Both the position numbers and the translations under genes were made by a program. A stretch of 63,377 bases of DNA, the filler included, from Lenisia limosa (taxonomy: Eukaryota > Protista > Breviatea), in assembly GCA_001655205.1 (NCBI GenBank). It is 10 parts of 10 records of this genome, joined end to end, with 100 filler letters (N's around TTAATTAATTAA, not from the genome) between each part and the next. Parts side by side here need not be neighbours in the genome. Positions count along the whole stretch, not along the records: positions 1 to 29,499 come from LPNZ01006268.1; 9 more parts are not named here. One strand, given 5' to 3'. The notes under the pieces are model-generated. The model did no database searches. It was not told where the DNA came from and worked only from the letters and a program-made list of their open reading frames with translations. Below, piece by piece: positions 1 to 63,377 of the stretch. Numbering within the stretch: the stretch's first letter is position 1; the number at the start of each line of letters is the position of its first letter.

Positions 1-118
1 GATACAACCTTATTTTTTATTTCTCATTGCTATATATGATACACACACACATATATATATATATATAATATATATCATATATACATGAATATGTAGTATA
101 TTTATTCTCATTTTGCAG

Positions 119-2650
119 AACGAAGACGCTTCTTTCCCTGTTCTTCCATCAAACAGCGCCGTTTTCAGTGACACGCAATTCTATGTGGCAGAAAAGCATA
201 ACGAGCTAAGGGACTTCCTTATTTCAGTGGGAGGGGGCAACCAGCATTTTTTGCTCATTTTCAAATCATTACATTAATTTTACGAAAACATTTCTTTTCT
301 GATCTTTAAGGCGATTCGAAGAGGAAAGGGCAAATTGGCCTCGGACCCGGATAAATCGGATTACATTGTAACGAGATTCTGGAACCACCCGGTATGTCGA
401 TGTCTGGCATAGATGACGCTGTTTAGGATGTTGATGAGCGGGAATTGAACGGCCAAAACAAAATGATATTTGATGCAATGGTGAAGAACCCATCTGTTCG
501 TCTTGTTAGCCCACTTTGGATTTATGAATGCTTTAACGAGAATGGCATTGTAAGTCTTGCTTTGGTTGGTCGAGAGTTTTAACTCTCTTCAGGTTGATTA
601 TAAGCGTAATGTTTTACACGCACCAGCTCGTTCAGTTCTTGGGGTACCAGACTTGGCCGGAAAGGTTGGTAAACGCCAGTTGTTTGTTTTGATAGTTTTA
701 TTCCTTGTGTGCTAATTTGTGCAGGAAGTTTCTGTGACAAGGTACCTGGAGCCTCTTAGGGGGCATATCAAGCACCTTTGTAAGTACCTCCAGGCTTCAT
801 TTAAGGCTGACCTCAGGTATGAGTGGTGTACAGTTACTATTATCATAATAAAACTGCATTAACACCCCACAGAGCTTCATGTAACATTCTGGTATGCTTT
901 GAACACGCTGGGGAGAAGTACAACAAGAAGGATGATTGGGAACTTGAGGTAGGTCTTTGGTCTTCTCACTTAGTCCTAGGTTGTCAACCACCAATGGCTT
1001 GAAATGTGCTATGCAACATGGAGTCTGGTGGACTGTGTTGATTATCGCACTCCTGGAAAGTTTGAGGGAAAGTTTCTCTCATATTCTTTGATAGTCATTG
1101 GAACTTTATCCTTATTATTATAGGGATTTAGAGAACTTACAGTTCCCCCCGTATTGGGAACAGATTTCAGATATTGAGGCCCAAAAAAGGGAAAAGAAGG
1201 AGCAAAAAGCAGCAGAAGAAAAGATGAGAATAGAAAAGAAGAAAGAGGAGGCCTTAAAGAAAGAAGAGAAGAAGAAGAAGCTTGAGGAGGAGAAGAAAAA
1301 GAAAGAAGAAGAGAAGAAGAAAAAGGAGGAAGAAAGAAAGAAAAAGGAGGAAGAAAAGAAGAGGAAAGAGGAGGAGAAGAAGAAAGAAGAAGAGAAGAAG
1401 ATATTAGCGGAAGAGAAAAAGAAAAAAGAGGATGAAGAGAAGAAGAAGAAAGAGGAAGGGAAGAGGAGGAAAGAGGAAGAGTCCAGGAAGACAAAAGAGG
1501 AAGAAATGAGAAAGAAGGTGCAAGATGTCAAGAAACAACAGGAAGAGAAGATGGTGGAAGAGAAGATGGTGGAAGAGAAGACGTTGAAGCGACGAAGTGA
1601 TACTGAATCAACAAAGCCGGTAGGCATAGCGTTTCCTCATTTTGACTCTTTAGAATAAACTGTTGAAGAGCAGCTATAAATTTGTTATGTCAGCCAATTT
1701 AACAGACAAACCTCTAAGCATTAAGTTCCTTCAGCTGTTCGATGGTTAGTGCCGCAAAAAAGATTTAACCTGAATAGGAGATGGAAAGGAACCGACCCAC
1801 CTTGTCATGCTGAACTTGAAGAGAACGCAGAAACTGTTATCTGGTCTAGGTTTGCATTGGGGTTTACCTCTCTTGAGGCTTTGTGTGAGGCACAAATTAT
1901 TGGTCTTTTGTTACTAGAATTAACCTTGTCTTACTTTGGGCAGCCAAAGGAGTGTGGATTTTGAAGTGGCAATACTGGTGGGTGGGGGCTCTGAACACAA
2001 ACTAGGCAGTAATTTTCTGACCTTTTTTTTTTTAGCAAAGATTGTATAAGCAATGACACCCTTTTGGAATGTCTGAACTATGAATGGACTGGAGATGAGA
2101 TTTTCAACAACAAGGTGAGTTCCATTGATTTTTAGATCCAAACCAAAAAGCAAATTTGAAAGGCTACATGATATTGCAATGACACAATTGAACGATTGCT
2201 GACGATTGATAGGTGTGGTCAGGAGCACCGAGGTATTGGCGTCAGCAAGTTGCAAGAGGCAAACCCGCGTTTAAGGGTCTCAGAATCGCCATTCATGGCA
2301 AAACTGTACCCCCCACTGAGGTTGGCATTTTTGACAAAGAATTTGTACTACAGAAGATAGCTGACCTTTTAGTCAATGACAAAGATTATCAAGGAAGGTT
2401 GTGGGACCAATGTCAATGTGGATGATCCCGATATTGATTGGGTGATTACTCCCGGTTCAGGCGTGGCTTCTGACGTAAGCTGTTCTCTCAGCACTATTTC
2501 TGCCTTCATTTGCCCTGTTTCTCACCTCTACTCCAACAGGTCGAAAAAGAGTACCGTAGAAGGGCCATTACCATTGTCCCGGATGCCACGTTTCTCAATC
2601 TTCTTGGCCAGCCACTTCTCCCTGAATGTCAAAAACTGCTGAATAGATAA
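119..2650 (+). CDS. Multi-BRCT-domain protein (at least 4 BRCT domains, two pairs separated by a Lys/Glu-rich linker); 5' end lies before the window; multi-exon
   Basis: Hand-spliced exons give BRCT WxxxC-type signatures VSPLWIYECF (~505-535), VVNHQWLEMCYATW (~973-1025) and WILKWQYW-KDCIS (~1953-2055), then APRYWRQQ..PAFKGLRIAIHG (~2230-2310). KE-rich exon is ORF 1098..1658. Stop TAA at 2648-2650. Resembles DNA-damage scaffold families (Rtt107/Brc1/PTIP-like); orthology not established. Confidence 0.75.
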
Positions 2651-2769
2651 CGTGTTAATTCTCAGCACTTTGGGGGATGTTTTGAAATGGTGGTCTGATT
2701 TATGATGCATTTTTTATCAATGGAAGCTGGAGAAATGTATATTATCCGCATACACGTACACCACATTAA

Positions 2770-5259
2770 CTAGTAGTCGCACCCAGTGAGATTTTTGATT
2801 AACTCCACAAAGACATCAATGCCTTCTGTTACTGCGCTTTTGTGGACGAACTCGTCTTCAGCTGAATGGATTAATAATAGCGGCAGAATGTTGAACATTG
2901 AAATCAGATGCAAAAAGTACCACCCACCGTGGAGGCGAACAGCAGTGTTTGGGAGGTAAGTGAAGCCGAAAGCATGGCACCCCATGTGCCTCAGGTATCT
3001 CGCGTCAGTGGATGCAGGGAAAATACGGGGCTCGAATTGAACACCCCTGATTATAATGTTGGGTATGTTCGGGAAGGAACATACCTCGATTCAAGAGCCG
3101 TTGTAATGGCTTTGTAAATGGCGGTTTCTGAATAATGAAAGACTGCAAACTGAAGCATATTGTATATTCCAAGTTTTGCCCACCCTGGGAGGAAGGCCGA
3201 CTGAGAATCGGCTTTTGGATGTATTCGAATTTCACACCACACTACAAAAGTCAGCCATGGTCTTTATATGGTGGTGTGACTACTTTCTTGGCAAGGGATG
3301 CGATTAACTCTTCGAATTCTTCATTTTCAATGGATGGTGTCACGCGGAAGTCCACTGTAACACTCAGTTCAGAGGGGACAACGTTGGGCTGAGAGCCGCT
3401 AAAGGATGAGCACTATGTGGTGGGGACAACGTTGGGCTAAGAGCCGCTAAAGGATGAGCACTTGGTGGGGGGCTTCTTTTCTCGGCGTCTTACCACGATT
3501 GGCTGAGCTTACCCTTGCATCATGTTGATGTTGACAGTTGTGACGTCACCTAACTTGGCGCTTTCTGTCTCAATCTTGCCCTTGTTCTCTGCCCTGCACT
3601 TGTTAGCCTTTGTTAAGTTGCTTGACTAACTTGAAAACACAACAGCACTCACCCTTGCTTCTGCTTCTGCTTCTAATGTCTTCTATCCCAATGCAAGAAA
3701 CTACCCTCCCCCAACACTTCTACCTCTCCCCTTTTCACATACCTCATTTTTTGGATTTCATTGATCAAGTCTTGTACTTTTTCCATTGCTGTATCCTCAA
3801 CAAACATTGAGCCGTGACCGGGGTTTCCAGGAGCAATAAACTACAGAGTTATGGCTTATTTTGGTTGCTCAAAGATGGATGCGATATTAAAATAACATGT
3901 ATCGGGCCCATCAATTCTATTAAAAGGAAGACGGCCTACTTTGATCCAGTAAGGTGAACGCTCTCCATAAAAAAGACCCAATTGCGCCGTAGGGTCAGCC
4001 AATCCCTCTTGAATGTCGTAAGTACAAGTAACATATCCGTCCATCCTATTTGAATTCCTCAAACCGTCAATGAAAGTGCCAATATTCAGTTCCTTGAACT
4101 CGGGTGCCTTCATGAAAGTCTCCCACCCATTATGGCCGCCAATTTCTTCATCAGGGGCGAATGCGATCACAATGTTTCTAAAGCAATCAGAGAATAGAAC
4201 TAGGTGAAAGGAACTTGTTTATATTTATACCCCTAGAATAGAATACATCTTTCTGTTTTTACCGGCGTTGGGTATGAAAAAGAACTGTGAATATTTTTTT
4301 TTACAAAATTGTTTTCTATTTCAGCACAAAACTATTGAGCAACCACAGCTACACTTATGTATGCCCATTATACCTCTTTGGAGTCCATCCCTCACGGAGA
4401 AGACGGGCCACTGCTTCCACATGGTGAATGGCACAAATCTAGAATTACTAATTAGAACGGAGAAAAGAATAATAAGAGGGTGATAGGAATTTGGGGAAGT
4501 GGGTAACTCTGAGTTATTCCAACCTTCATATCTTGAGTACCTCTTCCGAAGATATTGCCTATAGTGTGAATAATTATCGTCAAACAACAAACCTTCTTCA
4601 TCCATGTGCGCTGAAAATGGATCATAAGTCCATGTTTGTCCCGTCACAGGCACCTACGTCATAAAAGAAAAGCAAACCGCAAAGGGTGATAAAAAGAAAA
4701 TGACTTGGTTTCAACCAACCCACAAACCACATCCATGTGAGAGTTCAAGCAGAGGGCGGGAAGGTTTGGATCACACCCCTCAATTTTCACAATGCCCATT
4801 GAAGCCCCATTCGCAGTCTATGTGAGTAAGAAAAAGAATTATTATTAAATATGAACTAGTTGAACAAAAGTGGTCAACATGTTGAGTTCATATATTACAT
4901 ATGATATCTATTTCTCGTGCCTTACTTTATACGTCAAAAGAGTGAGGTTGTGTGCTTCAACATAATCTTCAAGGAAGCTCAACACAACATCATAGTTGGT
5001 TTTGGGCTGCATAGACTCCTAAAGCATATGACTGTGAAAATTTTTTATGCCTGCCCCATGGAGCCAAAAGGGGAATCGATTCGGCTTAACAATTATCCCC
5101 TGTAAAGAGATTCTGACAAGCGTCCCGACCCACTTTGATTCGAACGTAGTGTCTGAAGGCGGCAACGGCAAATCCAGGGTCACTTGGTGCTCCGAAGTTG
5201 ATCTTGTTCCCAAGCATCGTACGAAGCCCGCGCTTTAATCCTGAGATAACTGCACTCAT
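2770..5259 (-). CDS. ACY1: Aminoacylase-1 (M20A metallopeptidase family), multi-exon
   Basis: Exons read FRHYVRIK-SMQPKTNY, GCDPNLPALCLNSHMDV, WTYDPFSAHMDEEG, APDEEIGG..EGLADP..FYGERSPYW, LGDVTTVNINMMQGGSQPNVVP..DFRVTP and GFTYLPNTAVRLH..DEFV, all collinear with ACY1 motifs. Stop TAG at 2770-2772; ATG inferred at 5259. Confidence 0.92.
3374..3462. repeat. Two 41-bp direct repeats (period 48) covering a 3' splice site of ACY1
   Basis: ggggacaacgttgggct(g/a)agagccgctaaaggatgagcact at 3374-3414 and 3422-3462, one mismatch. Confidence 0.95.
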
Positions 5260-5836
5260 TTTGTTTTGGGTACAACAACAGTTTAATTCGGGAACGGGGA
5301 GTTGGGGGGGTGGGGGAGTCTGTCTTTCTTTTGTTTTTTTTTTGGTTCGCGCCAAGTCCACTCACCACAGAGAAAGGCAGAGAAGCAGAGAATGGAAAAG
5401 GGAGCAGGCAGGAAAGCAAAAAGCATAGAATGAGAAAGCAATCAAAACCAATCCCCAAAATGATCCCCAAAAGGCAAGTTCCTGCTCATCACTCTATAAG
5501 CTTTTCCTATCTTCTTTCTATTCTCAGCGTGTATCACATTTTTGTTTCGTAGCTTTAATATTCTGTATTACTCCACGACTCCAAATCCTTTGGGATTCTC
5601 AGCAACAGTGAACAAAGCTGTCACAGGGTCTCAGGAATCAGGAGACCAACCACCAAGCTGCTCAAGCCCCCATTACACTTTCAGGTCCTTCTTGGTTAGA
5701 TTGACGTTTCTAAAAAGTGAGGAATTATTAAATATGTTGGTTTCCCTTTTTTCACCAGCTGCAGTTTTGTCGTATATAATCTTTTTCATTTGTGATGTGA
5801 AATTTCAGACTCTTTACTTGATTGCCTAGATAAACA

Positions 5837-8800
5837 ATGAAGCTCTGGGTACTTCTTTCCCTTTTAGCCTTTTCGGTCTCGGTATTTGGAGGTGGTGGTT
5901 ATGACTGGCGGGTGAAGAGTCCGCATGCCCATTCAGGTAAGTCCTTCCTAAGTCCTCGGTTGATCCCATTCTTCTTGCTTTTTTGGAGTTACTTTCTCAC
6001 TCCCATACAGTTCGTAGTACTTTGATAAATAAACTCTTGGAATTCTATTTACAAATCCCTTATAGAGGTGATATTAATTATTGGTAGTGTGTCCAAAAAT
6101 CATGACCATTTTGTGTAGATGTGCATATCATATGATATAGCATATATATCGCCCGATATAGACTGGTACATTATACTATATACATGACATTCACATTTCA
6201 GACAATAGTCGTGTGAATTCGCATCTTGAACCAGAAGGCCTTTTTATACGGGATACAAAAAGCAAAGAAGCCCTCGTTCAAATCCTTATTGGAGGGAAAA
6301 GGTACGACTGAAGCTGTCTAACGTTTAGTATTGTTAAATACCAAAAGCTTCCTTCCGGTCATATGGGGAAGATACATGATGCTGAAACACGTGAGGTTGT
6401 ATCTCCATGTCCAGGAGACACCCACACCTTTGCCATGGAACAGCTCCTTGGAGGTTTGTACTCTTTCTTCTAATGATGCCTAGTTTTCTCTCGTCCCGAA
6501 CACCGCTACGTTATTACTTCGATACCGGACTGCTTGAAATCGTAAGGGCCCTTGGTGCTAACGTTTCAGTGCCGACAGTTTCTTCACCCTTGTCGTAACA
6601 ATGGATTTCAACGGAAATGTTGAAATTTTAAGACAAGGTCGTTCATTACGATTCATTGTGGTTGACAAGGACGGAAAGACGAGAAGCGTCTTGTACAACA
6701 ATCTTAAAGTCTATGATGCTGAAAGTTTGACACACAAATGAAGGTGATTACCGTTCAGAAACCATTCTCAAGAGTGAAATGGCAGTTGATGGCAAAAGCC
6801 TTCTTTTCAAAGTTCTCGAAGAGGGAAAACTTCCTGTTGGCCTTTACTCATTGGAACCTTCTAACTCTGTAGATCACAATAGACCCGGTTATTACCGACT
6901 CACCACACATTATCGGAAGAAAAAGCGGTACGATGAACACTCCGTTCTAATTGGAAACCAGGGTACAACGCGGAGTTTGGTGTATCAATGACAACAATCA
7001 AGCGCATTGGCCAAAATGACGTGAGTACTTAGTTTGTTATTATGTGTGACCCTTGTAGATTTTGGCAGTAGCTGCTCTCAATGATGGGGAGCAAGGTTTG
7101 ACTCATTGTTTAAAGACTTATTCTTAGATATGAACGAACCATACCATGGAACAGGAAACTTGTATCTTCTGGATAGCGTGTTCAGCACTGGCCACAACCC
7201 TCCAGGACATAACTCAGAAAACATCTGCTCCCTCTCAGATATTGAAGTCCAATATTGTCGGGCTGGATCCAATATCATGGCGGTAGGCATTGTTTTGGTC
7301 AAACTAGTCTAACAAATGTTGCAGTTGGACGATTACGATGGTGATGGAGTTGACGAGCTCTTTGTTTCCAATTCAGGTTTGCTTTGAAAAATTCTTGTCA
7401 TGATGATGCAATAAATAAGAAACATGAAACTAAGAGCCATCTAAACCATCACGTTTTGAACCGGTTCCTCTACGCTAAACAATATAGTCACAAAATCTGC
7501 CGCAATGTTTATGTCTTTGGACAACTTCAACGAGGCAATTCTCTTGGATCTGTCAGATTCTGACAGAAGCAACGCAAATGGATTTGGATGTGGGTTATTG
7601 AGACATTTATTAACAATTTAGCGAGTGCCCTTCAGGTAGACTGCACAGGAAATGGGAAGAAGGACCTTTTGGTATCCTCTCCTGCTCATTGTGGAGCTGT
7701 TTATGGCTTTGTAAGATCTGTGGAAATTGAGCATTTTTCTCATTTTAATAGGAAAATAGAGCCTATTCGAATCTTATTATTGACCAAACAACGAAAGATC
7801 CCAGTAATCATGTTTCAACAAATAGGTAAGAGTTGTCTGTCACATATGTTTCAGTATTGAGTCAGTTGTCCTGAGTGTTACCAAAACAACCAGCCTGAGT
7901 GAATTGGTATGGTGTCTCCTAACTAACATAGTAGATTATGTATATTACATGTGATACACCAAGTCAAAATACCTTCAACTGGATTGTAATGTCCCAAGAA
8001 ACAGAATCTGAAGAGTTAGCTCTTGACCATTTCACAGATGCAGATGGGAAGTGATTGATGTTTTTGAATCTCAAGCAGACTGCTCATCAGAGTTCCAGAT
8101 CTTTCCAAAGCCAATTGTTCGAATGGAAAACTCATGACGTTTTAGACTTTGTATGCTACACAGTTGTACGCTCTTGGAATAATACATGAACATACCTTCC
8201 GGTACACATCGCAAGGTAATTTATGTTAAAGAGAGATTTTTTATGTACGTCTTCACATTTTTAGATTACAAGTCTTTATCCGGCACAACTGAGATTAAAA
8301 AATTTAAACGGTTCAGCTTTGCTGACCTGATAATGTAAATAAACCAGCATTTAAGTTTACCATAAAGTGGTTCAACGGTGACGCTTACTGAACAAGAGGA
8401 GTCGAAAAGTAAAGGAATTCAAGCCAAGTTCACTTTGTGTTGGAATTTGAACAACTCACGCTTTAGCTCCAGAGTATCTTCCCTACTCTACCTACAACAA
8501 TGCGATTCTGTGTAAGCTAGGTCGACTTGTTGACACGTACAGCCTCCACAAGTTGCTACACTCGCCTCCAAGGACACGCATTAGCTGCTCTCATCACAAC
8601 AAATTACTTTCAATCTTTTGCAATCTCAGAGTAGGATACCCTCTGAATTTGACAACAACAGACCATTGCACAGAGATAGACCAAATAGCGCAGAAGAGGT
8701 TAGTGACAGAATAGTGATCAATTTCGATTTTTTGGAACCTAATTGAGCATTTCAATTTTTATCATTTTGAAAAATCATTATTAGTACAAAACTGGAACGG

Positions 8801-11800
8801 GCCAAGTTCACGTCACCAAAAACACTGGGATGAGTAGCTTTTCGAAATACCAAACGCTGAAGCCGCCAGTGTTCAACCAAGGTGAATTCTCAAATGGATA
8901 GAAATTGCTTCACAAGTCTATTAGAACACAGTGACGGTTTAGATGGACGATTCGGTTGGGCTATGACCTCCTTCGATGTCAACGGTGATGGACTCTCAGA
9001 TCTGGTAAGTCCAATGACACTCTGATACACTCTGGATGAACCCTCGTGTTATCTTTGTTCATCATTTCGACTTCATATCATACTTTGTTTTAACTAAGAT
9101 GCTGCAACCATGCTCTCACCCTTCAGTTTGTTGGAGAGCCAGGTACTCTCAAAGGAACAGTTCACTTGTTTCTGGGTACTTTCAATGGTGAAATTGAGAG
9201 TTCACCAGTGTGGAAAGCAGAAGGAGAATACGACTTTGGTGAATTTGGGTTGGCAATCATGTTACTGACTGCTAAGCACTACACTTTCTCATGCGGATAT
9301 GAACAACGATGGCGTTGAAGACATTATCATTTCAGCACCTTGGAATGCTGCCCAGTTGGCTTCTATTTGTCTAACTATACAGGTCTGCTTCAGGAACCGT
9401 CTATGTCTACTACACTCGCAATCGTGTGAGTGGATATGAACCAGCTGCCGAGCGCTACATTAACACCAAGGTTGGAAAACGCTAATGTTTTATGGTTCTA
9501 GCCCGACATTACCATTTCTGGAAGTGAATGCCCTCACAGCGGATTTGGACTGAAGCTGGCAACCGGAGACTACAACAACGATGGTTTGTCTTCTTATTCT
9601 TAAGTACAAGGTCTGTTTGATATCGCAATTTCCTCTATCAAACATCGTTTTGAAAATTGCGATAAAGAAGCTCATTCTGAGGAGTGGAAGCAGGCTGGTG
9701 GAGCTGTCTTTGTGTACAAAGGTTTGAGTACCTTTATGTTCCCATCAAATAGGGGTCAAGCACGCAGACTTGGAACTGTCAATCGTAACGCACCCTGATT
9801 TATCATACGAGAGCAATTCAATGGCCACAATTGTGTACAAGATCACAAATCACGGTCCACATTCAGTTACAGCAGCTAATGTTACTGTATGTTTTGACAA
9901 CAAGCTTCATACTTCAGTTCACAATGACACGACACTTGTCTATTGAAACCGCCGGTCACAACTGCTTCAACACCCTCAATGATGCTGGAGAGTAAGTGTC
10001 ACTGGATCTTATTGTATAGAATGGTGGGGACGTTTCAAACAGGCCCTTTGGCTATTGGGGAGGATTTTGAGCTGACAACGTCAATGATAGTCAGCAGCAA
10101 TCGGGTATTTTGATTTACTTCTTAGATCAGTCCAAATGCAGTAACAGAGCAAAGCGCATCAATTGTTGTCCAATCCGGCGACCCAGATGTTTTACCGGAG
10201 TTTGACATGGAAGACAACCACAGTCACTCCCTCGACTTCCAACTCACATTCGACAGTACTCTTGAACCAGGCTTTGTGACTCAGACGATCACAGCTGGGC
10301 AAAATGCAGAGCTTCAAGTGACTTTCTACAATCAAGGTCCGACAGTTGCAGTCAATGTTCCTTTCAAAATCGTGTATGTGAACACCATGACCGTTGTGAA
10401 AAGACCAATCTACTGTGGACCAAGTATAAAGGTAAACAGTTCAGTTTTTGTGATATCATTTAGAGCCACACTATGTACATTATCACGTGCACTATTCCAA
10501 CAGTTGCTTACAAGACCATTGTGGCTAGTAGTTTCATAGTCAGCGTGTCTCCGAGCAAGAGTGCCGGTAACCTCAGTCTGAGAACATACATTCAGTCCGT
10601 TAATACGGCGACACATGTAGGTTTTTTTGTAACTCACTTGTCTAGATAATATCGCACACTGGTGTCAAATACGCAACCGTCAAAACTACTCGTCAAAGTA
10701 ACATGGAGTTCAATCTTGTTCTTGCTAAAAATCAATTATCTGGAAAGGTATGTGTAAATCACAACGAATTGAGACTTCACAACCCCGTAACTTGATAGCA
10801 ATACCCAGCCACCGTGGAAGTGACCAATCATGGTCCAAGTTCTGCCAAATCCCTGACAACGTCACTTCAACTCGCACACCCGTTGACAGGACCTGCCATC
10901 AGCGTATGCCCACGAATATGTGACACTACAGGGCACAATTGTATCGTGTCCATCCGGTGCAACATGCTCATCAATGTCAAACGGAATTGCAGCATCGTTC
11001 AGTGAAGTTCCTGTGGACAGCACAGTTTTCATTCCATTCACCGCTTTTGCTGATGCGGCACTTGACGAACAGGTACTTAGTGCCCAAGAAATCAACCACA
11101 CAGTTGTTGAAGCATCGCATTTCCAGTTCTTGGGAACTCGGCCAATCCGATGTAACTGATTCTGACAGTGCTATCAAGCACTCATACTATCTTGTAGGCT
11201 TAGTAGCTCGTTATCTTTCAGGTAAGCGAAGCGGTTCCAAATGGGTCCAGTATTGATTCGGAAGGGATTGTGAGTATTTCAACAAGTGAAAAGGTGAGGT
11301 AACAACAATAAGTTTCATTTTTCAGGGAGTATTTTCAATCATTGTTTCCAACAAAGGACCTTCAAATGTCCATGGGTAAGGCTCACAACTCTCATTTATC
11401 AAGACTTCATGCATCAATTCAAATGTTTAAAACCATCGGCGGTGTTGAGAGCGTGCATGAATACAACCCAGTAACTTCTGATTTCGACCTCACAAAATGT
11501 ACTGGTGTTGATGGGACTGGAATGGAGTGCGCAGTGGACAACATCAACGCCAATGAAGTCAGTTCTTTGGCTGAATACTCCGTGATTATAACCACTCTAT
11601 TCTCCACAGGCATTAACAATTGGAACAATTGAGTCTGCTGCATTGACTACCGACGTGAACAGTATCCGATGCACAGTTGTCGTATCACGAATTACCCCGA
11701 GTAGGCTGTTTTTATTATGACGCTTAAGGCTTGGAAGACAGATTATATCCTGGGAGCGTTATTGAAGAATCTTCTGTTATTAAAGTTGGTTGTGGGGAGA

Positions 11801-14800
11801 GATTGAAAGATGTGCAACACGGAAGATATGATTTCATATAATATCTCTGAAAGTTCACATTTCATTAACTAGATTGGGAGAAATCTAGACATTAGCGCAT
11901 TTGTGTCTGGTCCAGCTTCAACAAACGCTGGGGAGTTATTTTTTGCAGTTGTACAGGTGAGTCATGATGGGAAGGGGGTATTGTCAAAGACTACTGTAAA
12001 CCATAAAAAGAATGATGTAGACAACTATAGAACTTTCTCCCTCTAATGTGTGATATGAGTTTTACTGGACAGATTTATGATTCTTCTAAATTGATATGCC
12101 AGGTGTCAAATAATGGTCCTACTGCCACCACAGATCTTATGTACGAAGTCTTTGCTCCCGAATCCATGATGTCTCTTGACTGGCTCGTTTTACCAGAATC
12201 TGCGTGTGTTCAAGAGGGTGAGATATACCAATTTATTCTTACGGTTCAGCCACGAAGTGGAGCTGCTCTAAGGCTTCGCTTTCTTCATTGGAGAGAATCC
12301 AAACTAGCTTCAAAGCCATCATACCAGCTGACCACGAGGGTTACAAAGATGCAGAATTCCGTGTCTCTGGAATTGATTTTAATGTGGGGACTTTTTGATT
12401 CATATTTGAACTTGTTGTAATATTCTTCATCCAAATGGTTTAGAATGACCACATTGACACCGACTTGAGCAACAACGATTTCGCGTTTATGTTCAACATT
12501 TCAAATGAAAACAATCTCTTTGTTTCATCGTCATCCTTCCCGACACCTCCAAATAAAATTGTGACTGGCAAAGTATGGACCTGTTTCTGTAACTCAAATT
12601 TAGACTTGTGAACTATCTGTTTTGGTAATGAACACCGGTCCTTCTCAAATGCCAACTGCTGGGGCTATATCATTCACACTCACAGCAGAGCAGAGCAATG
12701 TAGTTCAATTCATAAACCTTGAAGATTCATGTACTCTTACTGGTTTAAAAGTTCTTTGTCCATTCCCAAAATTGGCCCCAAACGCTCAAAATACTTTAAG
12801 ACTCAACGTTAAGTACAAATTTGAGGCGCTGGCAAAGGAGGTTGTCCCTTGTTTCTCAATAACATTGTAGTACCTTTATGAGTTTTCATTTGGCGATCTG
12901 ACGACTATTTCATCCCACATTGTTGACAACTCCGCTGATATCTCTGTGGCCACTTCAACTTACCCTGGTGGGTTACTTTAAAACCTTTGGATTGCAAGAC
13001 ACAATTTAATATTAAATACATTATAAGATGAACGACAGATTGAATTTGGTACACCCCATAGATCATGAACACAAACAAATTAATGAGCTAATATCAATAG
13101 AAACGACTGTTTTGCCTTCAGGGTTGTTCCAAGGCTACATCAGAGTTTCCAATAAAGGCCCTGCGCAACAAAACAATGTCGTTATTACGTTAGACTCTAC
13201 ACATGGTACGTGAGATAATAAGTCTTCAATGACAATATTTCTGAATCAATAAATTATGAACAAAACGTTACACGTCAGCGATTGAGCATTTGACATATTT
13301 CCTGTCATTGACCTGACTAGGAACGTTGGAAACAGCCCCAACCGGCACTTCATGCATTGGATTGATATGTACAATCCCAACCTTCATTGCTGGGTAAGGC
13401 ATCTCATCTTTTTTTACTTTTAGCCAAACGTTTATTTTCAAAATATCTGGCAACGCGCCGTCAAGCGATTCCGTAACCATTTCAATTGAAGGCACTGTGG
13501 CACACCAAAGCAACGACCCTAATACTGACAACGACAGCAGTTCGATTGTCTTGAAAACAGCGTCAGGTGCAGATTTGAGAGTTGAGGTTTGTGCTTATTG
13601 AAGTTATATACCAACAGACAAGTCTAATGATACACTTCATCTCTGATGAATTAGGTCAAAGCTGTTGTAGCCGGGGAGGCCACTGACACTGTTTTACACG
13701 GAACCGAGTTCTCAGTTTGGTCATTCGGTTTCTACTTACTCCCAGATGGCTGCTTTGAATGTCAATAATGGGCCAACTGAAACGGCTGCCAAAACTGTTC
13801 TCTTTGTTCCTGAGGTTTGTTCAATTGCTGTCTTATCAAATAGGGAATGTTTTTGGTAACGGCAGTGTCTGGATACCAGGCGTCCAATTGCCCTGCGGAT
13901 TCGAATAGTAGGTCACCTTTAGTTACACACACGCAGTGAAAACTGGATATCTTTAATCCAGTAGGTTTAACCGGCCCTAATTGTCAACTTGAATGGAGTC
14001 ACGCATCACTTAGTGTGGGATGTAGGGTAACAAGTGCAGAGGACTTGATGGGAGTTGTACTTCGCTCCATTCTCTCGATAAATATGTATAAATACATCGA
14101 TATTTCTCCGATCTTTTTTGGACCACGGTGTAACCCTAGACTTGATAATGCCAACTCTATAGGCTCAGCAATTGACGTCAGCATCTGCAGTCCTTCGGCT
14201 GCCGACTGTGTTTACGGAACCTTCATTCATTGTAAGTTGCAAGTGCAATCATGATTATGCAGGTCAAATCGCAATCGATAATTGTTGGAGATAGTGACCC
14301 CGACACATCCAACAATGTGGGGACCCGGGTTATCAACGCTGTTGCTGGTAAGTGATGCAGGCTGTTTTCATAGTCCAAGGAGCCGACCTCCTTCTGTCAA
14401 TAAGCTTCCAAGAAACGGTCAACTCAGGCACCTCTCTTCCAGTCAATGTAATCTGCTCAAATTATGGTCCTTCCACGGCCCTCTCACCCGAAGTGACACT
14501 TCACATTCCTGAAGTGATGACTTATGATGTTGAAAGCGCTTCTGTGGCAGTTTTGGTACTCAATGCTACCACTGTAGTCTTCACGTTGCCACAAATGGAG
14601 CCCTTCGACAAGGTGGTCATTTCTTTCAGCCTGGCAGTTGGTAGTGCAATTCCCACCCAAGAGCGTGAAATCACAGCCTCAATATCGGATGCCACTCTCC
14701 CTGACAACATTTTGAAGAACAACGAAGACTCTCGACCAATTATGTTTCTGGCAACAGCTGAAGTTGACATTTTCCTCAAGCTTCTTAGCACTAAGAGTAG

Positions 14801-17800
14801 CCACCTAAAGAGGGGAGAAACTGGTGTCATGGTGTTGACTGTAAAGAACAAGGGTCCAGCATTAGTGCAACATGCGGTGATAGAGTTATTATTCCCTGAC
14901 ACTAGTGTATCGTTAGGTACTGATTTGTCCGTTGTGGCCACGGAAATTCAGCCTGGAAGTGACGCGTCCTTGCAGGCAGTTGTGACAATACCCACTGACT
15001 TCAACGACAACTACATCATTTTCACAGGACGAATGGGTGCAACTGCAGTCAGCCCCAGGGTCACAGACAAGCAAACCGTCATCATCATTACAGAGAGTGA
15101 TATTACTGCAAGTATTAGAGTTGTTGATGATATGATAATGGGCGAATTAGCGCAATTTGTGATTTCTGGCGGTAACAAAGGCCCATCCACAGCGTTACAG
15201 TTGACAATAGTGATGACCATTCCTTCCGACTTGGTGTTTGAGAAGTCTTCTGGTGAGGCTGCCTGCATCCACAAAGATGGCGTGTTGACCTGTGTTGTTG
15301 CTGCACTTGAGCCGAAAAAGTCATTTGGCCAAATAGTGACAGTGGCAGTTTTGGACGCAGAAGAGCTATCGGTGAGATTGGAGATTGACTTATTTTGGAA
15401 CCATCATTATTGTGATCTACTCATAACATACTATACTCTCAACTTGTGAGGATTTTACCTGCTATTAACCCAATAGGGATCATTGTCATGCACGATCACC
15501 GCTAGCTCCCCGCTGAAGAGCCCCTTTACCGTATTCAGCACGGAATACAATGTCGTTAGGTCTGCTGACACTGCCGTCATTCCATTCTTCTCTGCAATGC
15601 TGGACATTGGTCGAAATGTTCCGTTCAGTCTTAGGGTTCTCAACATTGGGCCTTCTTCAGCTAAGAACCTTCAAGTACTAATTGAGTTTTCTAACGACTT
15701 ACAACTGACATCGGTGTTGGTAGAAGGATGCATTGTTCTTTCCAATACTGTGACTTGCCAATTGGCTGAGTTGCTGCCTCGAGAGACGAAACTACTCAGC
15801 GGTTACATGCTTGTTGCTCCAAGTCAACATGCAGTTACTTCTGACATCAGCAGCACTGTATCCAACAACAGGGACAACAACCCCTCCAATAACCAAGTTA
15901 TTTCTGGTGTTCAGTTTATTGAGACTTCTGGTTAGTCAACTTTGGTCTTATTATGTGTTTAGATATTGGAAGCAGTATATCTGTTCAGCCCAAAGTCCCC
16001 ATAATTGGAGGGGCGGCCGTTTTGACTGTTTGTTTTCTTTCGAGCTTACTTCTTTAGACTGCAGTATCAAACCTCGGCCCTCTCTCGTCAGGTGTAGTGA
16101 CAGCTTTAGTCACACTTCCGGACATTGGAAACCCAACAACGATACCTGATGAATGCACGTTGGAGTCTTCGTTACAATACAAGTTGGTTAATTACCTTGT
16201 CACTTTGTAGCTGTGTCATTGATGACATCACTTCAAATGAAAAAGTACAATTGCGGTAAGATAGATGGTTTCAACATAAACTCAAAGCCCAACTGTTTTC
16301 TCATAAGTCTAGCTTTTGGTACACAGTCAACACAGAATTGTCCGAAAACACCGCAATATCAGCTTCCGTCCTTGTGTCAGGATTGAAAAATGACCCAAAT
16401 ACTGACAACAATATGGACCTTGTCTACACCGAGCTGATTAAGGCCTCAACAGTAACAATGTTCACTTCGCTCTACCCCAGGTGAGATCCAAGTTATGATG
16501 ACAATCAAGAGTGTCTGTTCCAGTTGGAGGGTTCTTGAGAGTATCAAGTCATATCACAAACATCGGCCCTTCGTCGTGTTCATCATTTCGAGTGGAGTTT
16601 GATGAAAGCGCCTCTCTCAGGCAGTCGACAACAGAATGTGAAATGATGGAGTCGCAAGACAAGGCCAGCTGTGACTATCTTGGCTGTAACGTCACTTCGA
16701 TTGACCTTGCTCAAAACAAGGATATTTCGGTTAGTTAGTGACCGTAAATTGATTTCACAGATGGTCTGCGTGCTTTCGGTTTTGTCTGAGGCAGAAGCGG
16801 ATAAGATTGCAGCCAGAACAGCAATGGTAATAGCACTTGGTGACTGACATTGTAGTCATCCATTCATTTTGTCGGTCTTAATGGATGCAATGTTGAGTCG
16901 GACATTACAGTGTCGTTTTCAATTGAAGTGAGTTTGCAATGTTACTCACATTTTAGCTGGACAAAACTGCAGACCTTTCAGTTGGAATGTTGGCTTCGCC
17001 TACTATTTCCGGTAATCGAGTTCTGAAGAACAAAGTGACAGTTTACAACAAGGGCCCTGCAACAGCCAAATCCGTGGGTTGCATTGCCATGACTTAGCCT
17101 TTAGCCGTTTATTCTGCTTCATCCCGTCGACCTTCCTTCAAGCATGTCAAGCTGGACTGGAGCAACGGGGTGCCTTGAATTGCCCTCAGGTGACATTAAG
17201 TGCACACTCTCGGACATAGCGGTGAGTTAAGTGCACCTCTCGGACATAGCGGTAAGTTAAGTGCAGACATAGCGGTAAGTTAAGTGCACCTCTCGGACGG
17301 TGAGTTAAACCCTTCTGTCTCAAAACAGATACATAATATATGTATGCAAAATATTTCTACTGTCATGATATGAATAACAAAACATCTAAACCCCTTTCCT
17401 TATTCTGATGGCTGGACAGGCCAACGCCCGGAGTGACATTCAAGTGGGCAGACTCATGGATAAGCAACTTGGTAGTTTACCTTATGACAGAATCAATTCC
17501 ACTGTCACGGCCATGTCTCTAACTGAGGACCCAAGGTAGGCTGAAGGTCCTCTGGAGATCTCTAACCAAATAGTGGCGATCAAAACTTCGGTGTATCGTC
17601 ATCTCGAATCAGGAGGAGTGCGGATGTGCTGGTCAAGATCCGCGTTGTTCCTTTGGAAATTGCCAAGGACGGCAACTTGAAGGTTTGAACTATGACTTAC
17701 AGCTTATATTAAGACGGTGGTGACGACAACAAATAGCGGACCTGCTGACGCCCGCAACGTGGTTACTGTCATTCATCTTCCCTATTACACTGATATGGCC

Positions 17801-19635
17801 CACTTGTCCTTCTCTTACTCTAATGCCAAGTGTATTGTTGTTCAGGGAACGGTAAGCGCTGTCATAAGTCTAAGCAGCTAGACAAACATTGAGTGCACTT
17901 CAGACACCATTGAAATGCTCCAAACATCCAACGTTGTGATCAAGGTTGGGCGTGTCAATTTGGTGCATTTTTTGATTCGGCTACAGCGAACTGAGATCTT
18001 ATGATGAAGGTTAAGGCAACAGAGGAGCCCGGTGTAAACCTTGGTACATTCGACCTTACTGCCGCCACAATGGCCCTTGAAGATGACTTGAACATGGATA
18101 ACAACGCAGCTGAGGCGTCTGCCGTTATTCTGCCGGCAACTTGCGACCCTAGGGTGATCATTAATTTCAGATGCCGTATATAGACTAGTTTTTTAGTTGT
18201 TTGACTTCTCAGGTCCAATTCAGCGCCTGGCCAGTGCAGAATAAGGCAGGTAACCTCATTACATTCCAAGCTAACGTTGTCAACCCAGGCCCTTCCCCCA
18301 CTGGTTAGCATGGTTCTTGTGAGGATGTGTTGTTGAAGTCTGATGTTCAAGGTCCAATCACGACAGTCTTCTCTATCCCGGCAGAGTTCGTTGTATTGCC
18401 TCCTCCAATTGGCTGTGTTGTCTCTGGGATTTCAGGCATGGGTAGTGAAGTGGCATGTTCCCGAATTGATCTTCCACCCAAGTCTCAAGCTGACCCCTGT
18501 CAGCCCAATGAAGAAGGCTGTTGGACTGTTAACATTGAGGTTCTCTCAAATCTGTCACCATCATCACTCGGGACTCACGTTGCGGCTGTTTCAATTACTT
18601 CTGCCCTTGATTCTGACATGACCAACAACAATGGCTCATTGCTGGTGGAGTCTACGACAGATGCAGCCTTGCAGGTCACTGTTCTCCCCACACTTGGGTT
18701 CTACAGTGGTACGAATACTTCAGCGATCAGTGTAATATCTACATTGTAGCATTTGTTATTCATCGTATTTCTATGATTCACAGTTGTTGAAATTGTTGAC
18801 CATGTTACCCCACTTACCTCTTCAGGCAACTCAGACTCAGGCATAATGGTTGCGAGCAGCGACACTGACATTGCGTTTCAGTTTTCGATTCTCAACCCTG
18901 GCACGTCAGCGGCAACCGACTGCGTGCTAAAAGTGGACAGCCTCTTGCCTGAGGTAAGCCACACTCTGCTGCCTCAGGTTCTAGGGTACCTCGTATGGAG
19001 CGTTCAGCGTCAAGGCGGACATGAAGACCGCCTTCGGAAGGGAGGCCATCCATGGTCACGATGCCAAGTGCACAGTGCAAGACCTCACGCTAACCTGTGA
19101 CCTTGGCACTGTCTGGGAACAGAGTGCTGTCGCCTTTGTTCCCTCCACCGTCACGGTCACATTCTACCAAATTCAGCGGAATGACACAGTCGACTTCGAG
19201 AGCACTGTTGGTGTTAGCTCAGGGTGGCCTGAAGCTGCGGCCAACTCAACCACGAAGTTCCGGTTGGTGGCATAGTATGTCACATTGAGTGTGATGAATT
19301 TCTGTTTTGTTTTTGACAAACACAGGGTAATTGGAAAGACTGTGAGTTTGAGGAAACAAGAGATTATTGAAGAGGAAGCGGACAACACTCTCAATAGGAA
19401 TATTTCAATTGGTGGGTGTCTGTAGGTATTGACCGCTCAGCTGGTGGCTTGCTTGGACTGGCGCTGGTGGCCTTCCTTATCAAGCGGGGATTCTTCAAAA
19501 GCAAGAATCACCCTGATAACTACGATGAAGGCGAGGGTAAGCAAGCGTAACTATTCTGACCGTCAGGACTTGGGGAATTGGGCTCTCCCACCGAGCCTGA
19601 TGACGACCTTGGCTCCCCCACTCCTAACCTCACTG
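5837..19635 (+). CDS. Giant integrin-alpha-like type I membrane protein (signal peptide, N-terminal domain, FG-GAP beta-propeller, ~18 DUF11/Ig-like stalk repeats, TM, GFFK tail); last exon unresolved
   Basis: Signal peptide MKLWVLLSLLAFSVSVFG. FG-GAP/Ca-loop segments DDYDGDGVDELFV (~7328), DCTGNGKKDLLVSSP (~7639), RFGWAMTSFDVNGDGLSDL (8948-9005), FG..DMNNDGVEDIIISAP (~9295), FGLKLATGDYNNDG (~9544). Seventeen NxGP motifs plus one NPGT variant between 9847 and 18900. TM AGGLLGLALVAFLI followed by KRGFFKS at 19482-19502. Dozens of short GT-AG introns. Confidence 0.88.
17196..17308 (+). repeat. Four degenerate ~23-31-bp tandem copies of an exon-end plus 5' splice site inside the integrin gene
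   Basis: ttaagtgcac(a)ctctcggacatagcg-gt(g/a)ag repeated four times with internal deletions. Confidence 0.92.
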
Positions 19636-19786
19636 GTGAGACTTTCTTTTAGAGCCTTTCCGCTAGGTTACGATTCATGCTTACCGTTTTGTACTATTAT
19701 ATTTAATGTATTTGTTATCTTGTTCCCAGCCAATTGTACAAATACACCTGAATCCACCAACCTAAGAATAAAAATACAGAGTGGGT

Positions 19787-22700
19787 TTAGAGTCTCTTCC
19801 TCGCCAGTTCAGCGGTGTACTTGTCAGGAACACCATCCTGTAGTAACTCCTTGATCTTATCTTGGCGGAATCGCTAAATAGTAAGAAACATTAAAAGAAG
19901 ACAGAACGATATTATATCATATAATATTTTATTCTGGGATAGACTCACGAGCATTTCATTGTCGAAGCCCCCCCAAACCTCCACCTTCTCAGCGTGGATT
20001 TTCTGGTCGCGATCGAAGGATGTTGGTTGCTTTGCTAATGCACGCTCTTGACGAAGTTGTTGTTCACGTTCGTGGATTTGGTTCTTAAGGGGTAAGTAGA
20101 AAACAGGAAGGGACCAAGAAAACGTTAAAGCTTGAAAACCCTCCAACCTCTAATATTTGTTTATGGGACCTATTTCTATCAACAGTCATAGCCTGTGTTC
20201 TCTTTTCGGCTTCAATCTGCTTCTCCTAAAAAGTGAGCTCCTGAAAAGGCAACAGCACCGCCTTGTTCATACAGGGTATTGTAAAGGAAGTAAAGAATTG
20301 ACAAAGGCTCGTATTTCCATTTTGAAGGAAGCCCCCTGGCAAACCTGTGCGGCAACAACACGGTCGAACTCGTCACGCTCCATACGGGCTTGGGCTGCAA
20401 GACGAAGTTCTGCGGAGGTAAATCGCAGAACAAAGCGTGTAGTTTCCTTGGCCCAAAACAGTCCAGGAGCATTTGTTTTTATGGGCTCATGATGTTAAAA
20501 ATCCAAAAATTGCTCCCTCTTGGTATTGTCATAGCATAGGAACTATTAGGAAGAGAGCCAGCCATACCTTTGTCTCTCTTTTGGGCAGCGTTCGCCTCCA
20601 TCAAGTCAGCCTAGATGGTCGTGAATATTGGATGGTGTGGTCAAAAATTCAATTCCAGTACAATAACTATATTTTTTGAGGATTTAATGTAACATTTGAA
20701 CTTGTCGAGAGCTTAATATACAGCCAATATTGGGTAGCAACAGTTCTGACAAAAAAGGTCTGCAAAGCAACCAAACAATACCTGCCTTTTGACCTGTTTC
20801 TCAGCTTCAGCCTTCTCCTTGGCTCTGAAGTCCCGTTCTCTCTGGTCGGCCGCGCGGCGAGCTCTCAACGCGTCCCGGTCTGCCTCATGGTCACTTGTAG
20901 ACTTCTTCATCGTCATCACCTATGGTATGAAATGCGAACCAGTATAATTATAAAAAACTGGACTGAATCTTCCACAAAACGAAGTTCTCAATGAAAAGAT
21001 GAAACCTATTGTGTTGGCCACATTTTCCAAAAAATATCGTGAGCTGCATAACCAAAGGCAAGGACGAAAATTCTATGAGTGCTTTGTACCTGTTGAACAT
21101 CGTTCGCCTTTCTCTTCTTGATCATTGCTTGTTCCTCTTCATAAGCTTGTTGCCGGGATTCGCGTTCTTGGAGGTAGCGAGCAACACGACTATTCAGTAA
21201 TAAACAAAACGAGAGCATCCCAAAAAAAAGCAGAAAATAGTCATTTGAGCCACGTACAGGTCTTCCTCCTTCTCCTGCTGCTTGCGGTTCGATTTGATTT
21301 GAATTAACCGGTCGTTTTCACCCATAACTTCGTCCATCAGCGACCTAGCTGGGTGAAGAAAACATTGGGACGAGGGCAACAAACTATGAAAGAAAAATAA
21401 ATAACAGAAGAAATAAATATGGATAGAATACTTTGATATCACATGATATAGAGACAAGAACATCAAGGAACTTCCGACACGAGCTTTTACAGCGCCATAA
21501 TGATTTCTGCAATCACAGTACCTTTGCTTAGTTTTGCGCAGAGCAGCCTTTCTCTCCTCTTCATCCTTCAACAGCTGAACGGATCAGTAAATGTGCTCTG
21601 GAGACACCACCAACCTGGACGTCTCTGAGCATGGCTGCTTGCTCCTGCTCGCGCATTTCGCGTTCAACCTCACGTGCTTGGTCTGGAGTAGTGAGGACAT
21701 TGTTGGGTGAAACAATTAAGTCCATCGATCAAAAAGCATATAGCCACCCACCTCTTTCCTTGATCTGCGTCCTGATAGCGGCAGCTCCTGCCTTGAGAGT
21801 CAAGACATGCTCCTCATCCTTCTTGCGCTGGCTGGAAAGGTCAGAAATACTCAAACAGAAGGGACGTTACATTTCTGTTTCTCTCTTCTGTTTGGACAAC
21901 ATCATATCATGGGTTCGCGACTCATCCTCCTTCAGACGACGCTGGATTTCTTTCTGAAAGAAATGTGAGGGGAAGTGAAAGGGGAACCAGTGTTGAAAAA
22001 AAACTTTGATTTGTTAATTATCCTGTAAAATATCAAGAGTTACATCAACCAACCTTCTCCTTGATTTGCTTTTCGCGGATTGCGGCGCATTTGGCGTAAC
22101 TTGCCATGCTGGCTACTCTCTTGGCTTCGTCTACAGCATTAGCTTGCAAGCCTTGACAGGTACCGTTGAATATATTACAACGGGGCTGAATATCTCCATG
22201 AATTCATTAATAATAATCCTGCTATTGTACTTGTCCTGTTCACGTTACATTCCGTCCTGGGCAAAAGCCCCTCACCGGTTTCAAGAAGAAGTAGACCGTC
22301 CGCCTTCTGTTGGATGGATTTGTTACTGTGTTCGCGCTCAATTTCCTCTGAACTGTCAATTGCCGATCTAACCAGAGAGTACCAGATCCCTTCCAATCAC
22401 CCCCCCCCCCCCCCCCNNNNNNNNNNNNNNNNNNNNNNNNNNNNNNNNNNNNNNNNNNNNNNNNNNNNNNNNNNNNNNNNNNNNNNNNTTTCGGATGGCT
22501 ACGATGGTAAGTCCGGCAAATGTTAGGGTGAATTTAAGCTATCAGGATATTCACGATAACCCATGGATGTTTAAGTAAGCTTGTCCATGGAGAATGATTG
22601 GGGTTTCTTTCAGCACGAGAAGCAAACACCAACAACTGAAATTTCATTCTGTCCGGACTTGGATTCCCTTCAACAGCGTTTTATTGTGTGGTTGCAGACC

Positions 22701-23520
22701 CCCTCCCCTGCAAGAATACTCCCGAGATTTGAGGGTGGTTGGTAGGAAAGGAATGCATAACCCCCACCGGCAGTAGACTGCAGCTGGTCCTTTCGGGATG
22801 TTTCCGACATTTTCATGCGGGCTTCTCTTGAGTTGCTTGCCGGCATGCTCATGTCCTGAAGATGAGAACAACAGCCGCCGGACCAACCTTGATCTTAGCA
22901 AATTCGTTCCTTGACAGCACCACAGCATCTTTGCCTGCCTTGGCCTGAGCTTTCTGCAGGGTTGAACGAGACACGGCCGGCGCTTTGCCTGCCGAGTAAA
23001 AAAAAACCTTGCATAATTCTGAAATAAATGGGTTTCAAACGCATTTTCTTCTTTCGTTTAAGTATATCAAGGGAAGAAAGTATTAAGTTGCACTATAACG
23101 AATTTGGGCGATAGGGCTGGGGAGGACGCCTACGGGATGTTCCTGGCTTGACTGTTCCTGAAAAAAGGCTTTCATCAACTTCTGAGGAACGGCCTCTGCG
23201 GGAGAGTGAGTCAGGCCCGCAAACAAACAATTGTCTCAAAACCCAAGCCTCCATTCGCGTGTAGAACCTACTTGTAGTTTGATCTTTGTGAACGAACACT
23301 TCTTTCACTGTTTATGGAGCCTGCAACTGAGGATGCCTAGAGAGTGTGAACATAAAACCATATAGTGCAGTAACTACACATAATAAATAGTTAATATTGC
23401 TCAATTCAATAAACTAATTCAGACAAAGGCGCGTATCTCCGTTTATACAAGAGTTCCACTGAAACTGAGAAGCGTGAAATCCAATGCTTCGTCCAATATG
23501 ATATTAGCCATCAATACCAT
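19787..23520 (-). CDS. CFAP45: Cilia- and flagella-associated protein 45 (CCDC19), multi-exon
   Basis: N-terminal RSSEVDESLFSG, VVLSRNEFAKIK, DHEADRDALRARRAADQRERDFRAKEK, MERDEFDRVVAAQ and C-terminal KIKELLQDGVPDKYTAELARKRL* match CFAP45 motifs. Stop TAA 19787-19789; ATG inferred at 23520 followed directly by an intron. Confidence 0.88.
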
Positions 23521-24015
23521 GGTGAAAGCTGAAGCGTGGTTCAAAGCAAACGATTCACAAAATTAAAGGTGGGCTTAAAGTACTCTGTTGAATGTAGACT
23601 GTGCTAATTCACCGTATATTATTATATAGCTACAATATAAAGAGTTCTTTTCTTTGTAAACCTTTTGAAAATCAATTGAAAATTTTTGGGGGTTTTGAGC
23701 AGAGTACTAAAGCTATCTTAATATTTATATAAGTATACTAATATAATGAATAAGTTATTTAATTACGTAGAATAAAGCTGAAAAATTAAATAAAATTCAG
23801 TCTATATAAGTATATAATATTTATAACTCGCCAGCATTTTTTTTCGCCCTTTTTTGCCTTCATATTTCATCGCTAACCTTATATACCTTTGCTTTTTTAA
23901 AGAGAGTTTTTTGACTCTGTATGTAGGTTAGGTAGATTTACTTAAAGATTGACATTGCACTTGTTCACTTCTACTTCTCTTTCCCAAGCACTGTATATCG
24001 TGGTAACGATTCAAA

Positions 24016-25560
24016 ATGCAATATGATGAACATATCTGGAGAATCATCAACCATGGGCACTGTTCTTTTCGTGTAAAGTGAGACCACTTTCTTTTGTGTG
24101 GTCTTCTGACGCCATTTAGGACTGTAACACAAAACTTTTGCAAGAATGAGTACAATGCAACCGGTCTCTGTGGACGTAGAGCTTGTCCTCTCGCCAACTC
24201 TCGCTATGCAACAATCAAAGAACAGAATGGTATGTTGGTCCTTTGTTTGCTTTCTGCATTTAAGCGTAAATCAGTAAGTAGTATATCCCCCATTCACTGG
24301 ATAGGAAAGCTGTTTCTGCTGACCAAAGTTATTGAGAGGTCACATACCCCTTCAAAGCTGTGGGCTTACAAGAAGCTTTCTCCAAAATATGCTGATGCCC
24401 TCCAGCAAGTAAGGGTTTCATATTTAGGTGTGAACTCATTGTATAGATTACAGACGCTCTTGAGTTTTGGCCTCGATGGATGATTCGTAAGGTCAAACAG
24501 CGGCATACAAAGCTGACTGAGTATCTCATTAGACGCAAGAGGCTTCGCAAGAAGTACAAGTCGGTTTAGTTTTTATGTGAAGAGGAAAAAAATAACGTAC
24601 ATAGGCCTGAGATTGTCACAGAGTCTCGCAAAGTTGCAAAGAGACTTGCGCGCAGGGAAGAGAAGGCTCTTATCGCTGCCAATATTGAGAAGCAGATTGA
24701 AAAGGAAGTTGTTGATCGCTTGAAACAGGTCTGTTGGTCTCTGACTTTTTCAAATCCATAATCACCGTTGTAACAAACAAGGGAACCTATGGTGATATTT
24801 ACAATTTCCCGAAGCAAGCCTTCGACAGTGTCATTGAAGAACAAGAGATCGAGGTTGGTGTTATGTTCGGAATAAGACCGCTGATGAACTAGGAGGAGCA
24901 CCCTGATGAGCTTTATGATCCCGAGGCGGCTGCTGGTAAGTAGGGTTTCTAATGGGGACAGAGGAAAATGCTTTTTGTAAATAAAGCATCAATCCCAGTT
25001 TTTCTAGTGAATCCAACCAATCTGATAATCTTACGATGTAGCTGCTAGACCAGAGGGATTCGGTTCTGATGACGAGGAGTCTGGAAGTGATGTTGGCTCG
25101 GAGGAGGATTCCGACGAGGGTATTTCGGCTGAAGACTCTGATGAAGAAGGAGCTGAGGTAAGCACACGTTCCCAGTAAAAAGACTGTCCATTTTATTTAG
25201 AGAGGATACTTTGTTGATCATATTATATATTCAAAACCTCGGAGGTTGTTCTGACTTTTATAGGGTGACGAGTTCCAGTTCCCATCAGATTTGGATGATC
25301 TTGAGGATGACTCGGATTCTGAAGGCGAAATGGACGAACCGGAGCAACCACCTAAGAAGCTAAAGAAGAAGGGAAAGAAGAAGAAGAGTATGAGGGTATT
25401 TCTCCCCCCCCCCCTTTTTTTTTTTGCCTTNNNNNNNNNNAGAAGGCAGGTGAGTGTCTCCAGTCCTGGACCAAGGCCATGTTCATCTGCTCAAAGATGT
25501 CCCATGTGTCTGCAGCCCAACTCCGGTATGAGAACCGCGAGTCGTCTAAGGACAAGGTTG
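24016..25560 (+). CDS. MAK16: MAK16 ribosome biogenesis protein, multi-exon; 3' end approximate (crosses a small gap)
   Basis: [114 protein letters not shown], then an acidic/basic tail. Confidence 0.95.
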
Positions 25561-25784
25561 GTGGGGCTATATTTACCAATATTCAATCAAATATTTTATA
25601 TGCAGAGAGGGGGAGGGGGGTACAGAAAGCTTTGAGCATAGAGTTGAAAGCCTGTCCCACATTCTACTTATTATCCTTTTAAGTGTGACAAAAAAAAACT
25701 TATGTCTTTGAATTTATACAGACTTTTTTTTGGCAAGCGGCTCGTTTTATAACCTGGTGATAATTCCTGGTGATAATTCCAGGT

Positions 25785-26592
25785 CTGTTACGTGTTTGGA
25801 AGACAGAAGAAGAACTCTCCAAGGCTGAGAGCGTCCAGAAGATGAATGACCCCGAAAGCCCTTGCCACATTGTAATAGGATCTCCGGCGCTGTCAATGGT
25901 TTGTTGTTTGTGTTTTCAACATGTAAATTTCACTTTTTATAATACAACTTTAAATAGTAATTCTCATAATTGTACTGATTCGAACTGTAGTTGAAATGGA
26001 TTTGGCGCTTTTTATTACCATAGGGACTCGACTTTGATGTCGACTACGTCTTTGTGGAGCTGACCAAATCAGACCCGGTCCACAAGGCCATCTAGGTTGG
26101 CATTAATCCTAAATATTTCCCTCCAAAGCTTGTATTTATGGTTATTACGTTTGTATTACTATGAATCTAAATGGAGTGATACCCTCGAAATATGCTTCAT
26201 ATTTGATTGTCAGTCCTGACGTATTAGAGTTTCGGCAGAGGTGGACGGCGAGGAGACGACTTCCACGTTGACGCCGTGATGATGTACGGCAAGGACGACA
26301 CCAATTTTACCCTCGTCGGCGGCGCTGCTAACACGGTCGAGAAGGCCTTCAAACAGGGCGTAAGTAGGGTTCAAACAGATCTCCCGCCCCTCGCACCATG
26401 CGGAAAGTGTTCCGAGTGTCTCGGCACGAGGCCCAGTTTTGACAAGAAGCCTAACAAGTCCGTCACCATGGCTGCAGGCACGTTGAAGAAGTTCCGTCCT
26501 AGCCGCTGCTTCGTACGCTGGTACAAGGAGTACCTCAGCCTGGTTCGTTCTTCCTCTGCCTCTTTGCTGACATTTCCCGACGCTTATGGTTA
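25785..26592 (+). pseudogene. RecQ-type SF2 helicase C-terminal fragment with in-frame TAG in motif VI
   Basis: Spliced exons give ESPCHIVIGSPALSM-GLDFDVDYVF..KAI*-SFGRGGRRGD and a CGKCSEC zinc knuckle. TAG at 26093-26095 sits at the Q of QxxGRxGR. No N-terminal DEAD/H lobe is visible between MAK16 and this fragment. Confidence 0.5.
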
Positions 26593-28261
26593 AAGCCGAA
26601 GTCCTGCTGGCCTATGCGCCCTCCCAGGCCACCAAGGCGGACTTTTTTGTCGTTAAAATTATATCCCCCCACAGGTGTCCCCTCAAGCTTCTCTCCGCCT
26701 AGGTTCATCCAAAAGAAGTTCGTTTTGACTTTACCGGCGATGCGTGACCGGGTTCACCGGGTCAATACGAGGAGTTTATCTTGTATGCCTCCTTGTACTT
26801 TCACTTTCTTTACATGTTGGCTTTTATTTTCTGTTTGTTGTTGTACATTTGTAATTTTTATTTTTATTTTCAAAGCTGTTATTAGTGATATGATACCAGT
26901 TTAATGGCTTTAACAGGATGCACTGACAAGAATGCCATCAATTGCCCGAGTGCCATCGAGGCCATTGGCTCCTTTGGACTCCTCGAATCATATGGTAAAA
27001 TCGGTCAAGACTTGTCTCGGTCCCTGTATATGTGTGCAATTAATTTCATACAGTGCAAGACTCATGCATGTAGCCAGCGCCATAATCAAGGTGGAATCAG
27101 TATCCAGACAGGCTGTGGATGGCCAAAAGTGTGGCAGTTTGTCCCATGCTGTAACTGCTGCAACTTCTCAAACGTTTACCGTAAGCCAAGGATCAGGAAC
27201 ATTCTAATTTTTGGAAAAGATACCTTTGTGGTCTTAACGGATTTTCTCAAGGAAATCTGAGTTTTTTTCCGTCATGATTTCAGTAACATATGATATGCTT
27301 GTTAATTCCTATCTCTTAGATCAGACCGTTTGTGTTTTCGCAATAAAAGTTATTGCAACAATAGTATCTTCTGTGCCTTTCTTCCCTTCGCTTATCATTG
27401 CATCATGCATGTATGTACTTTATTATATGATATGATATGATATGATATGTCACTTTCCAACGATGAAGGTACCAATGGCGACAAAGTATACTTTATAAAA
27501 ATGTCAATTAACACGGAAAACATACTGATCACAATTTAAATATGACAATACGGAATCTTGCAGTACAACTTGTTTCTATTAGCAAACTAGTACTTCAATG
27601 TTGAAAAGGCTTCCATACTTTCTTCTCCAACTTGGGAATTACATCCTGAACAAGAGATCTACAAGTAAAACGGGTTTCCCCCTACCACTCGCCAATAGAG
27701 TCATTAGTAAGAACTGGTGAAAGCGCACCAAATGCCGCGAACGAACCTTCTTGCTCATTGGCGTCAATAAGTTCAAACAGGATAATGGAGTGAACAAACA
27801 GGAGAAAAGGGTGAAAAAACAAGATCATGCGGTGGCCTTTTTGAACTCAAATCACCAGAAGCTTTCATATTACTTAGTTTGGTTTTTGTTTATTTACTAA
27901 TCTTTGTACATTTCTGCCTCCATTATTGACACATCCTCGCTCACCCTAGGGTCATTTCATTTTATTGTTCACTTTTAATTGCTGCTTGCTCATCTACCAC
28001 CACATTCCCAATATCCTATTTGTTCGCCATTCTTCAACTGACATGGCATTATTTTCTTTTATTTTATTCGTTTCTAATAATATTTCTGAAATAGTTGATA
28101 GTATGTTACCTTATGGATCTGTTTTTTCTTGTTTTGTTTTTTTATTCCACAGGTTACAGTTCAAGGTGAGGTCGGCTCAGGTTACACCCAGAATTACGGT
28201 GCTATCTCAGAGAAGTCAATGACCATCCTTGCGGTTCGAGAGAAGATGTAACCTGTAATAT

Positions 28262-28670
28262 ATCACACCGTCCATATATCTGTGAATTTTCCTCTATCTG
28301 TGAAAACAATCCAAATGAACCTTTTCCTTGATAGAATAAGTTGAGAATTACAGTATTAATCATATAATGTTAATTCATATCATTTTTGAGGATCATCTTC
28401 AGACTTATTTCAATTAAAAACAACCACCAGAACATGTACGACAGAAGACAAAGGTTTAACCCATTTTTATGACGATATAATTGATTTTACATTTAANNNN
28501 NNNNNNNNNNNNNNNNNNNNNNNNNNNNNNNNNNNNNNNNNNNNNNNNNNNNNNNNNNNNNNNTTACGCCAATTTTCTTAGTTATATGCCATATTTTTAG
28601 CAAAATTTTTCGATTAGTTCAAATAAATTCACAGATTGAGGAAAATTCACGGATATATGGACGGTGGGAT
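28262..28670. mobile_element. Non-autonomous TIR element (~400 bp including a gap)
   Basis: 28267-28304 and 28628-28665 are inverted repeats matching at 36/38 nt, extendable to ~43 nt; TAATAT flanks both sides. Confidence 0.65.
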
Positions 28671-28833
28671 TAATATTAATTTTCCCACAGGTTTGTCCAT
28701 TTCATGGCCCACAATACATAGCTATATAGCTCTGGAATGCAGTCAGTATGAGTATTCAATCCAATTTTTATTCCGTAGTTATCTTGACGCATTGACTTGG
28801 TATTTCTTATAAACTTACTGCACGGACTAGTGA

Positions 28834-28953
28834 ACTACGGCACATCGACTTGGGATTCTTGTGAAAACGTTGAATTCCCATGTTTTATATGGGAATTCCT
28901 TGAAATTTTAAAAGCAAATAATGCATTGGAATCCCAAGTTGATTCGCCGCAGT
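28834..28953. mobile_element. Small MITE-like element with ~24-bp TIRs (second partial copy at ~36078-36163)
   Basis: ctacggcacatcgacttgggattc (28835-28858) vs reverse complement of gaatcccaagttgattcgccgcag (28929-28952): 20/24 identical. The right end recurs at 36139-36163. Confidence 0.5.
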
Positions 28954-29499
28954 GGCTCAAACAATTGGGAATCCAAATAGAAATCTGCCAGTGGGACCCA
29001 AACGCTTCCCCTCCCCCCCCCCAANNNNNNNNNNCGAATTGGAAATCGAGACAGAGCCGGCAGCCGCTCAACTCAACTAATGGTATCTATTTATGTTTTG
29101 TACAGTGCATTTTTCTTGTTCTTTTTCATTGCTATTGCAAATCGCCCTTTTGTTATTGTGTAACAGTGGTCACGGTGAGCAACTCTTTGATGAGTTTAAA
29201 GAGGAATCTCATGAATCTTTTTATTAACTTATTTACCTCTCATTTACCTAATTTGGGTATATTGGTTGTTGCTGCGGTGGTTGTTGTNNNNNNNNNNGGA
29301 AAGCAGTTGGAACAAACAGACGGAAAAAGTAAACATTCTTTGACCCAATGACGACTCTCATTCTAAATGTGTGGGCGGCGAGGAGTTAATTTGTTTATAG
29401 TACCCCCATGTTTATTTGTTTCCCTTTCTACAAGAATTCGAGTAAGGGTTGAGGTTCTGGGCCACTTTTTTTGAGACCAGTAATGTTTCTAAAAGCAGT

Positions 29500-29599
29500 N
29501 NNNNNNNNNNNNNNNNNNNNNNNNNNNNNNNNNNNNNNNNNNNTTAATTAATTAANNNNNNNNNNNNNNNNNNNNNNNNNNNNNNNNNNNNNNNNNNNN
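29500..29599. other. Artificial scaffold linker (44 N + TTAATTAATTAA + 44 N); also at 36913-37012, 40821-40920, 47229-47328, 51384-51483, 54146-54245, 55648-55747, 58327-58426, 62044-62143
   Basis: Identical 100-nt layout at nine places; the core puts stop codons in all six frames. Confidence 0.98.
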
Positions 29600-29648
29600 G
29601 TGTTGCCGCCTCCATAAACTGCTCAAAACTGTAGGGGTTATATGGCAT

Positions 29649-29870
29649 GTGCAGAGTTGTAAGGCAAATGATTGGGTGAATTAATATTATACTATAATCT
29701 AATATCTCTTATAAGCGTGATGGTGTGGACAGATTTGGCTTGATGTAACCTTGTTTTAAGGGCTTCACTTCGGTTCGAAAGAGACCAGTAAAATATCGAT
29801 AACTTTCGAATATTTATCGAGAAATCCAGTCTTGTATCGAATCAAAGTGAAGCCCTTCCTATTTCTCATC
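29649..29870 (+). repeat. Dispersed repeat family B (~130-200 bp, unclassified); here interrupted by a hAT-MITE. Other copies ~1-35, 30590-30650(-), 33359-33420, 34070-34162, 37681-37805, 44765-44878, 51490-51620(-), 58529-58583, 62144-62195(-)
   Basis: Shared core gttgtaaggcaaa..ttgggtgaatta..aatatctc..taagcgtgatggtgtggacggcttcggccagatacaaccttgttttttatttctcattgcta. Confidence 0.85.
29758..29857. mobile_element. hAT-type MITE family A copy, nested in repeat B
   Basis: TIR aagggcttcacttcggttcg..tcaaagtgaagccctt; flanks cttgtttt/cctatttc (5/8). Confidence 0.85.
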
Positions 29871-30118
29871 TCTACGTATCATTAAAGCAGGTCTCCAAAC
29901 CAGAATTCATGTATTTTTTTGATTCTCTTAACATAAAATATCTTGACTCATATTGCTGGGTGCCCTGAGGCCTCAAAAATACTGCATTTATCGCAATGAT
30001 GTATTTATATATTTCCCTAGACTGCTCATGTATATTAATTCATTTGTTAAAAAATTGTTAACGATAAATCTTCGATAAATATCAATATTTTATCGTCTCT
30101 TTCAGTCCGTTCATCAGC

Positions 30119-30200
30119 AAAACAAACAAAACTCGGGCCAGTCGCTTTAACAGCAAAACAAACAAAGCCCTGGCCAGACGCTTCAACAACATCTCATCCC
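30119..30200 (+). repeat. Dispersed repeat family C (two tandem copies here; also ~48190-48242(-), 57120-57172, 62538-62590)
   Basis: Shared aaaacaaacaaagccc(t/a)ggccagtcgcttt..catcccatc motif. Confidence 0.75.
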
Positions 30201-31943
30201 GCAGACTGTGGGGGGTCTATATCCATTGAAGCTGACAGAAGCTCCTCAACACCAAATTGAATGTCATTGAAGGGCGAGCTCGCTGGGGAGTAAAATTGGA
30301 AAATTTATGAAATAAAAAAAAACCAAATCAACTCTGTTGGCTGACAAAACACAAAATCGAAGATTTATGATACAAAACAAAACAAACAAAAAAAAACAGC
30401 TCGTTTGGCTTTAAACCATTCAAATATCGATGGTTTTCGAGGGTTTATCGAGAAATTCAGTCTTTTTTCGACCGAAGTGAAGCCCAAGACATAAAGATAT
30501 GAAACGTGGACATCTTCTGTATTACCGATTAGCAGAGCCCAAAATCTGTAAAGATAAGAAATAAAACAAGGATGTATCTGACCGAAACCATCCACACCAT
30601 CACAGTTTTAAGAAATACTGGATTAACGCAATCATTTGCAACACAGCTTTCTGCCTACCTCCCCATACCAAACTAACAAAACAATGGCGTTGGAAAATTA
30701 TAAGGACCATAATATGACTTAATATAAGATTCCAATGATTTATATCAGCAGTAATGAACCTTCAAGTTTCAACGATGATGTGGACGGAATTTCCTTGTTT
30801 TATTGTATTTATTATCTCTTCATATTCTTGATGTCAAGACAATAAAGAATCGCACCAATACAGGCAATAGCTTCACAGTTTGTCATCCCATCATGGTCAT
30901 AGCCAACCCCCTTATCAAAATAATCAACAGCAACCACCCCAACCATCAGCATCAATTGGACTGGTCCTATACGAGTGGCTCCCTCCATTTGGTTGTTGGT
31001 TTTGGGTGAGCTGGTTGTTGTGTTGATTGAATCGCCCACCCTTTGAGGAGTTCGTGTTTCCCTGTATATAGCATTAGTTAAGATCAGTTCATAGATATAC
31101 AAGGGGGAAGGCTCTGGTTGCCCCCTACACTTACCATGAGGGAGACTTTTGGATTGGTAAAACTCTCAGATACGCCTTTTGGCAAAAATAGATATTTCTT
31201 TATTGATGTATACCTGTATTACTCTGTGTCACTCATATATATTCGTTTTCTACGCTTGCATTCCATTTTTTTGGAGTGTTTTTATTGTAGATATTTGCAC
31301 ATCAGAACCCCCAGGTTTTTTATATTATTATTACGTACGCGCGCCGCGCCGTAACGGAAAGAACGGAATTGCCATCGCCTGATTCTTTTTCTTTTTGACT
31401 CCTTTTGCTTTGCTTTTTATTATTTAATGACGATATTATAGAGAAAAAAACGATATAGTCTTTCTTTTATTTTGGTGAAGTTTTCTTTCGCGTATCTTAC
31501 CACAGTCAAGCGTTTTTTTGGAACCAATAAGCAAGACTAATTAGTAATTAGTGGCGCAATGCGGTGAGTTCGGGGAATGTCACTGATAACCAATTTACGC
31601 TTTTCGTTGTCATGTTCAGTGACTCCTTTCTTGGCATGTTTGAGGGCGCGTAATGGTGATATTGTTGCCTTCATCACAAGGAAATGCTTGATATACATCA
31701 ATTGGCTCGCTGTTATTGGGCATTGTGTCTGTATTCTCTCTCCTTTCATTTTCAATGTTCAAGAAGAGTTTCAGAAATGGAGCTACTTGACAGTTATTCC
31801 CTTCTTTCCAAATATATTTTGACGTTTCAGCCATCTGGATGACCCTAAACGGGCACGGAAGGGCTATGCCTCGGAGTTCCCAACACCCTCTGAGGTTTGT
31901 CCAAGAAGATACTAACTATATCCACATATGTAATTATTTTACC

Positions 31944-32040
31944 GACAAGTCTCAATGATACATTAATACGCTGATACTCTCGAACCGAACCCTCGTGTTA
32001 TCTACATTCATCATTTCGACTCGAAAGTCGTTCATATGAT
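31944..32040 (+). repeat. Dispersed repeat family D (also ~9010-9075 and 13617-13650 in integrin introns, 33100-33215(-), 33848-33925, 63135-63280(-))
   Basis: Shared gacaagtctcaatgatac..ctgatac..gaaccctcgtgttatct..catcatttcgact. Confidence 0.8.
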
Positions 32041-32085
32041 ATGTACGTGTTGTATACATACAGCCACGCCTATTAAAGTTGTAAG

Positions 32086-32184
32086 TAGGGCTTCACTTCG
32101 GTTCGAACAAAGACTGGATTTCTCGATTATATTCGAAAATTATCGATAGTTTAGCTGTATTGTTCGAAGCGAAGTGAAGCCCTA
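32086..32184. mobile_element. hAT-type MITE family A copy
   Basis: tagggcttcacttcggttcgaa..ttcgaagcgaagtgaagcccta; flanks gttgtaag/gttgggac (5/8). Confidence 0.88.
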
Positions 32185-32469
32185 GTTGGGACGGGAGGAA
32201 TAATGGCTCGGCTTGAGAATACCATACATGCTTAATACTTAATACCTTTATCATTTTGGTACAAATAGTACTTGGGATGTATTCCATCAACTTACCATCT
32301 ATTATAAACCTGATGGCATGGATGGCAGACACTAATTTTGTTTTCTCATCGCCACTTTTCTAGAGTTTATTTTTTTGCGGTATGATGTCAATTTGATGGA
32401 AGAATAGCCTTAACTGCAACTTTATTATCTGGTTTTTTTTGTTCCGTATATTTTCCAATTTTACCCCCC

Positions 32470-32503
32470 CTTAAGATTATTCGGTTCGTGATTAGTACCT
32501 TTT
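32470..32503 (-). repeat. Dispersed repeat family G (also 47161-47228 and ~57903-57975)
   Basis: Shared aaaggtactaatc(t/a)cgaaccgaataatct motif in three places. Confidence 0.7.
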
Positions 32504-32550
32504 CGCCAATATTCTTCAAAGACAATTCCTTCGTTTTACCCCCCCTCCCA

Positions 32551-35500
32551 GGCTCACAGAAAACGTCAGAGTCACCCCACGAAATACTCCAAATCGAGCT
32601 CGTCACATTCGGAACCCAATGTACCTTCAGCGAATTCATCTATCAATGATTTGAACCATTCAGCTTCATCAAATTCGTCAGTCAGTCATTTGAGGATAGA
32701 AGCCAACCATTCAGCTTCACCGAATTCATCAGCCAATCATATGAGGCCTTCAGCTAACCAATGCCCCTCTCAAATTGGTCCAGCCAACCTGTCTCATAAT
32801 GCTATGAATGCTGTGTCTTTACCCCGTGATCAGTATGATCACGTTGATGATTCCTCTCTTCATCATCAGACCAATGAATGTCATAATGGTGATCATATTG
32901 ATAATCACGAGCATCTCTCAACAAGGACGCAAGAAACCTCTCAGCACGGCCCTATCGCATCAACAGAACCGCACTCAGCCCCTCAGCAACAAGTGCAGCC
33001 GGCGGCCGTCCACACACATCCTCAATCTCAGCCGCAGCCGCAACAAGAACAGCAGTTTGTTGGGGAAAGTCTTACCATATCCACAAATGATATGACTGAC
33101 TTTTGAGTCGAAATGGTGATTGAAGATTATACGAATGTTCACCCCGAGTGTATCAGAGATTCATTGAATCTGTTCGGTCAATTATCACAGGAGTGGATAA
33201 TGAGATACATATGATATATAATTGCGTTCAAAATGATAGTAAATGTCCTTAATTGAAATAATGGGTGTAATAAAAAGACAGTAATGAGTATTAAGCGTGT
33301 TTTTTTATCATAAATCTGAGATGCACGCTGGGGAGGCACCTTGATGGAAAGTGCAAATTCAATATCTCTCATAAGCGTGATGGTGTGGAATGCTTCGGCC
33401 AGATAAAACCTTTTTTATTTCTTACCTGCTGTCATGTTCATAGATATCTTGTATCTAATAATCAAAGATGAAATAGTAATGTATATTTTTTATGTATAAT
33501 TTTCGGTCTTGCTTTGATTTTCTAGGTGTTTCATCCATTTGGCTGGAGACGCCAAATTGGATTTCCGTATTTCAGGAGATGTTGTGGGGAGTTTCAAAGA
33601 TCATGGTGGATTCTCCAATTGCCCAAGTTGCTCAGTATGTGGGGTAGGGCTTCACTTCGGTTCGAAGAAAGACTGAATATCTCGATAAAACCTCGAAAGC
33701 TTTCGATATTTTCTCAGCCTTTTTCCGACCGGAGTGAAGCCCTGGTGTAGGGTCTCGTTCGCTTTTTGTACGATTGAAAGAGACGGGTGGAATTGAAATT
33801 AATGTATCAAATCACTTTTTGGATCATTATTACATGTGTGAACTATCGTTTTCCACGCAGTGATATGATAACTCATATCTATTCGTATGATAATTGACTG
33901 ACAAGTCTCAATGATACTCTGATATAATATGTTCCACTTACCAAATTTAGAAGACGAGCGAAGGGATACTGCATTATATTTACCAGATACCAATACCTGT
34001 TTGTGACATGATGTTCAAGGTATGCTGGAGAGGCACATAGAAATCTTTGTGCAGATATTTTTAAGGAAATGTTTGGGTGAATTAATATTATCATATTATA
34101 CTTCAACCCAATATCTCCATAAGCGTGATTTGTGGACGAGACTACCTTGTTTTATTTCTCATCTTAATAAATGCTGATATGAAGTGGGCTTCCCTATGAT
34201 CACAATTAAGACTGAAAATCTCGATATATCTCGATGTTTCTTTCTATTTGTGAATTCATCTCAATCCACAGATCACAATCTTCAACAATGGAACCTTTTT
34301 TTATGAGGAGAGACCGGGCAAGGACCATGGCAACCGAATTCTCAAAGCTGGAACAAGGTCTGGTGACATTAATCTGGGGCGAGGTTGATTGTACCATAAT
34401 CTAGGTACAAATATCGATATTGCATTTTTTGCTTAAGTCATTGTTTTTCCTATTTCCTTAACTAATTCAGACACTACTTTGTTGATACAACGGAGTTTAT
34501 TGTTGAGAGGAATTATTTTAGAAGAAACAAAGTAGTTTTTGGTGTCCACATACAGGAGCTCTTCCATTGTATGATTAGTATGCTGGGACACAGAATAAGC
34601 TGTGTGCACAGAGTTGTTATGATAGTGAAAGTTACAGGGCCGTATATTAGGATAGGATTTACTATCCCAATTTAACCACGTTTTATTCTGTAGCTTCCGT
34701 TATCATATTAATTCTCTCATGTAAGGTTACTCGTCTCCTATCCCAACCCTCGTTTATCCTTCAGCCTTACAGCGAAACTTCCTCTGCGAAAAGGATCTCA
34801 TTACTTTCCTGAACTTGTGCTCTCATTATGATGGCCAGCTTTTTGGTAACCAACTTCAAAACATTTTGGTTTGCTGAGGGTTAGGAATGGGGCTTCACTT
34901 CGGTTCGACAAAATACTGAATTTCTCGATAAATCCTCGAAAACTATCGATATTTTCCTGCTCATTTTCGAACCGAAGTGAAGCCCTAGTTCTGAAACACT
35001 TAGAGGGAGATTGGTACAAGGGCTTCACTCTGGTCCGAAAAAGACCAGCATATCGATAGTTTTCGAGGTTTTAATAAGAAATTCAGTCTTTTTCTACCGA
35101 AGTGAAGCCCTGTCTTTGTATTTTCATTTTCAATAATCCGTCACTACTTTGAATCACTGTTTCTAGGCACATGGCCTTTTGCTGATCTCCTCAAAATTAA
35201 GCAAAGTATGCAGGGGCTCATGTATCATTGAGAGGTCAGGCTCAAAAACCATTCCAAATTGAAAAAGTCATCACAAAGGATTAACTTGTTATAACATTTA
35301 GTAACAATAAGATAATATACTTACAATAATCATATCATGGTATTTAATAAAAGTCTAGGAACACGAATAAAATGTTATGCCTACTTCACTTCGGGAAAAT
35401 ATGGATAGTTTTCGAGGTTTTATCGAGAAATTCAGTCTATTTTCTAACCGAAGTGAAGCCCTGGTAATGTCATAAAGAGCAAATAGTGGTGTTCTTTTCT

Positions 35501-36863
35501 GAGTCTGTTACTATTAAAAAGTAGTGCAAGTATTTTTTTGAGCATACCACGTAGTGTCAATAAATATCGATATTTACACGTTAGAGCTGAAAATGAAGCT
35601 TTATTTACGATCTTTTGAGTACTGTTTGTTGACTCTTTGTAGAAATACTGCACCGAACTGTTTTCCGCCTTCTTGGAGCAGTTTAAGGACGAAATCACCC
35701 TTGAAGAGGTACGTTTGAGTGAAAGAAAGACATCGAAAGCATGATGACTATTTCCCCATCATGATTTCATTCATCAGGATTTTACCCTTCAGGATTGCTT
35801 TTACCTATCAGGGTTGAGTTAAATAATGCGTAACTTCTTTAGAAGAATAAAACGAAGATTTTGGCTCAAACGACAATGACACTGAACGCTCTTCTGCGAA
35901 CCGAGCAAACGGTCCTTCCTGAAGCAGTCGTGGTATNNNNNNNNNNNNNNNNNNNNNNNNNNNNNNNNNNNNNNNNNNNNNNNNNNNNNNNNNNNNNNNN
36001 NNNNNNNNNNNNNNNNNNNNNNNNNNNNNNNNNNNNNNNNNNNNNNNNNNNNNNNNNNNNNNNNNNNNNNNNNNNNNGAATCCCATGGAATTTTGTGGAA
36101 ATTTGAAGAAATTTATGGGATTCCCAAATAAATTAAGGGAATCCCAAGTTGATGCGCCGCAGTAGAGGGTGTGAAAGGAGGAAAGGAGGTAAGGGAAGGG
36201 GGGGGGGGNNNNNNNNNNNNNNNNNNNNNNNNNNNNNNNNNNNNNNNNNNNNNNNNNNNNNNNNNNNNNNNNNNNNNNNNNNNNNNNNNNNNNNNNNNNN
36301 NNNNNNNNNNNNNNNNNNNNNNNNNNNNNNNNNGAGAGTTCTCTTTTGTTTAAACTGAACGTGGGCCCGGTTATTTCTTATTTTGGTATTACCTTTGTGT
36401 TTGGCTATTGTCTAATTTTTTAGGTCATCCTGGTGCTCTATATCCTCTCTGATGGGCCCAAGAAAATCAAGCGTTTGGAGGGGAGAACATTTATGGACGA
36501 TCCCACAGGTAGTATTTCACTTCGGTTCGAAAAAATATCGATATTTTTCGAGGATTTATCGAGAAATTCTTATACCGAAGTGAAGCCCTACCCACAGGAG
36601 ATATACTTCATGTTATTGATCCACATTATGTAACTTTTGTATCAAAATGAAGTAAGTAGAAGGTGTCATTTCCTGTAAAAATAATCGAAAAGTGTCATGA
36701 TGATACTGCCTTTTTTTTTCAAATACTGCAGCAACATTTGATTATCACAGGCCAACTCGGGAAAGAAGTGAAGGAAGATACCCTGGAACTGGGGCTGAAT
36801 GTCTTTGCACAACAGAATATCATTTCACGATTCCCAGCAGCCCTTATTCGGACCTTCTGTCAG
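32551..36863 (+). CDS. Unidentified multi-exon protein-coding gene (His/Gln/Ser-rich exon followed by many short exons); may be more than one gene
   Basis: ORF 32651..33106 plus AG/GT-bounded open exons, e.g. 33526-33625, 35643-35708, 36424-36508, 36598-36629, 36732-36863. No family recognised. Confidence 0.45.
33645..33744. mobile_element. hAT-type MITE family A copy
   Basis: tagggcttcacttcgg..ggagtgaagccctg; flanks atgtgggg/gtgtaggg (6/8). Confidence 0.88.
34888..34987. mobile_element. hAT-type MITE family A copy
   Basis: tggggcttcacttcggttcg..cgaaccgaagtgaagcccta; flanks gttaggaa/gttctgaa (6/8). Confidence 0.9.
35018..35112. mobile_element. hAT-type MITE family A copy
   Basis: aagggcttcactctgg..ccgaagtgaagccctg; TSD not clear. 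Confidence 0.85.
35382..35463. mobile_element. hAT-type MITE family A copy, internally deleted
   Basis: tacttcacttcgg..ccgaagtgaagccctg; flanks gttatgcc/gtaatgtc (6/8). Confidence 0.8.
36510..36590. mobile_element. hAT-type MITE family A copy with perfect 8-bp TSD, coinciding with a predicted intron (36509-36597)
   Basis: cccacagg (36502-36509) + tagtatttcacttcggttcg..ccgaagtgaagcccta + cccacagg (36591-36598). Confidence 0.92.
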
Positions 36864-37012
36864 GTTTGTTTGAAAACCTATGGTTTTGAATTTGATTTTT
36901 TCTTTTAGAACTNNNNNNNNNNNNNNNNNNNNNNNNNNNNNNNNNNNNNNNNNNNNTTAATTAATTAANNNNNNNNNNNNNNNNNNNNNNNNNNNNNNNN
37001 NNNNNNNNNNNN

Positions 37013-38474
37013 CGCCAAAAGTCGCGTTGATGCAAATGCAGAGATACATGTCACTGCAGCATGGTGCGCGCGTGTGGCACGAAGGATAGAAAACCCGAGA
37101 ATTAGAACCACCATGTAGAATCCTTGCGCTGAGAGCATTATGGATTCGCTTAATATTTGATATAATATTATACATTCACAAGTTGAGTAGTGCACCTTTG
37201 ATTTTTGACTCCTATGTACGCAGTAAGGGGGATTATGTTCCGTTTTAAAACACCTCATGAGCCCAATTATGAACATACTATTCTCAATACTTGCTGAACT
37301 CCATCTTGTTAAACAATTTTTTTTAGAGAACAGTTTCGGCCAGAAACAACCTATTTTTATTTCACATTTCTACATATTATTTTGAAATAACCCACCACCT
37401 TCTCCATACCAGCTACTCCCACTATCTATCAATAAACCTCCACATAATACCCTCTCAAAACCTAAATACCCCCAACCAAGTCGAATTCGACATGCTAGGT
37501 CGGTACCACAGGTCCAGTTCACAAGATGGGAAACCCAGAAATCCTACACAAAATCAATTTCATTAAGCAGAAAAAAAGTGCCAAAATAAAAAAATAGCAA
37601 ATAATCAAAATAAAAATGTTTGACTCATGACAATTAATGCAATTCTACTACCGAGACTCTTTTGTAATCTTATCAGCTGTGTGCAAAGAGTTGTATGATT
37701 GAGTGAATTATATTTACTAGCTATAATTCAATATCTTGTATAAGCGTGATGGCATGAACGGCTTCGGCCATATACAACCTTGTTTTTTTATTTCTCATTG
37801 CTATAATTTACCATAATATCTCATATGAAGATGATTCTCCTAAAGATGGGCGTTTAAAGAAGCAAAAAAAAAGTATCAACCCTGCCTACCCCAGCTACAT
37901 TCGGACCGACTCCATCAGGACAAACAAGGTGGGCGTAGTCATACTTGAGGGTAAATAAAAAAAAATAGAAAAGTGGTAAAATATTAAGAAAGAGAAAAAA
38001 AAAGGGGGAGGGGCTATACATGTTCAACAACAAAAAAACCCCACCCCCACACCTCTTGATCAGCAAGGAAGCCACCAAGTATCATTTCGCAGTCAACATG
38101 CTTCGGTCGTATGTCAGTGAGCGGAAAGAGGGACATGATGACAATCGCCAACACTACAGCGACTGCTTGCAAGCTAACGAAATTAGGATGAGGATAACAG
38201 TGTACCAAATCTGCTCCTTAAGTGTGTTGTTGTAGAACTGTTACAGTGAAGGGGTCCATAAAAACACAAAGATCAACACAAAAAATGAATTCAAAAGAAA
38301 CAAAAACCAACGAAAACCAACATGAAAGTGATGGAAGGAACCACTGGATGGTTGTAGCGGACAAGACTGGGGCTGGTTTTTCCTGCCAACTTCGGCTTTG
38401 TTGGTGGAGGTGGAGGGGCGAGAGGAGATGGGGACCTGAAACTTCGCAAAGGGGCGTGAAGCATGATTGTTCAA
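37013..38474 (-). CDS. Unidentified multi-exon gene with one N-proximal hydrophobic helix (possible type II membrane protein), divergent from ABCE1; 3' truncated
   Basis: Open exons VSLQAVAVVLAIVIMSLFPLTDIRPKHVDCEMILGGFLADQE (~38050-38180), KYDYAHLVCPDGVGPNVAG (~37890-37945), DFWVSHLVNWTCGTDLACRIRL (~37480-37545). Start uncertain. Confidence 0.35.
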
Positions 38475-38737
38475 TCTTCTGAAATCCGAGAAAAAACCAG
38501 TTTTTTTTTAATAGGNNNNNNNNNNNNNNNNNNNNNNNNNNNNNNNNNNNNNNNNNNNNNNNNNNNNNNNNNNNNNNNNNNNNNNNNNNNNNNNNNNNNN
38601 NNNNNNNNNNNNNNNNNNNNNNNNNNNNNNNNNNNGAGCGAAAGAGCGAAAAGTGGGGGCGAAGGTTGGGCGAAGGCGAAAGATCCAAGTAGGTGAAGCG
38701 CGCCAGCGCCAGCGCAAAAGACTCCCAAGATGTCGTC

Positions 38738-38747
38738 ATGACGTCAT
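38738..38747. promoter_or_regulatory. ATGACGTCAT palindrome (CRE/ATF-like) 70 nt upstream of the ABCE1 start
   Basis: Perfect 10-bp palindrome containing TGACGTCA in a divergent-promoter interval; function is inference only. Confidence 0.25.
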
Positions 38748-38816
38748 TACTGGAAAAACAAAATTGGGCTCGCGTATGAAGTCCTTTTTTGACCTTTCCG
38801 GTCTAGATTATACACA

Positions 38817-40780
38817 ATGTCAGACAAACAAACTCGTATTGCTATTGTGAGTGCCGATAAGTGCAAGCCAAAGAAATGTCGTCAAGAATGCAAACGCAAC
38901 TGCCCCGTTTGCAAGATGGGTAGGCTTTACTGGGATATAGAATAGCCTATTGACGGCGGTTTAGGCAAGCTTTGCATTGAAGTTACATCTACTGATAAGG
39001 TTGCTCACTTGGCTGAATCACTCTGTATTGGTTGCGGTATTTGTGTTAAGGTGAGGATTACATTGAATTGCTTCACTTATTCTCCAGAAATGTCCTTTCC
39101 TGGCTATTACCATCATTAACCTTCCCTCCAACCTTGAGAAAGATACCACTCACCGTTATGGACAGAATACTTTCAAACTTCACAGGTTTGAGGGGGATAG
39201 ATGAAGTGGCGTGAGGCTGATCTCCTAATTTGGCACGAAGAAGTGCTCTTTTTGCCGCTTTCTTATGGATTGATTAGCATTATATAGTTTTGCTTTTTAT
39301 TGCCTTGGAATGGGTCGTGTTCAACTTCTCCCTCTTCGTTTTCTTTTTTTTTCTGAACTCCTCTTCTTTCCCGTTTCTTTAGCATTTTAACAGCATCCTC
39401 CCCCTTTTCGCGCTTCTCTTCAACAAAAGATATCTCGAGTTGAAGGTTCAAATGCTTCAAATATCTTTTTTTTTTTTTTACAGATTCATACTTATTGAGT
39501 TGATTTTGATTTACATCCGTAGTATCTTCACCATCCATACATGAAATTGCCTTCCTACTTAACTGATCTACTTTCAATATGAATTGGCACCTTAAGTTGT
39601 TTTATGGGGTAAATATAAGAATACGAGATACAAAAGGTTTCCCCCTCACAATGCAGACTTCCCACCCCCCGCGCCGGACAGGTTCTTGGTCTTGTCGGAA
39701 CCAACGGTATCGGAAAGTCCACTGCCTTGAAGGTGGGAGACATCATGGTGTATTTTTGATGTTGATATAAGTGAGATCGGTGTGAGCGTGTTGCTGCTTT
39801 TCCTTCCATTATGAAATACGACCACACATGGGTATAAAGTCACCCCCCCCCCCNNNNNNNNNNNNNNNNNNNNNNNNNNNNNNNNNNNNNNNNNNNNNNN
39901 NNNNNNNNNNNNNNNNNNNNNNNNNNNNNNNNNNNNNNNNNNNNNNNNNNNNNNNNNNNNNNTCCCCCTGACTGGGAGAGCATTCTCCTTCATTTCCGTG
40001 GTTCTGAGCTCCAAAATTACTTCACTAAAATTCTCGAGGACGATATCAGAGTGGGTGTTTGGGAGCAAGAAAATACACCTAGGTGAGGGATGATTCTATC
40101 TTATTACACAATATAACCCCCCCCCCCAGGCCATNNNNNNNNNNNNNNNNNNNNNNNNNNNNNNNNNNNNNNNNNNNNNNNGGGACAGGTCAAGAAGATT
40201 CTCGAAGCTAAGTGCGAGCGTGAGGGCTGCCTGGAGAACCTTCTCGACCTTCTCGGTGAAGGGGGGTATATTTGTATATTATCAATACTCGTACAGGATA
40301 GGGTATCTTTCTTTCTCTTATTTCATTTCTCAGATCTCAACCATCTCGTGGAGCGTGAAATTGCCATGCTTTCAGGTGGAGAGCTCCAACGTTTTGCTAC
40401 CGCCATTGTTTCCGTTCAAAAGGTGGGGTGAAAGAAGGGAATTCTGTAATGGTTTCAGGAATACTTGAGGAATGGTAACGATTTGGGGGGGGGGGGTACC
40501 TTGTATTTTACTNNNNNNNNNNNNNNNNNNNNNNNNNNNNNNNNNNNNNNNNNNNNNNNNNNNNNNNNNNNNNNNNNNNNNNNNNNNNNNNNNNNNNNNN
40601 NNNNNNNNNNNNNNNNNNNNNNNNNNNNNNNATCTCATATCTGATCGAGAATTTTCTTTTGCAGCAGTTTTTATTACGCAGGGTGATGTGTACATGTTTG
40701 ACGAGCCCTCTTCATACCTCGATGTCCGTCAGAGAATCAAGGCGTCCCAGGTTATCCGCTCTCTTCTTACTGCTGAAACG
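38817..40780 (+). CDS. ABCE1: ABCE1/RLI1 Fe-S ABC ATPase, 5' part only (truncated by scaffold end, gaps inside)
   Basis: [69 protein letters not shown] (Walker A), [10 protein letters not shown] (signature), [15 protein letters not shown] (Walker B). Confidence 0.97.
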
Positions 40781-40936
40781 TGAGGCGTGGAATGGAATGG
40801 ATAATACAGATTTGATTCAANNNNNNNNNNNNNNNNNNNNNNNNNNNNNNNNNNNNNNNNNNNNTTAATTAATTAANNNNNNNNNNNNNNNNNNNNNNNN
40901 NNNNNNNNNNNNNNNNNNNNAGCCCCCCCCCCCCCA

Positions 40937-41996
40937 CCTGGGGTGAACATGGACTCGAACTGCTGTACGGCGCCGGCAGGCATGTGGGCTGACAAATGTG
41001 CAATGGCCTAATTCTGTAAACCCTGCATGGAAGGTATAACCTTCCACCACCGCCACAATAGGAAACTATCCCACCAATTCACGGAAAGCGAGGGCTGCGT
41101 CTGAGGCGTATGCGCCACGGTTGAAGTCGAAAAACACCACCTGAGGGCGGGCATTGTTGGCTCCGTTGAGGCTCTGGAGGGGTTATGGTTAGGCTATTAT
41201 GTGTGTCACATATCAGCTCTAATGGCCAAATGTTCTGGACACAGAGAAGCTTTGGATATATAAAACAAAAAATAGAGGACACTCTTCGTAGTAAGCTGTT
41301 TATGAAGCGCATGACAATTGGAGGATATAACTTGATGATAATTGTGGGTGATATGTACGGGTCGTGGGCCAGCATTCCAAAACAATCCATTTTAAAAAGA
41401 GCTTGACAAAAAACAGAATTTGCCTTACAGTATCCAGATTCCCCCACCAAAATAGTTGTAAAACTCCTACTATACAAAAAGTGACTGGTGGGAGACAGTA
41501 TTTTTTTAAGCTGAGTGGAAAAAAAATGTGAACATGTGTTTTGGATTTTTTTGAATATCGATGTTTATCTAAAAATGGAGAACGTTTTAAAAAACTGTTG
41601 TAGGTTAACATATGCTAAAACATTTGTGATTGAAGCAGGACACATCATGTGCTAATAGGGGATCAAGAGTGATCACAAGACATTCTGCCCTCAACCGACC
41701 TGGAACACCTTCTCTACAAGGTAGATGCTGTGAAGGAACTGGCCACCATGCTGCCAGTCAACTAAGAGTGTCAGGTCAGGAAAGTGCAAGTCGCTAGAGG
41801 GGTAGTTGTCCCCTGAACAGGATTTTTTACCCACAATAACAACCAATTGCTTACGTAGCGGGTCCTTAAGGCAGTTAAGGAGGAGGGAGTCACCATCAAC
41901 GAGGTAAACAGCAGAACCATTGAATTGGGTGTTCAAATCAAGTTCACGAGGTCTTAAAGACTGCGTCCATTTCTGGACGTGGCTAAGAGCGGTCAT
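40937..41996 (-). CDS. DDX60: DDX60-like (Ski2-related) helicase, N-terminal part only
   Basis: YLVDGDSLLLNCL..DWQHGGQFLHSIYLVEKVFQ-SLNGANNARPQVVFFD..AALAFRE-AIAHL follows the DDX60 N-terminal pattern IDGDSLL..GQxLH..YLVE..IVFF..R..HL. The helicase core is not in this scaffold. Confidence 0.72.
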
Positions 41997-42244
41997 CTTG
42001 GGTTCTTTCGATCAAATAGGAATGTGTGTTGAGGCAACACACAACTTCTTTTATGAGAAGAAAACTAACCAACACAAAGAAAAAGGTTAAAACCATTTCA
42101 TTTTCCCAATAAAAGAGTGGTATAAACTCCGCAGTTTTGTCACCTTTTTACCAACCTTAAAAACCCAAAAGTCACTCGCACAACCTTCACATCTATGAGA
42201 ATTTAACAACAATCAAACCATAAGTAGCCCTAGCGTCCCTCGCC

Positions 42245-45200
42245 ATGAAGGATTGGCGTTACTGGATCAACCCCTCAAGGGAGATCAACAGTAAGGCACC
42301 TAATATCCGGGATAAACTGCTAATATCGTCCCTAATCGAGCTATGGAGATTGAATTTAGTTTGCAAACGGGGCCGAACGGCGTATGTCACTCTTGGCTCG
42401 ACTCTCTTTGTTCTGTTCCTACTTGAGGCCCTCAAAGCTCAAGCCCTCTCGACGTCCGTGGGCTTCTTTGCGATGGCGTGTGCTGTTATTATTATGATCT
42501 ACGCCTTGTCCTTCATAGCTGCAAACTCCAGCCACCTTCAGCAGTTCCGTTCCGGTTNNNNNNNNNNNNNNNNNNNNNNNNNNNNNNNNNNNNNNNNNNN
42601 NNNNNNNNNNNNNNNNNNNNNNNNNNNNNNNNNNNNNNNNNNNNNNNNNNNNNNNNNNNNNNNNNNNNNNNNNNNNNNNNNNNNNNNNNNNNNNNNNNNN
42701 NNNNNNNNNNNNNNNNNNNNNNNNNNNNNNNNNNNNNNNNNNNNNNNNNNNNNNNAATGTAACATGTATCCAGGCTCGATAGAAAGGTTTAGTTGTGATA
42801 CTACTTGCAGTTTATTGGGGATTCACTCGGTTGTAATAAATATTGAACATTCTATTTATTTGGAGTGACGCCTGCCCTTGATACCATTATACAGTTGTGG
42901 ACAATAATCCACATATCTTAAGTCTCATCCCATCAGCACTATCTTCGGCCGCTAAACACCGTGCTGATACGTCTGCCAATTTACCAGAACCTGCTTTTGG
43001 GCAATTGTGGTGGTGAGGGGGTATTTGATTGTGATACATGTTATTTTTACAAGCTAACATGTTTTGTGTCTTGAACCCGATTGCACCATATGATCGTATA
43101 TCATATATAATGATATCATATAAATGCCTTTTCTTCAAATATTGTAATAACGTATGCTTTTTATAAGCATAGTAACATAGCATCATTTAATACATACATG
43201 TACAGTGACCGGATAAGTCTTGACCGATTTTGGGAAATTATGGAGCAATTTGGTCAAGACTTGAAGAGGCCATGGCTACCAGCGTAGCAGCCCAGATAAT
43301 TCAGACCCTCATACACCCAAGTTTCAACCACCAATGCATATTTTTGGTAAAGGTTGATATTCTATCACTACAACGCCAATTCAGTGGTGTATGAACCCAA
43401 TTTTTTTTTTTTATTTNNNNNNNNNNNNNNNNNNNNNNNNNNNNNNNNNNNNNNNNNNNNNNNNNNNNNNNNNNNNNNNNNNNNNNNNNNNNNNNNNNNN
43501 NNNNNNNNNNNNNNGGTTCGACATAGTTATTCTGATGTCATGGCTGATTGCGGATATGTTTACGATGGTGGCGCTGTATCTGAGCCCCTTGATACATAAT
43601 GATGGAGACGTACCCGTCTTTGTTCATAGCTGCTTCTTTGTCTTTTTCGGTCTGTTAGGGCTGGCTGGAAAATTGGGGATCATCTAAGTGCTTATTTAGG
43701 CTAATATTGTATTGTATGACACATATCATAGAGTATTTGACTATATTTGATAAGTAACCACTCATGGCTGTTCAGCAATGTTTACTGGACCTTACCTCAG
43801 CGCCGCCATTCTTGTTGGCCTGATTTCCTCTGTTTGCGGGGGGGGGGGGNNNNNNNNNNNNNNNNNNNNNNNNNNNNNNNNNNNNNNNNNNNNNNNNNNN
43901 NNNNNNNNNNNNNNNNNNNNNNNNNNNNNATAGTAATGTTTGAAGATATTTCTCAGTAGATTGAAAATGAGTAAAACATAGTTTAATCACAATTTAGTCG
44001 GTTCTCTTTTTCCTCTTCCCAGCTACACTTGAAACGGTTGCCATAATTGTCATCTTGGTGTTTCTTTCAATCGAGTTCTGTTCGTCAGCGTGGCAGGCAG
44101 CCCTTAAGGACATCAGGGTCTCCCTCGAGCTTGATAGGGAAACACAGGCCATGAGTGGGCTTTTGGGTTTTTGATTGTAATTATTTTGAGAATGTGACTA
44201 ATGATGTGGATTTGATGAAGTTAACTTCGTAACTGCTTAACAAGTTGATCGAAAACAGATAAAGTTGCATGTCTTGATAGCAAAATAGAATGAAAGGAAT
44301 CATCTTCTTTACAGCCCTTTATGAACCTTAACCAACATTAGTATTGCCACATGATGATGGTGTTGACAATAATTATTTCGATGGTGACTTACCTCCTCCC
44401 CCCAGCATCTCTCTCTAACAGTCTGGTACCAATGGCATTCTCGCGACAACTCGACGCTGGCACCCCGGTTGAGTCCCTGGCCGCGAGATACCCCGAAGTC
44501 ACCATGGTGTTGCTCAAAGTTTGAGGGTCGGGGAACCGATGCTAGCCTGTATTGTTTCTGAATGAATTGAAACCCTATTGTGAATAACGCTAATATTGTT
44601 GTGGTTCTATTTCTCGTTTTTGCATTTCTTTGGAGTTATGCCCCCCCTCAGATTGATATCCACAATGCCTTTTCCAATAGTGAGCTTCTCAACTGTCTCC
44701 ACGTTATCTCCTCCGCCTTTGACCAGATCCTCCTCGATTTCTCCATGTGAGGGGGCATGATAGCTTGTAAGGCAAAATTGGGTGAATTACTATAATCCAA
44801 TATCTCTTCCAAGCGTGATGGTGTGGACGGCTTTGGCCAGATACAACCTTATTTTTTTTTCTGATTTCTCATTGCAAAATATGACAATAAAACGCTCATG
44901 TTTCCGCTTGAATGTGTTTTTGGAGATGTACATATCTGTTTTAATTCATCAGGTTTAAACTCGAGCAACGTGGAGAGTTTTTCCTAAGCTGTGCTGGAGC
45001 ACCAGAACACGACACAGAACATGCCGTCACCGCAGTCAAGGCTGGCATGGCCATGAGGGACTTCTGTAAATCCCTGGTACGGCGGTATTGTTTGACGATG
45101 ATAGTGACGATCAATGTAAAGGCTCATTCTTATTGGAATGATAGGAGTGATTGTGGACATCGGAGTGATATAGGAGTGTGTTCAATTGATTTCAGCTAAT

Positions 45201-47124
45201 TACAGCTACGTTGTCCTCACATTTCAGCCCCACTTCATCAACCCTACCAATAATGGAGCTTTGGTAAGTAGAAGGGGGGAGTAATGGAGCTTTAGTTCCC
45301 AAAAAAGGGGTTTCATGACTACCATTTTTCATATTAAGATAATCATATTTTTTATGATCTTTAACCCTCATTTAGCCACCCCATGTTTTATCAGACGAAT
45401 GTATTGTATCCCTCAGGGAGCTGTTTGCTCACAATGGCAAAGTGAGAGGATCAAAGAGGCTGATTTTTATTAGATCTATAATGTCTCTCATATTATCCAG
45501 AATTTTCCAATTTCTGGATATTCTTTTCATTTTCTCTAGCTCTTTACCAAAATTGCGATTGTTTCTGGTTCTGCTATCGGAGGCATCACTGGCAAAATAC
45601 AGTACCACTATGGGTGAGGGACTATTTCAGCATTATGTATGACATATTGTATGTTTACGAACGCAACCATTACTTTTCAACTATAGACAGATATGATATT
45701 TGTGTCAAAATGTGAAAAAAATAAAAATAAGTGAAATTTGGTCAAGAGGGAAGAACCTCCACCCCCCTCATCGCTGACCACCAGACTCTGCGGACCCGTC
45801 TTGTCGGACGTCAAACATGTCATTGAGCTGGTACCCCAAAATGGCGTGCTGGTGGGTATTACCGACGGCTCTAAGGCGTAATATTTGGCTTCAATTTCGT
45901 AATTTTTCCTTTACCAANNNNNNNNNNNNNNNNNNNNNNNNNNNNNNNNNNNNNNNNNNNNNNNNNNNNNNNNNNNNNNNNNNNNNNNNNNNNNNNNNNN
46001 NNNNNNNNNNNNNNNNNNNNNNNNNNNNNNNNNNNNNNNNNNNNNNNNNNNNNNNNNNNTGAACCCTAAGTGTAGGCATCTCTCCTCAGGACCCCCTACG
46101 CCGACACTGCATAGGTTAGAATGAGTGTTGCATTGTTGGGTATGCGATTATACATGTATATAACATCATGCGGTGCGGTACACATCAGACAATGCATTTG
46201 AGTTGCTGTCAATGATATACTCAGCCCGGACTTCACAATGATGCCTCCCCAAGAAGAGGTTGTGGCACCCCCACTCTCGCCCACTGCTCTTCCAGCCCTA
46301 CCACCGCCAATCTCTCCCAATGCTGAGGTTTGCCCATTTCCCATTTCGCTCTCTTTTTTTTTTTTTTTTTTNNNNNNNNNNNNNNNNNNNNNNNNNNNNN
46401 NNNNNNNNNNNNNNNNNNNNNNNNNNNNNNNNNNNNNNNNNNNNNNNNNNNNNNNNNNNNNNNNNNNNNNNNNNNNNNNNNNNNNNNNNNNNNNNNNNNN
46501 NNNNNNNAGAAACGATAGTATCGACATCTATTGAGGGTTTAACAAGAATTATTGGGTCATATTGGATATTATCTTATTTTACCTCCCTCTCTAGCATATT
46601 CCAGCAGGAAAGCTTCTGTGGAAAGCCGAAGTAAATCGTTTAGTGGAGACCCTAATTGCCAAATTGTGAGAGATGCGGAATATTCCTATGACACAAATTC
46701 ATGAGTATTCTGAAATAGGGTTGTTTACATGCTGAGCATACCCCCCTCTCTTATTCTTCCAGATCAACGGGCTGAACTTGCGCCTGGTAAAGACTGGCGA
46801 GTCCGAATTGCCTTGCTCAGGCATCATGCCCATTTTCTCCATTTGTTCTATGCATGTTTGGGGGGAAGGGGGTTCATAGGAAAATCCTTCAACAGTTTCG
46901 CTTTTGTACTTCACCGTTTTAGTCTTTTAATGAGAAGCTTGAATGTGCTGTGTAGCCTAAGCCCCAAATACTTCATAGACATATTTAATAGTATATACCA
47001 ATATGATAATTTTATACATGTAAATTGTATCATATGGTATCCTGTCCCTTTATTTCACTTACCAAGGACCCGTCAACGGAGGAGCAGTTTGTCAAGTCCA
47101 AACCCTCAATTTCAAGAGCAATGA
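42245..47124 (+). CDS. Multi-pass membrane protein with a degenerate class III nucleotide cyclase domain; incomplete and gappy
   Basis: Several hydrophobic exons (42380-42540, 43515-43680, 44025-44090), then LVPMAFSRQLDAG..ARYPEVTMVLLK, ELLNCLHVISSAFDQI, FKLEQRGEFFLSCAGAPEHDTEHAVTAVKAGMAM and KIAIVSGSAIGGITGKIQYHYG, collinear with the cyclase fold. Confidence 0.65.
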
Positions 47125-47611
47125 GTGGGGGGGGGGGGGTAAACGAAGGAAATTTTGATAAAGAATATTGGCGTAAAGGTACTAATCTCGAACCGAATAA
47201 TCTAAACTCCAAATAAACAAACGAGCAANNNNNNNNNNNNNNNNNNNNNNNNNNNNNNNNNNNNNNNNNNNNTTAATTAATTAANNNNNNNNNNNNNNNN
47301 NNNNNNNNNNNNNNNNNNNNNNNNNNNNTGTTTCATAAATTTTCCAATTTTACCCCCCCCCCTGCAGCACATCCTGAGTACAGCTGCACTTGGGTCAACC
47401 CGGTATCTGCGGAAACCGCTGTGGCTGACGTGGCTGGTTTTGAGTGAGGGGGTGAGAGGAGAGGCGGTGGTCTTTTCAATTAAACTGTCAACGGCTCTTG
47501 AATCAAGAACCTGCTTGTCTCTCCTTTTCTCACGCCTTCTTCCATCCTTCCTCACAACATCACCCATCCCTAAAAACAACCATTTCAGCCCACAATGTCG
47601 ACAAAACCGAA

Positions 47612-50600
47612 ACAACATCCCACCAGGTCCCCATTTCTATAACCCACCCCTCTTTACGCCAATATTCTTCCACCCNNNNNNNNNNNNNNNNNNNNNNNNN
47701 NNNNNNNNNNNNNNNNNNNNNNNNNNNNNNNNNNNNNNNNNNNNNNNNNNNNNNNNNNNNNNNNNNNNNNNNNNNNNNNNNNNNNNGACCATTTCAGACG
47801 ATGGAAAGTACTTTGCGGCGAAGAGCGGGAACTCTGTTGGGGGGAGGGGATGGTCTGGGAATTACTTGTCACCGAGATGGTAATTTCCTGTTCTCTTTCA
47901 TCCCTTCAGATTATTGTGTATGACTCCATGACTGGAAGCCCTGCTCAAAGCTTCCCTGGTGGGCCTTGGGGAAATGCCCTAACGGGCAACTGCCTTATTT
48001 GGAAAGTTGTTTTCTACTATAGTAACTGTTTCAAATATAGAAGATAATGCCACTGTACGATTTAGTGAATGCTATACTATGTTATTTATTATATATTACT
48101 TTAGGGTTTTTGAAGGGTGTCTACTTTATTTTACTCGATAAAAAAACCGTAATGTTGTTCGGGATTTTCAACCATAACCCTGGAGTGATGAGATGCAGTG
48201 CTGCAGAAGCGACTGGCCCGGGCTTTTTTTTTTGTTTTGTTCTCAACCCGTGTGTGTTGCAAGCCAATAGAGTTGATTTTGAGTTTTTTTGTTGTTACTA
48301 CCCAAGCATAACTCCTCCCAGTAACTGAAAAGTTCTGCTTCAGTCCCTCCGACTCATCCACCCTTTACGGCACCAACCAAGCCTCTCGTATGTTTGATGT
48401 GGGGGTAGTATGGATTGTGAGTTTAGGAGGGAGGACAGGCATTTCCCAATTTTTTATTTTTCCATTGTATGGAAGGAAAGTGGTGTCTCCGCTCAATGGG
48501 GGTGCCAACTGAAGTTAATTTGATTCATTTTTGGACTGGCAAATCATGTCTAGGAACCAACTCAAGAAAGAAAAATAACTTGGTGTGAATTATTAAAATA
48601 TGAAGCTATTCACTCACAATCACGCATTCACATTCACATAGTACATTCACATAGTGCATTAACAGGCATTTACATTTACTTTACAACCAGTTCTTTAAAA
48701 TCATGTCTTATTTGCTGACTCACTTGTACTGAATCTCTTCAGCCAACCCTCTTGAGGTGATGGACGTCTCCACCGGCAATGTATCCCAGGTGCCTGGGGG
48801 TGAGGAGTACTATTGTCAAGGTTGATTAGGTATCAGAAAACTAAACACACATACCGTTAGAACTGTTCTTTTGTTTTATTGCCCCCCATCTTGTCACCAG
48901 TCAGATTCCTGATATTGCTCATCACGGGGGCTCCAACACCCTCCGGTTCCACCATCCTGAGCTGGCCATTTTCCGTATGATGGGGGGGGGGGGGNNNNNN
49001 NNNNNNNNNNNNNNNNNNNNNNNNNNNNNNNNNNNNNNNNNNNNNNNNNNNNNNNNNNNNNNNNNNNNNNNNNNNNNNNNNNNNNNNNNNNNNNNNNNNN
49101 NNNNNNNNNCAATATCGCTGTCACTCTTTCAAATAGAGAGGGCTTTTTGGGCTGAGTGGATTATCAATACTTATGCGGTCTCTGTGAAGAACAACTTGTC
49201 GTGTTCTACATAGGCTGAATTCACGATATATATTACTACAACTAGGGCTCACTTCGGTTCGAAAAAAAACTGAATTTTTTGAAAATTCCTCGAAAACTAT
49301 CGATATTTTACCGGTTTTTTCTGAACCGAAGTGAAGCCCTAACTACAACACTTCCCGTTACACTGGTCTGACCCGCATCAACTCACGAATATCTCTTATT
49401 CAAGTGCTTGATTGCATTTGGTATAGTTTTGCCTCTTTTGTTGCGTTCTACCTTTATTTTTCAACCAACTTCAATCATCTATCTGACAGCTCTGTTCACA
49501 CAATGCCTGCGTTTTTCTTGAAAAGAGTCGTAGAATGTCCATACATAAACTCTATTTGTCTGTGAGTGTTCACTTTGAGTACAGTTTAACCGCAGGTTCT
49601 TTATGATCCAAATTTTAATAGAGACTTTGCTGCAAAAAAAACTATGAACTATTGATGATCTTGAAACCCGTTACACCGTCCTTACCCGCACAGCTGATGA
49701 CTACGGTCACCTAATCTACCGCTTCAAAGACGGCGTGTTCACACCCAATGGCGTCATTATCGACTCGGGTTGTGTTCCTGGGGAGGTCAAGAAGTCGCTG
49801 AAGGTTGGAGGGGGGATGCTTGAAGGTCTTTAGGGATTATTAGAATTTGTGTTACTAAGAGGGCAGTAATTGTTGAAATGTGGGGGAATAATTGCACTGT
49901 GCTGAGCTATCATGAGAAAGAGGCCTAGAAATTGATGGGGGTTTGTGTGACGCAGGTGGCCACTGTACATGTACATCTGCACGGCTACTGTACATCTACA
50001 CGGCCACTATACATCTTTACGGCCACTGACCTCTACACGGCCACTGTACATCTATACGGCCTCTGTACATCTTCTCGGCCTTGTTCCTCTACACGGCCAC
50101 TATATATCTATAAGGCCACTGTACATCTATACGGCACTGTACATCTACACGGCCACTATATATCTATACAGCCACTGCACATCTACGGCTACTGTACATC
50201 TTCACGGCCACGACATCTTCAGGGCCACTGTACCTCTACACGGCCACGGTATATCGACACGGCCACTGTACATAAAATATGATCCATATTAGTCAACCCT
50301 TAGCAGGGTCTCTACCATATCAACCTTAACAATGCCACTCTATGCTAAGAAAGCTGACTATTGTAGTCTGGTGAAACCGTCACCCTCGCTTCCTCCTCTG
50401 ATTGCGGGGACTTCCAGTACTACCCTTGCACGCAAGATTTGGAGTTCTTCAACAGGGTCAAGCGCAAGGATGTTCACATGCGCTGCTATCCCTCACATTT
50501 GGTAGGATTGTATATATCTTCACATTTGGTAATACAATTATTGACCCTTTAATTTGGTACATATTTTATTGCACCTTTCTTTTGGTACGGATTATTGACT

Positions 50601-50911
50601 TAATTTTGTACCGATTTTATTGTTCCGTTCATTTGCCTGTACAGAACCTCTGCTCCCCCCCCCCCTCAGTACATATCACTCTATTTTTTTTCATAAATTT
50701 CCAATTTACCCCCAGCACACGTGCTCCTCANNNNNNNNNNNNNNNNNNNGTTCTTCGCTATCATCCAAATGTTCTCAACCCTGGTTTTCGAAATTGTAGA
50801 ATGTGACGATGGAGAGCTTCATATGCGCCAAGTGGGGGGGGGGGATCACGCCGCTACAATTAGCTTCAGGGCTTTTCTCCAATGGATTACTAAGTTTAAA
50901 GATAACTATTA
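47612..50911 (+). CDS. Probable beta-propeller (WD40-like) protein, multi-exon; extent uncertain
   Basis: Exons TISDDGKYFAAKSGNS-IIVYDSMTGSPAQSFP, FCFSPSDSSTLYG, PLEVMDVSTG resemble WD40 strands. Assigning the 49690-50911 exons to the same gene is tentative. Confidence 0.4.
49243..49341. mobile_element. hAT-type MITE family A copy with perfect 8-bp TSD
   Basis: actacaac (49235-49242) + tagggctcacttcggttcg..gaaccgaagtgaagcccta + actacaac (49342-49349). Confidence 0.93.
49958..50273. repeat. 19-bp minisatellite, about 16 degenerate copies
   Basis: Consensus acggccactgtacatctac; no spacers. Confidence 0.92.
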
Positions 50912-51147
50912 CTTGCGCACAAGAAGAAGGGAATATATATAGAAATATAAATATACTATTTACTGACCAAGAAGAACAGTGATAATACCTTTTCATGCTT
51001 AGGTGAGGGGGGGGGGGGGTCNNNNNNNNNNNNNNNNNNNNNNNTCCCTTCTAGTTACCCTATTTTTTATGAATGGGTTTTTAAAGTCCAACTTGTTGCT
51101 GTAAGGCCAATGGTTGGTGGTTAGTACCAAGATCGTTAAACGCGATG

Positions 51148-51309
51148 TGGATGGCTTAGAAGTGACACTCGCTTTATTTTCCCTTCATATCATACATGTT
51201 CTGGACGGCTTAGAAGTGACACTCGCTTTATTTTCCCTTTATACCATACATGTTCTGGACGGCTTAGAAGTGACACTCGCTTTATTTTCCCTTTATACCA
51301 TACATGTTC
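51148..51309. repeat. 54-bp tandem repeat, 3 copies
   Basis: tggacggcttagaagtgacactcgctttattttccctttataccatacatgttc x3, near identical. Confidence 0.95.
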
Positions 51310-53844
51310 ATATATATGTATGTTAGGCCGCAGAAATCGGGTAAAATATACCCTATTTAGGTAAATTATTTTTTTCACCTTAANNNNNNNNNNNNNNNNN
51401 NNNNNNNNNNNNNNNNNNNNNNNNNNNTTAATTAATTAANNNNNNNNNNNNNNNNNNNNNNNNNNNNNNNNNNNNNNNNNNNNGTAAAAAGCAATGGAAA
51501 AAAAAAAACGGCTGTATCTGGCCGAGGCCGTCCACACCATCACACTTAAAAGAGATGAATGATAGTATATAATTAATGCACCCTTCATTTGCCTTACAAC
51601 TCTGTGAACACAGCTTTCTGTGTGCATTCCCAGTATACCTGCAAGGATTAGATTCATGAATAAGGACAATAGCCCTGTATAATAACCCAGGTAGGCCCTC
51701 TTTAATCCGTCTTATGTCAGAGATTCAGGAGGTGCCAGGGAGTATAATTACAGACATCAAAAACTTTTTAGAATAATATTATCATTATATTGAAACGTCC
51801 AAGGAGAACAGATGATAAGTGGCTCAATAGTAGGACTAGGTCTCAGGTAGAGAGATCCGCTAGTCTATGCATGAAAATGGTATCATATACAATGCAACTG
51901 CGTCAAAACAACACATGGCTTTTGTTGTGCATAACCAATTCCTTTTAATATTTATGACAACAGTTTTCCAAGATCAAAGCAGCAACAACGTAGTTCATAC
52001 CTGTTGTAAGAAATCATCATAACCAGAGGCATTTGAAAGGGGCCCGGATCCAGGGGGCTGTGGCGGGTTCCGCGATGGATATCTGATATAGTTAGTTAGA
52101 AGTGATTCCAAGTGCTGAAGTAATATATATATATTATATAAAAAATGCTTGAAGCAAATGAATGAAGACATTTCTCATTTCGTTAAATCGTTTTCACATG
52201 ACAACAAACACAATCATAAAGAAATAGAGCTCATACGGTATTTCGTCACCTTCGCATTCGGGAAGTGTTGGCATTTCACTGGAGAGTCAGACCAGACCGA
52301 ATATTGCTTTCACTGAATAATGCTCATAACTCCATTTGTGCATTGAGATATAGTAATTTCGTAAATGGGGATCCGAGGTAATAGACTGGATGTTGAAATA
52401 GGACACCGCTATTTTTTACCGTGAATTGATGAATTTTCCCGACAACTCTTGTGAAAAGCAAAATTCACAAGGTCTCTTTTCTCTAAACGTTACCCCAAAA
52501 CGTAAATAGCAGTTCAAAATATGCATATCCCCGTCCACAAAAACCGGNNNNNNNNNNNNNNNNNNNNNNNNNNNNNNNNNNNNNNNNNNNNNNNNNNNNN
52601 NNNNNNNNNNNNNNNNNNNNNNNNNNNNNNNNNNNNNNNNNNNNNNNNNNNNNNNNNNNNNNNNNNNTGAGAATTGAGAAAAAACAGGAAGAAAACAGCT
52701 TTCCCCACAAAAGACCTCTTCGTATATGAATGAGCACTTGGTATCATCATTAAATATTGTCAATAAGCAAAAACGGTCTTGGTCTTCAAAGTTAGACTCA
52801 AACTCAATTTTCAAAAAGAAGACACCCGGAACTTCTCATCTCTCAACCAATCCTTGAATATTCTTAAATTATCAGAGTAGCTGCAAAACTATGTATACTG
52901 TTTTTTTTTAAAAAAATTGGAGTTTTGGCTAAACTTTCGGAGTAGTGTCGCCTTGGATCCCCATCTTGTGATCCATTATTTACCCCCATGGCTTTATTTC
53001 AAGAAAGTAAGAAAGAACACAGGGACTATTGAAAATACAGAAGTTTAGTCACAAGTATTGTTCCCACAAACGCAAGGGCAGTTGGAGGTGCGTAATCACC
53101 ATCACCATCCTCTTCTGCAATGAGCTGATGTGTGTCGTAAGGCTGTGGGCGTTTCATATTGAACACTACGGCGGCAGCAGAGGTCTACAGAGTTAAGAGG
53201 GGGGGGGGNNNNNNNNNNNNNNNNNNNNNNNNNNNNNTAACAAAAAACAATAAACACGAGGTTTTGCACATCAAAACCGAACTTACAAAAGGACACCTGG
53301 GAAAACAATACACCAACGGAAATATCGTATTTGAAGAATATTGGTCCATTTCCCCTCGCACTGATAGTATTACGAAGGCTGTTACTGATACAACGAACAG
53401 TGTGTTACCATAGTCATCACCAGCCAGGGGCGTAATCTTAAGATTAATCGGTGAGTGGAATGTGATAAGTTTTCGTGAAACAATAGATTGAGTTCATAAG
53501 CATTTGGATGAATACACTACTGATCAAGAAAGACACTAAAATGTCATTATTTATCGAAGTTGAACCCAAAAGCAAGAATATTCTATCATGTGTTTTATAC
53601 CATGTCATCTAAGCCTCACATCAGCCATTGTGGGTACTCGACTACCGGCAGCAGCAGCTGAACAAGTCAGTAAGGCAAGATAATAAAAGAAAGCAAGGTA
53701 AGGGGGGAGGGGTAGCAAAGGAAAGGGGGGTAGGAAAGATGGCAAATATAAATAAAAAGAGAGAAACTTTCAATCCTTTTCTTTGATATTCAGCAGCATT
53801 ACAGAGTGAATCTTCATTATAATGACAAATCAAATGCCCTCAAA

Positions 53845-54103
53845 CGGCATGGTTCAGTGTTACACTTCCTGGTTACAACTGGTTTGGGGGAGGGGCAGAA
53901 GTAGTCACTGGATTGATGAATATTTGGACGAGTACGCAACAACAGCATATGATATCTAAATTTTCTCAAAGCAAATGCAGATCCCCCTTCCAACCTGACA
54001 ATATCCTTGAGGGTTTCTCGACACTCCACCGAGCGGCTTTGTGTTCCGCTACCACAAGTGTGACTGCATGCTCCAAACTCACCAATCTCCCACGTGTATG
54101 GAT
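53845..54103 (-). CDS. Thrombospondin type-1 repeat (ADAMTS-type) in a larger multi-exon gene running leftwards
   Basis: Two exons read YTWEIGEFGACSHTCGSGTQSRSVEC..DYFCPSPKPVVTRKCNTEPC, the ADAMTS-style TSR cysteine pattern. Confidence 0.8.
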
Positions 54104-54646
54104 CTGGGAGGGGAGGGGTAAAAGAAAAGATACAAAACAGCAACANNNNNNNNNNNNNNNNNNNNNNNNNNNNNNNNNNNNNNNNNNNNTTAATTAATTA
54201 ANNNNNNNNNNNNNNNNNNNNNNNNNNNNNNNNNNNNNNNNNNNNGGACTCGTCTTGGAACGTCTCCAAAGCCTCCGACCTTGGCACTGCTCTCCAAACT
54301 CAGAAATCATCGCAACCATCACATCACCCACGACCCTCGTCCCTTTCTCCGCTACCCTCAATTCCGAGTCAAAGCAAGAGTCAAGGTTACTGGAGGGGGG
54401 CATATCACAATGATGCTGAAGTGATTGTTTCACGGAACTAATTCTTAATTTTCAAATGAAAATTAAATTGCCAAATTTCCAACATCCACCCGAAGCCTGA
54501 CCCCTCAGACTTGGCACGGCGACCGCCCCCTCTGGTCCGGCCTGATAATGCGGTGGTAGTGGACTCGGTGCCTCCCGAGAACACGTCACGCAATATGCCC
54601 TTACGCGTGGCGCAATCAACAAAACGTAGAGGGGGTCAGCTATTAA

Positions 54647-54686
54647 CATGATATTAACATGATATTAACATGATAGTAACATGATA
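54647..54686. repeat. 11-bp tandem repeat (ttaacatgata), about 4 copies
   Basis: Read directly. Confidence 0.85.
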
Positions 54687-54927
54687 TAGAGTGGACATGA
54701 TTTGGAATAGGGTGATGGATAGACTGTACAAAGGGACAGTAGTACACAAAACGATTAGACTATTGCTATTAAATGTTAAACGATTAGACTATCGATATGT
54801 TACTGGCTACATTGGGAGTATTTTTCCTTCAATCTTGAACTTCACGAATTCCAAACCAATTGTGCCATATATTGTGTCTTTTCTGTGATCAGTCTGAAGC
54901 CCTATACGTCTTACAGTTTCAGGGGAT

Positions 54928-55614
54928 ATGAGTAAGGCCGTCAAGACCCTTGAACGCTTACTGGTGGGGCAGCAGGACGGCCAGTTCTGGCTCCATCATG
55001 AGGACGCTCTCACGTGGAGAAAGGGTAGGGAAATATTATGGCAGTTTTTGTTAATTGTCGCTTTGCAGAAAGTTGGTGATAGTTTTCGAAACCAAGTTTC
55101 CTTCAACCCTTACATTGTTGTTTGAATATTTATAGAGCTGACATAATTTTAAAACGTCTAGGTAATGGCCACACTTCAACACGTTCATTTTGATCACTTG
55201 GCAAATCGTCACGCAACACCTACATATAATCAACTCATCATTCAGGCTCTATGATCGGAAAAGGGTCGTATGGCGAAGTGTTCGTATGCCTCATTGAAAA
55301 CAGTGGTGAAATGATGGCTGTAAAAGAGGTTTGTCGGACTTGAGCTTGCGACAGAGATAATAGTACATTACCTTTGATCCAAACTTATATGCATATCTTG
55401 TTGCTTCAACTTTATACCTATAGATAGCATATGAAGTCAAGGAAGGGATTATCTAACCGAAGCCGTTCATTCCATCACGCCCCTTTTATTAACACTCCAG
55501 CTTCCTCTATCACAAGACGTTCGAAAGGATGTCAAGAAGGTGGGTCGCGAGTTAGCGCTCCTGGCAGACCTGCAGCACCCCGCAGTGGTGGCCTTCAATG
55601 GCTTCGAGGCTAAG
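54928..55614 (+). CDS. STE11/MEKK-like protein kinase, subdomains I-IV (fragment; upstream exons probably start at the scaffold edge)
   Basis: LTWRK-GSMIGKGSYGEVFVCLIENSGEMMAVKE and RELALLADLQHPAVVAFNG. Confidence 0.82.
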
Positions 55615-55899
55615 GTGGGCGGACCGTCCTGTTGCTTTTGAGGTAGTNNNNNNNNNNNNNNNNNNNNNNNNNNNNNNNNNNNNNNNNNNNNTTAATTAAT
55701 TAANNNNNNNNNNNNNNNNNNNNNNNNNNNNNNNNNNNNNNNNNNNNAAAAATCAACTCTGTTCCAGTCTGAGAGAGTTTCGATTCAGAATATTGGCAAA
55801 AATCATCAATAATGGTTCTTTTAGTATCAGACAGATTTGAGCCCCTTCATTTAACAAGCATTAGAAATCCAGGAAACAAATAAATACATAGGGATACCA

Positions 55900-58190
55900 T
55901 AACCCCCCTTACTTCGAAGGGATACGAGCCGAGTTCGGGTGCAGAGAGCACAACCGTGGCTGCTGTGTCTCCTGCAACGAGGGGCAAATACTGCACGTCT
56001 ACGAGGGCTTCCTCCTGGGGGGGGGGGGNNNNNNNNNNNNNNNNNNNNNNNNNNNNNNNNNNNNNNNNNNNNNNNNNNNNNNNNNNNNNNNNNNNNNNNN
56101 NNNNNNNNNNNNNNNNNNNNNNNNNNNNNNNNNNNNNNNNNNNNNNNNNNNNNNNNNNNNNNNNNNNNNGCTGACAACACACAATGAAGAGGGACATTTA
56201 TAGCTTGGGCTTCCCTTAGGTTCCAAAAAGACTGAATTTCTCGATAATTTTTCGATAAATATCGATATTTTACTAGTATTTTCGGACGATCGTAGGGAAG
56301 CTCTACTTATAGCTCAGAAGTGCAAACACTGAAAATGAACTCTAATACACTATGCCCCTTGTGAAAAGCTCTTCGTGCAGCCACATCCCACTACCCCCAG
56401 TACTTTAGCAGGGACTACGACGGTCGGTGCAATCGTGAGAGCCAAACTATCCGAGTCCCCAGGTTTCGGTTTTGAGCTGAGGGGGTGAAAAAACTATGTG
56501 AATATTTATACGAAGTTATGAAACAACGATTTCAGAGGTTTAAATAAAAATTTTGCCTCGAAAAAAACCGAAAAACAAACACCGAAAAACAAACACCGAA
56601 AAACAAACACCGAAAAACAAACACCGAAAAACAATGAAAAACATTGAATATCGCCGCCCCCTACGCCGGGTCAGTTTTCTCCTTCAAGTTGGTGTTCAAC
56701 GCAACTGGTCGGTTCAGCGGATTAAATACTCGAATCTGGGGGAACATTTGTCAAACACACTAATAACAAAAGAGGAGAGTAGTATGTATAATAAATATAT
56801 AATATAGTTATATATACATGTATGTATGTGTATTGTGTATATTTGTATATCATATTTGATGTATGTAATGCATGCACCCCCCTCACATATCCCGAAGTTG
56901 GCTGTCTGACGGCTGTTTCAAGAGACAAAGTACTCAGCGTCGTGGCGGGNNNNNNNNNNNNNNNNNNNNNNNNNNNNNNNNNNNNNNNNNNNNNNNNNNN
57001 NNNNNNNNNNNNNNNNNNNNNNNNNNNNNNNNNNNNNNNNNNNNNNNNNNNNNNNNNNNNNNNNNNNNNNNNNNNNNNNNNNNNNNNNNNNNNNNNNNNN
57101 NNNNNNNGGTTGATAACACCAAAACAAACAAAGCCTAGGCCAGTCGCTTTGCAGCACCGCATCCCATCACTCCAGCATACGCGAAATTGGATGAATAAAA
57201 TAAAAACTCAAACATACCTAAGACTTCACTTCGGTTCGAAAAATACCAGTAAAATATCGATAATTTTCGAAGATTTATCGAGCAATTCAGTCATTTCGAA
57301 CCGAAGTGAAGCCTACATACTCCCCTCCCACCTTGAATGTCAGATGGTGCCAGAGGTACTCGCCAGTGACCTCATCAACAAACACGGCTCGACCCGTGTA
57401 GGTGCCTTCAACAAAGGCTGTAAACGAAACCTGAATGGTCACATAGTTCGACATGTTATGCATGAATTTTATTAGACTGAATCAGTTTTCATTTTATATT
57501 TAGTACCCATGGTGTCGCGACACCAATAAAAACACCGAATTGAATCACCTCACTGCTCCTCACATACAGTGATAAGCCTTGACCTATTTTCCTTGAAAAA
57601 TCACATAGCAAATCGGTCAAGACAGACCCCAATCACTGTACCTCATAACACCACTTTCAATACTCCCACTTCTATCACCCCCTGCCTACCTTGAACGTAC
57701 GGTCGCTCAAGGCTGGGACGTCGACATGGTCTAAGCCGGAGAGGTCAACGGTTTCATCGCCCACGGCGCCGGAAGGCTCCATTTCAAGGCGGGCTGAGAA
57801 CCGGGCCGGGACATTGCGCCAGTTTGAGACAGGGAGACTGAACGTGAAGGCCTGGGGGATTATTTGCTGTAAAACAAAGGATATTTCGATGAAATTGACT
57901 TAAAGGTACTAATCACGAACCGAATAATCTGAAACTCCAAACAAACAAAAAAACAAGCAATAACAAACACGAGCAACCAACGCTAAAACTAGACAAAAGC
58001 TAAAACGAAGGAAATTTCGTTAGATGCGGTCTAATGAGTGTTTTTTTGCAATAATATATAGTATATCGATATGTGAGCACGGGGGCAAACCTGTTTGGCT
58101 GCAGCAGCTTCCGAGATCTTGGAGGCAGGTGTGGGGGGTAGAGCCACGCCAATGAGGGTGTAGAGCAGGCCTCTGCCATCTTATGGGTAA
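55900..58190 (-). CDS. HYDIN: HYDIN axonemal central-pair protein, internal C-terminal-region fragment
   Basis: Exons GRGLLYTLIGVALPP, LPVSNWRNVPARF..LSGLDHVDVPA, FVEGTYTGRAVFVDEVTGEYLWHHLTFK, LSTLSLETAVRQ, IRVFNPL, YLPLVAGDTAATVVLSAPELGSYPFE are collinear with the HYDIN C-terminal Ig-like region. Confidence 0.87.
56205..56305. mobile_element. hAT-type MITE family A copy (diverged) in a HYDIN intron
   Basis: ttgggcttcccttagg..tagggaagctcta; flanks tttatagc/cttatagc (7/8). Confidence 0.8.
56567..56634. repeat. 14-bp tandem repeat (accgaaaaacaaac), about 5 copies, in a HYDIN intron
   Basis: Read directly. Confidence 0.92.
57219..57315. mobile_element. hAT-type MITE family A copy in a HYDIN intron
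   Basis: taagacttcacttcggttcgaa..ttcgaaccgaagtgaagccta; acatac occurs on both flanks. Confidence 0.85.
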
Positions 58191-58671
58191 GACGTTATGT
58201 TATAGTGGCAAAAAACAGGCTAAACATGGGGTTCAAAGGGGACAAAATAAACACCCAAAAGGACTTCTGCCATTCTCTGCTATTAGTCTCCTTTGAGGCC
58301 CTTCTCCTTCAAATTACTCCGCCATANNNNNNNNNNNNNNNNNNNNNNNNNNNNNNNNNNNNNNNNNNNNTTAATTAATTAANNNNNNNNNNNNNNNNNN
58401 NNNNNNNNNNNNNNNNNNNNNNNNNNGAACGCCTTCCTATTCCCTGCAATAAAACGGCAGCTTTATGGCGTTATGAACGCCTTCCTTGTGCAGCTTAATA
58501 TTAACATACATGCAATAGGCACATGTACGTGGACGGCTTCAGCCAGATACTACCTTGTTTTTTTTATTTCTCATTGCTATATAGAGATATATGTTAGATA
58601 ACAATGAATCACACAGGGAGATGATTTGCTGATATCCTCGACACATATGATTTTCTTGTTAGTGACGCAGG

Positions 58672-59145
58672 GTGAAAAAGAAGGGCGAATATGGCAAGCA
58701 GTTAGCCATAGCCACTATGAAATGACGAAATATCTTCTGAGCCAAGGAGCCGATCCAAACCAGCGAGTGGGTCATCTGTCACTAATATCTTAAAATAATA
58801 TGCCTTCTTATGAAATGTATATTTGGTGTGGGTTTGATTATTGAGATAATTAGTAGGAGTCGTAGGCAGACACACTGTTTCTTTCTGGACTGGTAGAACA
58901 CATTAGCAGTGACTTAACTGCTACAAGGGGCAACCTTAGATGACGATGATGACGTTGGTCCCACTGCCGTTTGCATTGCTTGCGGAGATAATGACTTAGA
59001 AATGGTATGTGTAAATTGGTGATGGCGCCTCATTAATATGATTTTTGGAACCGAAAGTGAAGCTCTGTAATGCAAATTAACAGGTCAAACTTCTGCTTGA
59101 AGCCGGTGCAAACATCGAGAGATATTCCTGCTCTGGTTGGACGGT
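58672..59145 (+). CDS. Ankyrin-repeat protein (partial; further exons downstream)
   Basis: IWQAVSHSHYEMTKYLLSQGADPNQR, GPTAVCIACGDNDLEM-VKLLLEAGANIE..GWT. Confidence 0.8.
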
Positions 59146-60599
59146 ATCTGCCTTGTACTTGCGAGGCATGGATAATGGCATGTTTTTGACAATTACATAC
59201 AATGATATCTTCAGTAAGTGCATCCCATTTCGAAGGCATGTAACATTTGACAGATTAAAAACCAGGTTAAGATGCTCATGGTTATGCTGATTTTGTTTAC
59301 AATGTAGTACCTTGAAGATAAACCGCACATCGAGAATTACTCAAAACCCCAGAGAATCCAGCCTCATTGCCGGTGTGTTGGGCAATATATTGATATACTG
59401 ATAGGTTATGATATGCCCTTTTTATACCGACATACAATGTTATCATATAGCTATCATATATCATATCGACATACAATGTTATCATATATCATATCGACAT
59501 ACATGTATTACATATTATTTTTTGTTTTTCTCTGTTTTCATTTGTAAATTGTCGTTTTCTCTCGTTGGGTCGTTTTGACACGTTTGAACTCTCATTTCAG
59601 CCCAGACACACTCTTATTGACTGCCTCTTATCTCAGCTCTTTTATACCAAGGTGGTAGGGGGGCTTTTATAAAACCTGGGGATCCAAATGCTACATTATG
59701 CCAAGGGTGTTTGGATAAGTATCATATGATGATACCAAAGTGTTTTCTTCTATATTACTTCGAAAATCCGCATCATAACCTGTATTCATAAAAAAATAAT
59801 ATTACAATATTATAGTGTGTGCACTCATTTTTAATACCCTATCAGACTCCGTAAGCTGGTGAAGCTCTGGGTAACTTGAGCCCTTTATGTACTCCACTTC
59901 AAACCAAAATTCTACCTTACTGTGAAGGTTGAGATTCCATATTATCATACAATTTAACAGACTACTTAATTATATTATGATATTTCAAAATAAGGGAGGT
60001 AAACAGGGCGGTGGCAATGTTGTGTAAAAGTATTGGAAATCTTTGGTCAGGTACATTTTCTACTCTCTCCAACCAAATAACTTCCAAGGCTCAGGAAGAT
60101 AGGCAGACTGTCAATATCAATTCAGGTGGTGGTTGAGGACCTCAATTGCAAGGTGTAATTCTGATATTGAGTATTGTGTTCCGAGTTTTATTACAATAGT
60201 TCCATTGAGTTATTTTGTTCTGAAGCGACTCTCTGATATTGGTGTTGGTTGACATAATTATCATTATGAGACATTGGGTTTGCATTCGACAGCAATCGGC
60301 ACTGGGGGACCTTGACCTATCATCATTTTTAAACTCTCTCGGATTTATCCGCACACTGGTCTTTCCGGGGGTACGGTACGAGAAGGATCTATCCGTTTCA
60401 GTTTAAACGAAGTTCCAGGAAGATCAAAGCACATATCATATGATATCATATACTATCGGTACCAAAGCTCCCCCCCAAATCAAATGTCTAATAAAATACA
60501 TTTCCACAGAAAATAGAGTTCATACAACTTACTATAGTTACACAACCACAAAAGAGCCACTCGCAAATACACACAATGATGATAAAAGAAACCTTGAAA

Positions 60600-62010
60600 C
60601 AAAATAGGGTGACCGTGACTATCTAAAAAGATGCCCAGTGGGGATTCGAGGGATCGGAGCAGGGACGGCCTGGAAGGGGGGGTGAGAAATGTGTAAAAGG
60701 CAGAACAGGAAAACAAAAGGTACAATAATATTAAAGGAGTTTCAAATAGGAAAGAGTAAGCTATTCTTTATTGCGCGTCATATTGAAAGTGAATCTTCTT
60801 TTGCTCCTTTCTCAAAATTGACTTCAGAGTCATTATAAAAAAAATAAAAAAAATAGAATAACAGATCGTCCTAAGGAAGGTATATTCTTCGATAATGGCG
60901 AAATAACTGTCCCATTTGAAATTGACAGTACAAGAGCAAAACAGTTCTTTCCAGTACTATGCAATATAACTACGACCTCACTTCAGTCGGTGAGATTGTA
61001 CCAATGTGACGCACTAAATATAACACTGACAGCTAGGGCTTCACTTTGGTTCAAAAAAGACCGGTATATAATATCGATAGTTTTCGAGGATTTAGAGAAA
61101 TTCAGTCTTTTTTCAACCGAAGTGAAGACCAACAGACAGCAAGGGGCGGGCACCCACTACCCACCTCCTGTACTGGAGTAGACGTCTTAGCCCTGAATTC
61201 TGCCATGAGAAGGCGCGCACGTGGTTTGGCGCTGTTTTCCCACATCGTGTCATCTCCGTCATCAGAAGATCCCTGGGGGGGGGGGGTGTAAAATGAAGGA
61301 AATTTCGATATTAGAGGTACGATTTAGCTGCAAAAGTGTGTTTAACATTGCTTTTATTCGAGATATGGAGCTAAACCTTGGTTGTCAATGTCTCAATTCC
61401 TCCTTACTATGTACTAAGAGGGGAGAAAATGACACCCACACCAATCCACCCAAAAAAAAAAAAAAAANNNNNNNNNNNNNNNNNNNNNNNNNNNNNNNNN
61501 NNNNNNNNNNNNNNNNNNNNNTACCAGATTCTATCATAATTCTATGAAGAATGAGAGAGACTATTCTAAGTTATGTAAAATCCCCTTTTTCCAGAAACTC
61601 TGAGGGAACTCAGAATATTCGAGTGCAGATAAACTAGAAGATTCTCTAGCACCGCATCCACACCATGACATCCAGGGCTTCACTTTGATTCGAAAAAAAA
61701 GATTATATTTCTCAATAATTCTTCGGTAAACATCGATATTATTAGGGCCGATGTGATGCCGTAATCGCGTCAGCTTACGGGGGTGGGTACACAGAATATT
61801 TCATATTGCTTTGAAGAACGAAAGGAAAACAATCATCGTATTCAATAGATCTCTTCCCCCCTTTAATTTGCTCTAAGGGTAACCCCCTTACGAATGCAGG
61901 TGGCTCAGGATTTTCCTCCAAATCTTCCTCGAAATCCTCATGACCGTCCACTTCGAAGTCAACCATTCCAATGCGCTCGACTGCGACCGCTTTCGGCTTC
62001 TGAGAGGGTC
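60600..62010 (-). CDS. Unidentified gene fragment
   Basis: AG/GT-bounded open exons KPKAVAVERIGMVDFEVDGHEDFEEDLEENPEPPAF (~61890-62000) and GSSDDGDDTMWENSAKPRARLLMAEFRAKTSTPVQE (~61165-61272). Confidence 0.35.
61034..61132. mobile_element. hAT-type MITE family A copy; further partial copies at ~30415-30487, 59045-59066, 61673-61740, 62940-63017
   Basis: tagggcttcactttggttc..ccgaagtgaagaccaa; flanks ctgacagc/cagacagc (7/8). Confidence 0.88.
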
Positions 62011-63377
62011 AGTTAGTTCTGTAGTACACATGGGGGGGGGGGGNNNNNNNNNNNNNNNNNNNNNNNNNNNNNNNNNNNNNNNNNNNNTTAATTAATTAAN
62101 NNNNNNNNNNNNNNNNNNNNNNNNNNNNNNNNNNNNNNNNNNNCACGCTTATTAGAGATATTAGGTTACAGTATAATATTAATCCTCCCAATCAAGATCT
62201 AAAGAGGGGTGGATTATGGCAATCTAGGGTTGAGAAATAACAAGGTTCTGAGAAACTAAAGTAATATTCTATGTAGTACATATGGGGCTGTAAGGATTAA
62301 ACTTCTCTGAGACTTGTAAGGTGGCCTAGAGTGTCTTAAGCCGTGCCAATCAAATCCGGCCTACTATTAATTCACCCAATCATTTACCTTACAAATATTG
62401 AAGTCCAATATTTATAGAGGTGCGGAAGTATGGTAATTTGTTCATGGTATCCATATGTATTTATTTGTTATTCCTTTTGTTCAAAAACGGATATACATAC
62501 ATATATATCTATCTGAGGTACGCAGAAAGCTGTGTGTAAAACAAAGAAAGCCCAGGCCAGTTGCTTTTATAGTCCCGCATCCCATCACGAGGCGGAAGGG
62601 AGTAATAGCAGATCTTAGATGGCAAAATGTGAAGGACGTGTGAGAGAGGGGTATAAAAAGAGAGCATACCTGTAGTTACCAAGAGCCACGCCATCTGGGT
62701 TGAGGCAAGGGATAATGCAAACTTCTGAAATGATAAGATTTGCAATGTGTCAATTTAATACTCCCCCCCCCCCCAGGGAGTTTGCGACGCCAACCTCATT
62801 CACATATTTCTAGTTTAGATTATAGGATATGTAGAAACTGCCTCCGCCAACCAGCGAGTCTGCGAACAGCGTTTGCTGCCGGCGTGGTTGAAGAGAGGAA
62901 GTCGATAAGACCTAATGTGCTGAAAAACAAACTGGGACAAGTTCTTCACTTCATTTCAAAAAAAGCCTGGAAAACTATCGATATTATTCCTGTTTTTCGA
63001 ATCAAAGTGAAGCCCAAGGTAAAAAGTGACTCTCCGAAATATCCCCTTAGTTTTCTGATCAGATTCTTTTTTGGGGACCGCTCCAAATACCTTCACAACA
63101 CCCCCAGTATGTTAACTCTTTATCCACTAGTGATATGATCATATGACCGACTTTCGAGTCAAAATGATGAAGATAACACGAGGGTTCATCCCGCGTGTAT
63201 CAGAGTATCATTGAAACTTGTCAGTCAATTATCATACGAGTGGATATGAGGTATCATATCACTGCGTGGAAAATTATTGTTCACACGTGTGAAAATGACC
63301 CAAAACGTGATATGATACCCCCAATATGATACCCCCAATACCTTCACAAACAAAGCTTGCAGGAGTCTCACCAGGAT

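Follow-up and report, generated by a model that had tools for sequence, protein, structure and literature searches.

We found that the + strand between positions 5837 and 19550 of the window (the whole stretch of Lenisia limosa DNA that was analysed, 63,377 nucleotides) reads as a single multi-exon gene for a giant integrin-alpha-like receptor. Sequence reading and exon-chaining give a predicted protein of 3,003-3,252 aa across six parameter settings, with 8,763 nt of coding sequence common to all six runs. It is probably one nuclear gene whose product is an integrin-alpha-family receptor of type I membrane topology, in the long-legged form of the breviates, and its tabulated features point to a new member of that form. 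An N-terminal signal peptide and a single C-terminal transmembrane (TM) helix, both read by eye, suggest the type I layout. The initial annotation had proposed one ~14-kb gene of roughly 3000 aa, with a signal peptide, FG-GAP head, stalk, TM helix and KRGFFKS motif; each of these items could be located, and the size estimate agrees with our models.

Gene model, introns and propeller head

The gene is predicted to contain about 85 introns, of which about half are 28-32 nt long. These introns begin with GTNNG and carry a branch-like motif 6-9 nt upstream of YAG, signals that are also present in the RNA-proven introns of a neighbouring gene. Within the gene, a stringent tiny-intron pattern has 13 matches on the + strand and one on the - strand, compared with a mean of 1.6 in shuffled sequence. 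The longest exon (14374..15371, open frame) covers stalk modules 9 and 10 and the greater part of 11, and we used it as the query for the database search and for the structure model. A second assembly (ENA ERZ3820729, NODE_182), possibly made from the same reads, is identical and collinear across the gene. An Rfam search returned no match.

In one polyA RNA run from this organism, no contig lies on 13700-19699, while both downstream neighbours are covered at a depth of 61-77; every splice junction of the gene is therefore a predicted one. The convergent neighbouring gene (19755..23655, - strand) is expressed, with an RNA contig of 1713 nt and at least 15 CT..AC joints. Its transcript contig extends down to 19755, about 200 nt beyond the stop codon of the integrin-like gene, and thus limits the space for additional 3' exons of the latter.

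The reading frame opens with an ATG and a putative signal peptide, MKLWVLLSLLAFSVSVFG (5837..5890, read directly from the sequence by eye), which would direct the protein to the cell surface. It is followed by an N-terminal region (5891..7127, exon-chaining model) for which about 245 residues are modelled and no domain is recognised; a blade HMM gives a weak match only, near aa 233. Altogether, about 290 modelled residues lie upstream of the first Ca loop, where the initial annotation had placed an extra N-terminal domain, and these may form loop-less propeller blades. Two FG-GAP blades follow at 7128..7710, identified by loop motifs, the blade HMM and a loop profile, with 398 coding nt on which all six model runs agree. 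They hold Ca loop 1 (DDYDGDGVDE, 7331-7360) and the degenerate Ca loop 2 (DCTGNGKKD, 7639-7665). An insert of about 190 modelled residues (7711..8942, exon-chaining model) separates them from three further blades at 8943..9721, for which we curated the splice junctions by hand and which are supported by Pfam FG-GAP and the loop profile. These three blades carry the canonical cation loops 3 (DVNGDGLSD, 8975), 4 (DMNNDGVED, 9296) and 5 (DYNNDG|LFD, 9568-9583 and 9611-9621, interrupted by a 27-nt intron). The exon calls in 5891-7127 and 7711-8942 are of low confidence. Motif spacing in the published breviate integrin alphas (ITGAs) suggests that the insert is probably about 110 aa longer than modelled, and that the head model is probably too short by that amount.

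The five Ca-type loops counted in the initial annotation are thus all present, and the cation motif D/E-h-D/N-x-D/N-G-h-x-D/E fits fully in four of them. Pfam FG-GAP matches two exon pieces (E 1.4e-4 and 1.1e-3; bit scores 22.1 and 19.2, cutoff 22.1), and Pfam found no match on the short head exon pieces. Searched against the PDB, a profile built from the five loops recovers integrin alpha-IIb and alpha-5 (both at E 5e-4) as well as alpha-V, with matches between E 5e-4 and 5e-2. On the modelled head, the blade HMM recognised five blades, where an integrin alpha propeller has seven, and none beyond these. With four canonical and one degenerate Ca2+ loops, the propeller head would bind a ligand, a beta subunit or both.

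A stalk of 18 DUF11/CLIPPER-type modules

Behind the head, 9753..19266 encodes 18 tandem Ig-like modules of the DUF11/CLIPPER type, about 130 aa each, identified by HMMs, Pfam DUF11, AlphaFold and fold searches. Modules 1 to 6 lie at approximately 9764-10230, 10261-10678, 10718-11133, 11252-11733, 12024-12479 and 12528-12879; modules 7 to 12 at 13091-13568, 13569-14183, 14382-14753, 14763-15080, 15096-15563 and 15564-15923; and modules 13 to 18 at 15927-16445, 16511-16867, 16969-17613, 17620-18138, 18145-18662 and 18837-19266, the end of the last varying with the terminal junction chosen. The modules keep a regular register over 9.5 kb with an unbroken coding signal. Where the initial annotation had estimated about 18, a self-built HMM detects exactly 18, and all 18 are also found with a single-repeat HMM made solely from bacterial DUF11 proteins. 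Pfam DUF11 (PF01345, now CLIPPER) matches the two long exons above its cutoff of 24.6 bits (E 7.6e-14 and 6.2e-9; 52.4 and 36.6 bits). The modules carry a conserved Cys pair. A Lys-Asp-Asn isopeptide triad is found in many, though not all, DUF11/CLIPPER members; at the aligned columns it is complete in none of the 18 modules, and bacterial repeats hold the Lys in 25, the Asp in 29 and the Asn in 30 of 33 cases.

In a confident AlphaFold model (pLDDT 89.9), modules 9-11 adopt a CnaA-like, E-set beta-sandwich fold. Foldseek places the three-module model on integrin alpha legs at E 3e-12, and VIA-align superposes it on alpha-V residues 440-909 with Z 14.8. We do not take the top rank of integrin in Foldseek as a sign of specific kinship, because single CARDB and CLIPPER domains score nearly as high on one module in VIA-align as the whole integrin leg does on three (3IDU, Z 13.8; 9IFR, Z 12.9 with an rmsd of 2.3 A across 115 residues). 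At the sequence level, the modules do not reach the Pfam thigh and calf families of integrins (Integrin_A_Ig_1-3, IPR013649): Integrin_A_Ig_3 matches at E 0.019 and 0.14, under its cutoff, and bacterial DUF11 proteins show the same cross-match. A phmmer search of the stalk against PDB sequences gave no match, and a module profile gave non-significant PDB matches only (e.g. 'NQGPSS' in integrin alpha-5 calf-2, E 1.2). No full-length relative is among the 150 matches listed for the stalk query, and a JGI metagenome scan found no close relatives. Together, these divergent modules would form a rod, for which about 4 nm per Ig domain gives an estimated length of roughly 70-80 nm.

Membrane anchor and alternative readings of the locus

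The gene ends in a terminal exon whose most likely form (19398..19550, frame 3) encodes EYFN-WWVSVGIDRSAGGLLGLALVAFLI with the TM helix, KRGFFKS, an acidic tail and the stop. The hydrophobic helix, WWVSVG...GGLLGLALVAFLI (19410-19481, read by eye), is followed directly by KRGFFKS (19482-19502), and the TAA stop lies at 19548-19550. All seven PDB matches of this exon are TM/tail segments of integrin alpha chains, the best being alpha-IIb 2KNC (E 0.0021). We rejected a shorter exon beginning at about 19441-19443, since the longer form improves the alpha-IIb match from E 0.61 to 0.0021. There are two candidate routes for the upstream junction, 19266|19398 or via a 16-nt exon at 19326-19341. In animals, the Arg that closes GFFKR forms a pair with the beta tail; in the K-R-G-F-F-K-S motif of this gene, Ser takes the place of the final Arg of KxGFFxR. 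The helix with its GxxxG motif (GGLLG) and KRGFFKS, followed by a short acidic tail, would clasp the TM/tail of a similarly long-legged beta chain. Such a receptor may serve in adhesion or in contact with prey or substrate.

The joining of an integrin-alpha anchor (TM/tail, E 0.0021) to an FG-GAP/DUF11 architecture of bacterial type (Pfam DUF11, E 7.6e-14), as proposed in the initial annotation, is supported. The locus could encode a beta-independent fibrillar adhesin, that is, an FG-GAP and DUF11 surface protein acquired from bacteria or archaea that later became intron-rich and whose TM/GFFK anchor is not coupled to a beta chain. All 149 non-self matches listed for the stalk query look bacterial (23-31% identity), in the ESM Atlas every one of the nearest clusters is DUF11 from bacteria or archaea, bacteria themselves join DUF11 with FG-GAP (e.g. 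P0093), and the tail is without the terminal Arg of GFFKR. We nevertheless consider this reading unlikely, given that the PDB matches of the TM/tail are integrin alpha chains only and that none of the 149 listed prokaryotic matches has a GFFK tail. Identity to the bacterial repeats (mean 21%) is also judged no higher than that between modules within the gene (mean 18%), which would make any transfer an ancient one. Moreover, in Pygsuia the same alpha architecture is accompanied by a long integrin beta (ITGB; 1793 aa, 34 EGF repeats; Kang et al., 10.1101/2020.04.29.069435).

Less probable still is that the gene encodes no working receptor and is a silent or decaying copy (a pseudogene, or a paralogue that is not expressed). 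The missing RNA contig beside two well-covered neighbours would fit such a copy, but Pygsuia ITGA itself reaches just 2.14 TPM (10.1101/2020.04.29.069435, Suppl. Table 3), so that the lack of a match in a single small set of contigs counts for little. Decay is also difficult to reconcile with 18 of 18 modules in frame and in register across ~85 predicted introns, and with an intact signal peptide, Ca loops, Cys pairs and TM/tail. It is very improbable that the initial annotation merged neighbouring genes, two or more in number, such as one for a secreted FG-GAP protein and another for a DUF11 membrane protein. Although no transcript spans the locus and exon modelling is weak in 5891-7127 and 7711-8942, only a 31-nt intron (9722-9752) separates the last blade from the first module, non-coding gaps in the model reach at most 166 nt, and within the gene we saw no further start codon leading into a signal peptide. 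The same full-length architecture is also found in published breviate ITGAs assembled from transcriptomes (10.1101/2020.04.29.069435). Overall, these observations favour the long-legged integrin alpha.

Comparison with breviate and animal integrins and with prokaryotic adhesins

The initial annotation knew of no described equivalent, could not exclude one, and held that its proposal would be refuted if identical architectures were already described. This claim of novelty fails because breviate long-legged ITGAs are already listed, in a table that holds entries for Pygsuia, Lenisia and Thecamonas (Kang et al., 10.1101/2020.04.29.069435, Suppl. Table 1): Pygsuia biforma ITGA (3312 aa, 'DUF11 4 repeats (CTE)', GFFKR, TM), Lenisia limosa 'LenisMan47' (3346 aa, 'Ig fold like 11 repeats', GFFKR, no TM listed) and Thecamonas trahens ITGA (2114 aa). 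The discussion of Kang et al. describes breviate ITGA and ITGB as long-legged, and the breviate long-legged ITGA goes back to Brown et al., 2013, as cited there (10.1101/2020.04.29.069435). Compared by table entries, our gene shares with the Pygsuia and Lenisia proteins the scale of ~3,300 aa, an FG-GAP head that carries cation motifs, an extended C-terminal array (DUF11 or Ig-like in their annotation) and a GFFK-type tail. In these proteins, 122 and 125 aa separate the last two propeller motifs listed, and 128 aa separate Ca loops 3 and 5 in our model. In contrast, the tail reads GFFKS instead of GFFKR, we count 18 modules where InterProScan gave 4 DUF11 or 11 Ig-like repeats, and the present model is 100-340 aa shorter. 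Low expression may be a further likeness, considering the 2.14 TPM of Pygsuia ITGA and the lack of an RNA contig on 13700-19699 here. What is new is the module count of 18, the lack of a complete isopeptide triad, the GFFKS tail and the three-module leg overlay, together with a genomic view (~85 introns and a defined 3' boundary) of a long-legged form previously known mainly from transcriptome-derived supplementary-table entries.

Another flagellate, the stramenopile Pirsonia diadema, also has FG-GAP surface proteins that are large (up to 2,680 aa) and whose genes contain introns. These integrin-like proteins combine FG-GAP_3 with EGF and other domains, often with several TM helices; neither a DUF11 stalk nor a GFFK tail is reported for them (PMC13524835). 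The prokaryotic DUF11/CLIPPER fibrillar adhesins (PF01345; 9IFR; PMC12617251) resemble our stalk more closely, with tandem 110-130 aa modules bearing N-x-G-P-S, D-P-x-x-x-N-N and a Cys pair, the fold of 9IFR, and a stalk placed behind an N-terminal binding head. They differ in that a complete isopeptide triad occurs in 0 of our 18 modules, that our gene is eukaryotic and intron-rich, and that its anchor is an integrin-type TM/tail rather than an LPXTG, PEP-CTERM, T9SS or OmpA sorting signal. A recent survey of DUF11/CLIPPER treats eukaryotic matches as likely contamination (PMC12617251); the present gene indicates that genuine eukaryotic genes do contain these domains.

Like the metazoan integrin alphas (alpha-IIb, alpha-V, alpha-5), the protein has FG-GAP blades with D-x-D/N-x-D/N-G-x-x-D loops, a leg of tandem E-set beta-sandwich domains which our modelled modules overlay, a TM helix with WWV.VG and GxxxG motifs, and a membrane-proximal K-x-G-F-F-K followed by a short acidic tail. 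It departs from them in having 18 leg modules instead of 3, in modules that score as DUF11 and not as Integrin_A_Ig_1-3, in an inter-blade insert of at least ~190 aa and a fifth loop motif, and in the replacement of the terminal Arg of GFFKR by Ser. We tentatively raise the possibility, which we hold to be doubtful, that the breviate-type alpha is the ancestral state, with ITGA derived from a prokaryotic FG-GAP and DUF11/CLIPPER adhesin and the metazoan thigh and calf representing three surviving, diverged DUF11-type modules. If this were true, the locus would be a bona fide, intron-proven eukaryotic DUF11/CLIPPER array, against the contamination view of the survey (PMC12617251). The accepted picture, in which the integrin machinery is older than animals and lies within Amorphea, is unchanged, and the overlay of 18 DUF11-type leg modules without isopeptide chemistry on animal integrin legs bears on the origin of those legs.

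Organisation of the integrin-alpha-like gene

The anatomy described in the initial annotation (signal start, FG-GAP head, ~18 modules and TM/KRGFFKS end) was confirmed on the + strand at 5837-19550, and its structural reading, an FG-GAP head and DUF11 stalk with an integrin-alpha anchor, is supported by Pfam, HMM and PDB matches. The window is eukaryotic DNA (G+C ~42%) with short, broken-up open frames. At 1000-2000, the + strand is strongly purine-rich (GC skew 0.41, AT skew 0.32), and low-complexity ORFs overlap there on both strands. Because the protein libraries contain no annotated protein for the gene (the sole 100%-identity match is P0001, a 364-aa ORF call), we chained exons with our own dynamic-programming script, which uses codon log-odds and learned splice-site matrices, and then curated them by hand. 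The predicted model has ~85 exons and ~3,205 aa. Six parameter settings gave 3,003-3,252 aa, and 8,763 nt were coding in all six runs; exon calls are weak in 5891-7127 and 7711-8942. In favour of one gene, the gap between the last blade and module 1 is 31 nt, the largest modelled gap is at most 166 nt, and the register of the modules is continuous along the stalk.

Between the ATG at 5837 (+ strand; opening sequence MKLWVLLSLLAFSVSVFG) and the terminal TAA, we found five Ca-loop motifs, all on the + strand: DDYDGDGVDE (7331), DCTGNGKKD (7639), DVNGDGLSD (8975), DMNNDGVED (9296) and DYNNDGLFD (9568), the last split after DYNNDG by a 27-nt predicted intron. Four of the five match the integrin cation consensus as quoted by Kang et al. 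(bioRxiv 10.1101/2020.04.29.069435), loop 2 being degenerate, and Pfam FG-GAP recognises two exon pieces (E 1.4e-4 and 1.1e-3). An insert of at least ~190 aa separates the blades of Ca loops 2 and 3 (7711-8942). Its modelled sequence contains no recognisable domain and no vWA-like motif, unlike the vWA-like alpha-I domain of some animal integrins.

At the other end, the frame-3 stretch before the TAA (19398-19547, + strand) reads EYFNWWVSVGIDRSAGGLLGLALVAFLIKRGFFKSKNHPDNYDEGEGKQA. A 35-aa version of the last exon has integrin alpha-IIb as its best PDB match at E 0.61, which improves to E 0.0021 for the 50-aa contiguous frame from 19398 with the added WWVSVG (WWVLVG in alpha-IIb); we therefore took 19398-19550 (+ strand) as the predicted terminal exon. 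All seven PDB matches of this frame are TM/tail segments of integrin alpha-IIb or alpha-X. The exon carries a GxxxG motif (GGLLG) and KRGFFKS, which departs from the strict KxGFFxR motif because the final Arg is replaced by Ser.

Predicted introns, neighbouring genes and expression

About half of the ~85 predicted introns in 5837-19550 measure 28-32 nt, and this sharp mode persists across all settings. Every setting gave 40-45 such introns, including runs without a length penalty. The length background of GT..AG pairs is flat. The predicted introns begin with GTNNG and have a CTAAC/CTCAC-like motif 6-9 nt upstream of YAG, signals that the introns proven by RNA in the neighbouring gene also carry. 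Inside the integrin-like gene, matches to a stringent tiny-intron pattern number 13 for the + strand and one for the - strand (mean of 1.6 in shuffled sequence). Among the 14 RNA-proven introns extracted from the adjacent gene, 13 measure 39-177 nt and one 32 nt. The tiny introns look like a class specific to the integrin-like gene.

An ENA assembly contig, probably built from the same reads as the window, is identical over the locus; its one departure from the window, an indel of 1 nt, falls outside the gene, at 22399. In the same study's polyA RNA run, we found spliced contigs for two neighbours: a convergent - strand gene at 19755-23655 with at least 15 introns (1713-nt contig, depth 77), whose contig extends to 19755, ~200 nt past the stop of the integrin-like gene, and a MAK16-like ribosome-biogenesis gene at 23907-25387 on the + strand (1085-nt contig, depth 61), whose product has an acidic/Lys-rich C-terminus. 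This run yielded zero contigs on 13700-19699, and all splice junctions of the integrin-like gene are therefore predictions. Since expression of the Pygsuia integrin alpha (ITGA) is only 2.14 TPM (Kang et al.), silence in one small RNA set is weak evidence against function.

Sequence and fold of the stalk

Pfam DUF11 scores on two long exons (E 7.6e-14 and 6.2e-9), and an HMM developed from repeats of the gene itself resolves 18 modules in tandem, recurring every ~130 aa. All 18 are also recovered by a single-repeat HMM built from 33 bacterial homologues only (i-E 1e-13 to 9e-3). Mean identity is 18% among modules and 21% between modules and bacterial repeats, and neighbouring modules are no more similar than far-apart ones: the modules are old. 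They conserve an N-x-G-P-S motif, a D-P-x-x-x-N-N motif and a Cys pair. A Lys-Asp-Asn isopeptide bond has been shown for CLIPPER, the new name of DUF11 (PMC12617251). The triad columns are well occupied in the bacterial repeats (K 25/33, D 29/33, N 30/33), and a complete triad at the aligned columns is present in none of the 18 modules.

Among the matches listed, sequence searches with the stalk reached solely prokaryotic DUF11 proteins, all of which lack the GFFK tail. In one bacterial match, P0093, the domain order is opposite to that of the integrin-like gene, with nine DUF11 repeats ahead of 13 FG-GAP_3 repeats. For P0093 and a second bacterial match, P0008, scores against Pfam Integrin_A_Ig_3 (calf-2) add up to 40-69 bits via the common N-x-G-P-S region, with no individual stretch passing alone. 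The DUF11/calf-2 cross-match is general and not peculiar to the integrin-like gene.

An AlphaFold model of modules 9-11 (34-row alignment) was confident (pLDDT 89.9). Foldseek placed integrin alpha chains at the top (E 3e-12), and in VIA-align the three modules superpose on thigh, calf-1 and calf-2 of alpha-V (residues 440-909; Z 14.8). A single module matches single domains almost equally well (CARDB, Z 13.8; CLIPPER 9IFR, Z 12.9). We therefore read the modelled fold as the general E-set sandwich that integrin legs and prokaryotic stalk domains have in common, and rejected it as a sign of specific integrin kinship.

Comparison with published breviate integrin alphas

The tentative suggestion that the gene has no described equivalent is not supported: such an architecture is already described for the long-legged breviate ITGAs in Supplementary Table 1 of Kang et al. 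The table lists a Pygsuia biforma ITGA of 3312 aa with 'DUF11 4 repeats (CTE)', GFFKR and a TM, a Lenisia limosa ITGA of 3346 aa with 'Ig fold like 11 repeats' and GFFKR, and a Thecamonas trahens ITGA of 2114 aa; long legs in both the alpha and beta (ITGB) chains of breviates are noted in the discussion of that study. The distance between the last two listed propeller motifs is 122 aa (Pygsuia) or 125 aa (Lenisia), compared with 128 aa between loops 3 and 5 in our model. From the first to the second motif, the published Pygsuia and Lenisia proteins span 418 and 391 aa, respectively, compared with 280 aa here, which suggests that our model misses ~110 aa in 7711-8942; motif spacing also suggests that the insert is present in both published ITGAs. 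New here are the 18-module count, the lack of a complete isopeptide triad, a modelled fold for the leg, GFFKS as a tail variant and an unusual predicted structure of tiny introns. The integrin-like gene joins the known family of breviate-type long-legged integrin alphas as a new member, or is possibly a published one seen again.

Follow-up and report, generated by a model that had tools for sequence, protein, structure and literature searches.

The sequence of positions 5837-19550 (+ strand) of the window, by which we mean the whole 63,377-nucleotide stretch of Lenisia limosa DNA that was analysed (filler included), leads us to infer one gene for a giant type I membrane adhesion receptor that is integrin-alpha-like, not canonical. 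A signal peptide, a pre-propeller domain, an FG-GAP propeller, ~19 DUF11-type repeats, one transmembrane helix and a KRGFFKS motif are encoded in this order over ~3060 aa, and the receptor is probably of integrin-alpha design but built with bacterial-adhesin blocks and mosaic in origin. A pre-propeller domain with bacterial-only relatives, a bacterial-type stalk and an integrin-type anchor would be united in one polypeptide with a fully eukaryotic gene structure. A protein linking bacterial integrin-type propellers with the architecture of integrin alpha has been missing and, whether retained or transferred, this one would provide a concrete object on which to test how integrin alpha was assembled.

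The gene was modelled by dynamic programming (single-pass model, penalty −6) as ~80 exons, with ~79 introns in ~9.2 kb of coding sequence and splice sites inferred from sequence and homology. Exons were searched singly, and the joined exon chain served only for checks of phase, length and stop codons. Introns of 45 nt or less number 56 in the model (28-32 nt for most), 18 of which lie between long unambiguous open reading frames further downstream, and of the six tiny introns next to exons 2-7, five have CTAAC or CTAAT 11-15 nt ahead of the 3' AG. Iterated re-training of the exon finder ran away to 160 exons and was discarded as over-fitted. Read depth is even across the gene. Exon 1 (5837-5936, + strand like all that follow), read from the sequence and the exon chain, holds the start codon and a hydrophobic signal peptide, MKLWVLLSLLAFSVSVFG. 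A 265-nt intron separates it from exons 2-4 (6202-6301, 6329-6453 and 6484-6541, with introns of 27 and 30 nt between them), which presumably encode the front half of the pre-propeller domain. Exon 5 (6570-6724) contains FFTLVVTMDFNGNVEIL...SVLYNNLKVYDAE and ends ...VDKDGKTRSVLYNNLKVYDAE; a 34-nt GT..CAG intron (6725-6758) leads from it to exon 6 (6759-6835), which reads (K)TILKSEMAVDGKSLLFKVLEEGKLP, and a 37-nt GT..TAG intron with CTAAC at −12 (6836-6872) leads to exon 7 (6873-6927), which starts ITIDP and supplies the junction motif and the linker to blade 1. An independent dynamic-programming chain for exons 5-7 was identical to the hand reading, and the peptide that the original prediction had read across 6661-6900 was recovered by joining these three exons over their GT..AG introns. 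Behind a further 34-nt intron (6928-6961), the first-blade exon (6962-7020, YNAEFGVSM...) was missed by the dynamic-programming chain and was placed by hand, with phase and sequence in agreement.

In the original prediction, a pattern of the kind seen in this peptide was said to end an N-terminal domain of many bacterial FG-GAP proteins. Scanning DNA for A-x-Y-P-x-T-I-D-P yielded 120 loci from prokaryotes (L001-L120), the majority of which show the full pattern with repeats downstream. The pattern thus exists, at the end of a pre-propeller domain of ~190 aa that many prokaryotic FG-GAP proteins carry; in the Lenisia protein, ~190 residues (exons 1-7) stand before the first FG blade. When the window's 1460 six-frame open stretches were all searched with a profile of 85 bacterial pre-propeller domains, exon 5 was the sole significant match (E 1.5e-4, 17.8 bits), and the suggested bacterial relationship was borne out in this part of the domain. 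The match lies beyond chance because the profile selects exactly this frame and exon from the 1460 stretches, while 2000 shuffles of exon 5 reached 5.2 bits at most. Exon 5 covers profile positions 185-229 of 261, with the conserved strands ...L.L.v.GdL...l.Y..LkVwDA.G..L of the prokaryotic domain present, and exon 6 gives a weak collinear match (positions 231-250). LPITIDP of exon 7 falls at the collinear place (profile 188-192 of 192), with the first FG blade 20 residues on, a match to the profile end that is partly circular since the bacterial set was collected by the same motif. The best 14 single-sequence matches of exon 5 all lay 79 to 32 residues ahead of the bacterial IDP, and its look-alikes in the ESM Atlas were only unnamed short clusters and uninformative. 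Against the upstream bacterial profile, exons 2-4 did not outscore their shuffles, and the first-half motifs of the prokaryotic domain (W.l.L.L..GRG ... EWY.N..GLEQGFTL..RP) were not detectable in them; a by-eye likeness of MEQLL..FSRPE to the bacterial first half was not significant. Searches of the N-terminal exons against Pfam and NCBIfam gave no match. On sequence comparison, then, only the last ~80 residues of the domain (exons 5-7) are demonstrably homologous to the prokaryotic pre-propeller domain, and it is matching length alone that suggests a complete supersandwich, since exons 2-4 are without similarity to the bacterial first half.

The prokaryotic YPxTIDP proteins have in common with the Lenisia protein the order of a signal peptide, a ~190-aa N-domain (all-beta in bacteria), an L.Y..LkVwDA...YPxTIDP junction and FG-GAP blades, although the Y of YP, which is invariant in the prokaryotic set by way of its collection, is L in Lenisia. 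Unlike the Lenisia gene they are intronless, and they finish in sorting ends (T9SS, PEP-CTERM-like or others) with no GFFK tail. The bacterial carriers bear FG-GAP or FG-GAP_2 repeats and belong to Planctomycetota, Verrucomicrobiota, Acidobacteriota, Bacteroidota and others. For integrin-type propellers in bacteria, Chouhan et al. gave a description in 2011 that covers the propeller only, not the N-domain (PMC3192720). The predicted structure of a bacterial N-domain representative (pLDDT 90.2) found supersandwich folds as its structure matches (Z 10-12, rmsd 3.1-3.8 Å, 160-186 residues), and the bacterial N-domain is predicted to fold as a galactose-mutarotase-like supersandwich. As modelled, it shares this fold with the galactose-mutarotase-like domains of polysaccharide lyases, GH38/GH92 mannosidases, glucoamylases and aldose 1-epimerases, at an identity of 4-12% without a sequence-level link, and fold likeness is no proof of sugar binding. 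Its profile retrieved nothing significant from PDB sequences. A widespread prokaryotic domain with a mutarotase-like supersandwich and a YPxTIDP junction, for which the Pfam and NCBIfam copies searched hold no model, is thus a by-product of the analysis.

The FG-GAP beta-propeller (6962-9721) is spread over many small exons and was located by Pfam FG-GAP on three of them (E 1.4e-4, at the 22.1-bit cut-off, 1.1e-3 and 0.011) and by a motif scan. Six blades are recognisable by motif, at 6976 (FGVSM), 7331 (DYDGDG), 7639 (DCTGNG), 8951 (FGWAM/DVNGDG), 9244-9296 (FGLAI/DMNNDG) and 9544 (FGLKL/DYNNDG), and a seventh was not found in 7750-8900, a region that is poorly modelled, as are many micro-exons. 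Cation loops occupy the last three blades (DVNGDG at 8975, DMNNDG at 9296 and DYNNDG at 9568), with DYDGDG (7331) in blade 2. Integrin alpha and non-metazoan ITGA have D-x-N-x-D-G loops in the last three blades in common with the Lenisia protein, together with the signal peptide and the FG-GAP propeller itself, whereas the loops of bacterial propellers usually occur in all blades (PMC3192720). Integrin alpha chains were also the best, though weak, PDB sequence matches of one blade exon. By contrast, the propeller of integrin alpha stands at the mature N-terminus, and that of Lenisia lies behind the ~190-aa domain.

Behind the propeller, the stalk (9753-19262) consists of ~19 DUF11-type beta-sandwich repeats marked by an N-x-G-P-S/A/T motif and two conserved Cys. 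Pfam DUF11 (PF01345) matched with 52.4 and 36.6 bits over a cut-off of 24.6 (E 7.6e-14 and 6.2e-09); no NCBIfam model matched the DUF11-type repeats, Pfam was negative for the C-terminal exons as well as for most exons of the stalk, and the DUF11 exons found nothing significant among PDB sequences. When the longest exon was compared with 1.84 billion representatives, just one match exceeded 31% identity, and it was the open reading frame of the window itself; the 487 others were at or below 31%, and no eukaryotic relative of this exon was found in 1.84 or 5.8 billion sequences. The 39 stalk matches inspected have a prokaryotic look: their frames run for 2300-4800 aa without interruption, and they show tails of sortase type and TIGR01451 names. 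The detected stalk relatives appear to be prokaryote-type giant repeat proteins only. These DUF11/TIGR01451 giant surface proteins of bacteria and archaea have N-x-G-P-S-x-A, the two conserved Cys and the ADL start in common with the stalk at 25-31% identity, but dozens of 26-38-nt introns interrupt the Lenisia repeats, which have a eukaryote-type anchor at their end. Intron positions are not conserved relative to the repeat motif, and they therefore provide no argument on duplication after intron gain.

Type I membrane features were read from the sequence, with MKLWVLLSLLAFSVSVFG in exon 1 and, in the last exon (19441-19550), the transmembrane helix GGLLGLALVAFLI followed by a short acidic tail of 22 residues and the stop codon. 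K-R-G-F-F-K-S lies directly behind the helix, its final S standing where the integrin motif KxGFFKR has R. Beta-sandwich legs, a single transmembrane helix and a K-x-G-F-F-K-type membrane-proximal motif are likewise common to integrin alpha and the Lenisia protein. The integrin label given in the original prediction holds for the propeller with its Ca-type loops, the single helix and KRGFFKS, but does not extend to the legs, which are ~19 DUF11-type repeats and not thigh or calf. No thigh, calf-1 or calf-2 domain (Pfam Integrin_A_Ig_1/2/3) rose above the cut-off, although Integrin_A_Ig_3 matched faintly (E 0.019 and 0.14), and no Integrin_A_Ig domain was found on the C-terminal exons. The predicted structure of a DUF11-type unit (pLDDT 92.7) superposes on integrin calf-1 (alphaV 598-708) with Z 9.8 and rmsd 3.0 Å over 97 residues, a match that ties with the unrelated beta-sandwiches of CBM2, the adhesin CLIPPER domain and AP mu. 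Kang et al. defined non-metazoan ITGA homologues together with minimum criteria for them, and listed ITGAs with extra domains at either end (10.1101/2020.04.29.069435). By those minimum criteria the Lenisia protein would qualify as an ITGA outside animals, and its ~3060 aa compare with 700-800 aa for animal ITGA (10.1101/2020.04.29.069435).

In the architecture that we propose, a domain of ~190 aa behind the signal peptide would pass through the conserved YPxTIDP junction (here LPITIDP) straight into the FG-GAP propeller, and supersandwich and propeller together may form a ligand-binding head, possibly for glycans. The DUF11-type repeats would keep this head tens of nanometres off the membrane, while the GFFK tail would correspond to the element that in integrins clasps the beta subunit. 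The window contains no integrin beta gene. The ectodomain modules, putatively of bacterial ancestry, would have been acquired long ago, fully turned into host gene structure and then joined to the integrin-type anchor. Of the two origins offered in the original prediction, one was an ancient link and the other a transfer followed by intron gain; the bacterial-only relatives of N-domain and stalk lean toward an old transfer or a mosaic. No donor clade stands out, identity to bacteria being ~25-31%, and no single donor architecture is known because N-domain and DUF11 repeats never occurred together in the prokaryotes sampled, neither among the 120 loci nor among the best 150 DUF11-type matches. 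A further point against the mosaic reading is the GFFK tail, which speaks for a true integrin descent of the anchor at least.

The history of integrin alpha and beta is traced as far as the ancestor of animals, fungi and amoebae, and Lenisia could have kept an ancestral integrin-alpha architecture, namely an FG-GAP adhesin of bacterial type that stood on DUF11/calf-like legs and had a supersandwich ahead of its propeller; canonical integrins would later have lost the N-domain and cut the legs to thigh, calf-1 and calf-2. Such ancient retention is unlikely, even though the GFFK tail, an integrin-like restriction of cation loops mainly to the last three blades, the superposition on calf-1, the faint Integrin_A_Ig_3 matches, the lack of a close bacterial donor and an intron density that looks host-like are all in its favour. 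It has to face a longest exon without eukaryotic relatives among billions of sequences, stalk repeats whose fit to Pfam DUF11 is far closer than to any integrin domain and a calf-1 match tied with unrelated folds; moreover, we know of no described integrin alpha that carries this pre-propeller domain. It is similarly doubtful that the protein is a surviving intermediate on the way from bacterial FG-GAP adhesins to integrin alpha, in which the integrin propeller pattern, helix and GFFK were already present and the pre-propeller supersandwich and DUF11-type stalk were still kept. If it were, integrin alpha would descend from such an adhesin, and calf domains would be reduced DUF11 repeats.

Uptake of an entire bacterial adhesin gene, with ~79 introns gained afterwards and a C-terminal anchor whose GFFK arose by chance or convergence, would account for the prokaryote-only relatives of all identifiable ectodomain modules, and many bacterial relatives likewise end in one hydrophobic helix and basic residues. 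However, G-F-F-K right behind the helix is an integrin alpha signature with a roughly estimated chance of ~1e-4, it occurred in 0 of the 40 best stalk matches inspected, and no bacterial protein sampled joins the N-domain to DUF11 repeats, which makes whole-gene transfer improbable. Less credible still, and in our view highly improbable, is a non-working gene whose peptide would have no biological product, be it a locus in decay, one that was never expressed, or a false chain of two neighbouring genes. The sole RNA run of the same study contained no transcripts of the gene, and the exon chain is model-dependent, its iterated version having been over-fitted. Yet exons of 998, 454 and 400 nt stay open throughout, the N, G, P and two Cys of the repeats are invariant against bacterial relatives, just a 31-nt intron lies between propeller and stalk, and the gene has a coherent start (signal peptide) and end (transmembrane helix, tail and stop codon). 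The mosaic reading remains the one that we prefer. If the gene did arise by transfer, its ~79 introns in ~9.2 kb of coding sequence would represent an extreme intron colonisation; among animals, ultra-short introns have been reported only for myxobolid myxozoans and Dicyema (PMC13644364).

The peptide that the original prediction had placed just before the first FG blade is the predicted product of three exons, 5, 6 and 7, joined across 34- and 37-nt GT..AG introns (6725-6758 and 6836-6872, +). Exon 5 (6570-6724, +) ends in VDKDGKTRSVLYNNLKVYDAE, exon 6 (6759-6835, +) reads (K)TILKSEMAVDGKSLLFKVLEEGKLP and exon 7 (6873-6927, +) reads ITIDPVITDSPHIIGRKS, while the start codon ATG with the signal peptide lies at 5837 (+). 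Because introns this short called for a check, we wrote our own exon finder, in which dynamic programming combines codon log-odds learned from long open exons, splice matrices based on 18 tiny, unambiguous introns and a prior on length. It agreed exactly with the hand reading of exons 5-7 and skipped the first FG blade exon (6962-7020, +), which was placed by hand, with phase and sequence in agreement, after a further 34-nt intron (6928-6961, +). The single-pass model predicted a gene of ~80 exons and ~3060 aa; 56 of its introns measure ≤45 nt (mode 28-32 nt), and only 11 of these 56 are multiples of three in length. Of the six tiny introns around exons 2-7, all but one have CTAAC or CTAAT 11-15 nt upstream of the 3' AG. 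The window is eukaryotic DNA (GC ~40-46%), and depth over the gene stretch was even (37-39) in the DNA run that contains it.

With each prokaryotic species represented by one genome, a scan for A-x-Y-P-x-T-I-D-P returned at least 120 loci. Those among the matches listed span Planctomycetota, Verrucomicrobiota, Acidobacteriota, Bacteroidota, Myxococcota-like lineages, Actinomycetota and candidate phyla, together with one Thermoplasmata archaeon. Most of the listed 120 carry the in-frame pattern ...L.Y.gLkVwDA.G..L.a.......l.l.VdD..A.YPxTIDP at ~210-340 residues from the start of a long open reading frame, with repeat sequence downstream; about a dozen are without the upstream pattern, and part of these look like chance matches. 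FG-GAP (PF01839) or FG-GAP_2 (PF14312) was found in all five full-length examples scanned, so the bacterial pattern of the original prediction is correct. The first ~250 residues of these five had no Pfam or NCBIfam coverage, and the N-domain (the domain ending in YPxTIDP) is without a model in the copies of both databases searched. It is widespread over many phyla (loci L001-L120, bacterial alignment A1), and a galactose-mutarotase-like supersandwich was predicted for it with high confidence (model mab95cd129321). At a minority of loci, such as L001, L004, L025, L096 and L101, it precedes repeats other than FG-GAP.

The six-frame translation of the window contains 1460 open stretches of ≥12 aa, all of which were compared with a profile of 85 bacterial segments, each of 250 residues up to IDP. 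The sole significant match was the exon 5 stretch (E 1.5e-4, 17.8-18.0 bits, positions 185-229 of the 261 in the profile); the runner-up stretch had an E of 6.6, and 2000 shuffles of exon 5 reached a maximum of 5.2 bits. The result is not circular because positions 185-229 lie outside the motif that collected the bacterial set. In an exon-by-exon comparison with a tighter profile of 192 positions, exons 5, 6 and 7 fell on 116-160, 163-182 and 188-192, respectively, a collinear match that is nearly gap-free over both tiny introns. Single bacterial sequences placed them similarly: counted from IDP, the best 14 matches of exon 5 all lay at residues -79 to -32 and the best matches of exon 6 mostly at -30 to -9, with those of exon 7 on IDP itself. 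By contrast, exons 2-4 scored at shuffle level against the upstream half of the bacterial profile, and homology is thus demonstrated for the last ~80 residues only. The proposed bacterial-style domain in front of the propeller therefore holds for its C-terminal part and found no signal in exons 2-4; its completeness is suggested by length alone, ~190 aa from signal peptide to IDP as in the bacterial proteins.

The bacterial representative folded (L032:7000-7701:-, alignment of 78 sequences) gave a model with a pLDDT of 90.2, one helix and ~18 strands, the last seven of which are equivalent to exons 5-7. Foldseek returned weak matches (E 1.5e-3, TM 0.40-0.47), and an exhaustive structural search found 77 chains at Z ≥8, the best at Z 10-12.3 (rmsd 3.1-3.8 Å over 160-186 residues). 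The majority of the listed matches were galactose-mutarotase-like supersandwich domains, including polysaccharide lyases, GH38 and GH92 mannosidases, glucoamylase and aldose 1-epimerases; no sequence-level relative was found among solved structures.

Downstream of ITIDP, FG-GAP blades occupy small exons, three recognized by Pfam and six by motif, with cation loops DYDGDG in blade 2 and DVNGDG, DMNNDG and DYNNDG in the last three (all +). The top PDB sequence matches of one blade exon were integrins alpha-5, alpha-L, alpha-X, alpha-M and alpha-V, all weak (best E 0.053). Between blades 3 and 5, ~1.1 kb (7750-8900) holds low-confidence exons only and no recognisable FG-GAP motif, and may conceal blade 4 and an inserted segment. 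Within the 122-nt intron 9005-9126, ~60 nt (9012-9073) belong to a repeat with many dispersed copies in the source run, with ~200 contigs on it, a word depth of ~5500 vs 37 elsewhere and assembly contigs breaking there; the repeat could be a MITE-like or introner-like element. One copy also occurs in the poly-A RNA run that the same study produced, in which this repeat alone was present and the gene was not found.

A 31-nt intron joins blade 7 to the stalk, whose ~19 repeats (9848-18894, +) share the motif N-x-G-P-S/A/T and match Pfam DUF11 (E 7.6e-14 and 6.2e-09), beside CARDB and faint Integrin_A_Ig_3 matches. A single repeat unit modelled with 53 relatives (pLDDT 92.7) superposes on integrin calf-1 (alphaV 598-708; Z 9.8, 3.0 Å, 97 residues), but an adhesin CLIPPER domain, CBM2 and AP mu domains scored equally well, so that the superposition indicates a compatible fold and not membership. 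Exon 19441-19550 (+), the last, codes for a transmembrane helix, then KRGFFKSKNHPDNYDEGEGKQA and the stop. Integrin alphas have K-x-G-F-F-K as their signature, and under the criteria set by Kang et al. (bioRxiv 10.1101/2020.04.29.069435) the product would be classed as an ITGA homologue bearing additional domains.

When the longest exon, a stalk exon of 332 aa, was scored against 1.84 billion representatives, the only close match was the window's own open reading frame, and a word-indexed search of 5.8 billion clusters gave nothing beyond it. A further 487 proteins matched at E up to 1e-3, all with ≤31% identity. The best 39 inspected were prokaryotic in appearance, their tails being of the sortase or T9SS type and lacking GFFK. 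The ten looked up had reading frames without interruption, as long as 4808 aa, on contigs as long as 278 kb; where a name was given, it was 'uncharacterized repeat protein (TIGR01451 family)'. None of the best 150 of the 487 carried the N-domain, and none of the listed 120 N-domain loci had a match to the stalk exon.

The gene is best described as encoding an integrin-alpha-like type I receptor, in which the head (presumed supersandwich and propeller) and the DUF11-repeat stalk have detected relatives among prokaryotic surface proteins only and the anchor is integrin-like. Integrin-type propellers have been described in bacteria without mention of the pre-propeller domain (Chouhan et al. 2011, PMC3192720). 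As to origin, ancient retention keeps some probability in view of the low identity to the bacterial proteins, an intron load that is fully host-like and the fact that no donor clade stands out. We nevertheless consider retention unlikely and favour a mosaic with ectodomain modules of old bacterial ancestry, because both modules match bacterial families by sequence, whereas for integrin legs the match is at the level of fold only. In the receptor the head would bind ligands, possibly glycans, in a Ca-dependent manner, the stalk would keep the ligand-binding head far from the membrane, and the GFFK motif may point to a beta-type partner.

The MAK16 ribosome-biogenesis gene (24082-24758, +; Pfam Ribosomal_L28e 8.1e-19, Mak16 C-terminal 6.2e-11), likewise divided into small exons, marks the neighbourhood as ordinary eukaryotic housekeeping DNA. 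Open stretches at 2773-4218 (-), which we take to be reminiscent of aminoacylase-1 / M20 peptidase, gave no Pfam match for the two pieces searched. The 187-aa open stretch at 1095-1655 (+), of Lys/Glu-rich low complexity (KKEEEKKKK...), had none either, and its purine skew is strong (GC skew 0.41 over 1001-2000). In its 3' third the piece is a gapped scaffold, with N runs at 22417-22488, 25431-25440, 28497-28563, 29025-29034 and 29288-29297, several of them bordered by G or C homopolymers.

Follow-up and report, generated by a model that had tools for sequence, protein, structure and literature searches.

The plus strand of the window (the whole 63,377-nucleotide stretch of Lenisia limosa DNA that was analysed, filler included) probably carries, at roughly 5837-19550, a single multi-exon gene that, to judge from its sequence, encodes an integrin alpha family receptor of type I membrane topology. 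An FG-GAP propeller head leads into an 18-module DUF11/CLIPPER leg and then into a single transmembrane (TM) helix with KRGFFKSK; the Ig-like modules, 18 in direct succession and each some 110-120 residues long, stand where thigh, calf-1 and calf-2 would be. The encoded protein would have an estimated ~2,500-2,800 residues; a preprint survey puts integrin alpha at 700-800 residues typically for animals and at 523-1200 for amoebozoan homologs (10.1101/2020.04.29.069435). The reading as one gene appears to be backed by a paralog of identical layout on contig C8929, where FG-GAP, about 17 DUF11 modules and a TM helix with KKGFFKEK follow in the same order. Upstream of the head, a candidate ATG with a hydrophobic putative signal peptide (MKLWVLLSLLAFSVSVFG..., 5837..5890, plus strand) was read off the translation and would be joined to the downstream exons.

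The propeller head is spread over many short exons at 6560..9720 (plus strand), recognised from the translation, from Pfam FG-GAP scores at or near cut-off and from the paralog, to whose propeller exons this region is 43-57% identical. Its last three blades appear to carry integrin-type Ca2+ loops, on matches that are weak and mutually consistent. These are DVNGDGLSD at 8945..9007, DMNNDGVED at 9278..9346 and DYNNDG at 9502..9600 (all plus strand), the final one ahead of the leg, which is called from the translation and is 52% identical to the paralog. The Pfam FG-GAP scores of the locus, 19.2-22.1 bits, lie at or under the cut-off of 22.1 bits, with the first loop at 19.2 (below) and the second at 22.1 (equal to it). 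Among the weak PDB matches of the first loop's exon, nearly all are Ca2+ blades of integrin alpha (lowest E 0.019), and those of the second loop's exon are integrin alpha chains in 45 of 45 cases (E from 0.019).

At the other end, a predicted phase-0 intron read from the DNA (GTGGCA...AATAG, 19267..19397, plus strand) joins module 18 in frame to the last exon (19398..19550, plus strand). Translation and phmmer place there the WWV...GGLLGLALVAFLI TM helix, KRGFFKSK, a short acidic tail and the stop; the tail reads ...GGLLGLALVAFLIKRGFFKSK. A phmmer search of this exon against the PDB finds the integrin alpha-IIb TM/tail first (2knc_A, E 0.0021), and all seven matches are integrin alpha; the paralog tail is 47% identical to that of the locus. 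The sequence-only reading had named the modules an integrin leg, an identity borne out by the FG-GAP/Ca2+-loop exons directly upstream of them and the TM and KRGFFKSK exon directly downstream.

Between head and tail, the motif N.GP occurs 18 times in the three plus-strand frames of 9840-19280, mostly in a hydrophobic-x-hydrophobic-x-N-x-G-P setting. Dinucleotide-preserving shuffles (n=300) give a mean of 0.85 and a maximum of 6; the minus strand of the region has three, and the plus strand of the remaining 19.9 kb has none. All 18 N-x-G-P/T sites of the sequence-only reading were found within three bases of its coordinates, and each of the module ends that it quoted was located. Its view that the expansion is old also held up, since a DNA-level repeat search found nothing that recurs at the module spacing. 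It detected just a 30-nt tandem of 3.6 copies at 17196-17298, which triplicates a donor-like GGTAAGT.

By sequence, the leg modules are best read as DUF11/CLIPPER repeats. HMM scans agree with the DUF11 identity proposed from the motifs: Pfam PF01345 scores above cut-off on two exon stretches (14352-15446, E 7.6e-14, 52.4 bits; 15477-15932, E 6.2e-9, 36.6 bits), and a profile built solely from bacterial DUF11 repeats gives 16 matches at E <0.05, all on the plus strand, in order and within 9761-19254, that cover 15 of the 18 modules. The remaining 1,223 open pieces yield no match to this profile at E <0.05. Counted per module, PF01345 gives 36.6 and 28.7 bits (above cut-off) and 22.9 bits (below), and the bacteria-only profile reaches 12 additional modules at E <0.05; modules 4, 5 and 8 are assigned from motifs or a non-independent profile. 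The 526 library proteins matched at E <=0.001 are all long and multi-repeat, with 23-31% identity to the modules, and the consensus of 43 library segments shares ADL...N-x-G-P-S-x-A...C...C...D-P-x-x-x-N-N with them. By sequence, the modules have their nearest relatives in prokaryotes, and a GFFK tail is found in none of the 150 best library matches. CARDB (PF07705) membership was considered and rejected, scores of 17-19 bits falling short of the 22.7 cut-off.

The modules follow one another on the plus strand, with motif positions taken from the three-frame translation and E values from the bacteria-only profile. Module 1 (9761..10221; NHGP 9848; E 8.6e-5) ends in EFDMEDNH (10180-10221) and has a sub-cut-off Pfam CARDB match (E 0.0017). 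It is followed by module 2 (10231..10690, end approximate; NQGP 10330; E 3.7e-4), module 3 (10700..11181; NHGP 10826; E 1.2e-5) and module 4 (11207..11669; NKGP 11353), where the profile is weak (E 0.23) and an iterated, non-independent spliced parse gives 60.8 bits. Module 5 (11882..12479; NNGP 12109) has strands A and B in exon 11889-11956, followed at 11957 by the donor GTGAGT, and ends in DTDLSNND (12450-12479); the independent profile alone is weak there, and motifs and the non-independent profile place it. Next come module 6 (12477..12933; NTGP 12631; E 1.1e-6), module 7 (12931..13538; NKGP 13151; E 0.027 in the N half and 0.0011 in the C half), which ends in DPNTDNDS (13512-13538), and module 8 (13566..14316; NNGP 13764; end DSDPDTSNN), which is placed by motifs only, its profile match being non-significant.

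Modules 9 to 11 begin in a single uninterrupted exon of 1,020 nt (14352-15371). Module 9 (14379..14726; NYGP 14460; E 7.1e-16) exceeds the Pfam DUF11 cut-off and is modelled by AlphaFold as a beta-sandwich with pLDDT >90; module 10 (14757..15077; NKGP 14847; E 0.0013) and module 11 (15093..15563; NKGP 15174; E 6.9e-14) are also folded in the model, and module 11 is interrupted by a 105-nt intron read from the DNA (15372-15476). Module 12 (15561..15896; NIGP 15642; Pfam DUF11 36.6 bits; E 1.6e-13) ends in DNNPSNNQ (15870-15896) and module 13 (15897..16415; NLGP 16070; E 0.0086, C half) in NDPNTDNNM. Module 14 (16413..16960, end approximate; NIGP 16559; E 0.02) precedes module 15 (16966..17536; NKGP 17047; E 3.8e-6), which has a collinear counterpart in the paralog (36% identity). 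Module 16 (17555..18105; NSGP 17732; E 6.6e-6) ends in DDLNMDNN, and module 17 (18136..18632; E 0.0078), with NPGP 18282 in exon 18213-18303, ends in DSDMTNNN (18606-18632). Module 18 (18657..19266; NPGT 18894; E 5.1e-4, C half) lies nearest the membrane.

An AlphaFold model of the intron-free exon with modules 9-11 (pLDDT 87.1) consists of three beta-sandwiches, and the best 32 Foldseek matches of this three-module model in the PDB are all integrin alpha ectodomains (E ~1e-13). By VIA-align, the closest comparisons are alpha-M calf-1 plus calf-2 (Z 14.9), CARDB (Z 13.7) and the CLIPPER crystal structure 9IFR (Z 13.2; rmsd 2.7 Å, 117/123 residues), the last a CnaA-like Ig beta-sandwich. The modelled modules superpose on calf-1/calf-2 of the integrin leg at Z 13-15. 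As modelled, they are E-set sandwiches that integrin calf, CARDB, CLIPPER and TRAP-beta match about equally, so that the fold does not discriminate among these families. CARDB (PF07705; 3IDU) and TRAP-beta (PF05753) share it at Z 12.7-13.7 and give weak profile matches, all below cut-off; unlike the tandem leg here, they are single domains in unrelated contexts. The earlier remark that thigh and calf domains carry related N-x-G motifs has weak support: the N-x-G-P strand is covered by an Integrin_A_Ig_3 alignment and integrin legs top the Foldseek search, but that alignment stays below cut-off (E 0.019-0.14). PF08441 and PF20806 have no match in the six-frame translation of the genome, in which no Pfam thigh/calf family scores above cut-off.

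Set against the integrin alphas of animals and other Obazoa, the locus is alike in its Ca2+-loop FG-GAP propeller, Ig-like sandwich leg, single TM helix, WWV...GG motif and GFFK tail, and in the presence of integrin beta in the same genome. It differs in having 18 leg modules instead of three, in modules that match Pfam DUF11 and not Integrin_A_Ig_1/2/3, and in GFFKS in place of GFFKR. DUF11/CLIPPER domains form the stalks of fibrillar adhesins in bacteria and archaea. With that family (PF01345; 9IFR; PMC12617251) the leg has in common membership, motifs, CnaA-like Ig fold and long stalk-forming tandem arrays, whereas the gene here is eukaryotic and intron-split and its array is joined to an integrin head and tail. 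An intramolecular Lys-Asp-Asn isopeptide triad occurs in many, not all, DUF11/CLIPPER members (PMC12617251) and is missing here in every module with alignable positions: hydrophobic or other residues, and in no case the K/D/N set, occupy positions 9, 43 and 101 of the profile, so the CLIPPER isopeptide cross-link cannot form. The searchable literature gave no account of a matching alpha-leg expansion or of DUF11 in an integrin.

The genome also encodes candidate partners. An integrin beta gene on contig C6972 (Integrin_beta VWA, PF00362, at 41.3, 29.2 and 44.7 bits) has a PSI domain, a DVSGSM MIDAS, a TM helix, an NPLY tail and an EGF stalk whose 33 CxC motifs span 3.9 kb, and a second long-stalk integrin beta lies on contig C7618. 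The EGF stalks of both genes are several times canonical length, which lends circumstantial support to the earlier suggestion that so long a rod may imply an equally long beta; the pairing we infer. Integrin betas with an expanded cysteine-rich stalk have been described from breviates and other Obazoa, and for breviates both that stalk and the lack of HDRKE are reported (Kang et al., preprint 10.1101/2020.04.29.069435); both betas here likewise have far more than the 3-4 EGF/CxC repeats of animals and no HDRKE, which is absent from the beta tail found. It is the beta stalk that this preprint describes. A test of an alpha-beta TM-TM complex, limited to the TM-exon pair, scored 0.02, a value that speaks neither for nor against pairing, and a talin search obtained no match.

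The 18-module array would form a rod some 6x as long as the leg of an ordinary integrin and might, like the stalk of a bacterial adhesin, hold the ligand-binding head at a great distance from the membrane. The alpha chain may pair, via its head and the membrane-proximal GFFK region, with an integrin beta of this genome whose stalk is several-fold expanded. The compact switchblade of animal integrins, going from bent to extended, seems unlikely here. The Arg of GFFKR makes the inner-clasp salt bridge in integrins; its position is Ser at the locus and Glu in the paralog, and with a beta tail lacking HDRKE the cytoplasmic clasp would probably differ as well.

It is unlikely, in place of such a heterodimer, that the protein is a stand-alone fibrillar adhesin, monomeric behind an integrin-like head and tail, with the long-stalk betas serving other alphas. 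The type of stalk domain and its tandem arrangement match bacterial and archaeal adhesins, and the lost clasp Arg and the beta tail without HDRKE fit this reading too. The segment WWV...GG..L..L...GFFK, which in integrins serves packing against beta, is nonetheless kept between both paralogs and alpha-IIb, and at least two integrin-beta genes with co-expanded stalks occur in the same genome; both points favour a paired integrin alpha.

The length of the rod depends on how the locus is spliced. Exon borders and splicing are predictions here, and automatic gene models are unstable. None of the locus is represented in the study's only RNA run, so that exon use and the module count of the mature protein are likewise predictions. 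The mature protein might hold far fewer modules, through alternative cassette exons or decay of the gene, which would make the 18-module rod a genomic potential; the lack of RNA coverage, the division of most modules among small exons, the poor fit of some to the DUF11 profile and the GGTAAGT copies of the 17196-17298 tandem, which could supply alternative donors, are consistent with this. It is nevertheless quite improbable, as all 18 modules retain open frames and fold-defining motifs despite old divergence and no DNA-level similarity, three share one uninterrupted 1,020-nt exon, module 18 joins the tail exon in frame, and the paralog retains a similar module number in the same order. That assembly or contamination fused a bacterial DUF11 gene to eukaryotic sequence is very unlikely: the modules are closest in sequence to prokaryotic proteins and the sample was seemingly a mixed culture or metagenome, but the module region is rich in GT-AG introns throughout and has no long bacterial-style ORF, long contigs from the DNA run cover the locus at an even depth of ~36-39x (with only the junction 17974-17984 bridged by short contigs alone), and the architecture recurs at a second locus.

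In the usual view, the integrin leg is a lever with a fixed set of three domains that transmits activation by bending and unbending. Taken with the expanded beta stalks, an 18-module alpha rod would mean that leg length can shift about 6-fold without loss of the head or of the membrane-proximal clasp. The locus offers a testable protist receptor pair for long-stalk integrin signalling, if the pairing holds, and, for study, an apparently isopeptide-free DUF11 array from a eukaryote. A DUF11-type integrin alpha leg is also relevant to the roots that integrin machinery has in prokaryotes. More speculatively, and with a small chance of being right, the DUF11 leg could be the ancestral state, with integrin alpha derived from a prokaryote-type adhesin of FG-GAP head and DUF11 stalk, and with thigh and calf as reduced, diverged DUF11. 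Were this true, the gene would be a living intermediate between bacterial fibrillar adhesins and integrins and, together with a co-elongated beta, would suggest that integrin signalling once ran without a bent-to-extended switch.

The leg of the candidate integrin alpha gene, on the plus strand of contig C6268, consists of 18 back-to-back modules at 9761-19266, anchored by strand-A starts and end motifs. The N-x-G-P/T sites listed in an earlier sequence-only reading are all present, each no more than 3 bases from the position reported there, as are all of the D-x-D-x-x-N-N module ends that it quoted. N-x-G-P occurs 18 times on the plus strand of 9840-19280, against a mean of 0.85 and a maximum of 6 in dinucleotide shuffles, three times on the opposite strand and not once on the plus strand of the remaining 19.9 kb. 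No DNA repeat of the module period was found, which argues that the array is old and bears out the same reading's claim of an old expansion. A candidate extra, motif-less module at 11888-12001 was rejected: it is module 5's strand A/B exon, with the reading continued into the intron.

The DUF11-like character proposed for the modules is upheld by the Pfam DUF11 profile (PF01345), which matches exon 14352-15446 with 52.4 bits (E 7.6e-14) and 15477-15932 with 36.6 bits; the family now goes by the name CLIPPER. The Pfam CARDB and Integrin_A_Ig_3 profiles give only sub-cut-off matches on the modules. At E up to 0.001, an exhaustive phmmer search returns 526 proteins, each 1-5.5 thousand residues long and with up to 23 matched stretches at 23-31% identity; the sole named protein in the set comes from a Bacillota MAG. 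The nearest ESM Atlas clusters are all bacterial or archaeal DUF11, and the consensus of 43 three-repeat segments is the modules' own pattern (ADL / N-x-G-P-S-x-A / C...C / D-P-x-x-x-N-N). A scan of metagenome contigs found no relative. A single-repeat profile made purely from prokaryotic segments, with the query excluded, was searched against all 1,223 open pieces on both strands. It yields 16 matches at E <0.05, all on the plus strand and in order across 9761-19254, which alternate between N-terminal and C-terminal halves and reach 15 of the 18 modules; elsewhere among the 1,223 pieces there are none at E <0.05. Modules 4, 5, and 8 are supported by motifs and by a non-independent iterated profile.

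The fold of the modules was assessed on a 365-residue exon without intron that carries modules 9-11. AlphaFold, given a 44-row alignment, predicts three beta-sandwiches (mean pLDDT 87.1), and each of the best 32 Foldseek matches in the PDB is an integrin alpha ectodomain (E from 3e-13 up, ~460 alignment columns). Rigid structural comparison pairs the model with calf-1+calf-2 of alpha-M (Z 14.9, rmsd 7.0 A, 234 residues aligned) and of alpha-IIb (Z 13.2, rmsd 6.5 A, 234 residues), as well as with CARDB 3IDU (Z 13.7, rmsd 2.5 A, 108 residues), the CLIPPER crystal structure 9IFR (Z 13.2, rmsd 2.7 A, 117 residues), and TRAP-beta (Z 12.7, rmsd 2.2 A, 107 residues). On the predicted structure, one fold is common to the modules, within the E-set group that contains the integrin leg domains. 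Fold alone cannot separate an integrin calf from DUF11; sequence picks DUF11. Some DUF11 members have a Lys-Asp-Asn isopeptide triad (CLIPPER paper, PMC12617251). This set is never present at profile positions 9, 43, and 101 of the modules, and isopeptide stabilization was rejected on this ground; the modules are DUF11 of a cross-link-free kind. A Cys...Cys hairpin is retained in many of them.

The exons that flank the leg resemble those of integrin alpha. The candidate start, with a putative signal peptide, was read from the translation at 5837 on the plus strand. FG-GAP-type exons directly upstream of the leg carry three Ca2+ loops on the plus strand, DVNGDGLSD at ~8950, DMNNDGVED at ~9290, and DYNNDG at ~9560. 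Pfam FG-GAP, whose cut-off is 22.1 bits, scores these exons at 19-22 bits, and two propeller exons searched singly against the PDB match almost solely integrin alpha Ca2+ blades (E ~0.02). Directly downstream of the leg, a plus-strand exon at 19398-19550 encodes WWVSVG...GGLLGLALVAFLI-KRGFFKSK and a short acidic tail. In the PDB this exon comes closest to the transmembrane/cytoplasmic segment of alpha-IIb (E 0.0021), and 7/7 matches are integrin alpha. A predicted phase-0 GT-AG intron at 19267-19397 connects module 18 in frame to this exon. Genome-wide searches with the Pfam thigh and calf-2 profiles (Integrin_A_Ig_1 and Integrin_A_Ig_3) gave no match, a weak blank given short exons and a partial assembly. 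The data support reading the gene as an integrin alpha with a long DUF11 array for a leg, and with it the overall proposal of an integrin leg of ~18 DUF11-like modules. Full-text literature searches found no report of DUF11 together with an integrin.

The assembly searched comprises 49 Mb in 11,727 contigs. The contig that carries the gene is ~42% G+C with hardly any long ORFs, a eukaryotic, intron-rich pattern, and its directly readable introns are of a short GT-AG type, such as the 105-nt intron at 15372-15476 (GTGAGA...AATAG). Long contigs from the DNA run cover 13601-19600 evenly at ~36-39x, and only short contigs bridge the junction at 17974-17984. The locus was found in one DNA run and is absent from the study's single poly-A metatranscriptome; since the former yields only genomic contigs for the locus and the latter none, all splicing is predicted. 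The spliced model was assessed exon by exon, and many module exon boundaries are approximate. Two dynamic-programming gene models and a home-made spliced profile parser gave unstable exon sets, which served solely to place parts of modules and the exon with NPGP (18213-18303). One unbroken 1,020-nt exon (14352-15371) carries modules 9 and 10 with most of module 11, and nearly all other modules are each divided by between one and three short introns; introns may have been lost from 14352-15371. Inside module 15, a 30-nt tandem of 3.6 copies (17196-17298) bears donor-like GGTAAGT/GGTGAGT in three copies and could supply alternative splice donors.

A paralog on the minus strand of contig C8929 (16600-28000) has the same order of propeller, DUF11 modules, and TM tail. 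Its FG-GAP exons lie at 26251-27983, its ~17 DUF11 modules occupy 25818-17061 in descending coordinates, and its TM segment with KKGFFKEK lies at 16628-16768, all on the minus strand. The propeller exons of the two genes are 43-57% identical; the leg modules are collinear and mostly diverged beyond 35% identity. This shared architecture and collinear leg indicate that the long array is older than the duplication.

A beta subunit with an expanded EGF stalk, a suggested correlate of the long leg, was found twice. Contig C6972 (3456-10300, plus strand) encodes an integrin beta with a PSI-like piece, a beta-I domain scoring 29.2 and 44.7 bits and bearing a DVSGSM MIDAS motif, an EGF-like stalk, and a TM helix whose last residues are GWK; NSLY and NPLY occur in the tail. 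The stalk is encoded by Cys-rich exons of EGF-like type that extend over ~3.9 kb; their 33 CxC motifs imply ~15 or more repeats, where a canonical stalk has 4. Contig C7618 (2700-14900 minus strand and 21200-32300 plus strand) holds a second integrin-beta-like gene, with a stalk longer still and an NPLY tail, in head-to-head orientation with a further FG-GAP propeller gene, in which pieces resembling C-type lectin and EGF follow the propeller and DUF11 has no match. Runs of N at 22415-22490 of the window and at several places in C6972, C7618, and C8929 often follow a C-rich, Pro-codon-like stretch; they represent masked or withheld sequence and break up some beta-gene exons. A preprint survey finds, in breviates, beta stalks that are expanded and tails from which HDRKE is absent (10.1101/2020.04.29.069435); both betas are likewise long-stalked, and HDRKE is likewise not present in the C6972 tail. 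The same preprint gives non-animal alpha subunits of 523-1200 residues with 'Ig-fold-like' legs, leaves DUF11 unmentioned, and treats the GFFK tail as essentially an obazoan feature (10.1101/2020.04.29.069435). Complex prediction for the alpha TM/tail exon and the beta TM exon scored 0.02, which speaks neither for nor against pairing. Talin_middle had no match genome-wide, again a weak blank given short exons and a partial assembly.

Neighbors of the gene include MAK16 / Ribosomal_L28e-family exons at 24082-24480 on the plus strand (Pfam PF01778, E 8e-19) and a homolog of aminoacylase-1 (M20 peptidase), with exons at 3859-4653 on the minus strand (phmmer E 7.9e-12 against human ACY1, 1q7l). 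A 187-residue open frame at 1095-1655 on the plus strand is mostly Lys/Glu low-complexity sequence (EEKKKK repeats), which explains why GC and AT skew are strong in that kilobase. Pyruvate:ferredoxin oxidoreductase N-terminal domain matches lie in short exons on C8764 (13200-14013), C4093, C7129, and C10400, and these exon-split genes suggest an anaerobic or microaerophilic protist. Taken with the expanded beta stalks and the absent HDRKE, they hint at an anaerobic obazoan resembling breviates. Rhodopsin-type GPCR (7tm_1) and Wnt had no genome-wide match, a similarly weak result with short exons and a partial assembly, so that the absence of these animal markers speaks only slightly against an animal source.

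At ~110-120 residues per module, the 18 modules would make a leg of ~2,000 residues in a protein of ~2,500-2,800 residues. An Ig-like domain usually measures ~4 nm, and the leg would then be a rod of some 60-80 nm, a stalk that may hold the integrin head far off the membrane. The animal clasp uses GFFKR; this gene has GFFKS, its paralog GFFKE, and the beta lacks HDRKE. The long alpha may be partnered with a co-elongated beta through a cytoplasmic clasp that would be unlike the animal one.

Follow-up and report, generated by a model that had tools for sequence, protein, structure and literature searches.

A MITE that may have become an intron on insertion

A MITE of 81 nt at 36510-36590, sited between two copies of CCCACAGG, may have become an intron in the act of inserting into an exon. 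We give a probability of about 0.5 to the reading, built on the sequence, that this is a one-off MITE-born intron spliced at 36509/36597. Positions count along the window, the whole 63,377-nt stretch of DNA that was analysed, and most of the evidence comes from the 7.3-kb piece at 29600-36912. In the proposed mechanism, a non-autonomous Ac/hAT-like MITE would have entered CCCACAGG within a coding exon, on the + strand, of a single-copy, lineage-specific gene. With a target ending in AGG and an element starting with T, insertion would set G against T at the left junction and retain CAG|G in the right duplicate, so that an AGG-ending target and a T-initial element would together yield a GT donor and a CAG|G acceptor. 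The spliceosome would then cut out the 89 nt at 36509-36597 (phase 1), no more and no less than the element and 8 nt, and the ancestral mRNA would be regained; a single exon of 117 nt would have been split into one of 85 nt and a micro-exon of 32 nt. What the sequence shows of this is an element with its TSD and TIRs, a family to which it belongs, a GT/AG register, a restored frame and a coding signature to either side; expression of the gene and use of sites 36509 and 36597 are what we infer. The features of the junction are:

36502-36509, +, left TSD CCCACAGG, whose final G would open the proposed intron
36509-36597, +, proposed MITE-born intron (candidate), 89 nt, GTAGTA...CCCACAG, equal to element (81) plus TSD (8)
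36510-36590, unstranded, hAT-like MITE of 81 nt, a shortened copy with two internal deletions
36510-36525, +, left TIR TAGTATTTCACTTCGG, diverged from the family consensus TAGGGCTTCACTTCGG
36575-36590, +, right TIR CCGAAGTGAAGCCCTA, which includes an alternative donor GTGAAG at 36580
36591-36598, +, right TSD CCCACAGG, with the proposed acceptor CAG (36595-36597) and, at 36598, the G that would open the next exon

The proposed splice sites coincide with the TSD/TIR junctions

The original prediction placed a duplicated target around the MITE, and CCCACAGG does occur at 36502-36509 and 36591-36598 and nowhere else in the window: these are exactly two occurrences against 0.05 expected by chance, a count reached in 0 of 100 shuffles. 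At 8/8 positions the duplication is perfect, giving the 8-bp TSD by which hAT elements are recognised. We do not take this perfection as a sign of selection, as a divergence of about 9% still leaves 8/8 in some 20% of cases. The composition of the splice sites was also as predicted, with the donor GT (36509-36510) made of the last G of the TSD and the first T of the TIR, and the acceptor CAG (36595-36597) supplied by the right TSD.

Deleting 36509-36597 (89 nt) gave back the exact empty site ..GATCCCACAG|GAGATA.., also readable as ..GATCCCACAGGAGATA.., and joined open frames, in agreement with the earlier claim. Left unspliced, the 89-nt insert causes the frameshift that had been expected, and read-through meets a stop at 36634-36636. 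Nor did the site offer a donor before insertion: the reconstructed empty site lacks a GT between 36474 and 36612, and the donor thus arose through the insertion. The pair 36509/36597 is the sole GT..AG pair that restores the ancestral sequence, and it sits exactly at the TSD/TIR junctions. An introner draws its splice sites from the element and/or the TSD, with an intron equal to element plus TSD, and the same sum is found here (89 = 81 + 8). Insertion of the MITE into an older intron can be ruled out, because zero intron sequence lies outside element plus TSD and the ancestral site, as noted, had no GT of its own in 36474-36612.

The element belongs to an abundant hAT-like family

Nine copies of the MITE family, that at 36510-36590 included, lie in the 7.3-kb piece in both orientations. 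Members are 81-100 nt long, non-coding and multi-copy, as MITEs are in size and copy number. The other copies, placed by alignment with the 36510-36590 element, are:

29758-29857, MITE copy
32086-32184, MITE copy
33645-33744, MITE copy
34888-34987, MITE copy
35018-35112, MITE copy
35379-35463, MITE copy
30421-30487, truncated MITE copy
34183-34225+, degenerate MITE copy

The consensus termini of the family are TAGGGCTTCAC...GTGAAGCCCTA, and its ends, TAGGGCTTCACTTCGG / CCGAAGTGAAGCCCTA, are short TIRs of the YARNG type used to recognise hAT elements. Ac/Ds elements have an 8-bp TSD and the ends C/TAGGGATGAAA ... TTTCATCCCTA, i.e. C/TAGGG...CCCTA (PMC3260210). With the element bounded in the same way, four of six other local copies have 8-mers on their two sides that share 5-6 of 8 positions, which indicates that the family generates 8-bp target-site duplications. 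On account of this 8-bp TSD and the Ac-like TAGGG...CCCTA ends we call the family hAT-like, an assignment that appears reasonable from sequence features. Measured against the target preference nTnnnnAn, the five left-flank copies showing a TSD have T at position 2 in 4/5 and A at position 7 in 2/5, and the TSD CCCACAGG of the 36510-36590 copy departs from it at both the T and the A positions. That copy has 91% identity to the local family consensus, its left end has diverged to TAGTA, and three of its seven mismatches form the change GGC>TAT at intron positions +5 to +7.

Sequencing reads came from one DNA run (X1) and one RNA run (X2) of the same study. To the 3.5 kb at 33400-36912, 6,280 contigs of the DNA run align; MITE-bearing bins total 23,000-119,000 in depth as against about 17-45 for the unique parts of that region, or some 1,000 times the unique depth or more. 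These depths imply a family of roughly thousands of copies and single-copy exons. A hAT transposase that could be the autonomous partner was absent from the 29600-36912 piece, and the MITE sequence matched nothing in metagenome contigs or viral contigs and was not found as a text string in papers.

The flanks have the signature of coding exons

Around the element we assembled the following gene model:

34767-35935, +, upstream part of the same putative gene, a four-exon frame-consistent chain of 100 codons
34767-34868, 35167-35205, 35643-35708 and 35843-35935+, +, exons of this chain, with donors GTTTGC, GTATGC and GTACGT
36424-36508, +, putative upstream exon, 85 nt, ending in phase 1, with a T-rich tract and AG 36422-36423 before it
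36598-36629, +, putative micro-exon, 32 nt, GDILHVIDPHY, followed by donor GTAACT at 36630
36630-36731, +, ordinary intron, 102 nt, GTAACT...T-run...CTGCAG
36732-36863, +, putative downstream exon, 44 codons, GC 0.47, followed by donor GTTTGT at 36864

The end of the downstream exon, earlier given as 36864, had to be corrected to 36863, since the donor GTTTGT begins at 36864. The open frame of the upstream exon reads VILVLYILSDGPKKIKRLEGRTFMDDPT; once 36509-36597 is removed, the joined frame continues as ..EGRTFMDDPTGDILHVIDPHY|QHLIITGQLGK.., and in full as VILVLYILSDGPKKIKRLEGRTFMDDPTGDILHVIDPHY|QHLIITGQLGKEV...TFCQ. Besides the pair 36509/36597, this frame relies on an acceptor ahead of 36424, on GTAACT (36630) and GTTTGT (36864) as donors, and on 36731 as acceptor. 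An alternative in-phase donor, GTTATT at 36612, would shorten the micro-exon to 14 nt.

In a piece of about 37% GC, with N runs at 35938-36077 and 36209-36333, the exons at 36424-36508 and 36732-36863 form blocks of GC 0.47-0.49 against AT-rich introns and stretches of 0.23-0.37, and both are preceded by T-rich tracts ending in YAG. The upstream exon (GC 0.49, against 0.35 in the intron before it) has a DNA depth of about 18 and is single-copy. Across 183 putative codons, GC at positions 1/2/3 is 0.52/0.29/0.50 (chi2 31.2, p 2e-5), and periodicity persists at p ~0.01 in either half of the putative CDS, as opposed to p 0.55 for 238 intron triplets. The micro-exon is poorer (GC 0.28, GC3 0/10), with 7/8 of its G/C bases at codon position 1; from this position-1 bias of the 32 nt in the ancestral frame, the coding frame seems to cross the insertion site.

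Homology searches returned no relatives. Pfam gave no domain in eight exon peptides or eight ORFs of 29600-36912; phmmer with the 44-residue exon 36732-36863 against 1.84 billion representatives gave repeat-protein artefacts only; word-index searches were blank for the ORF of that exon, the ORF of the first exon plus MITE, and a minus-strand ORF; and exon homologues were absent from a tblastn-confirmed metagenome contig scan, the ESM Atlas and PDB. As no homologue was found, it is composition and frame statistics that speak for coding. On these grounds we think it quite probable that a real gene has its exons in the flanks; it would be lineage-specific or belong to an unsampled lineage.

A possible chance register, and the rival reading of an unrescued insertion

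For a T...A element, the exact GT..AG register arises at an 8-bp target with AGG at its end, GGT at its start or AGGT anywhere within it. Such targets make up 4-5% of random octamers (AGG-ending ones alone 1-1.6%), and at least one qualifying copy is expected among the seven scorable copies of the piece with a chance of 24-30%. With thousands of copies, some would show the register by chance at such a rate; as this copy was, moreover, picked from many in the original prediction, the register by itself is weak evidence. The weight lies in its combination with coding flanks that share one frame.

These figures favour the reading that fares best among the alternatives, although we hold it to be unlikely: the MITE would have broken a dispensable or decaying lineage-specific gene, or landed in untranslated flanks, and its GT..AG register would be a coincidence among thousands of copies. 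Such an unrescued insertion would suit a region crowded with repeats (nine MITE copies and other families), the blank homology and Pfam results across the 7.3-kb piece, and an ORF that spans just 45 codons across the site once the MITE is removed. It would also suit the RNA run, a small metatranscriptome with zero depth on all unique parts of 33400-36912, where its few contigs touch repeats only. Yet the sequence before and after the element has codon periodicity in one and the same frame, the introns have none, the exons are single-copy, and at least seven consecutive putative exons have intact frames and good splice signals.

A scan for xxxxxAGG-type TSDs, suggested earlier for all family copies, covered the local ones; the CCCACAGG copy qualifies and the other local TSDs do not. 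That a single such copy would be visible proved correct, in that one of nine local copies is clearly exonic. An introner family has many copies as introns in unrelated genes, and in this piece one copy of nine fits. The more general rule, by which any CAGG target would give a perfect intron, stands for the core dinucleotides and falls short beyond them. A predicted RNA hairpin hides the 5' splice site, and there are further routes in frame. We consider it improbable that the whole MITE family, with its thousands of copies, symmetric ends and either orientation, is a passive introner that brings no splice sites of its own, is exactly spliced at 4-5% of exonic targets and has seeded tens to hundreds of introns, with GGC>TAT as a post-insertion adaptation opening the TIR hairpin.

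Splice signals and competing routes

The candidate intron at 36509-36597 has a donor, CAG|GTAGTA, that matches CAG|GTAAGT at about 6/9 positions, much as neighbouring donors do at 6-7/9 (hand count); lacking G at +5, it is a mediocre donor. The acceptor has the pyrimidine-rich CCCTACCCACAG, and 89 nt falls inside the local intron span of 45-134 nt. The intron RNA is predicted to fold as a TIR hairpin (-28.1 kcal/mol, z -5.6) in which donor positions +1 to +4 and exon base -1 are paired, with an unpaired probability of about 0. With GGC>TAT at +5 to +7, the predicted stem is about 14 kcal/mol weaker and +5 and +6 are freed, a modelled effect that would be compatible with adaptation and equally with neutral decay.

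In all, 110 GT/GC..AG combinations leave exons 36424-36508 and 36732-36863 in frame, and the gene could be expressed with the MITE processed through other splice sites, a reading we rate somewhat below that of an unrescued insertion. Three routes come into question. In route (a), donor 36509 would be joined to the old acceptor 36731, with 32 nt skipped and the frame shifted, which would amount to splice-site donation; the original prediction had noted that this route is open in frame, and it is. Route (b) would read 70 nt of the MITE up to GTGAAG at 36580 and splice to 36731, a partial exonisation in which 24 residues replace 11. Route (c) takes in nearby alternatives such as AG 36600 or GT 36512.

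All are open in frame, and (b) preserves the frame of exon 36732-36863. The skipped 32-nt segment is, besides, intron-like in its GC of 0.28 and GC3 of 0/10, unlike the neighbouring exons, and a micro-exon of 14-32 nt between short introns would be hard to define. However, the shifted frame that (a) imposes on exon 36732-36863 has a GC3 of 0.32 (14/44 codons, hand count) and encodes an R/P/S/T-rich peptide, while in (b) GTGAAG after GAA is a weaker donor than CAG|GTAGTA (5/9 vs 6/9, hand match to CAG|GTAAGT). The enrichment of the 32 nt for G/C at position 1 of the ancestral frame also speaks against these routes, and only 36509/36597 restores the ancestral protein.

A precise, IES-like excision of DNA between the TSD copies in somatic nuclei would fit the geometry, as ciliate IESs, including MITE-derived ones, leave one repeat copy in the cases that PMC9942856 describes, but we think it most improbable, because contigs of the DNA run (records 6 and 7) join the element to both flanks at a depth close to that of the single-copy flanks, the joint 36508^36598 is absent among the DNA joints listed, and GT-AG introns of about 100 nt and the composition are unlike ciliate genes.

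Neighbouring copies, other repeats and the assembly

Several other features of the piece were recorded. The MITE copy at 33645-33744 (TSD ATGTGGGG / GTGTAGGG) starts where an open frame ends, the stop being the element's own TAG. Removing it together with its TSD (108 nt, a multiple of 3) lengthens that frame to 91 codons (33480-33860); the exact GT..AG register is absent, and the downstream ORF has no clear codon periodicity. This copy more likely inserted just past a donor, TAT|GTGGGG, than represents a second exonic copy.

Two further copies, 34888-34987 and 35018-35112, make up about two-thirds of the putative intron 34869-35166, the first of them starting 19 nt 3' of the predicted donor GTTTGC. 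The copy at 34882-34993 matched the Rfam model MIR319 (RF03483, plant) over the full model on both strands, at 42.1 bits (E 1e-6), with weaker matches to MIR2599 and MIR8706; its right arm is like miR319 at about 14/22 positions. We rejected this identity: 42.1 bits is below the gathering score of 54, and the hairpin probably accounts for the match.

A second repeat family (..GGGTGAATTAATATTAT.., ..AATATCTCTNATAAGCGTGATGGTGTGGA..) is present three times, at 29657-29756, 33356-33416 and 34058-34130, with DNA depths of 550-7,750. The stretch between the N gaps, 36078-36208, is a repeated element: its DNA depth is about 1,450, where unique sequence has about 20-40. Inside it are GGGAATCCCA/GGGATTCCCA repeats, and its last bases, at the gap border, are a G-run. 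Two copies of a 34-nt direct repeat (..GACAAGTCTCAATGATAC..), with 82% identity and 1,956 nt apart, lie at 31935-31968 and 33891-33924; they could be the termini of another small element, or copies of one.

Contig record 6 of the DNA run (413 nt) spans the N run at 36209-36333 and places 79 nt, not 125, between 36208 and 36334, from which we take the N run to be a sized placeholder. Record 7 (851 nt) extends 478 nt past 36912, so that the gene continues beyond the piece. The longest ORF of the piece, 32492-33103 (+), has 204 codons, is rich in S/N/H/Q with a Q/P-rich C-terminus, contains a 51-nt tandem duplication (32654-32755) and has no Pfam match; we take it for the probable final exon of another, lineage-specific gene next to this one.

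Comparison with known systems

That transposons of the introner type with TSD-derived splice sites are already established, as the original prediction asserted, agrees with the literature (PMC9860276, PMC11282704). Introners, among them families with TIRs and TSDs, owe one splice site, or the pair, to the TSD or to the place where they insert (PMC9860276; review PMC11282704). Those of Aureococcus have an 8-bp TSD, and Florenciella families carry neither splice site (PMC9860276). Known hosts include Micromonas, Aureococcus, Symbiodinium, Florenciella and others (Huff et al. 2016, as relayed in PMC11282704; Gozashti et al. 2022, PMC9860276; Gozashti et al. 2025, PMC12130899), and a 2025 survey derives introners from about 80% of TE orders (PMC12130899). 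Introner-like elements of fungi (van der Burgt et al. 2012, as relayed in PMC12130899) likewise multiply, are intron-sized and create introns, whereas Ascomycete ILEs lack TIRs and TSDs (PMC9860276) and the 36510-36590 element has both. A hAT introner, or this MITE, was not named in any paper found, supplementary classifications being outside the scope of the search.

Like introners, the candidate at 36509-36597 is a short non-autonomous TIR element with a TSD in a coding exon, whose removal leaves the mRNA length unchanged, and as far as its sequence goes the locus would work like an introner insertion. Introner families, however, consist of many near-identical, transcript-backed introns in unrelated genes, and here one of nine copies is clearly exonic. 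The 36510-36590 copy is also unlike them in being diverged and deleted and in contributing just a T, with no evident splicing specialisation. Other local copies, such as the two in the putative intron 34869-35166, exemplify MITEs in pre-existing introns; 36509-36597, by contrast, leaves no older intron.

Maize Ac/Ds resembles the MITE family in its 8-bp TSD, in the identity of the first five terminal bases and in having short non-autonomous derivatives; beyond TAGGG the family has no sequence similarity to Ac/Ds. The donor and acceptor by which Ds is spliced lie within its ends or close by, and removal is as a rule imprecise and alters the mRNA, whereas the register of 36509-36597 is exact and TSD-based. 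Wessler et al. in 1987 and Purugganan and Wessler in 1992 are said to have described Ds exon insertions spliced out of maize pre-mRNA, a classical case, and a Ds acting as an intron within an exon is a precedent for a hAT element in an exon.

In principle 36509-36597 adds nothing new: introns with TSD-derived splice sites, born from TEs of different superfamilies, are known from across the eukaryotes. If the junction is true, it would be a clean, single-event intron gain by a hAT-type MITE, with the ancestral sequence rebuilt to the base, and an unspecialised MITE would have become an intron merely by inserting at an AG|G proto-splice site. It would then also give a reason to count such introns genome-wide for this very abundant family.
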